A stretch of 64,000 bases of DNA from Candidatus Babelota bacterium (GCA_965658655.1 CBFHTA010000001.1:232722-296721); one strand, 5' to 3'; counted from the stretch's first letter, positions 1 through 64,000 are shown. The notes: generated by a model from the letters alone, not told the origin. Program-made: numbers and translations.

Positions 1-548
1 AGAATAATATTGGCTGCTTTAAGTTCTTTAAATAGAGCATTTTCTGTATCACCAAATGCTGCTGCTAAACCTTCTGTTATAAGTCTTTGTGCCATAAGAA
101 GGCCGTTGAGGTATTGTCCAGGAAGAGACCAGGCATTGTTCACTAAGATATTTGCAGCTTTTGCTAATGCAGCTTGATCGTTAAACCGAGTAACCTTATC
201 ATCAACAGTCATTTCATCTGATAATCGAATAAAGTTTTCAAGTGCTTTTTCTTTTTCTTCTAGTGTAGATTTCTTAGGAGTCTTAATCACTTCAGATAAT
301 GTTTGGAAAATAGGTAACATCTTTTTGCCCTGAGGACGAGGATCTTTTTCTGCCCAAGCACTAGCACTATCGAAGAATTCCCATATTATTTTTCCTTCTG
401 TTTTATCAGCAGCAATCTCAAGAGCTTTAGCAACTACGCGCAAGTAAGGCTTAGTTTTTGGTAAAGTTTTTTCTTTAGCTATTGCATTTTGCCCTACTAC
501 AAGGCTGGTTGCGAACAATACTCCAAATGTAATTTTTTTGTTGATCAT
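1..548 (-). CDS. Secreted hypothetical protein, 3' end outside the window
   Basis: Read manually (not in ORF track): ATG at 548, MINKKITFGVLFATSLVVGQNAIAKEK..., signal-peptide-like, purine-rich SD upstream. Confidence 0.75.
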   Translation of the reverse strand, partial: MINKKITFGVLFATSLVVGQNAIAKEKTLPKTKPYLRVVAKALEIAADKTEGKIIWEFFDSASAWAEKDPRPQGKKMLPIFQTLSEVIKTPKKSTLEEKEKALENFIRLSDEMTVDDKVTRFNDQAALAKAANILVNNAWSLPGQYLNGLLMAQRLITEGLAAAFGDTENALFKELKAANII

Positions 549-618
549 GGAATACCCTTTCCTAAAGGAGCGTTAAACATTTTATGTAAGGGTAGTTATA
601 TATCGATCAATGTCAATA

Positions 619-1752
619 CTAGCTTAGAATGACTGTATCCGTTATGAGTCCATATTTATTTGCTCTAATCTTTGCTTCGGTTTCTAGCAATACTTCGGCT
701 AATCGCTCTACTTTGGTTTGCAATCCCGGTTCCTGTTCAGGAATTTGGAGCCATGTTAGGTTGTTTTCTTTGAGGTCAGATTTAATTTTTCCGCAGGTTT
801 CAAGAGATAGTTGGCTACCAACTAGTTCTAGAAAATAAGCATAGCGTTCAATTAAAGACCAGTATATATCATTGGCATCGAGCTCATCGGGAATTACTTT
901 TTTCTTATGAAGACGTTCAAGGGTGGAACCAATAGCTTTAAAAGAGTTCCAGGTTTGAGCTTGATCAGTTGGGGACCAGACAAGTTTGTCGCATGTGCTC
1001 GTTAACAATCGCAATAAAGTGAATCGAACTCGTTCTGGAGTTGAGTTTTCAACAGTAAGTTTAGTGCTTAGTTCTTTAGAAAGATCTTCAAAAAATTGCA
1101 TGGGCTGCTTTTGAAGGGAGGAGAATTTTGTCTTGAATGTTGAAGTGATGTGATCTTTGAGGCCATGCCAGAGAGGGGTTTCTTTTTGAGCAAGTTGATA
1201 TTCAAAGTAAGGAGAGGTTTGTAGAAGAAGCCTTTCAAAGGCCGGTGCACTTACATAAGAAGACATTTTAATTTTTTGATTAAAGAGTCGCAAAACTCCT
1301 TCTGTGAATTCGGGAGATTGGTTAGCTTGTTGACTGTATTCTATAAATTGGGCTAGGTGAGTAAAGTTGTGAGGTAAAAAATCTGTGCCATATTCTTTAC
1401 GATTAAATGTGTGCGCAAAGAATGAACTAATGCCATTATGAGTAAACTCAATGCGGTTAAAGAAAAGGTTTAATTTTTTTTCTGCGTCTTTGTTTGGTTG
1501 TTGGTGGGTAAAGCGAATAGGAGTTACTGTTGCGTTTGGTACAGAAAGATATTCATCAACTTCTTGTTTGGTTATTACTTTTGCTTGTTCTTTGGCTTTA
1601 GCTTTAGCTTCTCGAGCAAGTCTTCTTTTCTCGGCACGAGTCACTCTCTTTTTTATTTTTGGTTCAGATAATTGTTTTTTGTCTTCTTTTGCACTATGTA
1701 TAGAACTAGTACATATAAGTAGGCCTAAAAAAAATAAATGTGTTATTTTCAT
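619..1752 (-). CDS. Secreted hypothetical protein
   Basis: 377 aa ORF; signal peptide followed by Lys/Arg-rich segment. Confidence 0.8.
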   Translation of the reverse strand: MKITHLFFLGLLICTSSIHSAKEDKKQLSEPKIKKRVTRAEKRRLAREAKAKAKEQAKVITKQEVDEYLSVPNATVTPIRFTHQQPNKDAEKKLNLFFNRIEFTHNGISSFFAHTFNRKEYGTDFLPHNFTHLAQFIEYSQQANQSPEFTEGVLRLFNQKIKMSSYVSAPAFERLLLQTSPYFEYQLAQKETPLWHGLKDHITSTFKTKFSSLQKQPMQFFEDLSKELSTKLTVENSTPERVRFTLLRLLTSTCDKLVWSPTDQAQTWNSFKAIGSTLERLHKKKVIPDELDANDIYWSLIERYAYFLELVGSQLSLETCGKIKSDLKENNLTWLQIPEQEPGLQTKVERLAEVLLETEAKIRANKYGLITDTVILS

Positions 1753-1841
1753 ATCAGGTCCTTCGCTAAAGTGGTCAATTTATGTGTAGTGTACCATGAA
1801 ATTGGGTTTAACAGTAAGACTATGGATAAAAAGGTTGTTTA

Positions 1842-3056
1842 ATGGCTCTGTATACGTATCAAGCATTTTCTCGGGATGGCAAGAAAGCTAGCGGGCAGAT
1901 TGATGCTCCTTCATCAGGAGGTGCACGAGAATTATTGCAACGCAAAGGGCTTCTTCCTATTTCTATAGTTCCTGCAGCTCAAGCGGCACAAAAAGAATCT
2001 TTTTTTCAGCGGATTTTTTCTCGATCCGTTTCCCTGAAAGATAAAATTCTATTTACTAAACAGTTATCTGTACTTTTAAAATCTGGTATTCCCCTTCTTG
2101 CTTCTATCGAATTACTTCAAGATCAATTTGAAGGAAAAATGCATAGGGTGTTAATAACGCTTAAAGATGGTCTGAAAGAAGGACAATCTTTGGCCGATGG
2201 TATGAAACAGTATCCTCACATTTTTGAGAACATCTACGTACAACTTGTGCGAGCAGGTGAAGCAAGTGGCCGGTTAGAAGTTATCCTAGAACGGTTGACC
2301 GAATTTTTAGAGCGAAGAGAAGAGATTCAAAAGAAAGTAAGTAGTGCGTTGCGGTATCCACTTATTCAATTAGTACTTGTGAGTTGTGTAGTTGCTGGGC
2401 TTATGACTTTTGTTGTTCCTAAATTGGCCGGAGTGTTTGCCGATCAGGGTGGCTCGCTTCCTTTACCAACTCAAATTCTTATGACCATTTCTGATTTCTT
2501 TGTATATCACTATGGAATTCTTTTGGTGTCATTGATTAGTTCAATACTCCTTTTTTCTTATTGGAGTTCGACTCCCTCAGGAGCACTCTTGATGGATCGT
2601 ATTAAGTTACGTTTGCCAATTATAAAGTTATTTACTCGTATAGGAGCAATTGTTCAGTTTTCTAAAACGCTTGGAATGCTCTTAGAAGGAGGTGTTAATC
2701 TATCTCAATCGCTCGATATTGTATGTAGCATTGTAGATAATAGAGTATTGAAAAAAGCATTAGAAGAAGCGCGAGAAAAAATCATTAAAGAAGGTAAGAT
2801 TTCTCAGTATTTAAAACAAACCAACATTTTTCCTCCTATGGCTATTTATTTGATTCGCACAGGTGAAGAAAGTGGAAACTTGGATACTATGTTATTGAGT
2901 GTTGGTAAAACTTTCGAAGAAGATCTGTCTGAGTTAGCAGATACTTTGACAACGTTATTGAATCCTATTATTACTGTAGTTATGTCGTTGATTATTGGGT
3001 TTATTGTTATGGCAATTGCGCTTCCAATAATGAGTATGGGTAACTTAGTAATGTAA
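1842..3056 (+). CDS. gspF: Type II secretion inner-membrane platform protein GspF/PilC
   Basis: FTKQLSVLLKSGIPL, RAGEASGRL, GEESGNLD motifs; three TM segments. Confidence 0.95.
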   Translation: MALYTYQAFSRDGKKASGQIDAPSSGGARELLQRKGLLPISIVPAAQAAQKESFFQRIFSRSVSLKDKILFTKQLSVLLKSGIPLLASIELLQDQFEGKMHRVLITLKDGLKEGQSLADGMKQYPHIFENIYVQLVRAGEASGRLEVILERLTEFLERREEIQKKVSSALRYPLIQLVLVSCVVAGLMTFVVPKLAGVFADQGGSLPLPTQILMTISDFFVYHYGILLVSLISSILLFSYWSSTPSGALLMDRIKLRLPIIKLFTRIGAIVQFSKTLGMLLEGGVNLSQSLDIVCSIVDNRVLKKALEEAREKIIKEGKISQYLKQTNIFPPMAIYLIRTGEESGNLDTMLLSVGKTFEEDLSELADTLTTLLNPIITVVMSLIIGFIVMAIALPIMSMGNLVM

Positions 3057-3061
3057 TTTGT

Positions 3062-3499
3062 ATGAAAGGTATAAGTATGACTTCAAGTCTACAAAAAGGC
3101 TTTAGCTTGATGGAAATTATGATTGCCGTTGCAATCATGGGTATATTGGCTGGTGTTGGTATTCCAATGTATTCTTCTTATTTAAAAAATGCACGTATGA
3201 AAAGAACAGAAGGCACACTTGCACTCTTTAAAAATGAAATCAATCGGTATAATGCCGATACAGGTCGATATCCTCGTGCCTTAGATGATCTTGTTGATAA
3301 ACCAGATGCTGACAGTCCCTTAGCGAAGAAATGGCAAGGACCATACATTGATGTAAAGGGTGGAGGATTGCCAGAAGACGCTTGGGGACAAGATTTTATG
3401 TATGAATTAACGCCTGGAGGTGCGCATCCATATGAACTTTACTCTTATGGGCCTGATGGTGAAGATGCCCCAGAAGAAGACAGGATTAGTGCCTGGTAA
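3062..3499 (+). CDS. gspG: Major pseudopilin GspG
   Basis: Prepilin motif GFSLMEIM; YNADTGRYP, WQGPY, DAWG, LYSYGPDG. Confidence 0.95.
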   Translation: MKGISMTSSLQKGFSLMEIMIAVAIMGILAGVGIPMYSSYLKNARMKRTEGTLALFKNEINRYNADTGRYPRALDDLVDKPDADSPLAKKWQGPYIDVKGGGLPEDAWGQDFMYELTPGGAHPYELYSYGPDGEDAPEEDRISAW

Positions 3500-4064
3500 C
3501 ACAAAACCCGGATTTGGATTATTCGAGTTTTTAGTTGCGCTGGCAATATTGGGAGGATTGGCGTCTGTCGCTGTTCCCAATTATTTACGACAGCAAGCTG
3601 GTTATGAACGTAAAAAATTCGTAACCAGCCTTAATGCTTTAATGAGCGAAGTTTTCCAACTCGGGCTTATGAACGAAAAAATAGAACGCGTAAAGTTCAA
3701 TCTAAAGCAGCGAAGTGTAGCAGTAGAGCAAGAAACAGGCTTGTATACCGACGAAGGCTCAAAGGTCTTTAAACCTATTGTGCTGCACTATGTTGATACT
3801 AAGTATCGTTGGCCAGAAGCATTTGATTTTAAACAGTTTTTTGTAAAGCGTAAGGATGAAATGCTCGCTCGTGGAGCGCATGGTGAGACAGATGAAGTAT
3901 GGTTTTATGTAATGCCTTCGGGAATGGCACAAGAAGTTATTATTAACATTCTTGATACTAAGGATCAGTCGGTTGATAAAGACGGGACTGAAATAAGTTT
4001 GGTGCTGAATCCGTTTACCTTACAGTTTAGGAGGTATGATGAATTTCAAATTCCATCAGCGTAA
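3489..4064 (+). CDS. Minor pseudopilin, GspH-like
   Basis: GFGLFEFLV prepilin motif; follows gspG; GTG at 3489 taken as start (ORF extends to 3420). Confidence 0.8.
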   Translation: MPGNTKPGFGLFEFLVALAILGGLASVAVPNYLRQQAGYERKKFVTSLNALMSEVFQLGLMNEKIERVKFNLKQRSVAVEQETGLYTDEGSKVFKPIVLHYVDTKYRWPEAFDFKQFFVKRKDEMLARGAHGETDEVWFYVMPSGMAQEVIINILDTKDQSVDKDGTEISLVLNPFTLQFRRYDEFQIPSA

Positions 4065-4461
4065 CGGCTTTGCGCTTATGGAGGTCATGCTTGCTTTAGC
4101 CACTATTGGTATTTTATTAACTACGTTTATGATGGTGCAGACTAAAGTATTTAAGAATACCATGACAAGTTCTTTTCGTATTGATCGTTTTTATCATATT
4201 AAAAATATGTTTTTTGTTGTAAAAATAAAACCACTAGAAGATGAACAAACGGTTAGAGAACAAACAATTCAAGACCCTGCAATAAAGCTTCGTTACCATA
4301 AAAAGCCTGTTAATCCTAAGTCTGAACTGGCCCGCTTTACGGGTCTATTTCAAGAAGTGGCAACAGGAGAGTGGTATGAATGGGGCAAAGACAAAGAGTA
4401 TGACATTATAAGTTATCAATTTGATCCGCCTAAGAAGGAAGGAAAAGATGAAGCTTCGTAA
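4036..4461 (+). CDS. Minor pseudopilin, GspI-like
   Basis: GFALMEVM prepilin motif; size and gene order. Confidence 0.8.
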   Translation: MMNFKFHQRNGFALMEVMLALATIGILLTTFMMVQTKVFKNTMTSSFRIDRFYHIKNMFFVVKIKPLEDEQTVREQTIQDPAIKLRYHKKPVNPKSELARFTGLFQEVATGEWYEWGKDKEYDIISYQFDPPKKEGKDEAS

Positions 4462-5440
4462 TGGATTTGCTCTCTTAGAAGTTTTGTTTGCTATGATTAT
4501 TGGGTCAATGTTGTCCTTTATATTGTTTCAAAGTATAGGGTCGATGAGTAAAACTTATCAAAAAATTTATTCTGTTTCTTCTGTGCAGCGGCGGTTTACT
4601 TTAGTTCAGCAGCAGTTTGAACGAGACTTCTCTGGGGTTACTGCACCAAAAATTAGTTTACAAGATGAACGTGATCCAAATAAAAAAGAAAAATCTGGTG
4701 ACGACAAAAAAGAAGAAAAAAAAGCAGAAGTAAAAAGCGGTAAAGAAAAACCTAAAGAAAAAATATATCGAGTTCCTCACGTATTTTTTTCTAAAAATGA
4801 CACTAATGGTAACTGTGTAGAACTTACCTGCTTAACAACTAATCCTATAACCATGTATGGGCAACAAACGCCGCGGTTGGTACGAGTTGTTTACAGGTTG
4901 GAGCCAGATCCTGAACATAAAGGGCTCTGGCTATTAGCGCGTCAGCAGTCTGACAACCTTGATTTTGAGGCCTTTTCAGAAAAAGCCAAAGATGTTGTGA
5001 GGAAATTCACTATTTCTGATGGTATTGAGAAATTAAAAATTTCATTCTTGATTTCTCAAAAACCAGAAAAAGAATCTAAGTCGCTAACAGAAGAAAATAA
5101 AAAGTTAGCCAAAAAAGAAAAAAAGAAAAACGTTAAAGAAAAGAGAGAGTTTAAAGAAGTAAAAGATTGGCCTTATTTTGAAAATGAAGAAGAAGAGAAA
5201 AAAAGTAAACGTCCTTCTTATCCTACCCTTATTAAAGTTGAGATGACTTTCATTGATGAACAAAAACGGCCATCAAGTTTTGTAGTATGGTACGCGCCGC
5301 TTTATGATTTGGAACCAACATTTGTTGATAAGTCTGCAACACTACCATCGATGAGTGAGATGTACCATCAACGTTTCACTGAACAGCAACAGCGGAATAT
5401 GCAAGGAATGCAATATTCAATGAGGAAGCGTAATGGTTAA
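4448..5440 (+). CDS. Minor pseudopilin, GspJ-like, with Lys/Glu-rich insertions
   Basis: GFALLEVL prepilin motif; QQQFERDFS and LVRVVYRL resemble GspJ; ATG at 4448. Confidence 0.8.
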   Translation: MKLRNGFALLEVLFAMIIGSMLSFILFQSIGSMSKTYQKIYSVSSVQRRFTLVQQQFERDFSGVTAPKISLQDERDPNKKEKSGDDKKEEKKAEVKSGKEKPKEKIYRVPHVFFSKNDTNGNCVELTCLTTNPITMYGQQTPRLVRVVYRLEPDPEHKGLWLLARQQSDNLDFEAFSEKAKDVVRKFTISDGIEKLKISFLISQKPEKESKSLTEENKKLAKKEKKKNVKEKREFKEVKDWPYFENEEEEKKSKRPSYPTLIKVEMTFIDEQKRPSSFVVWYAPLYDLEPTFVDKSATLPSMSEMYHQRFTEQQQRNMQGMQYSMRKRNG

Positions 5441-6506
5441 AAAGGGATACATTTTATTTTTTACGATGATTATGTTGGCCATGGGAGCAGCACTGATTAC
5501 TCAAATTTTTTATATGGGCAATCTTTATAATTCTTATGTATCGATTACGCTCGATAGAGAACGTGCACGGCAACTTGCTTTGGGAGGTGTTTCGGTTGCT
5601 ATGTCTCAGTTAATGTTGCTAGATAAAAAGCTTTCTCCACCAAAAGAAGAAAAAAAAGATGGAGAAAAAGGAGAAGAACCAACGCGTGAAGAAAATAAAA
5701 AAAAATTGTTAGAAATAATGCTCCAGGTTCAAAATAAATGGCAAACATTTATACTAAAGCATGAAACCGATGGAATAGATGCAGAACTTAAAGTTTGTAT
5801 TTCTTGTGAAAATGGCAAAATAGATTGTAATAAATTTTATAATTATGAAATTCATAAATTTATTTCTCCTCAAGGCAAGGACACAGAAAAATTTTATAAA
5901 GTCTTAGGGGAAAAACTTGCGCCTTTATTGAAAGATAAAAATATTGCTGAGGAAGTAACCTCCTTTATTAGCACACAAAAAAGACCACTTTTAACACCAA
6001 CAGAATTCTTGAAAAACAAAAAATTGACACAAACTTTTGATAATCGCATCTTTTATACTCCTTCTGAATTATCTCAAGAGGAAAATGTTGATGAAGCGGC
6101 AAAGCCTCACCAACAGGTGTATTTAACAGACCTCTTTACTGTTCATGGAGAAAGTTTAATAAGTCTGTGGTCGATTTCTCCATCTTTACAGAAAGCGTTT
6201 GGACTCTATTCTGATAGAAAGATGACACCAAGCCTCGCAAAAGAAATTTTGAAACAGGTGAACGTGGCCGAGATCAAGGGGCCTGAAGATTTAAGTAAAG
6301 CATTACAAATTATTTATGGAGGGAAAAATAGTGCTTTACCAATAGAATTTCTTAACAGTTTAGGCCCAAAATTTGAGCCACGCCTGTTTTCTGTGCTATG
6401 TTATGCAAAAGTTGGAAGAGTAGGCCAAAAACTCCTCGCCCTCTTGGAAAAAGCACCAATGAAGGATGGGGAGATTATTAAAATGATAAAAGTTTATTGG
6501 ATTTGA
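5433..6506 (+). CDS. Pseudopilin, GspK-like
   Basis: KGYILF leader lacking Glu5, typical of GspK; ARQLALGGV and ENGKID motifs. Confidence 0.8.
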   Translation: MVKKGYILFFTMIMLAMGAALITQIFYMGNLYNSYVSITLDRERARQLALGGVSVAMSQLMLLDKKLSPPKEEKKDGEKGEEPTREENKKKLLEIMLQVQNKWQTFILKHETDGIDAELKVCISCENGKIDCNKFYNYEIHKFISPQGKDTEKFYKVLGEKLAPLLKDKNIAEEVTSFISTQKRPLLTPTEFLKNKKLTQTFDNRIFYTPSELSQEENVDEAAKPHQQVYLTDLFTVHGESLISLWSISPSLQKAFGLYSDRKMTPSLAKEILKQVNVAEIKGPEDLSKALQIIYGGKNSALPIEFLNSLGPKFEPRLFSVLCYAKVGRVGQKLLALLEKAPMKDGEIIKMIKVYWI

Positions 6507-6522
6507 GCGAAAAAAGGGAACG

Positions 6523-8181
6523 ATGCGAATTAATACGGAAACGAGTGTTGGTATATTTGTTCTCGGATCACTGGCAATCTTTTTTTATATGACCTTTCAA
6601 ATTGGAGTCTTCCGTTTAGATACCGGAAACTATAGGTCTCACCCAGTTTTTTTTGCTGATGTTTCGGGCCTTATTCCTAAATCAGATGTTAAAATTGCGG
6701 GTGTTAAAGTTGGTTGGGTTCAGGGTATTACGTTGATTGAAGGTGCCGATGAGTATCGTGCAAAAGCAACCATTATGCTTAATCGTCAATTCCAACTACA
6801 TTCCAATGCGTCTGCCACAGTTCGGCAAGATGGTCTTCTTGGAACTAAGTTTCTTGAATTAAACCCTGGAGATTCCTTGCTCCCCACTTTGAAAAAAGGA
6901 CAACCATTAGGTAATCCGGGTACAGCGCCAGCATCGGTGGATACACTTATTCAAAAGTTTGGGAAGATTGCAGATAACATAGAAGAGATTACTGATTCTG
7001 TTAAATCAACAATCGGCGGCGTTGACGGCAGAAACGAACTGAGAGAAACCTTTAAGAACATTAATGTTGCCGCAGAAAAAATTGCAAACTTCTCTAATAT
7101 TATCGACAGAATCGCATCTCGAAATGAAGAGGATGTGAATTCAATTGTAGGGGATATTCGTGAGTTTGCTCGTGAGCTACGTACTGGATTCCCGCCATTA
7201 CAAGAAGATATCAGACGTGTTGCTAATAAACTCGAAATTGATGTTCTTCCAGCTTTCAAAGAGAGTGTGGAGAAAATTTCAAAAGTCTTTGACCGTGACT
7301 TTGGTTCTGTAGCAGGCAAGCTCGAAAGTACTGCCGACGCCATTGAAGAGGCTGCATTGCAAACACGAGATGGTTTTAGAAGTATTGAGGCTGTCGCGGA
7401 TAAGATCAATGAAGGAAAAGGTCTTATTGGTAAGTTGGTTAACGAAGATCAAACCTATCAAGATCTAAAAGTTGCAGTACAAGGTCTTAAGAATTACTTC
7501 TCTAAAGTAGAGAGTTTGGGTATTGTATTCGATACTCATTTTGAAACTATGTATCGTCCGGCAGAGAACTTTAAGTTTAAAGATTCAAAAGGGTACGTCG
7601 ACATTCGAGTTCATCCAAATCAAGATCACTTCTATTTAATTCAGATGATGGGGTCACTCAAAGGAAAACTTAAGCGTACCGATGTTAAGTTAATTAAAAA
7701 AGATATAAATGGCATACCGCTGGACCCTGTTGCTATGGGTGTTTCCGTAGATGCGTTATGGCAATATCCAGCGCAGTATGAAGAAATCAAATGGGAACGT
7801 GACGCAGTTAAGTATGGGTTCCAGTTTGGTAAAACATTTAGAGAACTTGCATTTAGATTTGGTCTCTTTGAGGGCGCATTTGGTTTAGGTGTTGATTACG
7901 ATATTCCGTTTGGAACAGAGAATGTTCGTTGGGTTACTTCCTTTGAAGCGTTCGATTTCCGAGGTCGAGATCGTTATCTTGATGAACGTCCTCATCTTAA
8001 GTGGATTAACCGATTGTTCTTCCTACGTAATATCTACTTTGACTTTGGTGCCGATGACTTTATCAGTAAACATAACGCCAATGCGTTTATGGGTGTTGGT
8101 ATTCGTTTTGGTGATGATGATATTAAATACTTTGTTTCTCGTCTTGGCTTAAGTGGCAGCAACAATAGCGCTAACATGTGA
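6523..8181 (+). CDS. mlaD: Long MCE/MlaD-family protein with coiled coil and beta-rich C-terminal domain
   Basis: N-terminal TM; DVSGL..SDVKIAGVKVG and GLLGTKFLELNPG MlaD motifs. Confidence 0.9.
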   Translation: MRINTETSVGIFVLGSLAIFFYMTFQIGVFRLDTGNYRSHPVFFADVSGLIPKSDVKIAGVKVGWVQGITLIEGADEYRAKATIMLNRQFQLHSNASATVRQDGLLGTKFLELNPGDSLLPTLKKGQPLGNPGTAPASVDTLIQKFGKIADNIEEITDSVKSTIGGVDGRNELRETFKNINVAAEKIANFSNIIDRIASRNEEDVNSIVGDIREFARELRTGFPPLQEDIRRVANKLEIDVLPAFKESVEKISKVFDRDFGSVAGKLESTADAIEEAALQTRDGFRSIEAVADKINEGKGLIGKLVNEDQTYQDLKVAVQGLKNYFSKVESLGIVFDTHFETMYRPAENFKFKDSKGYVDIRVHPNQDHFYLIQMMGSLKGKLKRTDVKLIKKDINGIPLDPVAMGVSVDALWQYPAQYEEIKWERDAVKYGFQFGKTFRELAFRFGLFEGAFGLGVDYDIPFGTENVRWVTSFEAFDFRGRDRYLDERPHLKWINRLFFLRNIYFDFGADDFISKHNANAFMGVGIRFGDDDIKYFVSRLGLSGSNNSANM

Positions 8182-8997
8182 TGAACGAGACTTAGTGAAT
8201 CTATATTCTTTAGCCCAATCAAAGAACAGTGCTTTGAGATACGCAAGTCTCTCGAGCCTGTTTTTTGCAGTGACCTTCATGTTAGCGGTAGGTAAAAATC
8301 GAGTTAAACGCGCCTGCTTTGTTTTTTCTAGGGTCCATAAATAGTTCCGTAGAATGCGTGTTTCTTTGTTAATTTCATCGATAAACTTTGTCATAGGGTA
8401 CACGTGATCAGCAGGATTTTGATTATTGATATAGCGTGCTTGAATGTGTTCCATTAATTCTTCAGAAAGTTTAAAGCGTGGCAAGGTGATGAATTGTTCA
8501 AACGATATTTCGTGTTTCCAATTGCTCCAACTATTCTTGCTTGTAAGTATTCGTTTAGTTCTGTAAGAAATGAAGTAATATGCCCCATAGCCAGAAGCAA
8601 CTATAACAGCGGAGGCAAGAACTACATTCTTAAAGGTCAAAACCTTTATTGGTTCATGTGCTTTATTGAAAATTTCTTTAGTTTCAAAGTTTTCACCAAG
8701 ACTTTGTTGAGATAAAAATTGTGGATTATGTGCAGCATTAACATCTGTTTTCTGGCCTTTTTGATTTGCATCTGCTCTTTGATCTGCTCTTTGATCTGCT
8801 CTTTGATCTGCCTCGCTTTTAATTTCAGTTTGGCTTTCTGAGGTGAGGGTGGCGGAGGCGGTAGTTGAGCCACCTTGAATAATGGTGGGGCGAGAATCTT
8901 TATCAAAAATAAATTGTATAGATGGGCTTTGTGTTTGAGAAGAAAGGAGAGAAGGGGAGAAAATTAAGAGAAATACGAGTGCGCTGCGTTTTTTCAT
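8149..8997 (-). CDS. Hypothetical protein with signal peptide and one TM helix
   Basis: 282 aa ORF; ADQR repeats. Confidence 0.8.
   Translation of the reverse strand: MKKRSALVFLLIFSPSLLSSQTQSPSIQFIFDKDSRPTIIQGGSTTASATLTSESQTEIKSEADQRADQRADQRADANQKGQKTDVNAAHNPQFLSQQSLGENFETKEIFNKAHEPIKVLTFKNVVLASAVIVASGYGAYYFISYRTKRILTSKNSWSNWKHEISFEQFITLPRFKLSEELMEHIQARYINNQNPADHVYPMTKFIDEINKETRILRNYLWTLEKTKQARLTRFLPTANMKVTAKNRLERLAYLKALFFDWAKEYRFTKSRSSHVSAIVAAT
8771..8811. repeat. 12-bp tandem repeat (TCTGCTCTTTGA) x3.4 encoding ADQR
   Basis: Directly visible. Confidence 0.95.
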
Positions 8998-9093
8998 ATT
9001 AATATCCTAAAAGGGGTTTTAGTGATGTTGGACCATAGTAAAACACGATTTTAAAAAATCTGCAAATTTTAAAAAATGTAGTATTATAAAGGT

Positions 9094-9786
9094 ATGAATA
9101 ACAATACAAAAAAAGAACTTTTGCATTACTTTGCAAAGTTTGTAACCAAAAATAGACAAGAAAAAATAAAAAAAATTTTGCCGTTAAGGACGCGTCGTGT
9201 GGCTGTTGCTTTAGAAGATATTTATCAATCTTCTAATACTTCTGCCATTTTACGCACTTGTGATGGTCTTGGCGTCCAAGATGTGCATTGTATTGAGGGG
9301 CGAAATCCGTTTGATGTAAATGCGGGCATCTCACTTGGGGCAGCGAAATGGCTTACAGTGGATCGTTACCGCACAGAAGAAAATCAAACAAATAATGCTA
9401 CTCAAGAATGTATCGAGTCTTTGAAAAAAGAGGGATATAAAATTGTTGCTACTTCTCCGCATGCAACAAAAGCGATTTCAGACCTGCCTGTTGAAGATAA
9501 AACAATGTTTTTGTTTGGTGTAGAAGATGAAGGGCTCACAGAACAAGCTATTGATCTTGCAGATGAGGTAGTAGAAATTCCAATGTACGGTTTTGTAGAA
9601 AGTTTTAATGTATCCGTTAGTGTAGCGCTTTGTTTGTATGATTTTACTAGACGCTTAAGAAGCTCTGGTATAAGCTGGGAGCTGTCTGAAGAAGAGCAGC
9701 TTGACCTTGAAATTGACTGGATGCGAAATTCTGTAGAAAATGCAGATGCACTTGAACGACGATTTTTTGAAGATCAAAAAAAATAA
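9094..9786 (+). CDS. trmH: SpoU-family tRNA Gm18 methyltransferase, TrmH-like
   Basis: NTSAILRTCD, FGVEDEGL, IPMYGFVESFNVSVS. Confidence 0.85.
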   Translation: MNNNTKKELLHYFAKFVTKNRQEKIKKILPLRTRRVAVALEDIYQSSNTSAILRTCDGLGVQDVHCIEGRNPFDVNAGISLGAAKWLTVDRYRTEENQTNNATQECIESLKKEGYKIVATSPHATKAISDLPVEDKTMFLFGVEDEGLTEQAIDLADEVVEIPMYGFVESFNVSVSVALCLYDFTRRLRSSGISWELSEEEQLDLEIDWMRNSVENADALERRFFEDQKK

Positions 9787-9812
9787 ACTTATTAGGGATT
9801 GACGGAATTATC

Positions 9813-10325
9813 ATGAAAAAAATATTTTCAGCATTATTTGTTGTAACGTTTGCTCTTATGTGTGGAGATACAGAAGAACAAAAAAAATGGGAAATTAAAA
9901 TAGTATTGCAAGGAGAAAAAGACAAGGACACTAATTTCTTTTTAATGGCAGGGGAGACTGAGGGTGAGGCGTTTGGCTTCGATCCTAATAAGGTAGTATC
10001 AGCACACGTAAAGGCGGGAACAACAAAAACAGCAAAATACAAACTCTCTTCAAAGAAGGAAGTATTCGTTCAACGAGGATGTGACCAAGAGACACAGACA
10101 TTGTTGGGTCTTCCTCTAATGTATGGTCGCCTTGGAGTTCCATCTTTGCCGAATCCTTCGTTTATTGTATTTATGCTTCCTTTAAAGGATACACAACGTT
10201 ATAAAGCAGCCAGGGTAAGTCAACTAGAACCTATTTTTAAAGAAGAGTCAAACAAGCAGGATACGGATGCTATTGCTCGCTTTCCAGAGTCTACATTTTA
10301 TGTTGCGCTCAATGATCCAGAGTAA
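9813..10325 (+). CDS. Secreted hypothetical protein
   Basis: 170 aa; MKKIFSALFVVTFALMC leader. Confidence 0.75.
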   Translation: MKKIFSALFVVTFALMCGDTEEQKKWEIKIVLQGEKDKDTNFFLMAGETEGEAFGFDPNKVVSAHVKAGTTKTAKYKLSSKKEVFVQRGCDQETQTLLGLPLMYGRLGVPSLPNPSFIVFMLPLKDTQRYKAARVSQLEPIFKEESNKQDTDAIARFPESTFYVALNDPE

Positions 10326-10352
10326 CAACTCTGGTCTTTTGGTAGTAAAAAA

Positions 10353-10916
10353 TTAAGTTTCTAATGTAATTTTTGCAATTCTTTTTGCAAAAAGTTTAGT
10401 AGTTTCCAGGTCTCCCGGAGCGGGGGTTTTATCTGGATCTGTATTATCTGATTGTGTTGCAAGGCCAAGACAAGAGCCTATGCGGTTAATTTCATTTGCA
10501 GATGCTCCATGCCCACTTTTAGTTTGAGTAGGTTTTATTCCTAAACTTATCCATAGCATAGCGTGCTGGCATGCGAGTGTTACAAGGTAAGAAAGTGTAT
10601 TGTATTTATCTCCCGATAATGAACCTGAGTTAGTAAAGCCGGCTGCTAATTTATTTTTCCATTCAAAATTCACCCATTTTTTAGAGGTAGCATCTGCAAA
10701 TCCTTTAAATTGTGCACTTGGCCCACCCATATAGGTTGGACAGCCAAAAATAAGTGTTGTGTAGTCTTCAAACTCATTAAGGTTTGCTATTGCTTCTTCT
10801 GTCGTAAATATTTTTGTTTCAACACCGGTTTCTTTTTGGAGTGTTTCAAAGAGCGTGTCAGCAATACGCTTAGTGTGTCCATAGCCACTATGGTAAATAA
10901 TACCTATCTTTTTCAT
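10353..10916 (-). CDS. Flavodoxin-like NAD(P)H-dependent FMN reductase, WrbA-like
   Basis: YHSGYGHT, FGCPTYMG, WKNKLAAGFTNSGS; ATG at 10916 after GGAG. Confidence 0.9.
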   Translation of the reverse strand: MKKIGIIYHSGYGHTKRIADTLFETLQKETGVETKIFTTEEAIANLNEFEDYTTLIFGCPTYMGGPSAQFKGFADATSKKWVNFEWKNKLAAGFTNSGSLSGDKYNTLSYLVTLACQHAMLWISLGIKPTQTKSGHGASANEINRIGSCLGLATQSDNTDPDKTPAPGDLETTKLFAKRIAKITLET

Positions 10917-10978
10917 TGTTCTTTCTCCTTTTTCTTTATTAGTATTGAGATACATTTAACTCTAGCAAAGGATAACAA

Positions 10979-11383
10979 ATGAACAATATTTCTTGGCTAA
11001 AACTGTATGGACTGGCACTGGTAATTTTAGCGATAATAGATATTCCTTGGATTCTTTTAGTAGCAAAAAACTTTTACGTAAGCCAGATTGGTCATCTTAT
11101 GACAAATACTCCACAGTATTGGCCGGCTTTTGTTTTTTACACTTTGTATGCCTTTGCGCTTGTCTATTTTGTAGTTGTTCCTAACGTTGAAGGCTCTCTT
11201 TGTTCTGTGTTTTTGCGCGGATGTTTTTTTGGACTTATTGTGTATGGAGCCTATGATTTAACTAATCAAGCGACGCTTAAAGAATGGCCCATTCTTATGA
11301 CCATTGTAGATATGCTTTGGGGTGCATTATTGAGTGGTACAGTAAGCACATTAACTTTATGGTTAGTGAGGGAGTTGTTATAG
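10979..11383 (+). CDS. DUF2177-like membrane protein
   Basis: YGAYDLTNQATLKEWP...VDMLWG. Confidence 0.85.
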   Translation: MNNISWLKLYGLALVILAIIDIPWILLVAKNFYVSQIGHLMTNTPQYWPAFVFYTLYAFALVYFVVVPNVEGSLCSVFLRGCFFGLIVYGAYDLTNQATLKEWPILMTIVDMLWGALLSGTVSTLTLWLVRELL

Positions 11384-11412
11384 TTACCATAGCAAATTAT
11401 GTATTCAGGTTT

Positions 11413-11874
11413 TTAACTTTGTTTAAGACCTAATTTTTTTGCAATTTTGCGTTCAAGGGCGCTCATTTTTTCATCATTGTCTTCATCGTAATGAGTGTAT
11501 CCTAGAAGATGGCAAATGCCGTGGACAAGTAAAATAGAGACACGTTCTTTGAGGCTAACATTGTAAAGCGGTAAAAGACCTTCAACAAAGTCGAGCGCAA
11601 TAATAATGTCTCCCACGTTTTTATCTTCTTCTTCGATTACCTTAATTTTTTGACCTGGTTTTAAGCCGTAATGGTAAGGGAAAGATAAAATATCTGTGGG
11701 TTTATCTTTGTCTCGAAAATCTCGATTATAGGTTCTGATAGTTGCAGACGTAGTTAACCAAATACCTAGGTCAAAATCTTTATAACCAAGTTCGTCTAAG
11801 ATTTTTTCTGCTGTTTGCTTTATGTGTGTGGTGCTTACTTTAATTTTTCTCTGGGTATTTTTGATCGTTATCAC
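11413..11874 (-). CDS. ybeY: rRNA maturation endoribonuclease YbeY
   Basis: KDKPTDILSF and HGICHLLGYTH. Confidence 0.95.
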   Translation of the reverse strand: MITIKNTQRKIKVSTTHIKQTAEKILDELGYKDFDLGIWLTTSATIRTYNRDFRDKDKPTDILSFPYHYGLKPGQKIKVIEEEDKNVGDIIIALDFVEGLLPLYNVSLKERVSILLVHGICHLLGYTHYDEDNDEKMSALERKIAKKLGLKQS

Positions 11875-14354
11875 GCTCTGTCCTCTGATTTAATATGGTC
11901 GAGATCGAGCATAGCAAACCATTTTTCGTGCTCTTGGTCAAGTGTTGATCTTTCTACTTCACCTGTTCCGTAGGTAATGATCTCGGCGTGCGTAATACCT
12001 TTTAACAATTGTTCATGAGGGACCAGGGTTTTAATCATGTCTTTATCAACGCTGTGCAGAGTCAAACTACTTAAAGGTGTCTTGAGGGAAAGTTCTTTTT
12101 CAGTTTTCATCTTACGAACTGCTGCAATGATATCCATTAACATGGCGGCAGTTTTAGAACTTTCTTCAAACTTAAACTTTTTTTGATGGGTGTTATATTC
12201 TGTTGTGTGGATAGAGTTTGTTTGTTCTTGGGTTTGGTAGAGAGATCCATACAAGGTTTCGGTAACATGTGGCAAATAAGGCGCAAACCATTGTAGAATT
12301 CTTAAACCAACATGGCGCAAAGTCCATCGTGTAGCTGTTACTGTTTCTTTTGGATACAGTTCAGGATTAAAGAGTTGATTCTTAATGATCTCTAAATAAT
12401 TATCGCAAAAATCTCGCCAGAAAAAATCTTCAGCAGTAGTCAGCGCTAAACTGAATTCATGTTTATGTAAATATTCGTTGTATTTTTTAAATGTTTCAGA
12501 AGCTCGGTGGAGCAGCCATTCATTTAAGATTCCCAATTCTTTTGGTTGTTCTGTGGGTGCTTGCTCTATATGTTCTTTAGTGAATCTAAAGGCATTCCAC
12601 AGTTTGGTAACAAGTTTAAATCCAATCTTAAGTTGAGGCTCAGAGAAAGCTACATCGTTACCCAAGGTTCCCGATGCTGTCCAGAAACGAATAACGTCTG
12701 CTGGGTATTGCTTTAAAAGATTTTCAGGATCGGTTGGATTGTTGCCTTTGGACTTAGAAATTTTATCTTTAGCAGAGCTGAGTACGTGTCCTGAGATTAC
12801 AATTTCTTTCCACGGTAGTTTTTTGTTGTGCATCCAGGCTTTAATAATAGTATAGAATGCCCAGGTTCTAATGATGTCGTGCGCTTGTGGTCGCATACTC
12901 ATAGGTAAATTATTAGTCTCAAAAACCCCTTCTTCATTTTCAGAAGCTAATGTAGCGCAAATGTAAGGAGATAACGAAGAAGTGTTCCACGTATCCATAA
13001 CATCGGTATCTGGAGCAATATCCGTGCTTGAACATTGTGGGCACGCCCCACCCGGGTAAGGTGTTTCTTGTGGATCGATTGGTAAATCTTTTTCATCGGC
13101 AAATAAGAGTTGTTTACATGCATTGCAATGCCACGCAGGAAAGGGAATACCATAAAAGCGTTGTCGACTTAAACACCAATCCCATTGTAGATTTTCTACC
13201 CAATCTTTATAGCGCGATTGCATGAACGATGGATACCAATCAATTTTATCGGCTTGCTTTAAGAACTCTTTTTTATGATCAAGAATATTTAAAAACCATT
13301 GTTCTATAACAATATATTCTATTTCTTTTTTACACCGTTCGTGCACATTAACATTATGCTTAATTGGCTTTTTAGCTTTTAAAAGTCCAGCTGCTTCAAG
13401 CTCTTCAAGTATTTTTATGCGAGCATTGTGAGCACGTAGTCCAGCAAGAGGACCGGTGCTTGCATCCCATTTTCCATCTCTACCAATAGAAGCTTTATAG
13501 TTAAGCTTATGAGTTTTGTACCAATAGATATCATTTTTGTCGCCGAAGGTGCAGCACATTACAAGTCCAGTGCCTTTGTCCATAGTAACGGTATCATCAG
13601 CTAATACAGGTACTTTATAGTTAAAGACCGGAACGGTTGCTTCTGTGCCTGTAAGGTGTTGGTAGCGTTTATCGTCTGGATGATAAAAAAGTGCAACGCA
13701 AGATGATAAAAGCTCTGGACGAGTAGTTGCAACAATAAGTTCTTTATTTTCTTTGTCTTTAAAAACAATATCGCAAAAGTTTGATGGTTTTTCTACGTCG
13801 TCAAGTTCGGCTTGTGCAACGGTAGTAAAACAGCTTGTACAGTAAAGTGCGGGATCTTCTTTTCGGTAGATAAAGTTTTTTTTATGTAGGTCTAAGAACG
13901 ATTGCTGAGAAATTTTTCTAACCAGTGGAGAGATAGTAGAGTAGGTTTTTTTCCAGTTGGCAGATATCCCTAAACGTTGCCAGAGTCCAGCAAACTCTTT
14001 TTCGGCGACTTCAGATTCTTTCATACAAAGATTAATAAAGTCTGATCGACCCATACCAAAACCGGTTACTTTGTGTTTCTTTTCTACAAACTTTTCAGTA
14101 GGCAAGCCATTGTTATCAAAGCCAAAAGGATAAAAGACGTCAAAGCCAGACATCCGTTTAAAACGAGCAATAATGTCTGTATGTGTATAAGAAAAAACGT
14201 GACCAATATGCAAAGTTCCCGAGACAGTCGGAGGAGGAGTGTCAATGGTGAATTGTTCTTTTGTTGAATCGGGTGAAGATGTATAAGTGTCTTCTTGTGC
14301 CCACTTTTGCTGGGCTTGAGTATCACCGGTAAGGTGATCGTATTTTTTATCCAT
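11871..14354 (-). CDS. valS: Valine--tRNA ligase, type 2 (archaeal/Rickettsia-like)
   Basis: DTPPPTVSG, HIGH, DWCLSRQRFYG, RPQAHDIIRTW, KISKS. Confidence 0.95.
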   Translation of the reverse strand: MDKKYDHLTGDTQAQQKWAQEDTYTSSPDSTKEQFTIDTPPPTVSGTLHIGHVFSYTHTDIIARFKRMSGFDVFYPFGFDNNGLPTEKFVEKKHKVTGFGMGRSDFINLCMKESEVAEKEFAGLWQRLGISANWKKTYSTISPLVRKISQQSFLDLHKKNFIYRKEDPALYCTSCFTTVAQAELDDVEKPSNFCDIVFKDKENKELIVATTRPELLSSCVALFYHPDDKRYQHLTGTEATVPVFNYKVPVLADDTVTMDKGTGLVMCCTFGDKNDIYWYKTHKLNYKASIGRDGKWDASTGPLAGLRAHNARIKILEELEAAGLLKAKKPIKHNVNVHERCKKEIEYIVIEQWFLNILDHKKEFLKQADKIDWYPSFMQSRYKDWVENLQWDWCLSRQRFYGIPFPAWHCNACKQLLFADEKDLPIDPQETPYPGGACPQCSSTDIAPDTDVMDTWNTSSLSPYICATLASENEEGVFETNNLPMSMRPQAHDIIRTWAFYTIIKAWMHNKKLPWKEIVISGHVLSSAKDKISKSKGNNPTDPENLLKQYPADVIRFWTASGTLGNDVAFSEPQLKIGFKLVTKLWNAFRFTKEHIEQAPTEQPKELGILNEWLLHRASETFKKYNEYLHKHEFSLALTTAEDFFWRDFCDNYLEIIKNQLFNPELYPKETVTATRWTLRHVGLRILQWFAPYLPHVTETLYGSLYQTQEQTNSIHTTEYNTHQKKFKFEESSKTAAMLMDIIAAVRKMKTEKELSLKTPLSSLTLHSVDKDMIKTLVPHEQLLKGITHAEIITYGTGEVERSTLDQEHEKWFAMLDLDHIKSEDRA

Positions 14355-14431
14355 AGGCCTAACACAAGGTAAAATCGTTCTCTACTAGTATGTTTGCTAG
14401 TATACCGATCAACCTTGTGGGGGTCAAAAAT

Positions 14432-16585
14432 CTAAGCTTGAATTGGTCCAGATACCGATTTAATGCCGGTCACTTCTGCGATTCGTTGCCTAATGTGAGG
14501 GAAGTTTTTTTGCAGGGGGGAAGCTTTTTTAAAGCATTTTATGGCTTGATTTTTATCTCCAAGATCCATATAAGTTTCTGCTAAATTGTACCAGGAACGA
14601 TATTCTTGAGGGTTATTTTCAACCAAAGACAGGTAAACTTGCTTAGCCTGGACATGGTTTTTGTTGCAGTAATAAGCGTTTGCTAAATTAAATTTAAGAT
14701 CGTTGCTCGCAGGGTTTATGCTGCACGCATTGCTGTATGCTAGAATTGCATCATCGAATTTTTGCAGTTCGAGGCTTAAATTTCCATATATTTCAAATGC
14801 TTCTAAAGTATCGTAATCTGCTACTAGGCATGAATGTTTTATTCTTTTAAAGGCCTCTTCTTTATTGCCCAATTCGTAGAGAGCTCGGCCCCAATTAAAG
14901 TATGCTTTGCCGTAATGGCTACGTAGCCTTATCGCCTTTTGAGCCATTTCACAAACTTTATTATATTCTTTTTTAGCAAGTAAAAACGATGCAAGATTAT
15001 TATAGAATTCGGGGTAGGTTGGATTTATTTTAATGGCTTCATACAATTGATTGATAGCCAGATCATTTTTACGAAGCGCATTGTAGCAAACGGCAATATT
15101 GTTCCATGGGTCGGGATAATGGTTATCCATTTTAATTGCTTTGCGTAGGTAAGGAATAGCTTCTTTAAATTGTTTTTTTTCAGCTAAACTCACCGCGTAA
15201 TTATTGTAGGCACGTGCTTTGAGTGGTGCATTTTGAATAATGTTGAACCAAAATTCTTGCGGAGAGCGCCAAACTTTATTTCGTTCATACGTTCCCCATC
15301 CTAAACAGAGGGCGCAAAGAGCAGTAGCTAGGTAAGGAGACTTTACGCTTTCGGGAAGATTTAAATCTTTTATTTGTGCAGTGATCCATTCAAAGGAATA
15401 GATCATGCTCATGGTAAGAAGTAAAAGCCAGCCGTATGAGCTAAAATATGTTTTGTAATCTGCAACAAGTTCAGTTGAGGGAATAATAGAAGAGCGTGGA
15501 GCAATGCCTACAAAGAACCAAAGTGCTCCAAATGCAATGGGGCTCGTTTTGTTTTTATAGAGGAGCGCTGCAATTCCAGCACTAATAAGTATTAAAAAGA
15601 GTAATGGTGCAATAACTTCAGGGGTAAAAAAGTCATGAGCCATTTTCCAATCGTAATCTACGCTAATAGAGAATGGCCAAAGGAAAATCCAAAGATAGTG
15701 TAAGATAACTTTAAATTGAGATATGCAATAACCCCAACGAGTTATTTCTTGTCCAGCGTGTTGAGTAATAACATTTCCAATGTTAGAAGTAACTTTCTTA
15801 TCAACATAAAGCATTTCTTTTTTTATCCAGTTCTTTGAGCTTCCCTGCATAATTTGAAAGCCAAAATAATAATAGATAGTGCCTATGTATCCGGCGTAGA
15901 ATAATGCTCTTTTGCGTAGATCTTTCCAGTTTCCTTGGGCGACAAAAAACCAATCAAAAAGCAGCAGCATCAAAGGGGAGACAACAATAATCTCTTTGGT
16001 TCCGCATCCTACAAAGAGAATCGCATAGATACAGAGTGCACCAATCACTTTAAGAGCAGTGTTCTTGATAGTTGTCCAATGCAAGAATAACAGTGCTAAG
16101 AGCATGGTAAACATGCCTGCGAGCCCTTCTAGTTGGCCTTGAATTACATATGAAACTGTTTGTGTTTGTACTGGATGTACTAAGAATAAAAGAGTTGTTA
16201 TAAAAGATATTGGCAGCGCTCGCTTGCCAAAGTACGACTCTTTTTTTAGCCGAGAAAATGCTTTATAAGTTACTAAAAAAATTAAAATACCCGTAGTAAT
16301 ATGAAACGAAAGATTAAAAAATCGGTAAATAAAGGGATTGTGTTTACCTAATTTATAGTTAACGGTGTTTAACCAATAGCTTATCCAGCGAGAACTTTTA
16401 AATGACCACATTGAGAAAGTGTGAGTGCGGGCGGCAAAGAATTTTTTTATGTTGGCCACGTCATCAAATTGAAAATCATAAAACAGAGATGGGTAGTAAA
16501 CTAGTGCGGTAAAGCTGGCTAGTAGTGCTGGGGCTAACCCGTAAATCATCCAGTTTATTGATTGATTATTAGAAGATTGCTTCAT
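14432..16585 (-). CDS. TMTC-like multi-TM glycosyltransferase-type protein with C-terminal TPRs
   Basis: FDD after TM1, HPVQTQTVSYV, TKE, RNKVW, then several TPR repeats. Confidence 0.8.
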   Translation of the reverse strand: MKQSSNNQSINWMIYGLAPALLASFTALVYYPSLFYDFQFDDVANIKKFFAARTHTFSMWSFKSSRWISYWLNTVNYKLGKHNPFIYRFFNLSFHITTGILIFLVTYKAFSRLKKESYFGKRALPISFITTLLFLVHPVQTQTVSYVIQGQLEGLAGMFTMLLALLFLHWTTIKNTALKVIGALCIYAILFVGCGTKEIIVVSPLMLLLFDWFFVAQGNWKDLRKRALFYAGYIGTIYYYFGFQIMQGSSKNWIKKEMLYVDKKVTSNIGNVITQHAGQEITRWGYCISQFKVILHYLWIFLWPFSISVDYDWKMAHDFFTPEVIAPLLFLILISAGIAALLYKNKTSPIAFGALWFFVGIAPRSSIIPSTELVADYKTYFSSYGWLLLLTMSMIYSFEWITAQIKDLNLPESVKSPYLATALCALCLGWGTYERNKVWRSPQEFWFNIIQNAPLKARAYNNYAVSLAEKKQFKEAIPYLRKAIKMDNHYPDPWNNIAVCYNALRKNDLAINQLYEAIKINPTYPEFYNNLASFLLAKKEYNKVCEMAQKAIRLRSHYGKAYFNWGRALYELGNKEEAFKRIKHSCLVADYDTLEAFEIYGNLSLELQKFDDAILAYSNACSINPASNDLKFNLANAYYCNKNHVQAKQVYLSLVENNPQEYRSWYNLAETYMDLGDKNQAIKCFKKASPLQKNFPHIRQRIAEVTGIKSVSGPIQA

Positions 16586-16731
16586 TTTTCCTCCTTAATT
16601 TCCTTTTTAATTATCTCCGAAAAAGAAGTCTAACTTGCTCTCATGTTTTGTCTATGTGTTTGACCCTTGGGGTAAAGTTTCTTAAACTACTAGTCTTTGG
16701 GGGAACATCTCTTAGCAAAAGGGTTTATGCG

Positions 16732-17442
16732 GTGAATATAACAATGCAAAATGCTGAAATGTTGATAGGTAAAATTGTTTTTCTAGTTTCTTATTTTATG
16801 ACCGTTCCTATTATTGGTTACTGTAGAGCGTGGGCAGCAGAAAAAGTGGGAGATGATACTCCTGCTCAGTTTGGTTTCTTAACGTTGAATCCAGCAGCAC
16901 ACATAAGTTGGTTATGGGTTGCATTAATGACTTGTATTCCAAGTTTTAATTTTGGTTTTGGAAGATACATCCCTATTAATCCACATAACATTCATGGAAG
17001 AAATAGAGGATGGAAACTTGCGGTTGCTTATCTTTCTGATGCTTTTGCAAGTATTGTGTTAGCTACACTAGCGTTATTTTTATTAGTTGCGTTGTACGGG
17101 CAAGGTGAATTCTTTAGAAGCTTTGCTGTGCTTGAAGGGCATTTGCCTTTTCGGTCTTACGATACACCTGGATCTCATAATATAGCAGTAGCGCTTATAT
17201 TAAGTGGGTTTATTATATTTAATAACTTACTGGCTGCGTTTAATATTATTGTTAATTTGTTCTATCTGGGCTTCTTTTATTATGTTGATAATAACACGCA
17301 ACTTGCAGAACATATTGAGTGGATTATGTTAGTTGGCCCACTTGTTTTAATTGTTGTTTGTTTTCCAATTGTGCAGCCTGCTATTTTAAATCTTATTGCT
17401 GGTCTTGGTAGTCTTTTCGCGCTGCTTATGGGTATTAATTAA
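16732..17442 (+). CDS. Site-2 protease (M50)-like membrane protein lacking HExxH
   Basis: GDDTPAQFGFLTLNPAAH and FGRYIPINP; start uncertain (ORF from 16648). Confidence 0.75.
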   Translation: MNITMQNAEMLIGKIVFLVSYFMTVPIIGYCRAWAAEKVGDDTPAQFGFLTLNPAAHISWLWVALMTCIPSFNFGFGRYIPINPHNIHGRNRGWKLAVAYLSDAFASIVLATLALFLLVALYGQGEFFRSFAVLEGHLPFRSYDTPGSHNIAVALILSGFIIFNNLLAAFNIIVNLFYLGFFYYVDNNTQLAEHIEWIMLVGPLVLIVVCFPIVQPAILNLIAGLGSLFALLMGIN

Positions 17443-17466
17443 TGTTAGGTATGGGGAAATAAAATT

Positions 17467-18651
17467 ATGAGTACTTTTGATACATTAACTCGTTCAGCAG
17501 TGTCTGTGCTTCCTAAAGGTGAGCTTGAAAAAAAGTTAGAAAAAAAGAAAACTTTACATATTAAATTGGGTATGGATCCAACAGCTCCCGATTTGCATTT
17601 AGGTCATGCAGTAGTGTTACGCAAGATGAAAGATTTTCAAGATGCGGGGCATAAGATTACTTTTTTAATAGGTGACTTTACTGCACGTATTGGAGATCCA
17701 TCTGGAAAATCTAAAACGCGTCCACCATTAACTCCAGAAGAAATTCAAAAAAATACAAAGACCTATTTTGAGCAAGTAAGCCGTGTGCTCGATAAAGATA
17801 AAATTGAAGTGCGCTATAATTCTGAGTGGCTTTCTAAATTATCTTTTGAAGACATTGTTAAACTTCTGGCAAAAACAACCGTTGCTCGCATTATAGAACG
17901 AGAAGATTTTGCTACACGTCTTAAAGAAAACACACCGGTAGGCATGCACGAGTTGTTGTATCCTATTATGCAGGGGTACGATTCTGTTGCGCTTGATGCC
18001 GACGTTGAACTTGGTGGGACGGACCAAACATTTAATTTGTTGATGGGTCGTTTCTTGCAAGAGCAGCACGACAAAGAACCACAAGTTGTTTTGACTATGC
18101 CGTTACTTGAAGGTTTAGATGGTACTGAAAAAATGTCTAAGTCTCTTGGTAATTATATTGGTTTGGCTGAACCAGCAGACAAAGCATTTGGTAAACTCAT
18201 GTCTATTTCAGATAAACTTATGTGGCGCTATTTTGAGGTGTTGGTACAAATACCAGAAACAGATTTGCGAACATTGCAAAAAGAAGTAGCTGATGCTAAA
18301 AAACATCCTATGGATGTGAAAAAGCAGATGGCTCATGCTATTGTAACTGAGTTCTGGCCAGCGATTGATGCAAATAGAGCACAAACACAATTTGAAGATG
18401 TGTTTCAAAAGGGCGATCATTCTAAAGCTCAATCAGTTGAACTTGCAGTAGACACTAAGAATCCAATCTGGATTGTAGAATTGCTTAAAGCGCTCGGTGC
18501 ACTTAAGAGTTCTTCAGAAGCAAAACGCTTAATTGAAGGTGGCTCTGTGTCTATTGATGGTGAACAGGTTAAAGATTTTAAAGCAGAGATCTCTTGGAGT
18601 TCTGGTATGACTATTAAAGTGGGCAAGCATAGAATTTATACCTTAAGTTAA
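17467..18651 (+). CDS. tyrS: Tyrosine--tRNA ligase
   Basis: DPTAPDLHLGH, KMSKS, C-terminal S4 domain. Confidence 0.97.
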   Translation: MSTFDTLTRSAVSVLPKGELEKKLEKKKTLHIKLGMDPTAPDLHLGHAVVLRKMKDFQDAGHKITFLIGDFTARIGDPSGKSKTRPPLTPEEIQKNTKTYFEQVSRVLDKDKIEVRYNSEWLSKLSFEDIVKLLAKTTVARIIEREDFATRLKENTPVGMHELLYPIMQGYDSVALDADVELGGTDQTFNLLMGRFLQEQHDKEPQVVLTMPLLEGLDGTEKMSKSLGNYIGLAEPADKAFGKLMSISDKLMWRYFEVLVQIPETDLRTLQKEVADAKKHPMDVKKQMAHAIVTEFWPAIDANRAQTQFEDVFQKGDHSKAQSVELAVDTKNPIWIVELLKALGALKSSSEAKRLIEGGSVSIDGEQVKDFKAEISWSSGMTIKVGKHRIYTLS

Positions 18652-19685
18652 TCGTTTGTTGTGTTTTCTATAGCTTCTTTGATTTCACTTTCTATTCGTT
18701 TTTGAGTCGCGGCATCAATTGGCTTTGCATGGAAAGGAAAAAGGTTTAATCCTTTTCCTAGGTAGGGATCCGAGGTCACCCAATTTTTAGGGTTGCTGCT
18801 TTCTATTGTATCAATGATTTCCCATCCTTCTGTTTGTAATAAGTTTTTAAGAAACATAATATGGGCTAATCCTGCGTGTATAAGGAAAATAGAATGTGGT
18901 TGGAATTCTTTAGAGGCAAGCTCTTCCATAAGTCCAAGATCCATTGCAGCTGCCTTAATTTTTACAGGAACTAATTCTTTTTCTTCAGATTTGTCATCTC
19001 TATTTTCATATTTATTTATCAATAACTGTGATTTTTCATAAGAGTCTTCATAGTGAGGACTGCTTTCTAAAATTGAGTTAATTATGCTTTGATAAATTGC
19101 TATGCATCTTTCTAAAGTTAATTCCTCATTTTCATTTATTTCTCGTATATCATAATTCCTTATTTTAAAATTATGATTATTTTGAAAGCTAAAACTAGCC
19201 AGTGTTGGTCCATGTAGGTAGGCACTATGTGAATATAAAGTCTGCATAATAAGAGGGATTTTATTTATATTGCTTCTTTCTTCTTGTGAAGCATTAAGAT
19301 GTGGTTCAGTTATTTCAGGGGTTATAAGTTTTTCAAGATTAGTTTCAGGGGTGTAAAGCAAAGGATTTAATGATACTCCTTGCCAGAAATTAGATAGTTT
19401 TTCTTGCCATGATAGATTCTTAGAAAGTAGTTTTTCTATTCCATAAGCACCTTCATGATAGACAACAACTGTGTTTGGTTTTTCTTCTTCTATTTTGTTT
19501 AATTTGCTTATGAGTTCTTTGAAGAAAGGTTCTTGTTCAGTAAGGGTAAAGGTTTTGTTTTCATGTATATCACCTATTAAAATGGCTCGTTTATCACCTC
19601 GTTCAAGAGTAACAATAAGATTTGCGTACCCAAACAGGCCCGAGAAACTTAAGCTTAAAAAAACTGATATTAAAATTTTCTTCAT
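18648..19685 (-). CDS. Secreted protein, possible TraB/TIKI/EreA-like fold
   Basis: Signal peptide; LIGDIH, VYHEG, HAGLAH; GGAGG SD. Confidence 0.7.
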   Translation of the reverse strand: MKKILISVFLSLSFSGLFGYANLIVTLERGDKRAILIGDIHENKTFTLTEQEPFFKELISKLNKIEEEKPNTVVVYHEGAYGIEKLLSKNLSWQEKLSNFWQGVSLNPLLYTPETNLEKLITPEITEPHLNASQEERSNINKIPLIMQTLYSHSAYLHGPTLASFSFQNNHNFKIRNYDIREINENEELTLERCIAIYQSIINSILESSPHYEDSYEKSQLLINKYENRDDKSEEKELVPVKIKAAAMDLGLMEELASKEFQPHSIFLIHAGLAHIMFLKNLLQTEGWEIIDTIESSNPKNWVTSDPYLGKGLNLFPFHAKPIDAATQKRIESEIKEAIENTTND

Positions 19686-19705
19686 GATCAACCTCCATAA
19701 TCCAT

Positions 19706-19747
19706 TTAGGATTTAAATATACCAAATTAGGATTTAAATATACCAAA
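19706..19747. repeat. Perfect 21-bp tandem duplication TTAGGATTTAAATATACCAAA x2
   Basis: Directly visible in a divergent intergenic region. Confidence 0.95.
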
Positions 19748-19878
19748 AGAGAGCTTTTAAAAGCAAGAGTTTAAGCGGTTTGAGCTTATTTACAGAGGTC
19801 AGGCTTGAGGCTGTTGCTGTGGGATGCTGGTATGTTATCCTAAAGAGTGTATCTTGGGTTTTTACAGAGAGGGTTATT

Positions 19879-20322
19879 ATGATAACTACGCTTATTAAAT
19901 TGATGTATTTTGATAAAGAAGGTGAAGGTAACACGTATTATCCGTTCCAATATTCATGTGGATATACGCTTACTAAGAAGAAAGAGACAAATATTATTAG
20001 AGCTATCATGGCGCAATGGGCAGGTATAGCTTTAATGGGTCTTGCAAAAACTTCTCTTTTTGAATACTTTTCTAAAGCAAAATCAGCGGTAAAACTTGTA
20101 ACAAAAGTGAACGGTGTATTGGGTGGGTATAGTCAAGGAGCTTTAGTTCTTGGCGCAATTCTTTTTATAGGAAGTTTGATTGCTATTTATAACATTACGC
20201 AAAAAGCCCCTATTGTAGAACACCGCTTGCCATATACTATCGATCAAGCGTTAGCTATTACAGTGTACTGGATAGGATTAATTTGTTGCTTGGCTCCGAT
20301 TGCTCTTTTATTTATTCGTTAA
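19879..20322 (+). CDS. Hypothetical membrane protein
   Basis: Three hydrophobic segments; start uncertain (ORF from 19780). Confidence 0.65.
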   Translation: MITTLIKLMYFDKEGEGNTYYPFQYSCGYTLTKKKETNIIRAIMAQWAGIALMGLAKTSLFEYFSKAKSAVKLVTKVNGVLGGYSQGALVLGAILFIGSLIAIYNITQKAPIVEHRLPYTIDQALAITVYWIGLICCLAPIALLFIR

Positions 20323-21009
20323 AAATTCTTTTTGATTAATAGGATGTGTTTCTAATAAGAACTCTTGAATCTTGTTAAAATGTTCTTGTTGCGCATCCTG
20401 ATCTTTTTCAAATTCTGGGTTTCCATCTAAAATAAGTACCGGTACATCTTTTAAAGAGTCTAAAACATTCTCTTTGTTGAGTAAGTATCGTTCGTGTTGG
20501 TCATGCATTTGTTCGAAATATTTTAAAGGCACGGTTTCTTCACCTTTGCGGTTTCGTTGAACAGAGCGCTCAAAACAAGTTTCAGGGTTTGATTTAACAT
20601 AAATAAAGCCTTTAGGAGCAACACATTTTTTGGGAACCAAAAAGTCGAACCATTTATTATAGATATCCCATTCTGCGTCTGTCATAAATCCTTGTTCGTA
20701 GCCATTGCGAGCAAAACAATAATGCCCTGAATATAAAGACCGTTCCATTACTTTAAAAGGTCCAGGCATTTGTTGTACGCGTAAGTGTTCTTGTACACGG
20801 GCGATCATAGTGTAGGTTTCCATAGTGTATGCCCAGCGATTGCTATCACTGTAAAATCGAGCAAGTAAAGAATCTTCGTTATTGTGTTCTGTTGCCCATG
20901 CATCAACTGGTTCTTGAACTGCTTCTACATGAGGTAAGTTTTTTTGAATAAGTTTTAAAAGAGTCGATTTTCCAATACCGTTGTTGCCTTCAAGAATATA
21001 CATGGTCAC
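20308..21009 (-). CDS. Deoxynucleoside kinase
   Basis: EGNNGIGKST P-loop, EPVDAW, ERSLYS, RNRKGE lid. Confidence 0.92.
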   Translation of the reverse strand: MTMYILEGNNGIGKSTLLKLIQKNLPHVEAVQEPVDAWATEHNNEDSLLARFYSDSNRWAYTMETYTMIARVQEHLRVQQMPGPFKVMERSLYSGHYCFARNGYEQGFMTDAEWDIYNKWFDFLVPKKCVAPKGFIYVKSNPETCFERSVQRNRKGEETVPLKYFEQMHDQHERYLLNKENVLDSLKDVPVLILDGNPEFEKDQDAQQEHFNKIQEFLLETHPINQKEFLTNK

Positions 21010-21064
21010 CTCTATAAATAATCTAGAATAGAATTTAGATACTTAAAGTATAATAAAAAACTGG

Positions 21065-22246
21065 CTACACAACAATTCGTTTTAGTAATGGATTAATACG
21101 AGTAGTTATTTCATAATTAATAGTCTTGCAGTTTTCAGCAAGAGTTTCGGCAGAAATTTTTGAATCTGCTCCCAATAATGTTGCAGTATCTTTTACTTTT
21201 GCGTTCTTAATATGTGTAATATCTACCACGATCATATTCATAGCAACTCGACCAATCACTTGAGCAAATTGGTTGTGTATTTTTACTACTGCTTTATTAG
21301 AAAGAGCTCTGTCGTATCCATCCCAATAGCCTACAGAAAGAACAGCCGTAATAATTTCTTGTTCTGTGGTAAATGTTGCGTTGTATCCTATAACGCTATT
21401 GGCAGGAATTTTTTTAATCGCAATAATTTTAGTTTTCCATGTAAGGACTTGTTGTAAAGAGAAATTTTGATGAGTGTTTAGGGTTTTCTTTCTGTTTTCC
21501 AATGAAGGCCAAAGGCCGTACAATCCAATGCCAAAGCGAGCGAAATTATAGGCGGTGTTAAGCACAGAAAGCGCAGCAGAGCAGGAAAAATGCTTATAAG
21601 GTATAGCGGGGAATTGCTTAATTAATACGTTGAAATGTTGTTGTTGGAGCGGGCAATATTTGGATTCACTATCTTCTGCATCAATATAGTGAGAAAAAAG
21701 TGCAACAACGTTTAAGTTTGGTAGAGAAAGGCACTGTTTAATAAAAGCTTCTGCTTGAGTGTAATGTATACCCAGTCGAGACAAACCAGTATCAATTTTA
21801 ATATGTACACGAGCTCGAGTACTCTGTTTTTGGGCAAGCGTATTAAGGGTTTTTGCTGTATCAACATCATAAATAACAACATCAATATTGTTTTGAATGG
21901 CTTGTTTAAGTGGTATGTCTAAAATGCTTAAAACAAGAATGGGTTTGGTGATTTGTTGTGAACGTAAAAAAAGAGCTTCAGATAAACTGACTACGCAGAG
22001 ATAGTTTATTAAATTTGTTTTTTCCAACATCTGTGCAACTTCTAATAGGCCGTGTCCGTAGGCGTTGCCTTTAATTACGGGAGCAAGAAGAGTGTGTGGC
22101 GGAACTATTTGTTTGTATTGATTAATGTTGTGCAGAAGTGCTTGGGCAGAGATTTCTACCCAGGAATTTTGAGGGCAATAAAAAAGGGAAGCACGAAGCT
22201 TCCCTTGATCTTCTAAGTGGTTGTTTTTACTTGATGTTAACTGCAA
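21065..22246 (-). CDS. alr: Alanine racemase (start problematic, see findings)
   Basis: VIKGNAYGHG (PLP Lys), HIKIDTGLSRLG, IGY, GYWDGY, GRVAMN. Confidence 0.92.
   Translation of the reverse strand: MQLTSSKNNHLEDQGKLRASLFYCPQNSWVEISAQALLHNINQYKQIVPPHTLLAPVIKGNAYGHGLLEVAQMLEKTNLINYLCVVSLSEALFLRSQQITKPILVLSILDIPLKQAIQNNIDVVIYDVDTAKTLNTLAQKQSTRARVHIKIDTGLSRLGIHYTQAEAFIKQCLSLPNLNVVALFSHYIDAEDSESKYCPLQQQHFNVLIKQFPAIPYKHFSCSAALSVLNTAYNFARFGIGLYGLWPSLENRKKTLNTHQNFSLQQVLTWKTKIIAIKKIPANSVIGYNATFTTEQEIITAVLSVGYWDGYDRALSNKAVVKIHNQFAQVIGRVAMNMIVVDITHIKNAKVKDTATLLGADSKISAETLAENCKTINYEITTRINPLLKRIVV
22180..22206 (-). terminator. Intrinsic terminator after the Hsp20-like gene, inside the 5' alr ORF
   Basis: Minus strand GGGAAGC-TTCGT-GCTTCCC-TTTTTT. 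Confidence 0.8.
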
Positions 22247-22880
22247 CTTTGCGGACTTCCTTTTCAGGTGTTGGTTTCTTTGGAATTACAATTGTGAGAG
22301 TTTTGTCTGCTTTTGTAAAATCTGCAGAAAGTTTTTCTAGTTCTAGTTGGTCAAAGATGGTGCGTTGTATTACAGAGCTTTGAACCGCATTGCTTTCGGT
22401 TGAAGCGTCCTTGGTTACTTCTTCTCTATAGCCAATAATTTGAGCAACTAAAAGATTTCGATTAATGCTTCCAGAAATTTCAACACTGTTACCAGCATCT
22501 TTCATTTCGACTTTAAAAGTGTTATCTGTAACGGTGATGTTTGCATCTTTATTAGGTGTAATTTCACCAATTTGAGCGCTGATGAGTACTTTTTTTTCTT
22601 CATCCTTTACAAAGATGCTTGAGCGTTGGCTAGGAGATTCAAGAGCGTTTTTAACGCGTCCGGCACGGTGGCCAGCTTCTGTCCAGAGATCGTCAATTTC
22701 TTTCACAAACGATTCACCAAAGTTTGTGACTTCATTACCAACAGTTTTCATTTCTTCGCTAACTTTGTCCATCTCGTTGGCAATGCGGCGAAAAAGATCG
22801 CTTGGTTTGGCGGGTTGGGGCTCCTTGCCAATCGCTTGAGAAGCTAAAAGAAACAGAGAAAGTGAAAGTGTTTTTTTCAT
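22227..22880 (-). CDS. Signal-peptide Hsp20/alpha-crystallin-domain protein
   Basis: IFVKDEEKKVLISAQI..ANITVTDNTFKV and LELEKLSADFTKADKTLTIVIPKK. Confidence 0.75.
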   Translation of the reverse strand: MKKTLSLSLFLLASQAIGKEPQPAKPSDLFRRIANEMDKVSEEMKTVGNEVTNFGESFVKEIDDLWTEAGHRAGRVKNALESPSQRSSIFVKDEEKKVLISAQIGEITPNKDANITVTDNTFKVEMKDAGNSVEISGSINRNLLVAQIIGYREEVTKDASTESNAVQSSVIQRTIFDQLELEKLSADFTKADKTLTIVIPKKPTPEKEVRKVAVNIK

Positions 22881-22923
22881 AATGAATCCTCCTGAAAGAG
22901 TTAGTCATATGTTTCATCGAGGC

Positions 22924-22951
22924 AGTATACTCTTGTGTTCTTAAAATGCAA
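22924..22951 (-). promoter_or_regulatory. Putative sigma70 promoter
   Basis: TTGCAT-16 bp-TATACT upstream of the 22880 start. Confidence 0.5.
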
Positions 22952-22962
22952 CTGGGTGAATA

Positions 22963-23424
22963 TTACTGCTTTTCTTTGAACGGAATGGTGATTACTAGGC
23001 AATGATCATTACCTTCTTCAATTTCATATGTAGGTTGATATATAGATGGATCTTGTGGTAAAAAAGTGTGCATACCAACAGGTCCATTGATTCCTAAGGG
23101 ATGTTGCTCGCTAGGGAATGTGGAATAATTGGTAACTATTTTGTTCTGTGGTGCTAACCATTTGCAGCTAACAAAATATATAGTTCCAACTTCTAGTGCG
23201 AAGGCATTGAGATAATTACCGACTTCTTTAATTTGAGTGTCTTTTATACTCTCATAGCAATTTATTTTTATGACTGCCCCTTTATTTGTTACTTTGTGTG
23301 AGCAGACAACATGATTATTTCTAATATAGCATCCAGGAGTACCCGGTTTTGCGATATTAACGGTTGAATCTGCAGCTTCTAATAAAGGAAGAAGCAAAAG
23401 AATGACTAATATTTTTTTTATCAT
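22963..23424 (-). CDS. Secreted protein, possibly divergent alpha-crystallin-like
   Basis: Signal peptide; ends NDHCLVITIPFK. Confidence 0.65.
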   Translation of the reverse strand: MIKKILVILLLLPLLEAADSTVNIAKPGTPGCYIRNNHVVCSHKVTNKGAVIKINCYESIKDTQIKEVGNYLNAFALEVGTIYFVSCKWLAPQNKIVTNYSTFPSEQHPLGINGPVGMHTFLPQDPSIYQPTYEIEEGNDHCLVITIPFKEKQ

Positions 23425-23496
23425 GAGTTTTCTTATTAGAGTTAATTATACATTTTATTAAGTCAGCACATTTTTTAGGATTAAAATATAACATGG

Positions 23497-23970
23497 TCAC
23501 TTGAAGTATCTTGAAATATCCGTTTTTTGGGTTCCTGGTATAACAAGAATATATTTATTGTTAGAGAGAAGTTTATGGGAAGCTTTAACATCAAAAAAAT
23601 TGCCTTCTACGCGAGGGGGTATCTCTAGTATGTTTTCTTGATCTGCAGGATTTAGTTTTTGTTTAAAATCAATCCTGTTTTGAAAAAAATAATTTAATTG
23701 GGCGACAATGCTACCATCTGCATGAATATTATAAACATTTCCGTCAGTTTCTCCGTTTGGGCCCGATAAAAAAGGACCTTTTTTTGAAGTAACGATGACT
23801 TTGAGATAACTGAGTCTATCTGTGTAGCATTCAAGTTTATAGTCTTCTCCATTATAGGATCCATAGAAAGGGGTTTCTGGTCTAGGGCATGCACTATATG
23901 ACAAAGAAAAAATAAATAAAGAGAAGAGAAATGGTTTTTTCAAAAGAATACCTTTATGCGAATTATTCAA
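23497..23970 (-). CDS. Secreted protein, possibly divergent alpha-crystallin-like
   Basis: Signal peptide; ends NNKYILVIPG. Confidence 0.6.
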   Translation of the reverse strand: MNNSHKGILLKKPFLFSLFIFSLSYSACPRPETPFYGSYNGEDYKLECYTDRLSYLKVIVTSKKGPFLSGPNGETDGNVYNIHADGSIVAQLNYFFQNRIDFKQKLNPADQENILEIPPRVEGNFFDVKASHKLLSNNKYILVIPGTQKTDISRYFK

Positions 23971-24018
23971 AAATTTTGATCTATGATATACTAAAAAGTA
24001 CTAATTAGAAAGGATATC

Positions 24019-24756
24019 ATGGCAAAAACATTCAAGAAAAAGACAGTTTTAAGCGAGGTAGTATACGGAGTTCATCCGGTTGTTGAACTTTTAAGGCAGA
24101 AACGCCGAAAGGTTCTTGATCTATTTATGCTTAATCCTGAGCCTAAAGCTTGGATGGAAATTCGTGATATGCTGCCTAAGTATCCAATTCGAATCCATAA
24201 AATGCCTAAGGAAGCGCTTTCTCAGCGATTAGGAACGACAGATCATCAAGGGATTGGTGCATTTGTACAGCCGTTTCCTTTCAGGAAAAAGTTCTTTGAG
24301 CCTAAAAAACAGCCATTTTTACTTCTTTTAGACGGTGTTCAAGATGTTAGGAACTTTGGTGCAATTGTTCGTTCAGCTTATTGCACGGGCGTTGATGGCA
24401 TTATTGTTTGTAAAAGAAAAGGTGCTCCTTTAAGTGGTGCAAGCTTAAAAGCTTCTGCTGGGCTTGTTGAACGTATGGAGATTTACCAATCTTCATCAAT
24501 TAACAATGCGCTTCAAGAGCTTAAAGAAGCTGGATACAATTTATATGTTGCAGCTCTTTCTAAAAAAGCGAATGCTTTTACTCAAGACTATAAAAAACCA
24601 CTTTGTTTGGTAATTGGTTCAGAAGGAACTGGTGTTTCTCCTGCAACTCTCAAAGCAGGAACGATTATCACGCTGCCACAAAAAGCAAAAGATGTTTCTT
24701 ATAACGCTTCTGTAGCTGCTGGAATTTTACTTTCTGTTATTGGTCAACAGAGTTAA
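24019..24756 (+). CDS. rlmB: 23S rRNA Gm2251 methyltransferase, RlmB-like
   Basis: YGVHPV, HQGI, LDGVQDVRNFGAIVRSA, IGSEGTG, SYNASVA. Confidence 0.9.
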   Translation: MAKTFKKKTVLSEVVYGVHPVVELLRQKRRKVLDLFMLNPEPKAWMEIRDMLPKYPIRIHKMPKEALSQRLGTTDHQGIGAFVQPFPFRKKFFEPKKQPFLLLLDGVQDVRNFGAIVRSAYCTGVDGIIVCKRKGAPLSGASLKASAGLVERMEIYQSSSINNALQELKEAGYNLYVAALSKKANAFTQDYKKPLCLVIGSEGTGVSPATLKAGTIITLPQKAKDVSYNASVAAGILLSVIGQQS

Positions 24757-25109
24757 TACCATTTCTGTGGGAAGTAAGTTTTAAGTTCTGTTCTATTATG
24801 AAAAAAGGTTATTTTTGTTTTATAATAATCAGGATTAACGAGCAAAAAGTTGCCAGAGGTATTATTAATTAAGTGGTTAAAAAACACTTTACCATCTTGG
24901 CCTTCTACTTTTAATCCACCTCCTTCTGTACAAACATAATCTTTGCTTCTTTGTATTCGAATCTTTTCTTCTGAAGGTTCTTTCCCATAGAAAGTAAAGG
25001 TATTGGTATGGCTAGCTACAAAACCATTACGATCTAATTTGTTGAACGTTGATGAATGCCATAAAGATGAGCAAATTAGTGCTGCAATTGTAGCTCCTAA
25101 TACTTTCAT
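24753..25109 (-). CDS. Small secreted protein, possibly divergent alpha-crystallin-like
   Basis: Signal peptide; PSEEKIRIQRSKDYVCTEG and ELKTYFPQK. Confidence 0.6.
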   Translation of the reverse strand: MKVLGATIAALICSSLWHSSTFNKLDRNGFVASHTNTFTFYGKEPSEEKIRIQRSKDYVCTEGGGLKVEGQDGKVFFNHLINNTSGNFLLVNPDYYKTKITFFHNRTELKTYFPQKWY

Positions 25110-25122
25110 AAGAGCCTTTTAA

Positions 25123-25569
25123 TTAGTTAGATTTTATAAGTGGAATAGTCAAAAATAATGTATGTGCATCTACTACAAAAAACATAATCTTTTCTAAGTC
25201 TAGTTTGTGCATAGGTATATAAGGTGCTCCAAAGGCTTTAGAAGATATGTCTTTAGGGTATGGGGTATCTGTTTGCAATAAGGCCACAGTAAAACACTGA
25301 CGTGGGCCCGAAAAGCCATTGACTATAAACTGGGTATTATCGCGAGAGTTGGTGATTGCTATTTCAAAGTACTGATCTTTGAGATTAGTGTTAAGTTTAA
25401 TGTCTGAGCATCGAAGATCTGTATCATTAATAGTGAACATAAGCGCAATGGTTTGTCTTCCATCTCTATCATCATACCCCCATTTTGTTTTATCGTGCGC
25501 AAATAAGGTGCTTCCAAGAAAAAAAGGCAGAAAAAATGCTAGAAAAAGAGATCGGTAGTGTTTGAACAT
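25123..25569 (-). CDS. Secreted protein, possibly divergent alpha-crystallin-like
   Basis: Signal peptide; SDIKLN..YFEIAI and KLDLEKI..AHTLFLTIPL. Confidence 0.65.
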   Translation of the reverse strand: MFKHYRSLFLAFFLPFFLGSTLFAHDKTKWGYDDRDGRQTIALMFTINDTDLRCSDIKLNTNLKDQYFEIAITNSRDNTQFIVNGFSGPRQCFTVALLQTDTPYPKDISSKAFGAPYIPMHKLDLEKIMFFVVDAHTLFLTIPLIKSN

Positions 25570-25758
25570 CTGTATAATCCTTAGATTTTGTATCGTTAAA
25601 ATATCAAACTGCCTTGTAGATGGTAATACAGATTATCATAATCTGAGAATATTGGCAGACTTAAGGTTTTGCTTTTCTCCCCCTTAAATTATTGACTAAT
25701 GTGAATCAAAACCTGTAAAAATAAAGGATAGGGTTTATGTTAGAAATTAGGGGAAAGT

Positions 25759-26496
25759 GTGAAGAAGTTCAGGGGCGTTGTTCAACTTACAGTTCTTTTT
25801 TTTATCTGCTGGGGTGTGCGCGGTTCTATTAAAAAAAGATATGCCGCTCCTTTGCCTAAAAAAATTTCAGTACACTTAGACGCTCATTTTTCAAAAGAAT
25901 TCAAAAACAAGGTGCAAGCGTTTGCCCATGAACATCAAAAGGTCTCGCTTTCTGCCAATTTGTTAAGTGAGTTGATTAAAGAAACGTTTCCGGTTGTTGA
26001 ATCGGTAACCCTTAGAAATTATTTGTCTGATCACGTTAAAGTTGTTTTAAGGGGTGGGCATCCGGTTGCATTGGTTAATGAAGATCTAGTGTTGGCGAGT
26101 AATAATGCGTTGGTATACCGTAGTGTTTATCCGTCTGAAAAATATAAAAATTTGCCTTTTTTGCATGTTGCTCAGTCTTCAAAAGATAAAAAACAGCTTT
26201 ACCTTTCAGATGCCTGTAAAAAATTTATCAAAACGTTTGACCGTTCTTTGTTGCAAGAGTACGAAATGCAATGGATCAATGAAACGTTGATTCAATTGCG
26301 AGACCGTAAGCATCAAAAGCTTACTTTATTGATAGACGTACAAACCGAAGTAACAGATGAGGTTAAAGCAGCATATGGGCGTATACGAGATAAAAAATTG
26401 CACCAACAAGCTAAGCTTAAAAGGGGGCGTGGCTGGTTTGTTGATGCTCGGTTTAGGAATCAAATGATAGTCTTTCTAAGGGGGGAAAAGGTATGA
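25759..26496 (+). CDS. Divergent FtsQ/DivIB-like protein
   Basis: Bitopic; FPVVESVTL (POTRA-like), C-terminal VDARFRNQMIV; overlaps ftsA start. Confidence 0.7.
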   Translation: MKKFRGVVQLTVLFFICWGVRGSIKKRYAAPLPKKISVHLDAHFSKEFKNKVQAFAHEHQKVSLSANLLSELIKETFPVVESVTLRNYLSDHVKVVLRGGHPVALVNEDLVLASNNALVYRSVYPSEKYKNLPFLHVAQSSKDKKQLYLSDACKKFIKTFDRSLLQEYEMQWINETLIQLRDRKHQKLTLLIDVQTEVTDEVKAAYGRIRDKKLHQQAKLKRGRGWFVDARFRNQMIVFLRGEKV

Positions 26497-27728
26497 AAAA
26501 AGTTTTTGCTGACAAAATTGTGTCAGCTATAGACATTGGAACCACCAAGATTTGTGTATTAATCGGCCATAAGCTTGGCGATGGTCAGGTAGAAATACTG
26601 GGTGTAGGAAAAGTGCCATCAGAAGGTTTGAAAAAAGGTGTGGTTGTGGATATTGCCAAAACGGTGCGCTCGATTCGAGCTGCTGTGAAAGAGGCAGAAT
26701 TAATGGCAGACATGACGATTGAATCTGCAGTTGTAGGAATTGCTGGGGCACATATTACGTCTCGTAATGCATACGGTGCAGTGCCGATTGAAAAAGGTCA
26801 AGTGACCGATGAAGATATTTCGGCAGTTGTTGCTGCAGCTAAAGCAGTTCCACTTGCAGAAGGCCAACAAGTGCTTCATGTGCTTCCACAGTTTTTTAGC
26901 ATTGATGGTTCAGATAGAATTCAAGATCCACTAGGAATGCATGGAATTCGACTCGAGGCGCAAGTTCACATGGTAACTGGTGGCATTACTTCAGTTCAAA
27001 ATTTAGTGACCTGCTGTGAGCGTGCTGGTGTAAAAGTACAAGATGTAGTGCTTGAGCAACTTGCTTCTGCCCAAGCAGTTCTCAACCAAGATGAGCGTGA
27101 GTTGGGTGTGGGCGTTATTGATATTGGCGGTGGAACTTCTGATTTGGCTTTGTATCAAAATGGAAGCATTCGTCATACAATGGTGCTTCCCATAGCTGGG
27201 AACCATTTTACCAATGACCTTGCAATAGGATTGCGTGTTACAGTCAGTGATGCTGAACGCGTTAAGCGAGAATATGGACTTGCAAGCACCGATTTGTTAT
27301 TAGAAGACAAAGAGGTAGAAGTAGAGATGGTCCAAGGGGGAAGGAGACAAATGACAAACACAAACACAATTGCCGAAATTCTCGAACCGCGAGCACAAGA
27401 GCTTCTTTCTATTATTCATGAAGAAGTTATTGCTCGTAACATGCAAGGTTTGCTTGTCTCAGGATTAGTTATTACCGGCGGCGGATCTCTACTCGATGGC
27501 ATCAAAGAAGTTGCAGAGTCTCTTTTTGAGGTTCCTGTACGAATAGGAAAACCAAAAATTGTGCATGATGATCCAGAGATTTTAGGGAATCCGATTTATG
27601 CAACAGGCTACGGTCTTCTTCTTTATGCGACCAAAAAGAATCATGGCGGCGGGCTCTTTGATGATGATCAAAAAGGAGTTGCGCGTCTTTTAACACGAAT
27701 GAAATCATGGGTATCTGATTTCTTTTAG
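26493..27728 (+). CDS. ftsA: Cell division protein FtsA
   Basis: IDIGTTKI, GLKKGVVVD, DIGGGTSD, VITGGGS. Confidence 0.97.
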   Translation: MKKVFADKIVSAIDIGTTKICVLIGHKLGDGQVEILGVGKVPSEGLKKGVVVDIAKTVRSIRAAVKEAELMADMTIESAVVGIAGAHITSRNAYGAVPIEKGQVTDEDISAVVAAAKAVPLAEGQQVLHVLPQFFSIDGSDRIQDPLGMHGIRLEAQVHMVTGGITSVQNLVTCCERAGVKVQDVVLEQLASAQAVLNQDERELGVGVIDIGGGTSDLALYQNGSIRHTMVLPIAGNHFTNDLAIGLRVTVSDAERVKREYGLASTDLLLEDKEVEVEMVQGGRRQMTNTNTIAEILEPRAQELLSIIHEEVIARNMQGLLVSGLVITGGGSLLDGIKEVAESLFEVPVRIGKPKIVHDDPEILGNPIYATGYGLLLYATKKNHGGGLFDDDQKGVARLLTRMKSWVSDFF

Positions 27729-27751
27729 ATCTCAAAAAAAAGGAGAGCACA

Positions 27752-29071
27752 ATGATAGAGTTTGATCGGGAGGAAAGTCACGCAACACCCTTAGCATCGA
27801 TCAAGGTTGTAGGTGTTGGTGGAGCTGGAGGAAATACTATAAATTGTATGATTGAATCTGGATACAGTGGTGTTGAATTTTTAGCGGTTAACACCGATGC
27901 GCAAGCACTTAAAGATTCTCGTGCACATGTAAAACTGCAAATCGGTCAAAAGTCTACTAAGGGTTTAGGTGCCGGTGCTAATCCAGACGTTGGTCAACGT
28001 GCTGCAGAAGAAGATATCGATAAAGTTATGGAACATCTTCAAACAGCAGACATTGTGTTTGTAACTGGTGGCATGGGTGGTGGGACTGGTTCTGGTGCAC
28101 TTCATGTAATTGTTAAAGCGCTTAAAGAAAAAGGTATTTTAACTATTGCAATTATTACTAAACCATTTGGTTTTGAAGGTAGAAAACGCTCGCGTATTGC
28201 AGAAGAAGCGGTAGCAAAAGTTAAAGAGGGCGCAGATACACTGCTCATTATTCCAAACCAAAAATTACTCGATCTTGTTGACGACAAAGTTTCTATGATC
28301 GACGGTTTTAATATGATCAATGAAGTGCTTAACCAATCGGTTAAAGGTATTTCAGACATTATTACGCGTGCAGGTCACATTAATGTAGACTTTGCAGATG
28401 TGCGAGAAATTATGAAAGACCAAGGTCTTGCGGTAATGGGAACTGCTCGTGCAACTGGTGATCATCGTGCTAAGAAAGCGGCACTCGAGGCAATTTCTTC
28501 TCCATTATTAGAGAACATGAGCATTGCAGGAGCACGTGGTGTCCTTCTTAATATTACTGGTGGTTCGAACCTTGGATTGCATGAAATTAGCGAAGCAGCT
28601 TCAATTATTTATGATCAAGCAGATGAAAATGCAAATATTATTCTGGGTTCGGTTATAGATAAAGAAATAGGTGATGAAGTTTCTGTTACTGTTATAGCAA
28701 CAGGTTTTGACGAAAGTTGCGAAGTTGTAGACCGTTCAATTCCAACTGCAGTGCGTGATGAACATCCTGAAGTACGGCAAGCTACTGGTGGAGACGGAAA
28801 CAGTGGAGATGTTGAAGAGATTGTTGAAGACGAAAGCACTCCTCTTCCACCAATAGAACCAGAAGAAGATGAGCACTCAATGAAGCCTGCGCAAGATTCA
28901 GGTGAATTAAAACCAGAAGCGCCTCGCCCTCAAGAAGAACAACGTCAAGAACAAAGAGAAGCGCAATCTGTTGTAGAAGAACAATCAGGTTCGGTCAATG
29001 TTAATGATCTTGATGTTCCAACATTTATGCGCAAAAAGGGTCAGCATCAAAAATATAATAAGAACGACTAA
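27752..29071 (+). CDS. ftsZ: Cell division protein FtsZ
   Basis: GVGGAGGN, GGMGGGTGSG, INVDFAD, C-terminal LDVPTFMR. Confidence 0.98.
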   Translation: MIEFDREESHATPLASIKVVGVGGAGGNTINCMIESGYSGVEFLAVNTDAQALKDSRAHVKLQIGQKSTKGLGAGANPDVGQRAAEEDIDKVMEHLQTADIVFVTGGMGGGTGSGALHVIVKALKEKGILTIAIITKPFGFEGRKRSRIAEEAVAKVKEGADTLLIIPNQKLLDLVDDKVSMIDGFNMINEVLNQSVKGISDIITRAGHINVDFADVREIMKDQGLAVMGTARATGDHRAKKAALEAISSPLLENMSIAGARGVLLNITGGSNLGLHEISEAASIIYDQADENANIILGSVIDKEIGDEVSVTVIATGFDESCEVVDRSIPTAVRDEHPEVRQATGGDGNSGDVEEIVEDESTPLPPIEPEEDEHSMKPAQDSGELKPEAPRPQEEQRQEQREAQSVVEEQSGSVNVNDLDVPTFMRKKGQHQKYNKND

Positions 29072-29094
29072 GTTTTAAGTAAGACAACGAGCTG

Positions 29095-29123
29095 GGAGCA
29101 GGTGACCGCTGCTCCTTTTTTTT
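29095..29123 (+). terminator. Intrinsic terminator of ftsQAZ
   Basis: GGAGCAG-7 nt-CTGCTCC followed by T8. Confidence 0.9.
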
Positions 29124-29275
29124 GTTCATTTTTAGTTGTATTTATTTTCATAATAAGCTTAATTTAGTTTGCTTTTGAGTTAAAGAACTTACTGAATGCG
29201 TGTATTCTTGTTTTTTCAATTTCTGAAATGTTATCCTAAAGAGGTTATTTAAGAATATTATTTCAGGAGGTTAAG

Positions 29276-30364
29276 ATGAAGAAGTTATTTTTACTATTAA
29301 GTTTATATGGAATGGCGATACAGGGCGGTTCGATTTCTGAACATAAAACTTTTGCTTCTCTAGTAGCAAAAGATAAGATTCCAAAGGTTGTTAAAGGTGT
29401 TTTAAATTTGAAGGACTTGGATCTCGAAGGTCCGCTCAGAGCTCATGATTTTAAAAATATGCCTGATAAAGAGAAAGTAACAGCGATTTATTTCTATGCC
29501 AATAAGCTTACTCGAATTGAGCCAGGAGCCTTTGAAGGATTTACTGCTTTAAAAACACTGGGTCTTGGTAATAATAAGATTACTGATATTGAATCAAAAA
29601 CATTTGCAGGGCTTGCTAATTTGACAGCGCTTGATATGGCGAATAATAATATTACTCGAATTGAGCCAGGAGCCTTTGCTGAACTTACTGCTTTAAGAAC
29701 ATTGGGTCTTAGTAATAATAAGATTACTGATGTTGAATCAAAAACATTTGCAGGGCTTGCTAGTTTGACAACGCTTGATATGGCGAATAATAATATTACT
29801 CGAATTGAGCCAGGAGCCTTTGCTGAACTTACTGCTTTAAAACTTCTTCACCTTTCTTATAATGAGATTGCTCGCATTGAATCAAAAACATTTGAAGGGC
29901 TTGCTAGTCTCACTCATCTTAGTTTTACGGGTAATAAGATTAGTCATATTGAGAAAGAAGCTTTTGCTGAACTTACCGCTCTACAGGAGCTTGCTCTTGC
30001 TCATAATAAGATTAGTCATGTTGCATCAAACACATTTAAAGGGCTTGCTGCTTTAGTAAGGCTTTATCTTTATAAAAATAACATCACCCATATTGAGAAA
30101 GGAGCTTTTACAGGACTCCCTGCTCTAAAAGAACTTGCTCTTTTTAGTAATAAAATTACCCATATTGAGAAAGGAGCTTTTGTTGGGCTTACTGCTTTAA
30201 GAAAGCTTAATCTTGGAAGTAATGAGATTACTCATATTGCAGAAGGCGTTTTTGGTGATCTTATTGGTTTAAAATACCTGGACATTACGGACAACAAACT
30301 GTCTCTAGACAAAGAAAAAGCAATTAGGAAAGAGGTTCCTCAAGGTTGTATTGTAAGTTTTTAG
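29276..30364 (+). CDS. Secreted leucine-rich repeat protein (24-aa repeats)
   Basis: Signal peptide; about 11-12 LxxLxLxxNxIxxIxxxxFxxL repeats. Confidence 0.93.
   Translation: MKKLFLLLSLYGMAIQGGSISEHKTFASLVAKDKIPKVVKGVLNLKDLDLEGPLRAHDFKNMPDKEKVTAIYFYANKLTRIEPGAFEGFTALKTLGLGNNKITDIESKTFAGLANLTALDMANNNITRIEPGAFAELTALRTLGLSNNKITDVESKTFAGLASLTTLDMANNNITRIEPGAFAELTALKLLHLSYNEIARIESKTFEGLASLTHLSFTGNKISHIEKEAFAELTALQELALAHNKISHVASNTFKGLAALVRLYLYKNNITHIEKGAFTGLPALKELALFSNKITHIEKGAFVGLTALRKLNLGSNEITHIAEGVFGDLIGLKYLDITDNKLSLDKEKAIRKEVPQGCIVSF
29508..29842. repeat. 144-bp near-identical tandem duplication inside the LRR gene
   Basis: TTACTCGAATTGAGCCAGGAGCCTTTG at 29508, 29652 and 29796. Confidence 0.9.
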
Positions 30365-30506
30365 TAATTAAACTAGGATTTGACATTAGGCATAAATTTA
30401 AAATTTTATGTCAGGTTGGTGTCTTACCACAAGAAACTTATAACAGCTAAAGGTAGTTAAAAGTTGTATGGCAAAGTTTAAATTGAATTGTCATTGTATA
30501 CTTTAT

Positions 30507-31505
30507 TTATCTTACTTTATTAATAGGTTTTTTCTTTAAGAATGCTTTAATGTTTTCAATAGTGCTATCTAAAATCCTTTTAAGAGCAGCTTCTGTGTTA
30601 AAAGCATTATGAGGTGTAACCACTACATTGGGCAACTTCATAAGTTTGTGTTGTAGCCTTAGAAGTCGTTTCGAACATAATCGCGGATACTTTTTGTGTA
30701 AATTTTGTTGACGCTTACTGAATACACATTCTTCTTCAAGGACATCAAGCCCGGCACCAGATAAGATTTTTTTATGGAGAGCTGTCCACAAAGCTTTAGT
30801 TTCTATCAGCCCACCACGAGCAGTGTTGATTACAATAGTTCCTGGTTTAATTTTCTCTATGTTGTTCATGTTGAGCATATGTTTGGTGCTTGGTAAAAGT
30901 GGTGTATGAAATGTAATTACATCAGACTGTTTAAGTAACTGGTTAAACGTGACGTACTTAAAGTCGTATTTTTTAGGAAGCTTTGCGTCTTTATGAATAT
31001 CGTAGGCGATAACATTCATGCCAAAGCCATTGGCAATTGTAATAACATGTTTTCCAATATCTCCTATTCCTACAACGCCAATTGTTTTTTCTTTAAGATC
31101 AATTCCAGTGAGTTGAGAATGGAGTACATTGCCTTTCTGTGCCTTGTGTTCTGAAACTAATAGTTTACGTGCTACAGCAAGTAGGAGTGCAAACGCGTGC
31201 TCGGCAACTGTGTTTTGGCCATATCCAGGAACATTGCAGGTAGTGATGGTATTGATAATGTTTTGATCAATGTGGTCGTAACCGGTAGAGGTTGTGACAA
31301 TCATTTCTACGTTGGGCAATTCGCACATAATATCGTTATCTATTTTGGAGTAAATAAATACAGCTATAATGTTCGCTTTTTTTGCTTTAGAGACAGTTTT
31401 ATCGCTTAATGGTTGAGATGTAAAACTGAATGTATGCTTGGGAAGTTTTTCTTTAAGATAGGTTTCCATCCATGGTTCTACTTCATAAAAGGCGATGTGG
31501 GCCAT
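30507..31505 (-). CDS. D-2-hydroxyacid (D-lactate-like) dehydrogenase
   Basis: STGYDHID, GIGDIG, NTARG, LDVLEEE, TPHNAF; ATG at 31505 after AAGGAG. Confidence 0.92.
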   Translation of the reverse strand: MAHIAFYEVEPWMETYLKEKLPKHTFSFTSQPLSDKTVSKAKKANIIAVFIYSKIDNDIMCELPNVEMIVTTSTGYDHIDQNIINTITTCNVPGYGQNTVAEHAFALLLAVARKLLVSEHKAQKGNVLHSQLTGIDLKEKTIGVVGIGDIGKHVITIANGFGMNVIAYDIHKDAKLPKKYDFKYVTFNQLLKQSDVITFHTPLLPSTKHMLNMNNIEKIKPGTIVINTARGGLIETKALWTALHKKILSGAGLDVLEEECVFSKRQQNLHKKYPRLCSKRLLRLQHKLMKLPNVVVTPHNAFNTEAALKRILDSTIENIKAFLKKKPINKVR

Positions 31506-31563
31506 AGGTTTCTCCTTTAGTTTTGGTAAGAAGTATACCATGCTTGTGTTATGTTAAAGCAAT

Positions 31564-31587
31564 AAAAAAGGGCCCCATAGGGCCCTT
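31564..31587 (-). terminator. Intrinsic terminator downstream of 31611..32111
   Basis: Minus strand GGGCCC-TATG-GGGCCC-TTTTTT. Confidence 0.85.
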
Positions 31588-31610
31588 GTACTTTAATATG
31601 CTAATAATAT

Positions 31611-32111
31611 TTAGAGTGGTTTTTCTTTAGCACGTCTGTTCTTAAGACCGTTTTCTGATCCAACGTGGTTAAGAAGACGAGAAAGATGAGGCATGTTGCT
31701 GTCAATAAAGCTACCCATTGTCTCTGTTGTTAATACTGCGTGTGTTGCTGCAACAGCTACACAACCAGCTACCAAGCGAACAAGAGCATTGTTTGCTTCT
31801 GTTCCGTAAGGTAGGCCATTGATAGTTTCGTTTACAGCTACTGGGTACGATGGTGTCAAATCTTTAGGCAGTTGTGTAACTACCTGGTTTCCTACAACAT
31901 AAAATGCTGCTGGATAAAGTAGTTGATCAATGCCTCGGGCAACAGCGCTCACAGCTGTTCTAATTTGTGTTCCTGCTAAGTTACGAGTTTTGTGAGCTGT
32001 GTCTTTGGTCATTCTTCTGATGCCACCAAAACGAGATGTTTTTGCTTCCATTGATCCTAATGAAAGTAGTAGTAAGGCGGAAAGTGCAATAGTTCCTTTA
32101 GTACGCTTCAT
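31611..32111 (-). CDS. Secreted hypothetical protein
   Basis: Signal peptide; AAGGAG SD; own terminator. Confidence 0.8.
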   Translation of the reverse strand: MKRTKGTIALSALLLLSLGSMEAKTSRFGGIRRMTKDTAHKTRNLAGTQIRTAVSAVARGIDQLLYPAAFYVVGNQVVTQLPKDLTPSYPVAVNETINGLPYGTEANNALVRLVAGCVAVAATHAVLTTETMGSFIDSNMPHLSRLLNHVGSENGLKNRRAKEKPL

Positions 32112-32252
32112 ACGTATCTCCTTTAAATAGATTACAAGTTTCCTTTAAGAAAACGGTATCATACTTGTTTATGTCTGTAAAATACAAGAAAAAATACAAA
32201 CATAACTAAAGACGATAACATAAAAAGAGCACTTTATGGCAAGGATATGTAA

Positions 32253-32981
32253 ATGATTATCTATGAAAATCTTTCTTTTACTCTTTACTTTGGCGATCAG
32301 GCACAGCAGATTGAACCGAGTAAATGTAAATCTTTAACAAGCAGTTCTTTATTTTCTCAAGATCCCTTTGGACTATTAGAAAAAAGGTTGAATGTCTCTG
32401 TACTTACTTTTTTGCATCAGGTACATAAGGCAGATGGCAAAATTGTTAAAAGTAAAAAATCTATAGAAGATGTCCCGTTATTTTTTGAAGAAGGGGATTA
32501 TCTTGCAACTAATCAATCTACTGTAGGGTTAGGTATTGTAACAGCAGACTGCTTACCCATTGTGTTTTTTGATAGGTTGCATAAGGTAGTAGCTATTGCT
32601 CACGCAGGTTGGAGAGGTTCGATTGCAGGCATTGCTATAAAAGTAATGAAAGATCTAGAAACGTATTTTTTTACTCAAAAAAAAGATGTAACAGTTTTTT
32701 TTGGCCCAGCAGCAAAAAATTGTTGTTATCAGGTTGATGAACCATTTTTAGAAAAAATAGGATCAGGTTATTCTGTTGAGAAAGCGCTTTCTCAAAAAAA
32801 TAATCACTATTATTTTGATTCAGCTTTATACAATGCACAAGAACTCATTTCGTTTGGATTTTCAGAGCAGCAACTTGTATTTGATTATAATGTATGTACC
32901 ATATGCAACGATAATTTTTGTTCGTATCGTCGTCAGGGAGGCTTAAGCACACGGCAGATTACGGTGGTTTCATTGAAATAG
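32253..32981 (+). CDS. pgeF: PgeF/YfiH-family protein (purine nucleoside phosphorylase / peptidoglycan editing)
   Basis: HQVH, TADCLPI, HAGWRG, CCYQV, CT..F.SYRR. Confidence 0.92.
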   Translation: MIIYENLSFTLYFGDQAQQIEPSKCKSLTSSSLFSQDPFGLLEKRLNVSVLTFLHQVHKADGKIVKSKKSIEDVPLFFEEGDYLATNQSTVGLGIVTADCLPIVFFDRLHKVVAIAHAGWRGSIAGIAIKVMKDLETYFFTQKKDVTVFFGPAAKNCCYQVDEPFLEKIGSGYSVEKALSQKNNHYYFDSALYNAQELISFGFSEQQLVFDYNVCTICNDNFCSYRRQGGLSTRQITVVSLK

Positions 32982-33041
32982 TAGTCATCGTAGTCTACAC
33001 TGTCAGGATACATTCGAATGAGAAATAAAGGATAAAAATAG

Positions 33042-35582
33042 ATGATTACCAATATTATTGCCAAAGTCATGGGTACTCAAAATGATAGGGAGCTGAAAAA
33101 GCTACAGCCCCTGGTTGATCAGATTAATAATTTTGAGCCTACAATAAGCGCATTACGCGATGAAGATCTTGCCCATAAAACAAATGAATTTAGAGAGCGT
33201 TTAAGTAAAGATGAAACGCTTGACGATATTCTGCCAGAAGCATTTGCTGTTGTTCGTGAAGCAGCAAAAAGAAAACTTGGCCAGCGTCATTTTGATGTTC
33301 AGTTAATGGGTGGCATAGTATTGCATCAGGGTAAAATCGCAGAAATGAAAACCGGTGAAGGTAAAACATTAACTGCAACATTGCCTCTCTATTTAAATGG
33401 TTTGACTGGAAAAGGAGCTTTCCTTATTACGGTTAATGATTATCTTGCTCGTCGTGATGCTGATTGGATGCGTCCTATTCTAGAGTTTCTAGGATTAACT
33501 GTTGATATTGTTCAACACGATATGAGTGATGAGGATCGTAAAAAAGCTTACGAGGCAGATGTTATTTACGGAACTAATAATGAATTAGGTTTTGATTATC
33601 TTCGAGATAATATGAAGTTTCGCTTAGAAGACTATGTGCAGAATACTTTACCGTTTGCCATTGTTGATGAAGTTGATTCTATTTTGATTGATGAAGCCCG
33701 TACTCCTTTAATTATTTCTGGTTCTTCTGAGCAAGGGGCAAAGCTGTATGAAGCTGCTAATAATGCAGTTAAAAATTTACAGAAAGAAGTTGATTATGAG
33801 GTAGATGAAAAACAAAAAAGTGTATTGTTGACCGAAGCAGGGACCGACAAAGTTGAGGCCTCTTTTGGTGTAGACAACATGTATGCTATTGAAAATTTAA
33901 ATATTCTTCATCATGTTAACCAAGCTTTGCGTGCACATACTTTATTCCGTAAAGATGTTGAGTATATGGTACGAGACAATCAGGTCTTGATTGTTGATGA
34001 ATTTACTGGCCGTGTATTGAGTGGCCGTCGATATAGTGATGGGCTGCATCAAGCGCTAGAAATGAAAGAAGGCGTTGCGGTTGAAAAAGAAAGCCAAACA
34101 CTTGCATCTATTACACTTCAGAATTTTTTCAGATTATTTGGAAAACTTTCAGGTATGACTGGTACGGCAATGACCGAGTCGGAAGAATTTCATAACATTT
34201 ATAAATTAGATGTTGTAGCGATTCCAACTAATAGAACTTTGTTAAGAAAAGATAAGCAAGATCTTATCTTCTTAACAGAAGCAGGAAAGTTTAAGGCAAT
34301 TGTTGAAGACATTCGAGAACGTCATAAAAAAGGTCAGCCAGTTTTAATTGGTACTATTGCGGTTGAAACTTCAGAGCGCTTGAGCCAGGTTTTGCGAGCA
34401 GAAGGGATTCCTCATGAAGTTTTAAATGCAAAACAGCATGAGCGAGAAGCAGAAATTGTTGCACATGCTGGTGAGCCGGGACACATTACGATTGCAACCA
34501 ATATGGCTGGTCGTGGTACTGATATTAAATTGTCACCACAATCTTTAGAGGCTGGCGGATTGTATATTTTAGGAACCGAGCGTCATGAATCTCGTCGAAT
34601 TGATAATCAATTGCGTGGTCGTTCTGGTCGTCAGGGAGATCCTGGAGAATCTCGTTTTTATATTTCATTAGAAGACGAGTTAATACGTGTCTTTGGTGGT
34701 GGAAACTTCGACCTGCGTGACCGAATGAGGTATGCAGGGATGACTGATGATGAGGCAATTGAATCATCTTGGGTATCTGGAAGTATTGAGAGTTCACAAG
34801 AAAAAGTTGAGAAGCATAACTTTGACATTCGTAAACATTTGCTTGAGTACGATGATGTTATGAACCAACATAGAAAAGTTATTTACACATATCGTCGCGA
34901 TATACTTGAGGGTGCAGAACAAATACATGAGCTTGTGCGTGATATGATTATTACGGGTGTTCAAGATGCATTTGCATATATGGTTCCAGACCGTTCTCTT
35001 AATCAAAAGCAAATAGATGAATTATATGAGTTCTTATCTAGAATGACTCATTTAGAAAAATCACTTTTTGAGAAACAACAGTTTAATCTTTCAAATAGTG
35101 ACATTTTGAAAAAAGATATTATTAACTTCTTGCTTGCACAATATGCTTTGTACCGTCAAGGGCAAGAAGAAGAGAAAATTAGTGAAGCAGAGAAATGGGT
35201 TATGCTTGAGACTGTAGATCATGCTTGGAAGCAACATATGTTAAACCTTGATCATTTAAAAGAAGGTATTAATTTACGTAGTTGGGGGCAAAAAAATCCA
35301 TTGATCGAGTATAAACGAGAAGCCTTTCAAATGTTCGAGGAAATGATGGGGCAAATTCGTTGGGAAATTGTTCACAGAATTTTTCATTTAAATACCGCAC
35401 GCTTTAATACGGAAGAAATTGAACGTAAACGCCAAGAAGAGCTTGATGCTCTTCAGATGACTGGTGGCCAGGAGAATAGCTCTGGAGAGCGCGAACCAGT
35501 TCTTCGTGATGAGCCTCGTATTGGGCGGAATGATCCCTGTCCATGTGGGTCGGGTAAAAAACATAAAAAGTGCTGCGGCTAA
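33042..35582 (+). CDS. secA: Preprotein translocase SecA
   Basis: MKTGEGKT, VDEVDSILIDEARTP, QLRGRSGRQGDPG, SEC-C RNDPCPCGSGKK. Confidence 0.99.
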   Translation: MITNIIAKVMGTQNDRELKKLQPLVDQINNFEPTISALRDEDLAHKTNEFRERLSKDETLDDILPEAFAVVREAAKRKLGQRHFDVQLMGGIVLHQGKIAEMKTGEGKTLTATLPLYLNGLTGKGAFLITVNDYLARRDADWMRPILEFLGLTVDIVQHDMSDEDRKKAYEADVIYGTNNELGFDYLRDNMKFRLEDYVQNTLPFAIVDEVDSILIDEARTPLIISGSSEQGAKLYEAANNAVKNLQKEVDYEVDEKQKSVLLTEAGTDKVEASFGVDNMYAIENLNILHHVNQALRAHTLFRKDVEYMVRDNQVLIVDEFTGRVLSGRRYSDGLHQALEMKEGVAVEKESQTLASITLQNFFRLFGKLSGMTGTAMTESEEFHNIYKLDVVAIPTNRTLLRKDKQDLIFLTEAGKFKAIVEDIRERHKKGQPVLIGTIAVETSERLSQVLRAEGIPHEVLNAKQHEREAEIVAHAGEPGHITIATNMAGRGTDIKLSPQSLEAGGLYILGTERHESRRIDNQLRGRSGRQGDPGESRFYISLEDELIRVFGGGNFDLRDRMRYAGMTDDEAIESSWVSGSIESSQEKVEKHNFDIRKHLLEYDDVMNQHRKVIYTYRRDILEGAEQIHELVRDMIITGVQDAFAYMVPDRSLNQKQIDELYEFLSRMTHLEKSLFEKQQFNLSNSDILKKDIINFLLAQYALYRQGQEEEKISEAEKWVMLETVDHAWKQHMLNLDHLKEGINLRSWGQKNPLIEYKREAFQMFEEMMGQIRWEIVHRIFHLNTARFNTEEIERKRQEELDALQMTGGQENSSGEREPVLRDEPRIGRNDPCPCGSGKKHKKCCG

Positions 35583-35594
35583 CACTGGATTGTA

Positions 35595-36596
35595 ATGAAG
35601 CAAAAAACAATTTTAGTAACCGGCGGAGCGGGCTACATTGGTTCGCATACCGCTTGGTTGTTATCCCAAAAAAAATATCAAATAATTATTCTTGATACGC
35701 TTTATCAAAATCAACCGTTCAACCATTCCTGGGCAACCCTCATTAAAGGTGATTTTGGAGATAAAGCATTGCTCGAAAAGATTTTCACCGAGTATAGCAT
35801 TAGTGCCGTAATGCATTTTGGAGCTTATCTCGCTGTAGGCGAGTCGGTAAAGCATCCTCTTGAGTATTATCAAAATAATGTGGTTAAAACGCGTACATTG
35901 CTCGACACTATGATTAAACACAACATATTAAAGTTTGTTTTTTCTTCTAGTTGCGCAGTGTATGGATACCCACAAACGTTACCGTTAACAGAAGAACATT
36001 CACGCAATCCTATTAATCCTTATGGTAAAACAAAGTATGTAGTTGAGCTCATGCTCGAAGACTGTGCTCAAGCGTATGGGTTAAATTATGTAAGTTTACG
36101 ATACTTTAATGCAGCTGGTGTTATTCCATATGAGAATTTATATGAATGGCATATTCCAGAAACGCATTTAATTCCACTTGTTTTACGTGCAGCACTAACG
36201 AATAAACCGATCTCTATTTTTGGAACAGACTATAACACACCAGATGGCACTTGTGTGCGTGATTATATTCATGTACAAGATCTAAGCACTGCTCATTATA
36301 AAGCGTTGCAACATGTTGAGTATAACCGTCCTTCCGATGTTTTTAATTTGGGAACCGGGACCGGATACTCAGTACAAGAAATTATTACGGCTGCGCAAGA
36401 GGTAACAGAACAAGAGATTAAAATTACTTATGCCGATCGGCGAGCGGGAGATCCCCCAGTGCTAGTGGCCAATGCTACAAAAGCAGCAAATATTTTACAA
36501 TGGAAACCGCAGTCTTCTGACATGCATACTATTTTAAAAACTGCATGGATAGCGGAGCGCTTTTGTTTTGAGCAAGAAAAAAGGCCTCAACTTTGA
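35595..36596 (+). CDS. galE: UDP-glucose 4-epimerase
   Basis: GGAGYIGSH, YGKTK, LRYFNAAG, DGTCVRDYIHV. Confidence 0.95.
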   Translation: MKQKTILVTGGAGYIGSHTAWLLSQKKYQIIILDTLYQNQPFNHSWATLIKGDFGDKALLEKIFTEYSISAVMHFGAYLAVGESVKHPLEYYQNNVVKTRTLLDTMIKHNILKFVFSSSCAVYGYPQTLPLTEEHSRNPINPYGKTKYVVELMLEDCAQAYGLNYVSLRYFNAAGVIPYENLYEWHIPETHLIPLVLRAALTNKPISIFGTDYNTPDGTCVRDYIHVQDLSTAHYKALQHVEYNRPSDVFNLGTGTGYSVQEIITAAQEVTEQEIKITYADRRAGDPPVLVANATKAANILQWKPQSSDMHTILKTAWIAERFCFEQEKRPQL

Positions 36597-36606
36597 GGCC
36601 TTTTTT
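36577..36606. terminator. Bidirectional intrinsic terminator
   Basis: A6-GGCCTCAA-CT-TTGAGGCC-T6 between convergent genes. Confidence 0.9.
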
Positions 36607-36631
36607 AATTTAAAGCGATAGTGGTTTATGA

Positions 36632-37903
36632 TCAGTTTTCGTCGTCACCATCAAATCTGCTTTTTAAAATCGCTCTTTCTTCTGCTGATAGGCGACCTCT
36701 AATTCCAGCATCTTGTAAAGCGATACCTAAGCAACTGTTAAAAGTTGTAGCGATACCGTCTGCAAATGTTTCATTCATTATCTGTGTAACGCGTGCTCTT
36801 TGATGACCGGTTAGTGTTATGCCGTCTGAAGAACTTGTGTTTCCTCTATTGCCTGCAGGTGGTTCCGGAGGGAGACCGCCTGGGAAAGCATCTGGTGCCG
36901 GAGGAACATTATCATAGTTTGGTGCCGGAGGGAGATCACCTGGTGTACCAGCGCTGTCATCTTCCCAAGGCTCTTCTTGACTATCGTCGCTATTAGAATC
37001 ATATATTATGTCCATTAATCTTTCTTTTTCTTGGTACGCATAATTTCTAAGAACTTCAAGGTCTGCTGGGTTTAGGCCATAACTATCTAAATTAAGATAA
37101 GCACCTGGATTGTCCTGAAGTTCTTCTCTAATCCATTGTTCCCATCTTTGCATTCCAGTTGAATCTAATCGGTCAATAGGTTCAACTGATTCTGCGCCAG
37201 GAGCTTCTCTAACAATTGCAGCTGCTTTGTATGTGTCATGACATGCTTTTAAGTCTCTGCGTGCAAGTTTTGAAACATCATGTCCTGAGTTTCTCAAAAT
37301 TGTTGCAACATCCTCATGCGAGCCTGCCTCAACGCGTTGTCTTATTGTTCTTAGTAGAGCTTCTAGTTTTGTTTTTGAAAGAGGTTTGTTTGATATTGCA
37401 GGTTTACGTGAAGCAGATCCGTCGTGTCCACTAGCCCCAGATGGATGAAGTAGGCGAGCAGGTGGAGGAGGTAGGGTTCCAGTACCAGAGTCACCTTCAG
37501 GTGATGTTGATCTTGCAGGTGTACGTGAAGCAGATCCGTCGTGTCCACTAGCCCCAGATGGATGAAGTAGGTGAGCAGGTGGAGGAGGTAGGGTTCCAGT
37601 ACCAGCGTCACCTGCAGATGATGCTGATCCTGTGGAGGAAGAAGACAATCTTTCGCATGCCTCACTTACACTTTCTCCATATACTTCCTTAAAGCCGCCC
37701 CCTACTCCAGAGTTATCGAGAGTATTGATTGGTTTTTTATATTTTTTAAGGTTCGTACACAGGCTTCTCAGGTTTCTTTCATTTCTTCCTCCTTGATATG
37801 AGGATTTAATTAATTTTTTTGCTTGACTAGATGTTAATCCATACATCGAGAAAGTTGTAGCTGAGAAAGCAAGTAGTATTAAAATTTTATATTTCATAAA
37901 CAA
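36632..37903 (-). CDS. Secreted proline-rich protein with WAVE/SCAR VCA-like motifs
   Basis: Signal peptide; LPPPP repeats; ALLRTIRQ, DVATIL, YDSNSDDSQEEPWED. The CDS is secure; the function is inferred. Confidence 0.7.
   Translation of the reverse strand: MFMKYKILILLAFSATTFSMYGLTSSQAKKLIKSSYQGGRNERNLRSLCTNLKKYKKPINTLDNSGVGGGFKEVYGESVSEACERLSSSSTGSASSAGDAGTGTLPPPPAHLLHPSGASGHDGSASRTPARSTSPEGDSGTGTLPPPPARLLHPSGASGHDGSASRKPAISNKPLSKTKLEALLRTIRQRVEAGSHEDVATILRNSGHDVSKLARRDLKACHDTYKAAAIVREAPGAESVEPIDRLDSTGMQRWEQWIREELQDNPGAYLNLDSYGLNPADLEVLRNYAYQEKERLMDIIYDSNSDDSQEEPWEDDSAGTPGDLPPAPNYDNVPPAPDAFPGGLPPEPPAGNRGNTSSSDGITLTGHQRARVTQIMNETFADGIATTFNSCLGIALQDAGIRGRLSAEERAILKSRFDGDDEN
37396..37629. repeat. 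117-bp tandem duplication (39-aa Pro/Gly/Ser unit)
   Basis: Near-identical copies begin at 37396 and 37513. Confidence 0.92.
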
Positions 37904-37924
37904 TACTCCTGTTTATTTATATTT

Positions 37925-39445
37925 TCAAAAATTGATGAGCAATTTACCGTATACATTCCAACGAGAAATTCCTGCGTTTTGTCTCGAGGTATCAACAGAA
38001 CCACCAACTTCGTAATTTTGAGAAAATTCACCTTCGTTGAAGTAAGCAGCTGAAGCATGGAGTGTACTTAGAATAACGCTTGGATGCGCAGCAGAAACTA
38101 GATTTATGTCACTTTCTTTAATAAAGATATTAGCGTTTGCACCTAGATTTGCTAAATCAAGATTGCGCCCCATTTTACGGTTTGGCATAACTTCTCCAGG
38201 GTTTCCTGCCGGTTCAGACAAGTCTGCAATCATTGGGCCTTCTTTCCATGCGTTAACAAGTTTAACATCTTCTGCTTGGCGGAAGCGATTCATAATCCCT
38301 GCATTAATATTCCAGTTTTTCCCTACTAATGAAACTTGCGTTGCCATTCCCAAAGCAAAACCTGGATTCACCTTAACGTCTTGAGTCATAATGTTAATCC
38401 CGAAGGTTCTTCTGTATGGCACGTCAGCAGTTCCTGCAGCATTACGAGCGGTAGCATTTTCAAACATTGCCAAGTAGCGAGTCCATTGACCGTTGTATAA
38501 ATCAAGGGAGCGTTTTTGTGTGTTTTCAAAAAGATAGTGGCCAGTGAGCGAATTGGTTATCCACCAATTACATGCTTTTGCTTCATGCATGCAGTATTGA
38601 AGCGTATTACCCCAGTCAATACCTGCGTGGTGTCCGTTACCAACCATAGCTTCCCACATATATTCTGCAGTTCTGCGATTACCGGTAGGAATAATAACAC
38701 CTACATATTGGCTTACAAAAAGATCATCTTTGTCAATGGCATTGCGACCAATTCTTATTTTGAGATCAGCCATTCCATCTTTTTTTTGAGTTCCGTCGAT
38801 ACGGCCATATTTTAAACCGGGTTGTCTGAAAGCCTCAAACATATTGGTTTGTGCAAGTAACCTTCTACTTGTGCCTGTTTCGTAAAATGGATTGGCAGTA
38901 GAAGCTCTTTGGTCATCAGCATTTTGTTCAATGATTACTGTTTCTGATAGCCCGACTGATTGCTTAACGTGCACAAAAGGAGCATCAAAGTTTACCCAAT
39001 ATTTTTTGCTGAGTGGGTGGCGATAAGAGATCATAAATCCAAGGGTACTTTGTTTTGGGTCCACTGTAAGCTTAGAGTGGTGAGTGTCTCCTCTTGTTCT
39101 TACATTAAAATCCCTAGCAAGAAGATCTTGGCTTAGGTCTTCTGTGTAACTATCAGGAATATCTTCTTTTACAACAAGCTCTTTTTTGTTGTTGAACAAA
39201 AGGTATTCGCGTAGGTCTTCTCGCCCACTTTGAGTTGTTTTCCCTCCAAAGATAGAGAGAGCGAGTTCGGGCTTTTCTGCCATATGTCCTTTTTCATGCT
39301 CCTGGTTAGTAATAAGTGTATATCCTGTGGTGCTGTAGAGTTCGTAGGTGGGGAAATCAACGAATACACTTTTTCCAGAGATATTTTGTGCATGAGCACA
39401 GGAGTGGAGCAGAATAAGGGCTAAAGCATAAATGCGGTACTTCAT
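37925..39445 (-). CDS. Putative outer-membrane beta-barrel protein
   Basis: Signal peptide; amphipathic strands; ends WNVYGKLLINF. Confidence 0.6.
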   Translation of the reverse strand: MKYRIYALALILLHSCAHAQNISGKSVFVDFPTYELYSTTGYTLITNQEHEKGHMAEKPELALSIFGGKTTQSGREDLREYLLFNNKKELVVKEDIPDSYTEDLSQDLLARDFNVRTRGDTHHSKLTVDPKQSTLGFMISYRHPLSKKYWVNFDAPFVHVKQSVGLSETVIIEQNADDQRASTANPFYETGTSRRLLAQTNMFEAFRQPGLKYGRIDGTQKKDGMADLKIRIGRNAIDKDDLFVSQYVGVIIPTGNRRTAEYMWEAMVGNGHHAGIDWGNTLQYCMHEAKACNWWITNSLTGHYLFENTQKRSLDLYNGQWTRYLAMFENATARNAAGTADVPYRRTFGINIMTQDVKVNPGFALGMATQVSLVGKNWNINAGIMNRFRQAEDVKLVNAWKEGPMIADLSEPAGNPGEVMPNRKMGRNLDLANLGANANIFIKESDINLVSAAHPSVILSTLHASAAYFNEGEFSQNYEVGGSVDTSRQNAGISRWNVYGKLLINF

Positions 39446-39668
39446 AGGGGGTTCTCCTTTTTTATGTCCCTATTTATTATTTTGACTATATCTATTATTC
39501 CTACCATGATTTTTTATAAAAATGCAATATTTAATTCTATAGTTTATTAAAGGTATAAGGAGTGTTTAGTGACTCATGTTTCTTTGAGGTTGTTTGGTCC
39601 TCTGAGCAATCCATGGTAGACTTTTGAGATAAAAAGACCGGAAAATTTTCTTACTAGGGTGTGTTATT

Positions 39669-40925
39669 ATGATTTCACGAGTGCGCGGAACGCGGGATAT
39701 TTTTAAAGCTCAAGAGTTTTTAGAAATTTTTAGAATCATCAAAAAACATCTTCATCAGTATCGTTTTCAACAAGTTATATTGCCTTCTATAGAGTCGGTT
39801 GATTTATTTAAACGTGCTTTAGGGCAAGAAACCGATGTGGTTTCTAAGGAAATGTTTGTAGTTTCTTCTTCTTCTGCCGATAAAAAAAAAGAACAGATCT
39901 GCTTGCGTCCTGAGGCAACCGCCCAAATGGTTCGAGCCTTTATTGAGAACGGTGTTCAAGATCTGCCTTGGAAAGTATTTTGTAATGGTTCTATGTTCCG
40001 GTATGAGCGTCCACAAAAAGGTCGGTTTCGTGAGTTTTATCAATGTAGCATGGAGATTATAGGTTCGGCTTCTGTTTCTGAAGACGTGCATTTAATTGCA
40101 ATGCTGGATGCACTTTTTGCACAAAAATTTAATTTTAGTGAGTATGCTTTGCATATTAATTTTCTAGGGTCTCCAGAAGATAGAAAAAACTTTAAAACAA
40201 AATTATACGATTTTCTAAGTGAACATGATTCTGGTATTTGTGCTACTTGCAAAAGACGTAAAGAAGCTAATATTTTACGTGTCTTTGATTGTAAAAATGA
40301 TGATTGTCAAAATGTTTACAACAACGCTCCCATGTTAACAGATCATCTTTCTGAAGAATCTGCTAAAGAGTGGCAGCACGTGCAAGATAGGCTAGAAGAG
40401 CTTTCCGTTTCTTTTGTGCATAATACTAAGTTGGTTCGTGGACTGGATTATTATAATAAGACAATTTTTGAATTTGTAAGTCCACTACTTGGTGCACAAA
40501 GTGCTTTTTGTGGTGGTGGTCGTTACGACTCTCTAGTTTCATTGCTTGGCGGCAAGCAAGACCAACCTGCGATTGGTGCAGCTATTGGAGTAGACCGGTT
40601 ACAATTATTGTTAGAAGCAACGGAATCTGCGTTGCTTGAGCAACAACTTACACCCCTTTATGTTGTAGTACCGCTAGAAAAAGAACAGCATCCAGTTGCA
40701 TTAAAACTTGCTCAATCTCTTTTGAATCAAGATTTTTGTGTAGATGTATTGTTTGAGGGGAAAGTAAAAAGCATGATGCGCAAGGCAAACAAAATGGGTG
40801 CCGAGGCAGTGTTGCTTGTTGGTGGTGATGAACAAAGTAATGGCACTGTTACCTTTAAAGATATGCAGTCTGGCGAATCTCAAACAGTTAAGCAGATTGA
40901 CGTTGCAGGATTGTTAAAGAGGTAG
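39669..40925 (+). CDS. hisS: Histidine--tRNA ligase
   Basis: RGTRD, LRPEAT, FRYERPQKGRFREF, RGLDYY, GGGRYD. Confidence 0.98.
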   Translation: MISRVRGTRDIFKAQEFLEIFRIIKKHLHQYRFQQVILPSIESVDLFKRALGQETDVVSKEMFVVSSSSADKKKEQICLRPEATAQMVRAFIENGVQDLPWKVFCNGSMFRYERPQKGRFREFYQCSMEIIGSASVSEDVHLIAMLDALFAQKFNFSEYALHINFLGSPEDRKNFKTKLYDFLSEHDSGICATCKRRKEANILRVFDCKNDDCQNVYNNAPMLTDHLSEESAKEWQHVQDRLEELSVSFVHNTKLVRGLDYYNKTIFEFVSPLLGAQSAFCGGGRYDSLVSLLGGKQDQPAIGAAIGVDRLQLLLEATESALLEQQLTPLYVVVPLEKEQHPVALKLAQSLLNQDFCVDVLFEGKVKSMMRKANKMGAEAVLLVGGDEQSNGTVTFKDMQSGESQTVKQIDVAGLLKR

Positions 40926-40931
40926 GTTTTT

Positions 40932-41705
40932 TTATACCTGTGAACTTTTTTCTATTATTGTTCCATCTGGAGTGGTTGGAAGTACTTTGTCTTTATAAGA
41001 ATAGTATGGCATACCATTGTGTTCGGACCTTTCATATTCTTCTTTAGTATAAGGTTTTAAAAAGCCTTTTGGTATTCGGAATTCTTGTTCGCGGGCGTTA
41101 GGATGTTCTCTTGTTGTTTTAAGTTCTTTTTTTTCTCTTTGGAAGTGTTCAACATATAAGCATTTTTTTGGTATTGCTCCAGCACTAAGCAGATGTGTAA
41201 CTACTTCATCATTGTTTTGTTTATCGAAAACCATACCGAGTGGGGTGAGTATTACACCATCCTTATTTATGCTTCCGTGGTTAAGCTCAGCATTGGCTGC
41301 AATCATGACTTTAACGGTTGATGCCATTAGATTCTGACTTGCTAGTCCAAGTGGAGTGGTTTTATTTTCGTAGGTTTCTCCAGTAAAATACTGACTTTTT
41401 CTTTTTGGTCCTGTTATTCCTTTATTAGGGTCAGCATTGGCTACAATAAGCTGGTTAGCATTTTTGGGATAGTTTTCTAAGCACATTTTCCCAAGTGCGG
41501 TTATGGTTGAATCTTTCTTATACACTGCACACGCGTTAGGATTAGCATTGTTACGCAGAAGTAATTCAATGTAATGAGGATTATCACATGTTATCCCTAG
41601 TAAAGGGTTGATTTCTTCAGAGTGAACTTTTTTAACGCTATTTCCCGTAACAATTGAGTTTATAGAAAGTGATAATGCTAAGAGTAGTGTTAATTTTTGA
41701 TGCAT
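40932..41705 (-). CDS. Secreted ankyrin-repeat protein
   Basis: Signal peptide; TALG/TPLG...LLxxxAxPN repeats. Confidence 0.8.
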   Translation of the reverse strand: MHQKLTLLLALSLSINSIVTGNSVKKVHSEEINPLLGITCDNPHYIELLLRNNANPNACAVYKKDSTITALGKMCLENYPKNANQLIVANADPNKGITGPKRKSQYFTGETYENKTTPLGLASQNLMASTVKVMIAANAELNHGSINKDGVILTPLGMVFDKQNNDEVVTHLLSAGAIPKKCLYVEHFQREKKELKTTREHPNAREQEFRIPKGFLKPYTKEEYERSEHNGMPYYSYKDKVLPTTPDGTIIEKSSQV

Positions 41706-41713
41706 ATAAATCC

Positions 41714-42070
41714 TTATTCGTAAAATGCGTTGGGAATATAGGTAATATTCGCTGATTGCTTTTCTACAAGTGCAACATCAAAGCGGTATACTTTGGCTAT
41801 AAAGTTATGTTGTGTTAAGAAAGTTTTTGCTGCTAGAATAATTTTTTTTTGTTTTGACCGTGTAATAACTTCTGAAGTGTTAAAATAAACATGCGAACGA
41901 GTTTTGACTTCTACAAAGACAACGAGCTCATTTTTGCAGGCAATAATATCTACTTCGCCACTGCGTACGGTAAAATTACGTTTAAGAATTGAGAATCCAT
42001 TTTCTTCTAGATGGTGTGCAATGCGTGTTTCTCCGGCAGCTCCAATTGCAGCTTTAGAAGAGTGAGACAT
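41714..42070 (-). CDS. yraN: YraN-family nuclease-like protein
   Basis: GEVDIIA, VFVEVKTR, RFDV. Confidence 0.9.
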   Translation of the reverse strand: MSHSSKAAIGAAGETRIAHHLEENGFSILKRNFTVRSGEVDIIACKNELVVFVEVKTRSHVYFNTSEVITRSKQKKIILAAKTFLTQHNFIAKVYRFDVALVEKQSANITYIPNAFYE

Positions 42071-42986
42071 AGTCAAATGCTTTTTTAATAGGAGACTTGT
42101 GAGCAAGTTTTTGTGTGTAATTTGGGTAAAGACTAGCAAGTTTTTTATGTACCTTTTCGGCGTTCACAGTATCATTTTTTGCTAATGCTACACGGTATTC
42201 CATATGAAGATTTTTTGGTTGTGTATCTGGTAAAAGAGTTTGGTAAGAGGTCTTTAAGTTGGCCAATCGAGTTTCAGCGGCTTTAGGGCTACCCTTTTTC
42301 ATGTAGTATTCAAAAACAGTAACTTCGTGATCGTACAATGCATAATAACAACGCTCTTTAATTGCCTTTACATCATTATTGAATTGTTTGTATGTATCAC
42401 TTTTTTCTAAGAATGCATCTGCTAATTTAATGGTGTTGAGTGTTGGGGTTTGGTCTCTATCGGCAGAAAGCATAGTATAAAAATGGCTTAAGAGGCCTTT
42501 GTATTGAGCATACTCAGCTTTCTTGTCTCCAGGATATAATTTCAAAAACTCTTCATATTCGCGTGCTGCAAGTTTTAATGCATTACGATCAAAGTTAATA
42601 TCGGCAATTTCAAGTTTAATATTTTTAATAGCAACAGTGCTTTTGAGTAAAGACATTAAGCGAGTTAAAAATTTAACAGCTTCATCTTGCCATCCCAACT
42701 TAAGGGCTAAATTGGCAATGGTTCTCAGTTCTTTTTCGTTCATTAACTTAAGAGGTTTTTTGTCTATGGCTCTATATTTTTTAAGGACAATCTTTTTTTC
42801 AGGTCCCTTAAGGTGCTGGTTTTTGATAGAGAATACCAAAGGGCTTCGTTCTTTTTCTGGGGCTTTAACTTGATAATACCTGACAGGAGCCTTTTTGGGC
42901 TTCATATATTTCATAGGGTTAGCAATAAGTTGGTGCGAACCACATAAAAGCACAAGCCATAAGAGATTTTTTTTAGAAGTAGACAT
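42054..42986 (-). CDS. bamD: Outer membrane assembly factor BamD-like TPR protein
   Basis: YEEFLKLYPG, AEYAQY, DRDQTPT, HE..V..YY..K...AA. Confidence 0.8.
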   Translation of the reverse strand: MSTSKKNLLWLVLLCGSHQLIANPMKYMKPKKAPVRYYQVKAPEKERSPLVFSIKNQHLKGPEKKIVLKKYRAIDKKPLKLMNEKELRTIANLALKLGWQDEAVKFLTRLMSLLKSTVAIKNIKLEIADINFDRNALKLAAREYEEFLKLYPGDKKAEYAQYKGLLSHFYTMLSADRDQTPTLNTIKLADAFLEKSDTYKQFNNDVKAIKERCYYALYDHEVTVFEYYMKKGSPKAAETRLANLKTSYQTLLPDTQPKNLHMEYRVALAKNDTVNAEKVHKKLASLYPNYTQKLAHKSPIKKAFDYVSLF

Positions 42987-43420
42987 TCCTGTCCTCAAAA
43001 GCGTTACGGTATAATATTGTACAAAACCAGTATGCGGGTAAGAATACCACATCATTTTTGAGCTCGCAACTTGGCAAAGATTTATTAAAATACTATTTTC
43101 TGTCTTTAAAGGTCCTGGCTAGAGCTTAATCATCATTGATTTGAGCAGCTGGTTTAGGTGATTGTTTTGATTCAACAGGAAGAATCTCTCCAATATAGAG
43201 TTATCTTTATTTCTAAATTACCTTTTTTTGAAGTTTCTAGCATTTTAAAAATTATCTTGAAAGTGGTCAATAAAACTGTACAGAGCGTACCACGTCATTC
43301 AATAGCTTGTAATAAGAGTAAGAGCTATCAAAATTAGCTTGAGTCTGGTATTTTCGATAAAGAAGTGACACATTCATCGGTAAGCATAAGCTTATGGTAT
43401 TGGGTAAGACGGAGAAAAGT

Positions 43421-45130
43421 ATGGTAAATAAAACATTAGGTCAGCTGTTAGTTGAGAGCGGAGCAATTACGGAGGAACAAGCAAGAAAGTTCCAAGAAGA
43501 GGCTCAAAAAGCACACATTCCTTTTGCGCGTTATCTGTATGACAAACACTTGGTAGCAGAAGAATCTATTGCTCAAGCCTATGCAACTATGACTGGTCTT
43601 ACCTTTCTTAACGATATAACAGACGAAATGGCAGATCCGCTTTTATTAGCAAAGGTACCTCTTAAGTTTTTGCGCGAGAACAGAGTGATTCCTATTAAAG
43701 ATAAAGGCACTTCTCTAGTTACCGCTAACCCTACAGACTTTTCTCCTGTTGATGAACTTCAATTACTTTTTGGTAATGATGTAAAGATTGTAATCTCTAC
43801 TCCCAAATCTATTCTTGATGCCCTTAATCATTATTATCCGCTTGAGGGTACCGACGAAATGATGGAAGATCTGGAGAAAGACGGTGATGCAGCAGATCTC
43901 TCTTTTGCAGACATTGACGAGAAAGACATTTTAAGTAGTGCCAACGATGCGCCTATTATTAAATTAGTTAACTATATTCTTTTTCAAGCAGATAAAATGA
44001 ATGCATCTGATGTGCACGTTGAACCTGGAGAGAAAGAAATTAGAATACGTTTTAGAGTTGACGGCCGCATGCACCAATTCATGACAGTTCCTAAAAGAAT
44101 GGAGGGCGCTGTTGCTTCTCGTATTAAAATTATGTCGAATTTAAACATTGCAGAAAAACGTAAACCTCAAGATGGGCGTATTGAAATTCGTATTGGTGAC
44201 AAACGTATTGATCTTCGTGTTTCTTTTTTACCAGCGGTATATGGAGAAAGCGTTGTTATGCGTCTACTTGATAAAGACAAAGGGTTTTCTGAGTTAGACA
44301 ATCTTGGTTTAAGTAAGCGAGACTACGAAGTAGTTACCCAAAGCATTGCTCGACCTAACGGAATATTCTTGGTGTCTGGGCCAACCGGTTCTGGTAAAAC
44401 TACCACGCTGTATTCTATCTTGAGTCGCATTAATGTTCCTACGGTTAATGTTATTACGGTAGAAAACCCGGTTGAGTATCAGTTGCCTGGTATTACACAA
44501 GTACAAGTAGACCCTAAAGTAGACTTAACCTTTGCCAGCGCGCTTCGTGCAATTTTACGTCAAGATCCAGACATTGTAATGATTGGTGAAACACGAGACC
44601 AAGAGACAGCACAGATTGCTATTCAAGCAGCATTAACTGGTCATTTAGTGTTAACAACCATTCATACTAACGATGCTCCTTCTATTATCACTCGTTTAAT
44701 AGACATGGGCATTGAACCGTTTTTAATTGCCTCTTCTATTGTTGCTGGTATGGCGCAACGTTTGGTTCGTAAACTCGACCCTGCATGTAAAGAAGCATAC
44801 AAACCATCAGAAGAAGTACTTAAAAGTTTAGGCATGGATCCGGCAAAGAACAAAAACGTTACCTTCTACCGACCAAAAGGGTGCAAGGAATGTAATATGA
44901 TGGGGTATAAAGGTCGGCTTCCAATCTTTGAAGTTATGGACCTGACAGACTCTATCGCAGATCTTACTATGGCCCGAGCAGCTACACTTAAAATTAGGCA
45001 GCAGGCACAAAGAGATGGTATGACCACATTGCTTGATGATGGTATTAAGAAAATAAAAGAAGGCTTGACGAGTGTAGAAGAGGTTGTTTCTGTAGCAACT
45101 GTTTTTGATAATCCCGCAGATTCTGAATAA
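43421..45130 (+). CDS. gspE: Type II secretion/pilus assembly ATPase GspE/PilB
   Basis: ASDVHVEP, PQDGR, GPTGSGKTTT, LRQDPD, GHLVLTTIH; ATG at 43421 after GGAG (ORF from 43394). Confidence 0.95.
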   Translation: MVNKTLGQLLVESGAITEEQARKFQEEAQKAHIPFARYLYDKHLVAEESIAQAYATMTGLTFLNDITDEMADPLLLAKVPLKFLRENRVIPIKDKGTSLVTANPTDFSPVDELQLLFGNDVKIVISTPKSILDALNHYYPLEGTDEMMEDLEKDGDAADLSFADIDEKDILSSANDAPIIKLVNYILFQADKMNASDVHVEPGEKEIRIRFRVDGRMHQFMTVPKRMEGAVASRIKIMSNLNIAEKRKPQDGRIEIRIGDKRIDLRVSFLPAVYGESVVMRLLDKDKGFSELDNLGLSKRDYEVVTQSIARPNGIFLVSGPTGSGKTTTLYSILSRINVPTVNVITVENPVEYQLPGITQVQVDPKVDLTFASALRAILRQDPDIVMIGETRDQETAQIAIQAALTGHLVLTTIHTNDAPSIITRLIDMGIEPFLIASSIVAGMAQRLVRKLDPACKEAYKPSEEVLKSLGMDPAKNKNVTFYRPKGCKECNMMGYKGRLPIFEVMDLTDSIADLTMARAATLKIRQQAQRDGMTTLLDDGIKKIKEGLTSVEEVVSVATVFDNPADSE

Positions 45131-45223
45131 ATTTATTGGTTAAAGATTAATAATCTATTACGAAAAAAGTTTGAATGATATAGTTCTATTTTTTGCTTAG
45201 GTATTTTTTATTATTCTATGTAT

Positions 45224-45262
45224 TTAAAGCCCCATGAAAGATCGTAATTCATGGGGCTTTAA
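45224..45262. terminator. 15-bp perfect stem-loop between convergent gspE and ankyrin gene
   Basis: TTAAAGCCCCATGAA-9 nt-TTCATGGGGCTTTAA. Confidence 0.8.
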
Positions 45263-45267
45263 TGGTA

Positions 45268-46416
45268 TTAATTAGATTGATCGATATGGCGTGATTCTTC
45301 AGCAGCTGCAGCAGCAGGACCGGTTGAAGATTCCTCTTCATCTTTACTTTCATAGGGATAAATGAATGTATCGAGTTTTTGATTTATGTTCTCTGTACCG
45401 CATGAAGGGCATCTTAGAGGGCCTCGGTTGTTACTTTTCCATGTTGTAAATGCATCTTCTCCTACAAAGTTAAGGCAACAGCTTAGATAGTGTAAAGATT
45501 GGTCTTTTTTAAAAGACTCTAACATAATAGGACACGTGGATTGTTCTTTAATAGTATGTTGTTTGAGGATTGTTTTGATCTGATCGTTCCTTGTAAGTTG
45601 GTATGCATTTCTTCTTTTAAGATCAACTCTTTTATAGGGTGCTCCATTTTCTAGCAAAAATTTTACAATGGTATGCTTTCCGGCATAGCAGGTTAATCCA
45701 AGAGGTGTTGTTTTTGTTCCATCAGGAGATGTTGCACCATCTTTGATATCGGCTCCGTTTTCTAGTAAAAATTTTGCAACAGTATGGTTGCCATTATAGC
45801 AGGCTAATCCAAAAGGTGTTATTTTTGTTCCATTAGCATATGTTGTACCATCTTTGATATCGGCTCCGTTTTCTAGTAAGAATTTTGCAATATCATACTT
45901 ACCTTGAGAAGAGGCTAATCCAAAAGGTGTTGTTTTTGTTTTATCAGGAGATGTTTCACCGTTTGTGATATCTGCACTATGTGTTAATAATAAACCTACA
46001 ATTTCTAGTTTGTTGTTTCGTATTGCTATGCTAAGAGGGCTTGTTATCATTCCATTCTTATAAATAGAACCTGTTTCTAGATTAACTCTGTTTTTTAATA
46101 GAATGCTTACTATCTTAGAATGACCATAACGGCATGCTTCAGCAAGAGGCGTTGTTTGTTCATCTTCACTAATAAAAGTTGGTTCATTAATTGGTGTTTT
46201 CTCTTTTATTAATTTTTCTACAGTATCTATATTTCCTGATTGACAAGCTGTTACCAGTGATTTTAAGGCAAAATCTTTATCAATTTTTATTGATGCAGCT
46301 TCTTGATTACTGTTCTCTCTAGAAAGTTCACTTTTTTTATCATCAGGATTTCCTGTAAAAATAGACCCTGCATGTAAAAGAGCAAAAGAAAGGAATAGTA
46401 GTTTTTTGGTTTTCAT
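45268..46416 (-). CDS. Secreted ankyrin-repeat protein with C-terminal RING/U-box-like domain (copy A)
   Basis: Signal peptide; 37-aa ankyrin repeats; CPIMLESF..LSCC.NF..W..CPSC. Confidence 0.88.
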   Translation of the reverse strand: MKTKKLLFLSFALLHAGSIFTGNPDDKKSELSRENSNQEAASIKIDKDFALKSLVTACQSGNIDTVEKLIKEKTPINEPTFISEDEQTTPLAEACRYGHSKIVSILLKNRVNLETGSIYKNGMITSPLSIAIRNNKLEIVGLLLTHSADITNGETSPDKTKTTPFGLASSQGKYDIAKFLLENGADIKDGTTYANGTKITPFGLACYNGNHTVAKFLLENGADIKDGATSPDGTKTTPLGLTCYAGKHTIVKFLLENGAPYKRVDLKRRNAYQLTRNDQIKTILKQHTIKEQSTCPIMLESFKKDQSLHYLSCCLNFVGEDAFTTWKSNNRGPLRCPSCGTENINQKLDTFIYPYESKDEEESSTGPAAAAAEESRHIDQSN

Positions 46417-46460
46417 CTTGTATCTCCATTTTAATACTATATCATAAATTTATAATTCTA

Positions 46461-46488
46461 ATTGTAATATATTTAGCATATTTGTCAA
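46461..46488 (-). promoter_or_regulatory. Putative sigma70 promoter of copy A
   Basis: TTGACA-16 bp-TACAAT. Confidence 0.6.
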
Positions 46489-46578
46489 TCGGCTATTTAA
46501 GCTTAAATAATACGTTTAGGGAAGTTTTGGTTGCAGAGTAAAGAATTGGCTTTGAGCTTAAGTGAGCTTGTTTAGCTA

Positions 46579-47862
46579 TCAGTGCTCTTTGAGATCTGAG
46601 GATTCTTCTTCATCTTTACTTTCATAGGGATAAATGAATGTATCGAGTTCTTGATTTATGTTTTCTGTACCGCATGAAGGGCAGCTTAGAGGGCCTTGGT
46701 TGTTACTTTTCCATGTTGTAAATGTATCTTCTCCTACCCAGTCAGAGAATTCTTCAGCGCCTGTAAAGTTAGAACAGCAATTTAGAAAGTGTAATTCTTC
46801 GTCTTTTTCAAAAGAAGATAAACGAATAGGGCATGTGGATTGTTCTTGAATAGCACGTTTTTTAATGAGTTCTCTAATTTGGTTCTTATTAATTTTTTGA
46901 TCTTCACTATCTAGTTGATATGAATGAGCTACTTGATATGCATTACGGTCTTTAGATGTAACTCTCTTAAAAGAAACTCTTGGGTCATCAAGTAATGTTT
47001 TTACAGTATCAACATAACCCTCTTCAGAGGCAAGACTAAGCGCGGTCACTTGTTTTCCGTTAGGATAAGCATAAGCAAAAGCATTAGGTTCAATTCTTTG
47101 ATTAGTAAGTAATGCTTGTACCGTAGCGGTACGGCCGTTATAAGAGGCAAGGCCAAGTGCGGTTATTCCTACTCCAGAAGTATTGATAAACTGATAAGCT
47201 GTGGCGTTAATTCTTTTGTCACCAAGGAGTGCTTTTGTAGCATCAGTATGGCCGTTTTGACAAGCAAATCCAAGAGCCGTCGCTTGTGCTCCATTAGGAT
47301 TCATATGCTGATACATTGTGGGGTCAACTCTTTTGTCACCAAGGAGTGCTTTTGCAATATCAGTATGGCCTTTTTCACAAGCTAAACTAAGTGCGGTCAG
47401 TTTTTTTCCTTTAGGATGAGCATAAGCAAAAGCATTAGGTTCAATTCTTTTGTCATCAAGGAGTGCTTTTGCAATATTAGTATGGCCTTTTTTGGTAGCA
47501 AGGCCAAGTGCGGTCATTTGTACCCCACTAGGATAAGTAAACTGAAAAGCATTAGGTTCAATTCTTTTATCAGCAAGTAGTGTTTTTACAGTGCTCATAT
47601 AGCCTTCTTGAGTAGCAATGCCAAGCGCAGATATGTGTATTCCATCAGGTTCCGTTATTAATATATTGGGATCAAAGTCAAAAGACCCATTAAGTAGGCT
47701 TTGTATAGCTTTTATATCCTGGTTTTTACAGGCTTCAATAAACTTTATTTGATTGTGCATAGTTGATTTATCTGCACTTCCTGCATAAGAGTTATTGTCA
47801 CTTGTAAAAATACAACCTGTGTACACCAAAGATAATCCAAAAAGAAGTAAGTTTTTATTCAT
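46579..47862 (-). CDS. Secreted ankyrin-RING/U-box-like protein (copy B, chimeric)
   Basis: Signal peptide; 39-aa ankyrin repeats; CPIRLSSF..LNCCSNF..W..CPSC. Confidence 0.88.
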   Translation of the reverse strand: MNKNLLLFGLSLVYTGCIFTSDNNSYAGSADKSTMHNQIKFIEACKNQDIKAIQSLLNGSFDFDPNILITEPDGIHISALGIATQEGYMSTVKTLLADKRIEPNAFQFTYPSGVQMTALGLATKKGHTNIAKALLDDKRIEPNAFAYAHPKGKKLTALSLACEKGHTDIAKALLGDKRVDPTMYQHMNPNGAQATALGFACQNGHTDATKALLGDKRINATAYQFINTSGVGITALGLASYNGRTATVQALLTNQRIEPNAFAYAYPNGKQVTALSLASEEGYVDTVKTLLDDPRVSFKRVTSKDRNAYQVAHSYQLDSEDQKINKNQIRELIKKRAIQEQSTCPIRLSSFEKDEELHFLNCCSNFTGAEEFSDWVGEDTFTTWKSNNQGPLSCPSCGTENINQELDTFIYPYESKDEEESSDLKEH

Positions 47863-47868
47863 TATAAC

Positions 47869-47946
47869 CTTTATTAATATGATATTATTTTGTGTGATAA
47901 CATTTTTAATTTAGTTATCACACAAAATAATATCATATTAATAAAG
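47869..47946. repeat. Perfect 33-bp inverted repeat with 12-nt loop
   Basis: 47869-47901 is the exact reverse complement of 47914-47946. Confidence 0.95.
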
Positions 47947-47962
47947 ATAAAAAAGTTTCAGA

Positions 47963-50071
47963 TTAATCAATATCCATAACTGGCTCATCATCCATAACTG
48001 GCTCACCTGAGGATTCTTCTTCATCTTTACTTTCATAAGGATAAATGAATGTATCGAGTTCTGTTGGTATGTTTGGTTTTTGGCATGCAGGGCAAATGAC
48101 AGTACCATGATATCGCATTCTTTGTCCTACCCAGTCAGAGAATCCTGCAGTGCCTGTAAAGTTAGAACAGCAATTTAGAAAGTGTAATTCTTCGTCTTTT
48201 TCAAAAGGCGCTAAAGTAATAGGATCTTCGGATTGTTCTTGAATAGCACGTTTTTTAATAAGTTCTTTGATTTGATTTTTATTAACTTTTTGATCTTCAC
48301 TAGTTGCTGGATATGCATTAGCTATTTTGTATGCATTATGTCCTGCAGATGTAACTCTCTTAAAAGAAACTCTTGGGTCATCAAGTAATGCTTTTATAGT
48401 ATTAATATGACCATTTATAGAGGCAATACCAAGTGCAGAAAACTGCCTTCCGTCATCGCCCTTCATCGCAACAGCATTAGGTTCAACTCTTGGGTCAGCA
48501 AGTAACGCTTGTGCCAGAGCAGCACGATCATAACGAGCAGCAAGGCCAAGTGCAGTGGTTTGTGATCCATTAGGAAAAGTAGCCTGAAAACCATTAGGTT
48601 CAACTCTTGGGTCAGCAAGTAACGATTTTATAGTATTAATATTACCATTTATAGAGGCAAGACCAAGTGCAGAAAAATCCCTTCCTTTATCGTCCTTAAT
48701 CGCACAAGCATTAGGCTCAACTTTTGGGTCAGCAAGTAACGCTTGTGCCAGAGCAGCACGGTCATAACGAGCAGCAAGGCCAAGTGCAGTGATTTGTGAT
48801 CCATCAGGAAAAGTAGCCTGAAAACCATTAGGTTCAACTCTTTCATCAGCAAGTAATGCTTGTGCCGAAGCGGTCTGGTTTGCGATAGAAGCAGCTCCAA
48901 GTGGGGTGACTTCTGCTTTATATTTTGTCTGCGCAACAGCATTAGGTTTAATTCTTTCATCAGCAAGTAATGCTTTTACCGTATTAATATGACCATTTTG
49001 AGAGGCAATAGAAAGTGCTGTATGCCTTGTTCCTTGAGGATCAATAATTAAAGAATTGGGGTTAGTTCTTTCATCAGCAAGGAGTGCTTTTACCGTATTA
49101 ATATGACCATTTTGAGAGGCAAGGCCAAGTGCCGTATGCCTTCTTCCTTGAGGATCAATAAAGGACAAAGAATTGGGGTTAGTTCTTTCATCAGCAAGGA
49201 GTGCTTTTACAGTAGCAACATGACCTTTTTTAACAGCAAGGCCAAGTGCCGTATGCCTTTTTCCTTGAGGATCAATAAAGGAAAAAACATTGGGGTTAGT
49301 TCTTTCATCAGCAAGGAGTGCTGTTACAGTATCTGTATCACCTTTTATAGAGGCAATGCCAAGTGCCGCCTGTTTTCTTCCATTAGAAGCAATTCCGGAA
49401 ACAGCATTAGGGTCAATTCTTGGGTGAGCAAGGAGTGCTGTTACAGTATCTGTATCACCTTCTATAGAGGCAATGCTAAGTGCTGCATGTTTTGTTCCGT
49501 TAGGATCAATAAAGGAAAAGGCGTTAGGGTCAATTCTTCGGTCAGCAAGGAGTGCTTGTACAGTAGCAGTACGCCGATTTTGACAGGCAATACCGAGTGC
49601 ATTACATTGTGATTGGTTTTTATCAAGATATTGATAAGCGTTAGGGTCAATTCTTCGGTCAGCAAGGAGTGCTTGTACAGTAGCAGTATGGCCATTTTGA
49701 GAGGCAACACCGAGTGCGGTAAGCTGTGTTCCATTAGGATGAATAGATTGATAAACTGTAGGGTCAATTCTTGGGTGCTTAAGGAGTGCTTGTACAGTCG
49801 CAGTATGGCCGTGACGAGAGGCCACACCAAGCCCAGACACTTGTATTCCATCAGGTTCCATTATTAACATATTGGGATCAAAGTCAAAAGACCCATTGAG
49901 TAAGCTTTGTAGAGCTTTTATATCCTGGTTTTTACAGGCTTCAATAAACTTTATTTGATTGTGCATAGTTGATTCATCTGCACTTCCTGCATAAGGGTTA
50001 TTGTCACTTGTAAAAATACAACCTGTATACACCAAAGATAACCCAAGAAAAAGTAGGCTTTTAACTTTCAT
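47963..50071 (-). CDS. Secreted ankyrin-RING/U-box-like protein (copy C)
   Basis: Signal peptide; about 14 ankyrin repeats; DPITLAPF..LNCCSNF..W..CPAC; ATG at 50071 after GGAGA. Confidence 0.88.
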   Translation of the reverse strand: MKVKSLLFLGLSLVYTGCIFTSDNNPYAGSADESTMHNQIKFIEACKNQDIKALQSLLNGSFDFDPNMLIMEPDGIQVSGLGVASRHGHTATVQALLKHPRIDPTVYQSIHPNGTQLTALGVASQNGHTATVQALLADRRIDPNAYQYLDKNQSQCNALGIACQNRRTATVQALLADRRIDPNAFSFIDPNGTKHAALSIASIEGDTDTVTALLAHPRIDPNAVSGIASNGRKQAALGIASIKGDTDTVTALLADERTNPNVFSFIDPQGKRHTALGLAVKKGHVATVKALLADERTNPNSLSFIDPQGRRHTALGLASQNGHINTVKALLADERTNPNSLIIDPQGTRHTALSIASQNGHINTVKALLADERIKPNAVAQTKYKAEVTPLGAASIANQTASAQALLADERVEPNGFQATFPDGSQITALGLAARYDRAALAQALLADPKVEPNACAIKDDKGRDFSALGLASINGNINTIKSLLADPRVEPNGFQATFPNGSQTTALGLAARYDRAALAQALLADPRVEPNAVAMKGDDGRQFSALGIASINGHINTIKALLDDPRVSFKRVTSAGHNAYKIANAYPATSEDQKVNKNQIKELIKKRAIQEQSEDPITLAPFEKDEELHFLNCCSNFTGTAGFSDWVGQRMRYHGTVICPACQKPNIPTELDTFIYPYESKDEEESSGEPVMDDEPVMDID

Positions 50072-50108
50072 TTTGATCTCCATTTTAAATATTTTTATTA
50101 TAATTCTA

Positions 50109-50138
50109 ATTGTAAATAAGCGATATGGTCGTTGTCAA
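50109..50138 (-). promoter_or_regulatory. Putative sigma70 promoter of copy C
   Basis: TTGACA-18 bp-TACAAT; flanks shared with the copy A promoter. Confidence 0.6.
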
Positions 50139-50172
50139 CAGTATATGTACATTAAGCATTGTGCAAAGGTGC

Positions 50173-50225
50173 TTTTATAAAGAGATAAGCTTAAAAAATT
50201 ATTTTTAGTTTATCTCTTTATAAAA
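50173..50225. repeat. 16-bp inverted repeat in a divergent intergenic region
   Basis: TTTTATAAAGAGATAA ... TTATCTCTTTATAAAA. Confidence 0.85.
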
Positions 50226-50335
50226 TTTATAATTGTAGCCTTTAAGGCTCAGGCCTTTTTTATCTATTTTTATCTTTTTCTCTGGCCGAGAGAATGTTTT
50301 TTCGATAAGCTCTAGGCATCATAAAGGGTCCCTTC

Positions 50336-53056
50336 ATGCGTAATTTTCGTTTACTGTCAAAAATAGTTTTATCTCTTTTTCTAGGTCTTTTCTTGGCTTT
50401 GGCATGGTTTCAATTTGATGAACGATTTATTGCGCTCGCAAATAGTGGTATGGAAAAAGTTTTTGAAAAACAGTTGAATTGTCAATTTAAAGGAAAGGTG
50501 GTTCGAGTAAATCCGTTTTTATTAACCATTCATTTTGAAGATGTACAAGTAGAACCTTTTGATATGAGTAATAACTGGTCTTGGAGTGTTGCTCAAATGA
50601 CCATGAAGCTTTCATTTCTTGAGTATCTTTACTACGGTGCTTTTGGGCTACACGTAAATCTTACAACATTGCATTCCTTCTCTGGGCTCAAAAAAAATGG
50701 TGTTCCTATGGTAAGCGATCATTTGCTAGATCTTTTTGCAGGAGCTAACTTTAGTGTGCCCATTTCATTTCAAACAGTTGCAATTGTTGATGGTTCGTTA
50801 CTTGTTGACGATGTTGATAGAAAAGTTTCATTCATATGTCATTGGAATAGTAATGCAGGGAAAGCGGGCAGAGATTTTAAGTCTAAGTTTTATCTTTCAG
50901 ATACCTCTTTAACGTTAGATAATAAAAAAATATTTGAGCAATTTAGTGGACAAATAACATTTGATGCTTTGCATGGCAATGCGTTTATTAGGATGGCAAC
51001 CGATGCTATGTTTATGTTGCCGCAGTTACCAGAAGATCAACGAGATTGTTACGTTCTTGGTTCTTGGGATAAGAATGCAGGAAGCTTTGTGGTTTACAAT
51101 CAAGATAGAACATTGTCCTTTGTTCCTATTGAATTGGTGATGGGTAAAAAGGGTCTGTTGGTGAATGCTGAAGGGGTGATTTTATTAGAATATTTAAAGC
51201 GATTTTTTTATCCGCATATATCACAAACACTTAAGGGCATGGGTTACTTAAAAGTTTCTGGAGATCTTAACGGATCGTTGCAGACAAAAGTGCGTATGCA
51301 AGATGTGGGTTATGGTAGTTATTTGTTAGATGAATTGTATGGTGATGTAATGCATGTTTCTTCTGAATGGCGTGGCTCAATTGGTGCCACTAAAAATAAT
51401 GCTGCAGTAACTGGTACATGGTGGTGGTCTGATAGTGTTAAACAGGGAGTAGTACAATTGGTTAATAGAAATACCTTACCTTTTTTAACAAGTACTTATT
51501 GGCAGACTTTGCCAGGAAGAACTGCGCTGCAGATTGTATTTAAAAACGATGGTAATGGTAAATTAGAGTATGTTACACAGCTTGCGCATAAAAAAACTGA
51601 GCATACTGTAAACAGTTCAGGTACGGTGACACATACGAATACCACCATTAAATGTAGCGGATCAGTGGGAGACAACACTTATACAGCAACGGTAAATACC
51701 AAGCCGATGTGGCTAAAGTCATTTATATATGCCAATGGTGCCAAGAAGAAATTGATCACTTTAACTACTAATAAACAAAATAAATTTTCTTTGTCTTTTG
51801 ATTATGATGCTGCCCAAATGTTTGCGCTTGATTGGTTAGATCTTGATCTATATGGGCAAGGAGTTTTTGATGTTTCAGGTTGTATGGAATTTCCTAAATT
51901 TGTGGGAACACTTTCCTTTAAGAATGGAACTATTCGTCCAGCAGGGATGTATAATTTTATCTCAGATATTACAGCTCGATTTATTGGTGATGTTAATAAA
52001 AAAGAATGTAGTATAAAAGATACACTTATTACACTTCATCAAGGGAAAATAGTAAGTGACAAAATTTCCTGCTTCTTTAACGATGATGGTTCAGTTTATG
52101 GATTGCATAGTCCATTTAGGTTTGAAAGTTGTTTTTTAAATTGGAGTAAATACTTATACGCTATTTGTACCGGGAGCTTTGTGCTTCAAGTTGGATCGGG
52201 GGTAGAGAATGCTCTTGATGGATTCCTTGTGTTTGAACGTTCACAATTTAAAGAAAATATCTTTGCTCTTCAGACACAAAAAAGTGCAATTAACGCTTTA
52301 CCAAGACAACATGCTTTAAGTTCTTTATCTTTAAACCTTGGAGTATCTACGCAGGCTCCTTTACTTGTGTCTACACCTCATTTACAAACACAGGCAATTT
52401 TAGATTGGTTTTTAACTGGAAAATTAGGTGCTCCAGAGTTGCAAGGATCATTGCAATTAAAAGGTGGAAAACTGGTATTTCCTGGACAAACATTGGCTAT
52501 TTCTCAAGGTAAGCTTACGTTTGCTCCTACGCATTCTGAAGATCCTCTTCTTGATTTAACAGCACAAGCGCGTATTAAAAAATATTTGGTAACCATGAAT
52601 ATTGGTGGAACCATTAAAGAACCGGAAGTTCTTTTACAAGCAACACCAGGGCTTTCTGAAGAGCAAATTATTATGTTACTACTGACGGGAAGTGAGCAAG
52701 AATCTTTTAATATTATGGTTCCATCGCTGGTTATGCGTAACCTAGAAACTATTCTTTTTGGTCCATCAAAAGCGTTGGGCCATGCTTCGAACACGCTTTC
52801 CTCTTGGTTAAAGCCTTTAGAAAAAGTAACGTTTGTACCTCGATTTAATGATCAAACAGGAACGGGAGGCTTTAAGGGAGTGCTTGAGGTAGAAGTAAGT
52901 AAGCGATTGCGCGCAGTTCTGGAGAAAGACTTTAGTTTGGCAGAAGATACTGCGGCAGAAATAGAGTATCTTGCTTCCGATGATGTAAGTTTTAAAGTTA
53001 ATAGAGATGAGCGTGGCGATATTGGCGCTGAGGTAGAGATGCGATTTAAATTTTAA
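50336..53056 (+). CDS. tamB: TamB/AsmA-like (DUF490) protein
   Basis: N-terminal TM; beta-rich body; DPLLDLTA..GTIKEPEV..PGLSEEQIIMLLLTG; ends RFKF. Confidence 0.85.
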   Translation: MRNFRLLSKIVLSLFLGLFLALAWFQFDERFIALANSGMEKVFEKQLNCQFKGKVVRVNPFLLTIHFEDVQVEPFDMSNNWSWSVAQMTMKLSFLEYLYYGAFGLHVNLTTLHSFSGLKKNGVPMVSDHLLDLFAGANFSVPISFQTVAIVDGSLLVDDVDRKVSFICHWNSNAGKAGRDFKSKFYLSDTSLTLDNKKIFEQFSGQITFDALHGNAFIRMATDAMFMLPQLPEDQRDCYVLGSWDKNAGSFVVYNQDRTLSFVPIELVMGKKGLLVNAEGVILLEYLKRFFYPHISQTLKGMGYLKVSGDLNGSLQTKVRMQDVGYGSYLLDELYGDVMHVSSEWRGSIGATKNNAAVTGTWWWSDSVKQGVVQLVNRNTLPFLTSTYWQTLPGRTALQIVFKNDGNGKLEYVTQLAHKKTEHTVNSSGTVTHTNTTIKCSGSVGDNTYTATVNTKPMWLKSFIYANGAKKKLITLTTNKQNKFSLSFDYDAAQMFALDWLDLDLYGQGVFDVSGCMEFPKFVGTLSFKNGTIRPAGMYNFISDITARFIGDVNKKECSIKDTLITLHQGKIVSDKISCFFNDDGSVYGLHSPFRFESCFLNWSKYLYAICTGSFVLQVGSGVENALDGFLVFERSQFKENIFALQTQKSAINALPRQHALSSLSLNLGVSTQAPLLVSTPHLQTQAILDWFLTGKLGAPELQGSLQLKGGKLVFPGQTLAISQGKLTFAPTHSEDPLLDLTAQARIKKYLVTMNIGGTIKEPEVLLQATPGLSEEQIIMLLLTGSEQESFNIMVPSLVMRNLETILFGPSKALGHASNTLSSWLKPLEKVTFVPRFNDQTGTGGFKGVLEVEVSKRLRAVLEKDFSLAEDTAAEIEYLASDDVSFKVNRDERGDIGAEVEMRFKF

Positions 53057-53103
53057 AAAATTATTGCCTTTCTTATTTCTAGTTATGTACAGTTTTCAAG
53101 ACT

Positions 53104-53877
53104 TTGATTAAACCGAGGGGAAGGGGGAACGCGATGAGAATAGGGATGTGTGGTGTGAGCAAGAAAAAAATGCTCGCACCATTTCTATTTATAACGATTC
53201 TCTTCGCTAAGCAAGATGTTTTTGACCCTCAAGATTGTGTGCAATTTACCAAACGAACGCTAAAAAACAATGGTACTATCGACCGTGTGTTTTTCCCTTT
53301 AGACGATGCGTATATTGTTCAAAAATTACTCATTGGTCTTATAGAAATGGAACAAAATAAGATCTGCGCACTTATGTTTCGGCTCACTAATCAACCCATT
53401 ACCGAGGCTTTAATTCGTGCAAAAAAACGTGGGGTAGAAATAAAACTTGTGGTAGATTCAGGAGCTTTGGCGCTTGCGCATTATAGTCGTGTACACATGT
53501 TAACCATGGTTAACGTTCCTCTTAATGTGTATCAACCAATGTCAGTTAGTGGTACAGGGCGTGGGTACCAATCGTTGATGCACCAAAAAACACTGATTTT
53601 TTCTAATACGTTTGGTCGTCAAGTTGTAGCAACTGGGTCTTTGAATTATACCTATGCAGCATTTAACGGTAATGAAGAGATGGTTTCTATTAGGAACGAT
53701 AGTCAGATTTTCAATGCTCACAGTAAAAACTTTTCTCGAGTGTTTGAGCGCTCTCATTGTTATGAAACTCAGCAGCATCGACTACCATCTACGTCTGTTC
53801 GCCCTTACGCAAAACTTCCATATGACCTTCGCGTTTCTTTAAAATTAAATAGATTATTGCGGGGAATAAAAAAATAG
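53104..53877 (+). CDS. PLD-family (Nuc-like) single-domain protein
   Basis: ALIRAKKRGVEI, MHQK, TGSLNYT, NEE; the HKD Asp position is Ser; start uncertain. Confidence 0.85.
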   Translation: MIKPRGRGNAMRIGMCGVSKKKMLAPFLFITILFAKQDVFDPQDCVQFTKRTLKNNGTIDRVFFPLDDAYIVQKLLIGLIEMEQNKICALMFRLTNQPITEALIRAKKRGVEIKLVVDSGALALAHYSRVHMLTMVNVPLNVYQPMSVSGTGRGYQSLMHQKTLIFSNTFGRQVVATGSLNYTYAAFNGNEEMVSIRNDSQIFNAHSKNFSRVFERSHCYETQQHRLPSTSVRPYAKLPYDLRVSLKLNRLLRGIKK

Positions 53878-53960
53878 GCTAAGAGATCAATCGCTTCATT
53901 ACCACGACTCTTTCTTAGCCGACGTTGAATCTATTTCATTTCTTAAAAAATTGCAACTCT

Positions 53961-54911
53961 TTAAATTTGAGAAGTCTTTTTTAAATGTGAAAGAAGGTTT
54001 TTAAAATCGCCTGGTAATGGTGCTGTAAAGTGATACGCTTTGTTTTTAAAATTAAAAGAAATTTCTGAAGCATGGAGTGCGTGTCGCTTAATAACATGGA
54101 AATTTTTCCCATACATTTTATCACTTACTAATGGATGTCCGAGCGTTGTAAAGTGTACCCTAATTTGGTGTGTTCTTCCGGTTTCTGGGTATGCTTCAAC
54201 TACAGTGTGGTCATCAAAATAAGTTTGCACTTTATAACGTGTACGAGACACTCTGCCGTCTAATCGATGTGTCATCTTATTGCGAATGGTGTTGTGTCTG
54301 CCAATTGGAAAATCTATAGTACCTTCTTTTTCGGGATGGCCACAAACTACAGCAAGGTAGGTTTTTTGAATTGTTTTATCTTTGAACATAGCAGAAAATT
54401 GTTCGTGAGCTTCCTTGGTGAGAGGAACAATCATAAGACCCGAAGTTTCTTTGTCGAGTCGATGTACAATGCCAGGTCGATCTTTATAACCAACTTCTTT
54501 AATGTCTTTAAAGTGAGAAACAATCCAATCAATAATAGATACTTCATTGCTGTCTGCATGTGGTGGATGTGTAATGAGCCCAGCCGGTTTGTTGATGATA
54601 GCAAAATCTTTGTTTTGATGAATGAGTCCTACTCCAAGTTCATCTACTTCCTCTTTGCTTAATATATTTTTGGGTTTAGGGAGCGGTACACAAATGATTA
54701 CCGTGTCGCTTTCTTTAATAATAGCGCCAGCTTTGGTAGCGACCTTATCATTGATGGTTACGGCGTTTTCATCGATAAGTTTTTTAAACAGACTTCTGGA
54801 ATACCCAGGGAACTGTTCAGCCAGAAACAGATCAAGTCGGGTTTCGTGATGGTCTGTAGAGATCGTGAAATTATAAGATTCTCCGGGGCAAAGAAGTTGC
54901 CGTTCCTCCAT
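53961..54911 (-). CDS. rluD: RluA/RluD-family pseudouridine synthase
   Basis: S4 domain RLDLFL; NKPAG, HRLDKETSG, TGRTHQIRVH. Confidence 0.9.
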   Translation of the reverse strand: MEERQLLCPGESYNFTISTDHHETRLDLFLAEQFPGYSRSLFKKLIDENAVTINDKVATKAGAIIKESDTVIICVPLPKPKNILSKEEVDELGVGLIHQNKDFAIINKPAGLITHPPHADSNEVSIIDWIVSHFKDIKEVGYKDRPGIVHRLDKETSGLMIVPLTKEAHEQFSAMFKDKTIQKTYLAVVCGHPEKEGTIDFPIGRHNTIRNKMTHRLDGRVSRTRYKVQTYFDDHTVVEAYPETGRTHQIRVHFTTLGHPLVSDKMYGKNFHVIKRHALHASEISFNFKNKAYHFTAPLPGDFKNLLSHLKKTSQI

Positions 54912-55095
54912 TGAATATCCTTTATAGCTGGATTGATTGATTTGTGTCTTACATGGATGATGATAGAAAAGCTTGTAGGCAAAGTCAAATAGACAATGGA
55001 GGGGGTTTCCTATAAAATCTAAGAAAAAGGAGCTCCTGAACATACTCTTGATTTTGCTGACAGGAGGTTAACTCTCTAACATATAGGGTAGGCTC

Positions 55096-56469
55096 ATGGT
55101 CCCAGAAAAACTATTTGCTGAAATAAGAAAAAATATAAAAGTGGTTATAAGTAAACGATCCGCTTTAGGTAAATCGCTTTGGCAAGAACTACTTAAGGCC
55201 CATCCAGCTGATATTGCTGCTTTCTTGGCGACTTTAAGCGTTGAGGACTTTAAGAAACTTTATGTAAATTTGCCCAATGATATTGGATGTGCAGTTTTCC
55301 GGGAATTTTCTGAACCACTTCAGGCTTTGTCTTTAGGGTCTCTAAGTGATGGAATGCGGATTGACGCTCTTGGTTGTTTGACCACCGATGAGCTTACAGA
55401 CTTGTTCGAAAATCTTTCTGACGCAGACTTGAAGCATTATTTAAACCTGTTGCATAAAAAGGATCGAGAAAAGGTTTTGGATCTTTTAAAATTTAATCCT
55501 GAATCTGCTGGCGGGGTGATGGACACAGATGCTCTTGCCTTAAACGATGATTTAACCGTTCACAAAAGTATTCAACTGTTGCAGCGGTTAGAAGTTGATC
55601 AAGAAATTCATCGGCAGATTTTTGTAATTAATCCAGAAAAGCGTTTAGTAGGACATATTTTTTTAGAAGATTTGGTTATTCAAAAGCCTCAAAAATTACT
55701 GAGCTCAATCTTAAGAAACAATATTTATATAGCTCAAGCTGATGACGATCAAGAGACTGTAGCCAACAAGATGGTTCACTACAATTTGTCTATTGTTCCG
55801 GTTGTGGGCAAAGATAATTTCTTTTTGGGAGTTATTACAAGTCAGACATTAGTAGATATTATTGGAGAAGAATCAGCAGAAAATGTGTATCGCATGTCTG
55901 CCATGACTCCGGTGAAGGGCACTTACTTTGACGTCTCGTTCTTTAGATTACTCTATGAGCGTAGCTATATTTTGATTATTTTGCTGCTCGCCCAATCGGT
56001 TTCTAGCTTTATTATTGATAGCTATGAAGTATTGTTGACTGGTCTCTTAATGCAATTTTTGACCATGTTGACTAGTACTGGGGGTAATGCAAGTAGCCAG
56101 ACCTCAGCTATTATTATTCAGGGTATGGCCTCTGGAGAGATTAATAAGAATAATTTAAGGCGCTTTTTTAAGCGAGAAATTGTTATTGCTAGCGCCATAG
56201 CCTTAATTTTGGGCGGAACTGCTTTTACTCGAGTTTATATTACCAGTGCAAATTTGGTGGCAAGTGTGGCAGTTGGTTTGTCTATTTTTGTAATTGTTAT
56301 GGTTTCTATTGTGATGGGAAGTGTGATCCCAGTTTTCTTGAGAAGATTGCGCATTGACCCCGCCTACTCGGCCGGTCCGGTGCTTGCAACCCTCATGGAT
56401 ATTGTGGGATTAATGATCTATTGTTCAATTAGTCAGGCTATTTTCACATATTTTAAGAACTTTTCTTGA
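55096..56469 (+). CDS. mgtE: Magnesium transporter MgtE
   Basis: HPADIA, SAGGVM, CBS pair, GGNASSQ, IDPAYSAGP..TLMD. Confidence 0.93.
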   Translation: MVPEKLFAEIRKNIKVVISKRSALGKSLWQELLKAHPADIAAFLATLSVEDFKKLYVNLPNDIGCAVFREFSEPLQALSLGSLSDGMRIDALGCLTTDELTDLFENLSDADLKHYLNLLHKKDREKVLDLLKFNPESAGGVMDTDALALNDDLTVHKSIQLLQRLEVDQEIHRQIFVINPEKRLVGHIFLEDLVIQKPQKLLSSILRNNIYIAQADDDQETVANKMVHYNLSIVPVVGKDNFFLGVITSQTLVDIIGEESAENVYRMSAMTPVKGTYFDVSFFRLLYERSYILIILLLAQSVSSFIIDSYEVLLTGLLMQFLTMLTSTGGNASSQTSAIIIQGMASGEINKNNLRRFFKREIVIASAIALILGGTAFTRVYITSANLVASVAVGLSIFVIVMVSIVMGSVIPVFLRRLRIDPAYSAGPVLATLMDIVGLMIYCSISQAIFTYFKNFS

Positions 56470-56494
56470 CAAAAAGGGCAGTCATTTATACCTT
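56466..56494 (+). promoter_or_regulatory. Putative promoter of the tRNA pair
   Basis: TTGACA-17 bp-TACCTT. Confidence 0.5.
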
Positions 56495-56529
56495 ATAGAT
56501 AACCTTTCAGTAGGTTTTGAAATTTTAGT

Positions 56530-56605
56530 GGGCCGCTAGCTCAGTTGGTAGAGCAACAGCCTTTTAAGCTGTGGGTCGCTGGTTCGAGCCCAGCGCGGCT
56601 CACCA
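56530..56605 (+). tRNA. tRNA-Lys(UUU)
   Basis: 76-nt cloverleaf; anticodon arm ACAGC-CTTTTAA-GCTGT; GTTCGA; CCA end. Confidence 0.97.
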
Positions 56606-56735
56606 ATCTCTCTCAAATGGGAGATTGTGTGAACCATCTTTTCTTTCTTCAAAGATGGTATTTTCATGGTTCCGAGTCATTCTGAATAATTTTTTTAAAG
56701 ATTATATATAAGAATTGATCAAGGAAATTTTATAG

Positions 56736-56811
56736 GTCCCCATCGTCTAGAGGCCTAGGACACCGCCCTTTCACGGCGGGAACAGGAGTTCGAATCTCCT
56801 TGGGGACGCCA
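56736..56811 (+). tRNA. tRNA-Glu(UUC)
   Basis: Acceptor stem GTCCCCA/TGGGGAC; anticodon arm CCGCC-CTTTCAC-GGCGG; CCA end. Confidence 0.97.
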
Positions 56812-57049
56812 ACTTATTCCTGGCTGATTACCTTCTAAAGACTTTCTTCTTGTTTTTATCAATTTCTTTATTTCATGCTGTTATTACTTTTATGACTTTC
56901 AGTATTATGATGATAAAACAAATGATTTAACATGGTTTGAATGTAGACCCTGTGTGTCTCTGTCCTATTATCTTCGGCTTAAGAATAATGCTTAACAAAT
57001 AAAGATTTTAGCTATTTTTAGCGAGTAAAAAATGCGTTTAACCTTGGAT

Positions 57050-57556
57050 TTAAATTTTTCGTGAATCGTAAGCCCAGTGTAGAATGGCCTGTCGCTGGCG
57101 AGGGCGGCATTCAAGGCATTTGGGTGGACAATTTTTTTTGACGGCACCAATGTGACGAGCAATTGCCTTCCAGCGTTTAATTTGCTTTTTATCTTCTTCT
57201 TCTATTCTTCTTCCCATCCAGTAGCGGCAATACCATTGGAACCAACCACGTGGGTCTTCTTTAAAAATCCATCCTTTACGTTTCCATTCTTTGAGTGATT
57301 GTGAGGCTTTTACTTTAAAGTAGTTAAGGTTTTTATCTGCGGTATCTTCTGCAAATTTTGCGTGAGTGAACCAATCTTTAGGGAATTCTTTTGTACAATC
57401 GCGCATGTAGACACCACCAAAAACTCCGAGTTTAAGCATTTGTTTAGGAGTAAGTTCTGGTTTAAATTCTGGGTCAAAATTTTTTCCTGGTAATTCGGTT
57501 CGATAGTAAACATAATTTTTTTGCATTTTATCGTTTACTGTTACTTTCTTCTTCAC
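57050..57556 (-). CDS. Conserved protein of unknown function (GVFGG / DPRGWFQWYCRY type)
   Basis: 168 aa; Trp/Arg-rich, motif-like blocks. Confidence 0.85.
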   Translation of the reverse strand: MKKKVTVNDKMQKNYVYYRTELPGKNFDPEFKPELTPKQMLKLGVFGGVYMRDCTKEFPKDWFTHAKFAEDTADKNLNYFKVKASQSLKEWKRKGWIFKEDPRGWFQWYCRYWMGRRIEEEDKKQIKRWKAIARHIGAVKKNCPPKCLECRPRQRQAILHWAYDSRKI

Positions 57557-57563
57557 TTTTTTC

Positions 57564-58034
57564 CTAATTTAATTGGTACAATCTAAAATTTAAAAAGAGT
57601 GCAAAACAGGACCATGTAAAATAAGGTATCATTAAATAAAAACTTATCATCTGGTTAAGGTAATATTCTTTCATTAAAAGGCTTATTGCTACAATCATCG
57701 CAGGAATAATCAAAAGTCCTCCTAAAATGCTATGCATACCAAAAAAGACTGGTGTCCAAGCTGCATTAAGAAGTAATTGTATAAAGTAGAGTTTGAGAAT
57801 GTTTTTTTTGTTCTTTGGCTTGTTGGTATATGCCATCCATACTGCCACTGCCATTAAAACATAAAGAACCGGCCAGACAGTGCCGAAAATCCAACCAGGA
57901 GGCGTCAAGTCTGATTTGTGGAGTGTTGAGTACCAAGGCTCTTTACTTGCTTGTGTTACAAGTCTCCCAATAAAAGAGGCAGACAATGTGATGGTTAGGA
58001 AAAAGAACAAGGATTGAGCCTTCTTTATAAACAT
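57564..58034 (-). CDS. tspO: TspO/MBR-family membrane protein
   Basis: WY..L.K...PPGWIFGTVW..LY, LNAAWTPVFF, PYFTW..FA..LN. Confidence 0.93.
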   Translation of the reverse strand: MFIKKAQSLFFFLTITLSASFIGRLVTQASKEPWYSTLHKSDLTPPGWIFGTVWPVLYVLMAVAVWMAYTNKPKNKKNILKLYFIQLLLNAAWTPVFFGMHSILGGLLIIPAMIVAISLLMKEYYLNQMISFYLMIPYFTWSCFALFLNFRLYQLN

Positions 58035-58292
58035 AAAGTCCTCTTTTTATTTTTATAACAGAAAATTAGAGTCTATAGAGTTAAGAATAGAATAAAAAAG
58101 TTATGAATATCGATAGTTTTTGTAATCAAGATTGTAGTCTACAGTTGGTTTAGCGTATTTGGCAGGTTTTAAAAGACCGGTAGGAGTATTAATAGGAGTT
58201 CTTTCTTTTGTATGTCTCTTGTTAATCTTGTATCTCCTTCTTCTGATATGTTAATATTTTTTATTTAGATTGTTTTTATAAAGGAGTAGGTT

Positions 58293-59354
58293 TTGAAGAA
58301 AAAATTAATTTCGTTTTTAGTGTTCGGTGCCTTTCTTTCTCTTAAGGCGGAATTTGTTGCATTTAAAAAATTTATAAATACAGAAACTGGTAAAACTGTT
58401 TATATGTTATATGACATTCACGTTTCTTTAGAAGTGAGTCCTATCTCTCGTGAGGTGTTTATGAGCCATAAGGGTCAGATTCAAGAACAGATGAGAGTAT
58501 TATCTTTGCAGATAATAAAAAATTACCGAAATAAAAAACTTACGGAATCTCAAAAAGAAGAATTAAATGAACCACTGGAGCAAGAAAAACAAATGCTGGC
58601 TAAGAAATATGCCGAACTTTTTAGAAGAAAACATCTTCCCAGTTTATATAAGCAACAAAGGGAATTACTTGCGTTAGTTAAGCGGTGTGGTTTGTCTTTA
58701 GTAAATGAAGATTGGAGAGATCAAACATTAGATGTAGATTATGATGCAAATGCAGGAAAAGATCTGCAATTTTTACTTGGAAACAAGATTTATCGAGAGT
58801 CTATGAGGTCTTCTGTAACTCCTATGCAAGGAATAGGTGAAAAATTAGTTGGTAACTACACAGAGAACAAGCTCGTGTTAGTTCCAGGGTCAGAAGACGC
58901 TTATTACTATAATGTAGAGACGCGATTAGGAAGTAGTGTAGATCCTTCAGATGGAGCAGGAGCAGTTGATAAGCAGATTATGAAAGGCGTTAAAAAAATA
59001 CTTGAAGATAAGGATAAAAAAGCAGTTATTGTTTCTGTAGGGGCTTCTCATGGGGGACGTATTTCAGAAATATTAACTAAAGAAAAAGGGTATATAGGTC
59101 ATGATTTGAAAATTAACTCAGGGTTAATTGGTTGGTTTTCTCCAGCGAAACTAAAGGGTATTGTTAAATCTTTAAAAGAGAATAAAGAGCCAGATCTAAC
59201 AAACATAGAAACTTCTATTCAACGCAGATTCGCTTCTTATCCTATTGACTTGTTTCGCATCTTTTCAGAAGAACTACCTACATGTAAGTTGTCTACCGAC
59301 TCTCTTGGAACATTTGAGCATGAAATAAGTAGTTTTATAAAAAGTTTTTTTTAA
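58293..59354 (+). CDS. Secreted protein, possible TraB/TIKI/EreA-like fold
   Basis: TTG start after AAGGAG; YMLYDIH, LVNED, VIVSVGASH. Confidence 0.7.
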   Translation: MKKKLISFLVFGAFLSLKAEFVAFKKFINTETGKTVYMLYDIHVSLEVSPISREVFMSHKGQIQEQMRVLSLQIIKNYRNKKLTESQKEELNEPLEQEKQMLAKKYAELFRRKHLPSLYKQQRELLALVKRCGLSLVNEDWRDQTLDVDYDANAGKDLQFLLGNKIYRESMRSSVTPMQGIGEKLVGNYTENKLVLVPGSEDAYYYNVETRLGSSVDPSDGAGAVDKQIMKGVKKILEDKDKKAVIVSVGASHGGRISEILTKEKGYIGHDLKINSGLIGWFSPAKLKGIVKSLKENKEPDLTNIETSIQRRFASYPIDLFRIFSEELPTCKLSTDSLGTFEHEISSFIKSFF

Positions 59355-59439
59355 AGTGTGCTAAGGGAAAGAAATAAGCCCACCTATAATGCCAATAATA
59401 GATTTTTTATAGATGCATTCCTCTCCCTATCCTTAGGGA

Positions 59440-59769
59440 TTAACCTTCGAGTACTGGTGTTAAAGGGAAGCTCTGTGGAATCAAAATATCACGAATAATA
59501 GTGGCTTGTTGTTGTGTAACATGTGTTATATCCGTTTTAGTTGCTATATAGAAACCGTTTGGTTGTTGATGAGCATTTGTATATAAGGTGGCAAGTGTTT
59601 TTTGGTCTAATTTTCTAAGAACATTTACTATCTCTTTAAATTTTTGTCTTTGTTCTGGGATACGTCTTTCTTGTATTCTTATGCGTTGCACTCGAAGAGC
59701 TTGAAGGGAGGGGGTTACGCTGCTTGCCAGCAAAACAAATATCAATTTTTTCATAACTTTTACTTTCAT
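59440..59769 (-). CDS. Small secreted hypothetical protein
   Basis: MKKLIFVLLASSVTPSLQA leader; start uncertain. Confidence 0.65.
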   Translation of the reverse strand: MKVKVMKKLIFVLLASSVTPSLQALRVQRIRIQERRIPEQRQKFKEIVNVLRKLDQKTLATLYTNAHQQPNGFYIATKTDITHVTQQQATIIRDILIPQSFPLTPVLEG

Positions 59770-59989
59770 TGCATTATTATTAAAGAGTGAAATGAGCTTT
59801 TTTAAAATATAAAATTGGTGCGAAACGATACTATGCCAAATAGAGTACCAGGTTATTCTTTTTTTTAAAGATGATAACTTAGGGAAAGTAAGCATAGACA
59901 GTAGAATTTAAGCCTGGGTGTTTCAAAAGGGTCTCAGGGTCTTGATTGTGTGTTTGTCTCTTTGCTATTATTTCCTATAGGAGGTTGTT

Positions 59990-60823
59990 ATGAAAAAGAC
60001 GTGTTTTTTGATTTTGGGTTCTTTGCTTTGTTTCCAGCAAAATTTTTCTCGGTCTATGGATTATAAAAATTTGTTTGCCGATCTTAAAAAATATAAAAAA
60101 ACTCGCGGTGGTGCTCATGCGGGACATTTATATGAACATATGGTGTGGGTTAGTAAAGCTATGGATAAGCTTTTTGAGAAGAAGTCTCAATGGGTGGATG
60201 ATTTTGATAATCAAGATCGTAGATTAATGGTTATTGCCGCTTTCATGCACGATATTGGCAAAGCAGGAGATCTTAAATATGAGTATTTCTTAAAACCTTC
60301 TCATCCACGCGATGGCTTTGAATATTTTATAGGTAAAAAACCTTATCTTCTTAATGGTGAGGGAGACACGTATAATTTTGATGCTTGGTGCAAGCATATG
60401 AATTTGCATAGTCAAGATAAAGCAACAGTTGCTGTATTAATTGCTATGCATCAAGAGTTTGGAAAAATACTTTCTCAAATTAAAAAGAATCCAACGCAAA
60501 CGGTTGCGTGTTTTGATGAATTTATAAAGTTGCTTGAAGGTTATTCCTATGAAGCAAATTATAACGGTGGATTTCCTGATCAACGCATTATACGTATGAG
60601 TATGGCTATGACACGCGCTGATCTTGAGGGTATGTTCCCGGTAGATCATCCCATTAAGCAAGCGCCAGAGCTAAAAGATTATCCACAAACATTAAAGGCC
60701 GTTCGTCTTGCATCGGTACAGTTGCTTGATACTGTTGGCTATGCAGCAGCACAGCTTTTATTACAACGATTTAAACATAGAATGTACGCTTATGTTGATA
60801 GTAATAGTTCTAGAAAAGCGTAA
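59990..60823 (+). CDS. Signal-peptide HD-domain phosphohydrolase
   Basis: LYEH, AAFMHDIGK, HP.DG, MH, AD; GGAGG SD. Confidence 0.85.
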   Translation: MKKTCFLILGSLLCFQQNFSRSMDYKNLFADLKKYKKTRGGAHAGHLYEHMVWVSKAMDKLFEKKSQWVDDFDNQDRRLMVIAAFMHDIGKAGDLKYEYFLKPSHPRDGFEYFIGKKPYLLNGEGDTYNFDAWCKHMNLHSQDKATVAVLIAMHQEFGKILSQIKKNPTQTVACFDEFIKLLEGYSYEANYNGGFPDQRIIRMSMAMTRADLEGMFPVDHPIKQAPELKDYPQTLKAVRLASVQLLDTVGYAAAQLLLQRFKHRMYAYVDSNSSRKA

Positions 60824-60827
60824 CTTG

Positions 60828-61109
60828 TTATTTAACTAATGAAAATCTTGGAGCTCCATTCACTAACGATATAAAGTTATCGTAATCCCGAGCCCATTCA
60901 TGTGTTCCATCAGTGTATTGAACAATAGGGCGCTGAGTAAGTACGTTCGTACTTATGCTGTTAATTGTGTAATGAATTTCGGGTTTTTTGTGGTGAGCAA
61001 ATTTCGCTCCAATGGGAACGCGTTGCTTAGCTTCCTTTAGTTCTTGTTGAAGTTGTACAGGATCCTTTTTAGGTGCACGTGTAGCACTGCTTCTATCTTT
61101 TTGAACCAT
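60828..61109 (-). CDS. DUF1653-like protein
   Basis: F.HHK..Y, IVQY, WARDYDNF, PRF. Confidence 0.75.
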   Translation of the reverse strand: MVQKDRSSATRAPKKDPVQLQQELKEAKQRVPIGAKFAHHKKPEIHYTINSISTNVLTQRPIVQYTDGTHEWARDYDNFISLVNGAPRFSLVK

Positions 61110-61140
61110 TTTTTCCTTCCTCTGTAAATAACTGGTGGTT

Positions 61141-61455
61141 CTATTGTATTTCTTTCACTGAAGATTGTTCTTCGTGGTATCGAGCAAGAAGTGGTATTAC
61201 TTTAGAGAGTACAGTGGGTATACTATCTGATTTTTCAAGACCTCCATAATTTTCGGGGAAGCGGTCTTGGCAATCATTTTCTATAAGTAACCAGTTGCTT
61301 AGCGCATTTACATTTATGGGGTATTTTGTTTTAAGTAAATCGGTTACTTCTTTTTCAGTAATTCCATGAGGAGAAACGAATGCTACAATTTGTGCTTTTG
61401 TGTCTGCTGTGTGAATAGAGCAGCTTACAACAAGAAGAGTAATGAGTAATTTCAT
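61141..61455 (-). CDS. Small secreted hypothetical protein
   Basis: MKLLITLLVVSCSIHTA leader. Confidence 0.65.
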   Translation of the reverse strand: MKLLITLLVVSCSIHTADTKAQIVAFVSPHGITEKEVTDLLKTKYPINVNALSNWLLIENDCQDRFPENYGGLEKSDSIPTVLSKVIPLLARYHEEQSSVKEIQ

Positions 61456-61579
61456 GTGAAGTTCTCTATTCTTAAAAGGGTTGTTTTGCTCTGATTTTTT
61501 CAATTGTTAGATTGCTTCTTTACTTTAGTGTATGTTACACCTGCTTATGAACGTTTATTCTAACAAAAGGAGTTGTAGT

Positions 61580-62407
61580 GTGAAGAAAATATTATTGTTT
61601 TCACTTTTGTTCTCTAGTTTTATTTCTTCTTCAGGTAAAAAAATTGTGGTTATTGGAGGTGCTTCTGATATTGGTCAAGCATTGGTCAAGAATCTTTTAA
61701 AGAAAGATCATACTGTAGTTGCTGTAGATAACGATCAAGCAATGTTGGCTCACATGCAAAAGCATCATGGAAATAGTTTAATTATCCAACATATCTCTAT
61801 TACTAAAGTGGAAGAAGCACGTGCATCTTTTAAAGATCTTATAGAGAAAATAGGAGGTCTTGATATTTGTATTCTTGCTTGTGCAGTAGCTCCAGAAATC
61901 AGACAATACGGATTGTTGCATGATGGCGATATTCCGTGGAGCGCTTCAAAAGAAACCATAGAGGTAAATGTGCTAGGAACAACGGCATTTGCCAATGTAG
62001 CTTTAAACCATTTTATTGACCAACAGAAAGGTTACTTGGTTGGGATTTCTTCTCTCGATTCGTTAGTTGGTCATCCAGGTTGTCCATGTTATACAGCATC
62101 AAAAGCATTTATGTCTAACTATCTTGGAGCCATGCGCAAAAAATGCTCTCGTCTTAAATTGCATAATATTACACTATGCGATATTCGATGGAGTTTTGTT
62201 CAACAGGTAGAAGACGAGTTGGCTATTGGATGGACAAACGATCCAGACAAAGCGGCTATTGAAATGCTCAAGGCTATCGAACAAAAAAAACAAGTTGCTT
62301 ATATTATGGATCGATGGAGTCTTGCACTCTGGAGTTTGATGGCAATACCGTCTCTTGTTCAAAATGCCCTTAGTGGATTGAGTGTTATTAAAATGTCTTA
62401 TAAATAG
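61580..62407 (+). CDS. SDR-family oxidoreductase with N-terminal leader
   Basis: GTG after AAGGAG; GGASDIG, VNVLG, ISS, YTASK. Confidence 0.88.
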   Translation: MKKILLFSLLFSSFISSSGKKIVVIGGASDIGQALVKNLLKKDHTVVAVDNDQAMLAHMQKHHGNSLIIQHISITKVEEARASFKDLIEKIGGLDICILACAVAPEIRQYGLLHDGDIPWSASKETIEVNVLGTTAFANVALNHFIDQQKGYLVGISSLDSLVGHPGCPCYTASKAFMSNYLGAMRKKCSRLKLHNITLCDIRWSFVQQVEDELAIGWTNDPDKAAIEMLKAIEQKKQVAYIMDRWSLALWSLMAIPSLVQNALSGLSVIKMSYK

Positions 62408-62488
62408 AGTCTTGAGTAGAAATCTTGATTAGAAGGGGCAAACATGCTAAAACCAAAAGATATATCCATAACTTAGTAAGGAGTAACT

Positions 62489-62689
62489 ATGGGAACTTTG
62501 TACCATAACAAAAATATCGGAGCAGCCTTTGTTCTTATGGGCTCTATTTTGCTCATCATGCTTGCAGGTGAATGGGTTATTAAATTGCTTTTTATTTTTC
62601 TGTCACTCATGTGTATTGATTATGGATTACGCTTGATGGGTAATGGATCATTAATGCAAATGGTAAGGCGTTGGTTAAACAGTTTGTGA
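62489..62689 (+). CDS. Small two-TM protein
   Basis: AAGGAG SD; 66 aa, hydrophobic. Confidence 0.75.
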   Translation: MGTLYHNKNIGAAFVLMGSILLIMLAGEWVIKLLFIFLSLMCIDYGLRLMGNGSLMQMVRRWLNSL

Positions 62690-62712
62690 ACTAAACAAAG
62701 AAAGGAGAGTTC

Positions 62713-63708
62713 ATGGCTAAGTTTTCTATAAAAAATGCGTTGGTGTATGGCTTTAGTGCCTATGCAAAGCATTTTATGCTTCTCGTAGCGATTGGATTAA
62801 CATTTGGAGCGGTCCAATGGGGATTAACTGGAGTTCCGAATCTTGTTAAGGAACAACTAGGAATAAAATCTCATGTAGCATCTGTAAATCTAGGTAAAAA
62901 AATGGGCCCTAAGGCTGCAATGGCTCATGGCGCAATGCGTAAATCACCAGTTCAAATGGGTGCTGCGGGTTCTAAAACAGCACAGATTCACCATCATCTT
63001 TTAGAAACAGGTCGCATAATACATCATACACTTGCACACAAAGCATATGGGTACATGGATAATGATCCAGGCCAATTATTTGTATTATTCTTGGTTTGGT
63101 TGGCAATATTTTGTCTGTGGGTATTTTTGTCTATGGGGCTTATTCGAGTATCGCTTGATATTGTAGATAAAGACACGAGTTCTTACGAGCGACTCTTCTC
63201 TCAAAGAGCACAATTTTTCCCATTCTTAGGAGTGTGGGTTGTATTTGCTCTTTTATGGTTTGTTATATTCTTAGGCTCTATTTTAGCGGGTGTTGTTATT
63301 GGTGGGTTGCTTGCAATTCCATTGGTTTACATCTTCTCAGATGCAGGAGCAATGATTAGTGGTCTTGTTGGATTTGTTGCGGGTATGGTAGTGTACATTA
63401 AGTTTATCATGCGTTACTTCTTCTCTACTTTCTGTTTAATAGACAAAAAGCAAGGTATCCACAAAGCATTTAGCTGTACCTATGAGATAACCAAAGGTTC
63501 AGTGCTTCGTTTATTAGTTCTTGGAATCATATTGAGTATTCCATTTATCTTTACAAGTGGCAGTGTTCATTTGCATGCACGTTTAGGAAACATGGTTGCT
63601 AATGACAGTTATCATGCAGGTATAATTGCAAAACTTATACTTGGTGTCTTTGTGGTATGGTATTCATTGTGTATTTCATATGTGTACAGAAAGTTGAGCA
63701 AGAAATAA
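62713..63708 (+). CDS. Multi-pass membrane protein (DUF975/YciC-like)
   Basis: About six TM segments; F..ID...GI..AF....ITKG..LRL; ends YVYRKL. Confidence 0.75.
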   Translation: MAKFSIKNALVYGFSAYAKHFMLLVAIGLTFGAVQWGLTGVPNLVKEQLGIKSHVASVNLGKKMGPKAAMAHGAMRKSPVQMGAAGSKTAQIHHHLLETGRIIHHTLAHKAYGYMDNDPGQLFVLFLVWLAIFCLWVFLSMGLIRVSLDIVDKDTSSYERLFSQRAQFFPFLGVWVVFALLWFVIFLGSILAGVVIGGLLAIPLVYIFSDAGAMISGLVGFVAGMVVYIKFIMRYFFSTFCLIDKKQGIHKAFSCTYEITKGSVLRLLVLGIILSIPFIFTSGSVHLHARLGNMVANDSYHAGIIAKLILGVFVVWYSLCISYVYRKLSKK

Positions 63709-64000
63709 TTAAAGCTTACGCTTAAATTTCTTTTCGACACTTAAAGTATCTAACAACCAACTGGTTGGGCGGCCGTGAGGGCACGAAAATCGGTTGGTTG
63801 TTTTATTTAGATCACGTAATAGTTGTTCTATTTTTTCTGTTGATAGTACATCACCTGCTTTAACAGCAGATTTACATGCCATTTGAGCACGTAGTCGTTC
63901 GGTAATTGTTTTAAAGAAAGCGTCTTTATCTGTTTCATCTGTATCTCTAATGGTACTCAATACTTCTTGAATGAGTTCATGCATATCAATATGTTTGGCG
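63709..64000 (-). CDS. mutL: DNA mismatch repair protein MutL, C-terminal part
   Basis: ACKSAVKAGD and CPHGRP endonuclease motifs; 5' part outside the window. Confidence 0.92.
   Translation of the reverse strand, partial: AKHIDMHELIQEVLSTIRDTDETDKDAFFKTITERLRAQMACKSAVKAGDVLSTEKIEQLLRDLNKTTNRFSCPHGRPTSWLLDTLSVEKKFKRKL

Follow-up and report, generated by a model that had tools for sequence, protein, structure and literature searches.

Three tandem leader-bearing ankyrin proteins with a ligand-depleted RING-like domain beside gspE in a Dependentiae genome

Introduction

Dependentiae are widespread, almost uncultured parasites of protists, and to our knowledge their handling of the host is known only from gene inventories. 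The window analyzed here, a 64,000-nucleotide stretch of a 0.93 Mb Dependentiae genome (order Babeliales), raises the question of what three adjacent genes, encoding ankyrin proteins with a shared cysteine-containing C-terminus, might do in a host, and whether their position next to gspE has any bearing on it. The original prediction, made from the DNA, was that they encode exported E3 ligases with a RING/U-box hybrid domain. For a member of the same phylum, Babela massiliensis, earlier work already describes ankyrin proteins that are exported, type II secretion, and a RING protein: the text of Pagnier et al. 2015 (PMC4378268) gives signal peptides for 79 of its 126 ankyrin proteins, which are read as secreted into the host, notes one RING-finger protein, read as a potential E3, and, having found no secretion system other than type II, reads that one as the export route, while an ankyrin-RING fusion or a ligand-depleted RING does not appear to be described in that paper.

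Results

Three paralogous genes in tandem

The locus comprises three tandem ORFs on the minus strand (Table 1), each with a hydrophobic N-terminus, a Pfam Ank_2 match, and a Cys-containing domain, which is the architecture that had been predicted. The start of gene 3 is ambiguous, because position 50071, at which it had been placed, is an alternative start at the second in-frame Met. The ankyrin repeats were counted by motif and by the 111- or 117-nt period of the DNA, and the counts predicted for genes 1 and 3 stand, whereas the eight repeats proposed for gene 2 are reduced by one. The pattern [C/D]PIxLxxF..LH.L.CC.NF..W..CP.C is common to all three C-termini and is followed, after the Cys domain, by a 17-residue tail (LDTFIYPYESKDEEESS) that is identical in the three proteins; both pattern and tail are thus present as first noticed.

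Table 1. Features of the three-gene cluster, in window coordinates
Feature	Position	Strand	Basis
Gene 1 (P0001, 382 aa): leader, 6 ankyrin repeats, RING-like domain, acidic tail	45268..46416	-	ORF; Pfam Ank_2 E 2.5e-31
Gene 1 putative leader, residues 1-21, MKTKKLLFLSFALLHAGSIFT	46354..46416	-	Charged N-region and 15-residue hydrophobic stretch, mean Kyte-Doolittle 2.02; heuristic only
Gene 1 ankyrin array, ~6 repeats of 37 aa (111-nt period)	45643..46269	-	Pfam, DNA period, motif
Gene 1 RING-like core and conserved tail, residues 292-357	45346..45543	-	Alignment A5, AlphaFold, fold matches
Gene 1 ligand positions: C1=C295, C2=M, C3=C314, H4=N316, C5=G, C6=A, C7=C336, C8=C339			Alignment A5
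Gene 2 (P0002, 427 aa): leader, 7 ankyrin repeats, RING-like domain with Trp-helix segment duplicated	46579..47862	-	ORF; Pfam Ank_2 E 1.5e-28
Gene 2 putative leader, residues 1-20	47803..47862	-	Heuristic
Gene 2 ankyrin array, ~7 repeats of 39 aa (117-nt period)	46969..47757	-	Pfam, DNA period, motif
Gene 2 RING-like core and tail, residues 341-415	46618..46842	-	Alignment
Gene 3 (P0003, 706 aa): leader, 14 ankyrin repeats, RING-like domain with Asp at C1	47963..50083	-	ORF; Pfam Ank_2 E 4.4e-59
Gene 3 putative leader, residues 1-25 from first Met	50009..50083	-	Heuristic
Gene 3 ankyrin array, ~14 repeats of 39 aa	48368..49963	-	Pfam, DNA repeat families, motif
Gene 3 RING-like core and tail, residues 617-685	48029..48235	-	Alignment

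The paralogy of the three genes is far beyond chance: a search of the genome with the C-terminal 94 residues of gene 2 recovers its two paralogues at E 2.1e-38 and 1.3e-33. Gene 2 is a mosaic of its neighbors: at its 3' end, 146 nt match gene 1 with 94% identity, and the 300 nt upstream of these match gene 3 with 85%. Its RING-like domain also contains the Trp-helix segment twice, owing to an insertion of 9 residues.

At the N-terminus, each protein has positive charge followed by a 15-residue uncharged hydrophobic stretch, and a crude leader heuristic passes all three and none of four cytosolic controls from the window, which is consistent with the proposed Sec-type leader; the putative cleavage sites (IFT/G, IFT/S) are not clear-cut. 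The same heuristic passes 22 of the 28 RING ORFs of Babeliales, and leader-bearing RING proteins are a common and recurrent theme in this order. A lipoprotein reading of the leaders was considered and set aside: two of them do have a Cys near the end of the hydrophobic stretch, but gene 1 has Ser there and relatives have Ser or Phe, and a Tyr stands three residues ahead of the Cys, which the PROSITE lipobox rule does not allow.

Descent of the C-terminal domain

The Pfam zf-RING_2 gathering cut-off of 27.3 bits is reached by none of the three window proteins, the isolated C-terminal pieces scoring 20.0-20.2 bits (E 8.3e-4) for P0001, 12.1 (E 0.24) for P0002, and 14.6 (E 0.042) for P0003, and the whole P0001 protein 16.8 bits; the core relatives P0004-P0006 have no RING match at all in Pfam. 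Searched against PDB sequences, a six-row core profile gave seven matches, none significant (the best RING at E 0.065, with T-cell-receptor chains next at 0.17), and a three-row profile gave none at E <= 10. Residues 280-360 of P0001 scored at or below 0.85 throughout the ESM Atlas (mark 0.9), and many of the rows were viral RING clusters, which we take as a lead only.

Profiles built from the family itself connect it to RINGs. A profile of the three window proteins alone found a same-family protein (G007) that retains seven of the eight RING ligand positions, at E 4.9e-10, and a leader-bearing protein (G021) with the pattern CPITL..CRH..CPIC, at E 4.1e-5. With hhalign, the six-member degenerate core gave 97.8% against G007 and 91.4% against G021, which keeps site 2 only, but just 56% over 23 columns against a fully canonical RING. 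When a core-only HMM, built solely from degenerate members, was run against 1401 six-frame ORFs, RING ORFs took the top 22 places, each with its alignment over the RING core, and canonical RING-H2 ORFs of Babeliales ranked ahead of every decoy, the best of which came at E 0.61. Judged by these profiles, the C-terminal domain derives from a RING, and its initial description as a degenerate RING-type domain agrees with the core-only profile, hhalign, the AlphaFold model, and the structure matches. Placed in order, the ligands form a series from 8/8 (G034) through 7/8 (G007) and site 2 only (G021) to 3-4/8 in the window family.

Zinc ligands and core residues

In alignment A5, genes 1, 2, and 3 read C/C/D, M/R/T, C, N, G, A/E/G, C, C at positions C1 to C8, so that four, four, and three of the eight zinc-ligand positions are kept, whereas each position is kept in 24-25 of the 25 canonical relatives. 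Site 1 is lost as foreseen, with non-ligands at all of C2, C5, and C6 in addition to the Asp of gene 3 at C1. The companion claim that site 2 is kept holds for C3, C7, and C8, which are invariant in 7/7 family members, but not for the canonical His4, which is Asn in all three window proteins. Since site 2 is left with three Cys and no His4, only a family-specific extra Cys or His could complete it, and the family has candidates for both: His48 is found in 7/7 core members and 0/25 canonical relatives, and Cys52 in 7/7 and 2/25, respectively. Their invariance in the family points to a rebuilt site rather than decay, and a single C-C..C-x2-C site for zinc may result, with the missing ligand supplied by the family-specific His (H-x3-CC) or by the vicinal Cys.

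All three proteins retain Ile, Trp, and Pro at the conserved RING positions, as had been noticed for the E2-contact positions. The residue after C8, which we take to be the linchpin that primes E2~Ub, is G/G/Q in genes 1/2/3; it is Arg in 20 of the 25 canonical relatives and Q, K, G, or S in the other five. With this Arg absent, ligands lost, and His4 replaced by Asn, ligase activity may be weak or absent. The original prediction was silent on the residue after the last Cys.

Predicted fold

From a 32-row alignment, AlphaFold predicts the beta-beta-alpha core of a RING (pLDDT 84.6, pTM 0.72; strands 46-50 and 55-58, helix 59-68), though because 25 of the 32 rows are canonical RINGs the model is biased toward that fold; a model from the three window sequences only (pLDDT 40.2) is unusable. 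The structures that Foldseek and VIA-align retrieve are RING, U-box, and SP-RING chains, with a best Foldseek E of 6.5e-3 and none at E <= 0.001, and VIA-align Z scores of 7.1-4.5, of which even the best is middling by the scale of the tool (Z < 8). A RING/U-box-type fold is what AlphaFold and Foldseek, the check suggested at the outset, predict from this RING-dominated alignment. Prediction of a homodimer of the RING-like domain with two zinc ions scored 0.13 against a mark of 0.42, which speaks neither for nor against dimerization.

Relatives in Babeliales

An exhaustive search of 1.84 billion representative proteins found four true relatives outside this genome, so the family is tiny and its reach narrow. 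A profile that includes canonical RINGs is matched in 62 of 261 Babeliales genomes, and a canonical RING-H2 ORF occurs elsewhere in the same genome (G000:C1:18657-18851). A word-indexed search for homologues of the P0002 C-terminus (110 residues) passed one of 38 candidates, which was the query itself, and scanning with the core alignment gave 98 pattern matches in genome contigs and 167 in viral contigs, none of them confirmed. Several candidates were dropped: P0008 (E 9.1e-4, 11 stretches), returned by the exhaustive search, is a 960-aa tandem-repeat protein and was judged spurious; a 735-aa ORF (G021:C8) was read by eye as a helicase-type ATPase, and an ORF of G027 as ending in a zinc finger; and the weak hits of the initial search for relatives were, except for the G034 RING-H2 ORF, short frames, frames broken by stops, and ORFs unlike the family.

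Discussion

Comparison with known RING and U-box proteins

The canonical RING-H2 proteins of Babeliales share with the window family profile homology, a layout of N-terminal leader and C-terminal RING, and the common motif CPI.LE.F..D..L, Trp, C-P-x-C. They differ in having all eight ligands and mostly Arg after C8, where the window family has three or four ligands plus the invariant His and vicinal Cys, and most of them are without long ankyrin arrays. The likeness to U-box E3s (CHIP, Ufd2, Prp19; Legionella LubX and EHEC NleG) lies in a lost site 1 with the fold retained, and VIA-align matched LubX U-box 1 (4wz3_B, Z 5.6; 4wz0_A, Z 5.2), CHIP (5.0-5.3), Ufd2 (5.1), and Prp19 (4.7). U-boxes, however, have no zinc ligands, whereas the window family keeps three site-2 Cys, and its domain is U-box-like at site 1 alone; up to E 10, Pfam listed no U-box (PF04564) match for any C-terminal piece, in a search whose HMMER filters drop most matches above ~0.1. 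LubX and NleG are also cases of host-E3 mimicry by a bacterial protein, as we propose here, but they reach the host through type IV or type III injection systems; a search of this genome for VirB4, the one marker looked for, gave no sign of such a system. Eukaryotic E3s of the XB3/XBAT type likewise combine N-terminal ankyrin repeats with a C-terminal RING, although they have complete RINGs and no Sec leader; the G021 relative matches RING_XB3-XBAT31 below threshold (E 0.0026, 18.2 bits against a cut-off of 50), and the window proteins have no significant sequence match to this type.

Proposed exported adaptors of the host ubiquitin system

The reading we favor, with a probability of about one half, is that the three genes encode exported ankyrin proteins whose RING-derived domain engages a host E2, making them ligase-type adaptors. 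They are recent, recombining duplicates in a Dependentiae (Babeliales) parasite of protists. The Sec-type leader would take each protein across the inner membrane, the ankyrin array, which varies in length, would bind a host protein, and the C-terminal domain descends from the canonical RING-H2 fingers found on many leader-bearing proteins of the order, keeping the RING fold and the Ile/Trp/Pro surface while having lost site 1, as in a U-box, and the site-2 His. Once exported, the protein would hold a host target by its ankyrin array and engage the E2 by its RING-like domain, so that the three proteins would act as ubiquitin-ligase-type adaptors of uncertain strength; no E2 gene turned up in the 261 genomes of the order, in the search given below. 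They probably tamper with the host ubiquitin system. Export itself appears likely, action in the host cytosol is slightly favored, and retention of E2-dependent ligase activity is tentative and somewhat short of an even chance.

As to significance, exported ankyrin proteins of Dependentiae can be fused to a RING-derived module, and this fusion suggests a role for at least some of these numerous proteins, namely bringing host proteins to the ubiquitin machinery. The order also holds natural RING/U-box intermediates, which offer a way to find out what degree of zinc coordination a RING must have to function.

Alternative readings

One alternative is that the domain is a pseudo-RING, which has kept the fold, lost activation of E2~Ub, and serves as a structural or binding module, acting by binding rather than ligation, for example by binding or obstructing a host E2, by forming a pair with a host RING, or simply by capping the ankyrin array. 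The loss of at least half of the zinc ligands, the Asn at His4, the G/G/Q after C8, and the insertion in the helix region of gene 2 all suit it, and RING-like domains with replaced zinc ligands have a precedent in alpha-COP, in the account given in PMC4678705. The dN/dS of the C-terminal part between paralogues (0.40-0.68), which we count for the adaptor reading, is also relaxed for a catalytic module. Against a pseudo-RING, the Ile, Trp, and Pro of the RING surface are retained in every copy, the invariant His48 and Cys52 adjoin the remaining site, one in five of the canonical relatives also does without Arg after C8, and U-boxes work without any zinc. We regard this alternative as rather unlikely.

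A bolder version of the ligase reading holds that the window family has rebuilt the last zinc site, with the vicinal Cys-Cys or the upstream His standing in for His4, and is still an active, ankyrin-targeted E3 ligase exported through Sec and type II secretion, the order thereby preserving a stepwise path from RING to a U-box-like domain. This combination is unlikely as a whole; if true, it would define a structurally new RING/U-box sub-class of E3s and an effector delivery route not established for E3 mimics.

The proteins could also belong to the envelope of the bacterium, with the leader as a signal-anchor or periplasmic signal and a function in the periplasm or on the cell surface. A Sec-type leader is the only one seen, with no dedicated translocation signal and no VirB4, and two of the leaders have the terminal Cys discussed above, although that Cys is not conserved. 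Leader-bearing ankyrin proteins of Dependentiae isolates are, moreover, read as secreted in the texts of PMC4378268 and PMC6561590. Ankyrin repeats and a RING would have no known partner in a bacterial periplasm, and the E2 family UQ_con was matched in 0/261 genomes of the order, in a search in which no positive control gave a match. We consider an envelope function improbable.

SP-RING/MIZ domains (Siz/PIAS, Nse2) have a single zinc site, at RING site 2, formed by C-x-H and a C-terminal Cys pair, with a zinc-free first loop, and a single site with a U-box-like first loop is what the window domain resembles. It might then be a ligase for SUMO or another ubiquitin-like modifier, working with a Ubc9-type rather than a UbcH5-type E2. 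The structural and HMM resemblance is weak: VIA-align matched the Nse2 SP-RING chains 2yu4 (Z 4.8) and 7qcd_C (Z 5.0), Pfam matched the Rtf2 RING-finger sub-threshold for P0001 (E 0.017-0.05) and zf-Nse sub-threshold for the G021 relative (E 0.0076), and neither zf-MIZ nor zf-Nse matched the window proteins. Babela massiliensis has, according to the text of PMC4378268, a family of Ulp1-like desumoylase homologues. However, the zinc-site His that SP-RINGs keep is Asn in all three window proteins, SP-RING rows rank under many ubiquitin RING and U-box rows in VIA-align, and the ancestral canonical domains of the order are ordinary RING-H2 fingers whose own best PDB sequence matches are the ubiquitin E3s RMR1, RNF13, and ZNRF3. 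We hold this assignment to be very improbable.

The gspE neighborhood

The gspE gene (43394-45130; Pfam T2SSE, E 8.2e-135) is, as first observed, the adjacent convergent gene, 137 nt from the cluster, and is the only T2SSE-family gene of the genome above cut-off, which together might suggest that the three proteins are dedicated substrates co-organized with the type II secretion ATPase. The adjacency had been offered as a link to type II secretion, and it does not hold up across related genomes. Among 24 related Dependentiae loci, none shows, within 6 kb of gspE, an ankyrin or RING-like gene matched by the three proteins or by the RING-like profile; the conserved gene order is yraN-bamD-gspE-tamB-pld-rluD, and in 10 of the 24 the match to TamB begins 84-1270 nt beyond that to GspE. 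An ankyrin gene stands next to tamB only in a genome of the same genus. The cluster interrupts a conserved gspE-tamB block through an insertion at the level of the genus, and its proximity to gspE is incidental. The remaining type II secretion genes lie scattered, with gspF at 1842-3056 of the window and two secretins ~50 kb upstream of the window, and a gspE-linked secretion module is largely refuted by this synteny. The closest relatives of the GspE encoded here bear the names Dependentiae, Babeliales, or TM6.

Three leader-bearing ankyrin genes with a common C-terminal domain

The original prediction had described three tandem genes beside gspE, each encoding a leader, an ankyrin array, and a Cys-containing domain, and the corresponding ORFs, Pfam ankyrin repeats in all three products, and a common C-terminus with its tail were found, with genes 1, 2, and 3 (proteins P0001, P0002, and P0003) all located between gspE and a tamB-like gene. 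Each N-terminus has Lys-rich residues and then an uncharged hydrophobic stretch of 15 residues, and a crude leader rule was passed by all three proteins and by none of four cytosolic controls from the window. At the DNA level the ankyrin array of gene 1 repeats every 111 nt and the arrays of the other two genes every 117 nt, and motif counting gave 6, 7, and 14 repeats for genes 1, 2, and 3, in agreement with the 6 and 14 originally described but not with the 8 given for gene 2; the start of gene 3 is ambiguous (50083 or 50071). In all three C-termini the shared Cys-containing domain leads into the same tail of 17 residues, LDTFIYPYESKDEEESS, beyond which the ends are acidic and divergent, and these are the only three copies of the domain in the genome (928,713 bases, 4 contigs, 95% complete).

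Gene 2 has a mosaic structure: the final 146 nt match gene 1 at 94% identity, the preceding 300 nt match gene 3 at 85%, and its domain has both versions of the Trp segment, with a duplicated Trp-helix segment at the join (..FSDWVGEDTFTTW..). We read this recombinant structure as a sign of gene conversion ongoing in the cluster. A 40-nt AT-rich repeat (73% identity) lies just upstream of the first start codon of gene 1 (46422-46461) and overlaps the first start codon of gene 3 (50076-50115), and it is probably a duplicated ribosome-binding and promoter region. The extreme C-termini of P0003 (window 47963-47980) and of P0004, P0005, P0006, and P0007, relatives from other genomes, are alike (..VMDID, ..IPDID, ..IHDID, ..LPIDL), and genes 1 and 2 are without such an ending; the end of the P0007 protein, ..LDDEL, recalls a KDEL-type retrieval signal.

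Coordinates of the genes, domains, and segments discussed (window positions unless a contig is named)
Feature	Position	Strand	Remark
gspF (T2SSF)	1842-3056	+	40 kb from gspE
LRR protein, 362 aa, N-terminal leader	29276-30364	+	LRR_8 E 2.7e-101, long array
SecA	33042-35582
gspE	43394-45130	+
Gene 1 (P0001), 382 aa	45268-46416	-	ORF
Gene 2 (P0002), 427 aa	46579-47862	-	ORF
Gene 3 (P0003), 706 aa	47963-50083	-	ORF; second in-frame Met at 50071
tamB-like gene	50336-53056	+
Gene 2 mosaic segment	46597-46742		vs 45325-45470 (gene 1)
Gene 2 mosaic segment	46729-47028		vs 48122-48421 (gene 3)
ORFs among the 13 without a Pfam family	619-1752, 3420-6506, 36632-39445, 58293-59354		and others
Secretins	G000:C1:179820-180281 and 184248-184721		same genome, about 50 kb upstream of window
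Canonical RING-H2 of the same genome (L124)	G000:C1:18657-18851		frame open stop to stop, 247 codons
RING domains of genome G211	G211:C23:4857-5057 (L019), 6847-7047, 8594-8788

Sequence and fold relationship to RING domains

Direct evidence from the Pfam library for a RING identity of the domain is weak, as zf-RING_2 aligned over nearly its full model length to each isolated domain with 20 bits for P0001 (E about 8e-4), 12.1 for P0002, and 14.6 for P0003, where the cut-off is 27.3. When 1.84 billion representative proteins were searched exhaustively with an HMM of the three sequences, six passed E <= 0.001; one is the query P0002, one a repeat protein judged spurious, and the other four (P0004-P0007) are real relatives, so that the degenerate domain family is very small. 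P0007, encoded in G007, a genome of the same family (E 4.9e-10), has the pattern CGVC..CC....H.HC..C.HC, with 7 of the 8 RING ligand positions, while a leader-bearing relative of 173 aa in G021 has site 2 only (CPITL..C.H..CPIC) and a relative in G034 is a fully canonical RING-H2 at 36.9 bits, above the Pfam cut-off. The six-member degenerate core was matched by hhalign with probabilities of 97.8% to the G007, 91.4% to the G021, and 56% to the G034 protein, and on these comparisons the RING link of the window domain runs via relatives of the same order.

As a control without canonical sequences, a core-only HMM was run on 1401 ORFs translated in six frames from 53 loci; the best 22 were all the RING ORFs, aligned across the RING core, 10 of them below E 0.01, and decoys began at E 0.61. 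Against PDB sequences the core-only profile gave no significant match, the best being the MEKK1 RING (E 0.065) and then T-cell-receptor chains (0.17), and PDB matches at 1e-5 (RMR1, MEKK1, RNF13, ZNRF3) appeared only with two more-canonical relatives in the profile.

AlphaFold gave no usable model from the three window sequences alone (pLDDT 40.2), and a pLDDT of 84.6 with pTM 0.72 from a 32-row alignment of 7 core members and 25 RING domains of the order, in which canonical RINGs dominate the model input. In the latter model, an N-terminal helix and two short strands precede a Trp-bearing helix and a C-terminal C-x2-C knuckle. Foldseek against the PDB gave 0 matches at E <= 0.001, and its best rows were the RINGs of BRCA1/BARD1, Pirh2, APC11, TRIM69, TRIM32, and RNF38 (E 6.5e-3 to 0.07, probabilities up to 1.00). 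In VIA-align against 48,161 chains, the top match was Slx1 (Z 7.1), followed at Z 6.2-5.0 by TRIM25, Rad5, Ring1b, TRIM69, LubX U-box 1, TRAF5/6, RBBP6, HRD1, a rice U-box, CHIP, and Ufd2, and by the Nse2 SP-RING at Z 4.8, all values that fall below 8 and are middling by the tool's own warning; going by the titles, almost every row is a RING, U-box, or SP-RING protein. Taking sequence and predicted fold together, we put the probability that the domain descended from a RING with its fold kept at about 90%. The interpretation proposed at the outset is partly supported: its RING/U-box-like reading holds, with RING ORFs ranked first by the core-only HMM and with RING, U-box, and SP-RING chains matched by a model whose input was mostly canonical RINGs. 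Well-known bacterial mimics of U-box or RING proteins include NleG (PMC2891834) and RavN, and another, LubX, is a structural match of the predicted model.

Zinc ligands and E2-contact positions

The window proteins were compared with 25 canonical RING relatives in alignment A5. Zinc site 1 (C1, C2, C5, C6) is lost in them, as predicted, with non-ligands at C2, C5, and C6 throughout, and site 2 (C3, H4, C7, C8), which had been thought kept, retains 3 of its 4 ligands, the exception being His4.

Residues at the RING zinc-ligand positions in alignment A5
Position	Gene 1/2/3	Canonical relatives
C1	C/C/D	C 25/25
C2	M/R/T	C 24/25
C3	C/C/C	C 25/25
H4	N/N/N	H 24/25
H5/C5	G/G/G	H 20/25, C 3/25
C6	A/E/G	C 24/25
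C7	C/C/C	C 25/25
C8	C/C/C	C 25/25

A Cys immediately preceding C3 is found in 7/7 family members compared with 2/25 canonical relatives, and a His five residues N-terminal of C3 in 7/7 compared with 0/25, and this vicinal Cys or upstream His could replace His4 in the putative zinc site. The Ile after C1, the helix Trp, and the Pro of C-P-x-C, which are E2-contact positions in RING E3s, are retained in all three window proteins. The residue C-terminal of C8 is G, G, and Q in genes 1, 2, and 3 and, in 20 of the 25 relatives, Arg, the linchpin priming E2~Ub; the loss of this Arg suggests that any ligase activity of the window domains is weak or absent. The Foldseek rows include RNF38 as "linchpin mutant R454Y". 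Between the paralogues, dN/dS of the C-terminal part is 0.40-0.68, and the domain is under constraint, though loose.

By strict criteria applied to the sequence, the domain is not a RING family member, because the ligand pattern is incomplete and the scores fall short of the Pfam cut-off. Nor is it a U-box, because three zinc-type Cys remain and no U-box match is listed, and an SP-RING is dismissed because the His is missing. We describe it as a RING descendant that is RING-like in its putative working.

RING proteins across the order

A 9-row profile that included two more-canonical members matched (E <= 0.001) in 62 of the 261 genomes of the order, and in 47 of the 189 with at least 90% completeness and at most 5% contamination. 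The leader rule was passed by 22 of 28 extracted ORFs, and the six that did not pass include one split gene and one ORF in which the rule detected no leader after any in-frame Met. At locus L005 (G007:C6, minus strand), the homologue in G007 is divided between two overlapping ORFs, one (1692-2966) for a 424-aa ankyrin protein with leader and one (1297-1719) for a 140-aa protein with the 7/8-ligand RING, through either a frameshift or an assembly error, and the pair is followed by another leader-bearing ankyrin gene without RING.

Outside the window, the genome that holds the trio has one further RING protein (L124), with a leader (MKKLLLVGFLLTLF...) and a complete canonical RING-H2 (CLIC..CKHVFH..C..CPTC) that is conserved in a same-genus genome (G001:C28, L125), and which is likely the intact counterpart of the degenerate trio. 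In G211, also of this order, three RING-domain ORFs of 561, 612, and 724 aa lie inside 4 kb, so tandem RING expansion is not unique to the window. The E2 family UQ_con was matched in 0 of the 261 genomes, in a search whose control genomes also gave no match, and an E2 partner would have to be host-supplied.

Genomic context and export

At 24 Dependentiae-type GspE loci examined, the conserved gene order is yraN-bamD-gspE-tamB-pld-rluD, and in 10 of the 24 a TamB match beginning no later than residue 81 lies 84-1270 nt past the GspE match; the gspE-tamB gap in the window is 5.2 kb and is filled by genes 1-3. Within 6 kb of gspE at the 24 loci, neither tblastn with the three proteins nor an HMM of the RING-like domain gave a match. 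In the same-genus genome, pld-tamB is followed by a divergent ankyrin gene; its C-terminus, at the end of the contig, begins as ..SDPISTEPF.., and gspE lies at the start of a different contig. Given this synteny, the cluster is a genus-level insertion within a housekeeping block, such that adjacency to gspE is uninformative on function and the argument for type II secretion that the original prediction drew from it falls away, with 0/24 related loci carrying such genes there.

The genome has one T2SSE over cut-off (the window gspE), one T2SSF, two secretins, and SecA, its type II secretion/type IV pilus genes are scattered, and VirB4 had no match in it, which by elimination would make type II secretion the plausible export route. 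The closest GspE relatives among named genome records (55-68% identity) are labeled Candidatus Dependentiae, Babeliales, Babeliaceae, or candidate division TM6, with a few generic or other labels, and the other 260 genomes of the order span 0.5-1.8 Mb, in line with PMC4776705, where genomes of the phylum are described as small and host-dependent. For Babela, PMC4378268 gives type II secretion as the sole secretion system detected and predicted signal peptides in 79 of 126 ankyrin proteins, interpreted as secreted into the amoeba, and a signal sequence is given for 78% of the ankyrin proteins of Chromulinavorax (PMC6561590). Exported ankyrin proteins and a RING-type E3 have already been proposed for Dependentiae in print (PMC4378268), and in the literature searched we found no report for the phylum of a ligand-depleted RING joined to an ankyrin array.

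Elsewhere in the window, 13 of the 32 ORFs scanned (all at least 214 aa) had no Pfam family at E <= 1e-5, and the 362-aa LRR protein is a further eukaryote-like repeat protein and may be exported.
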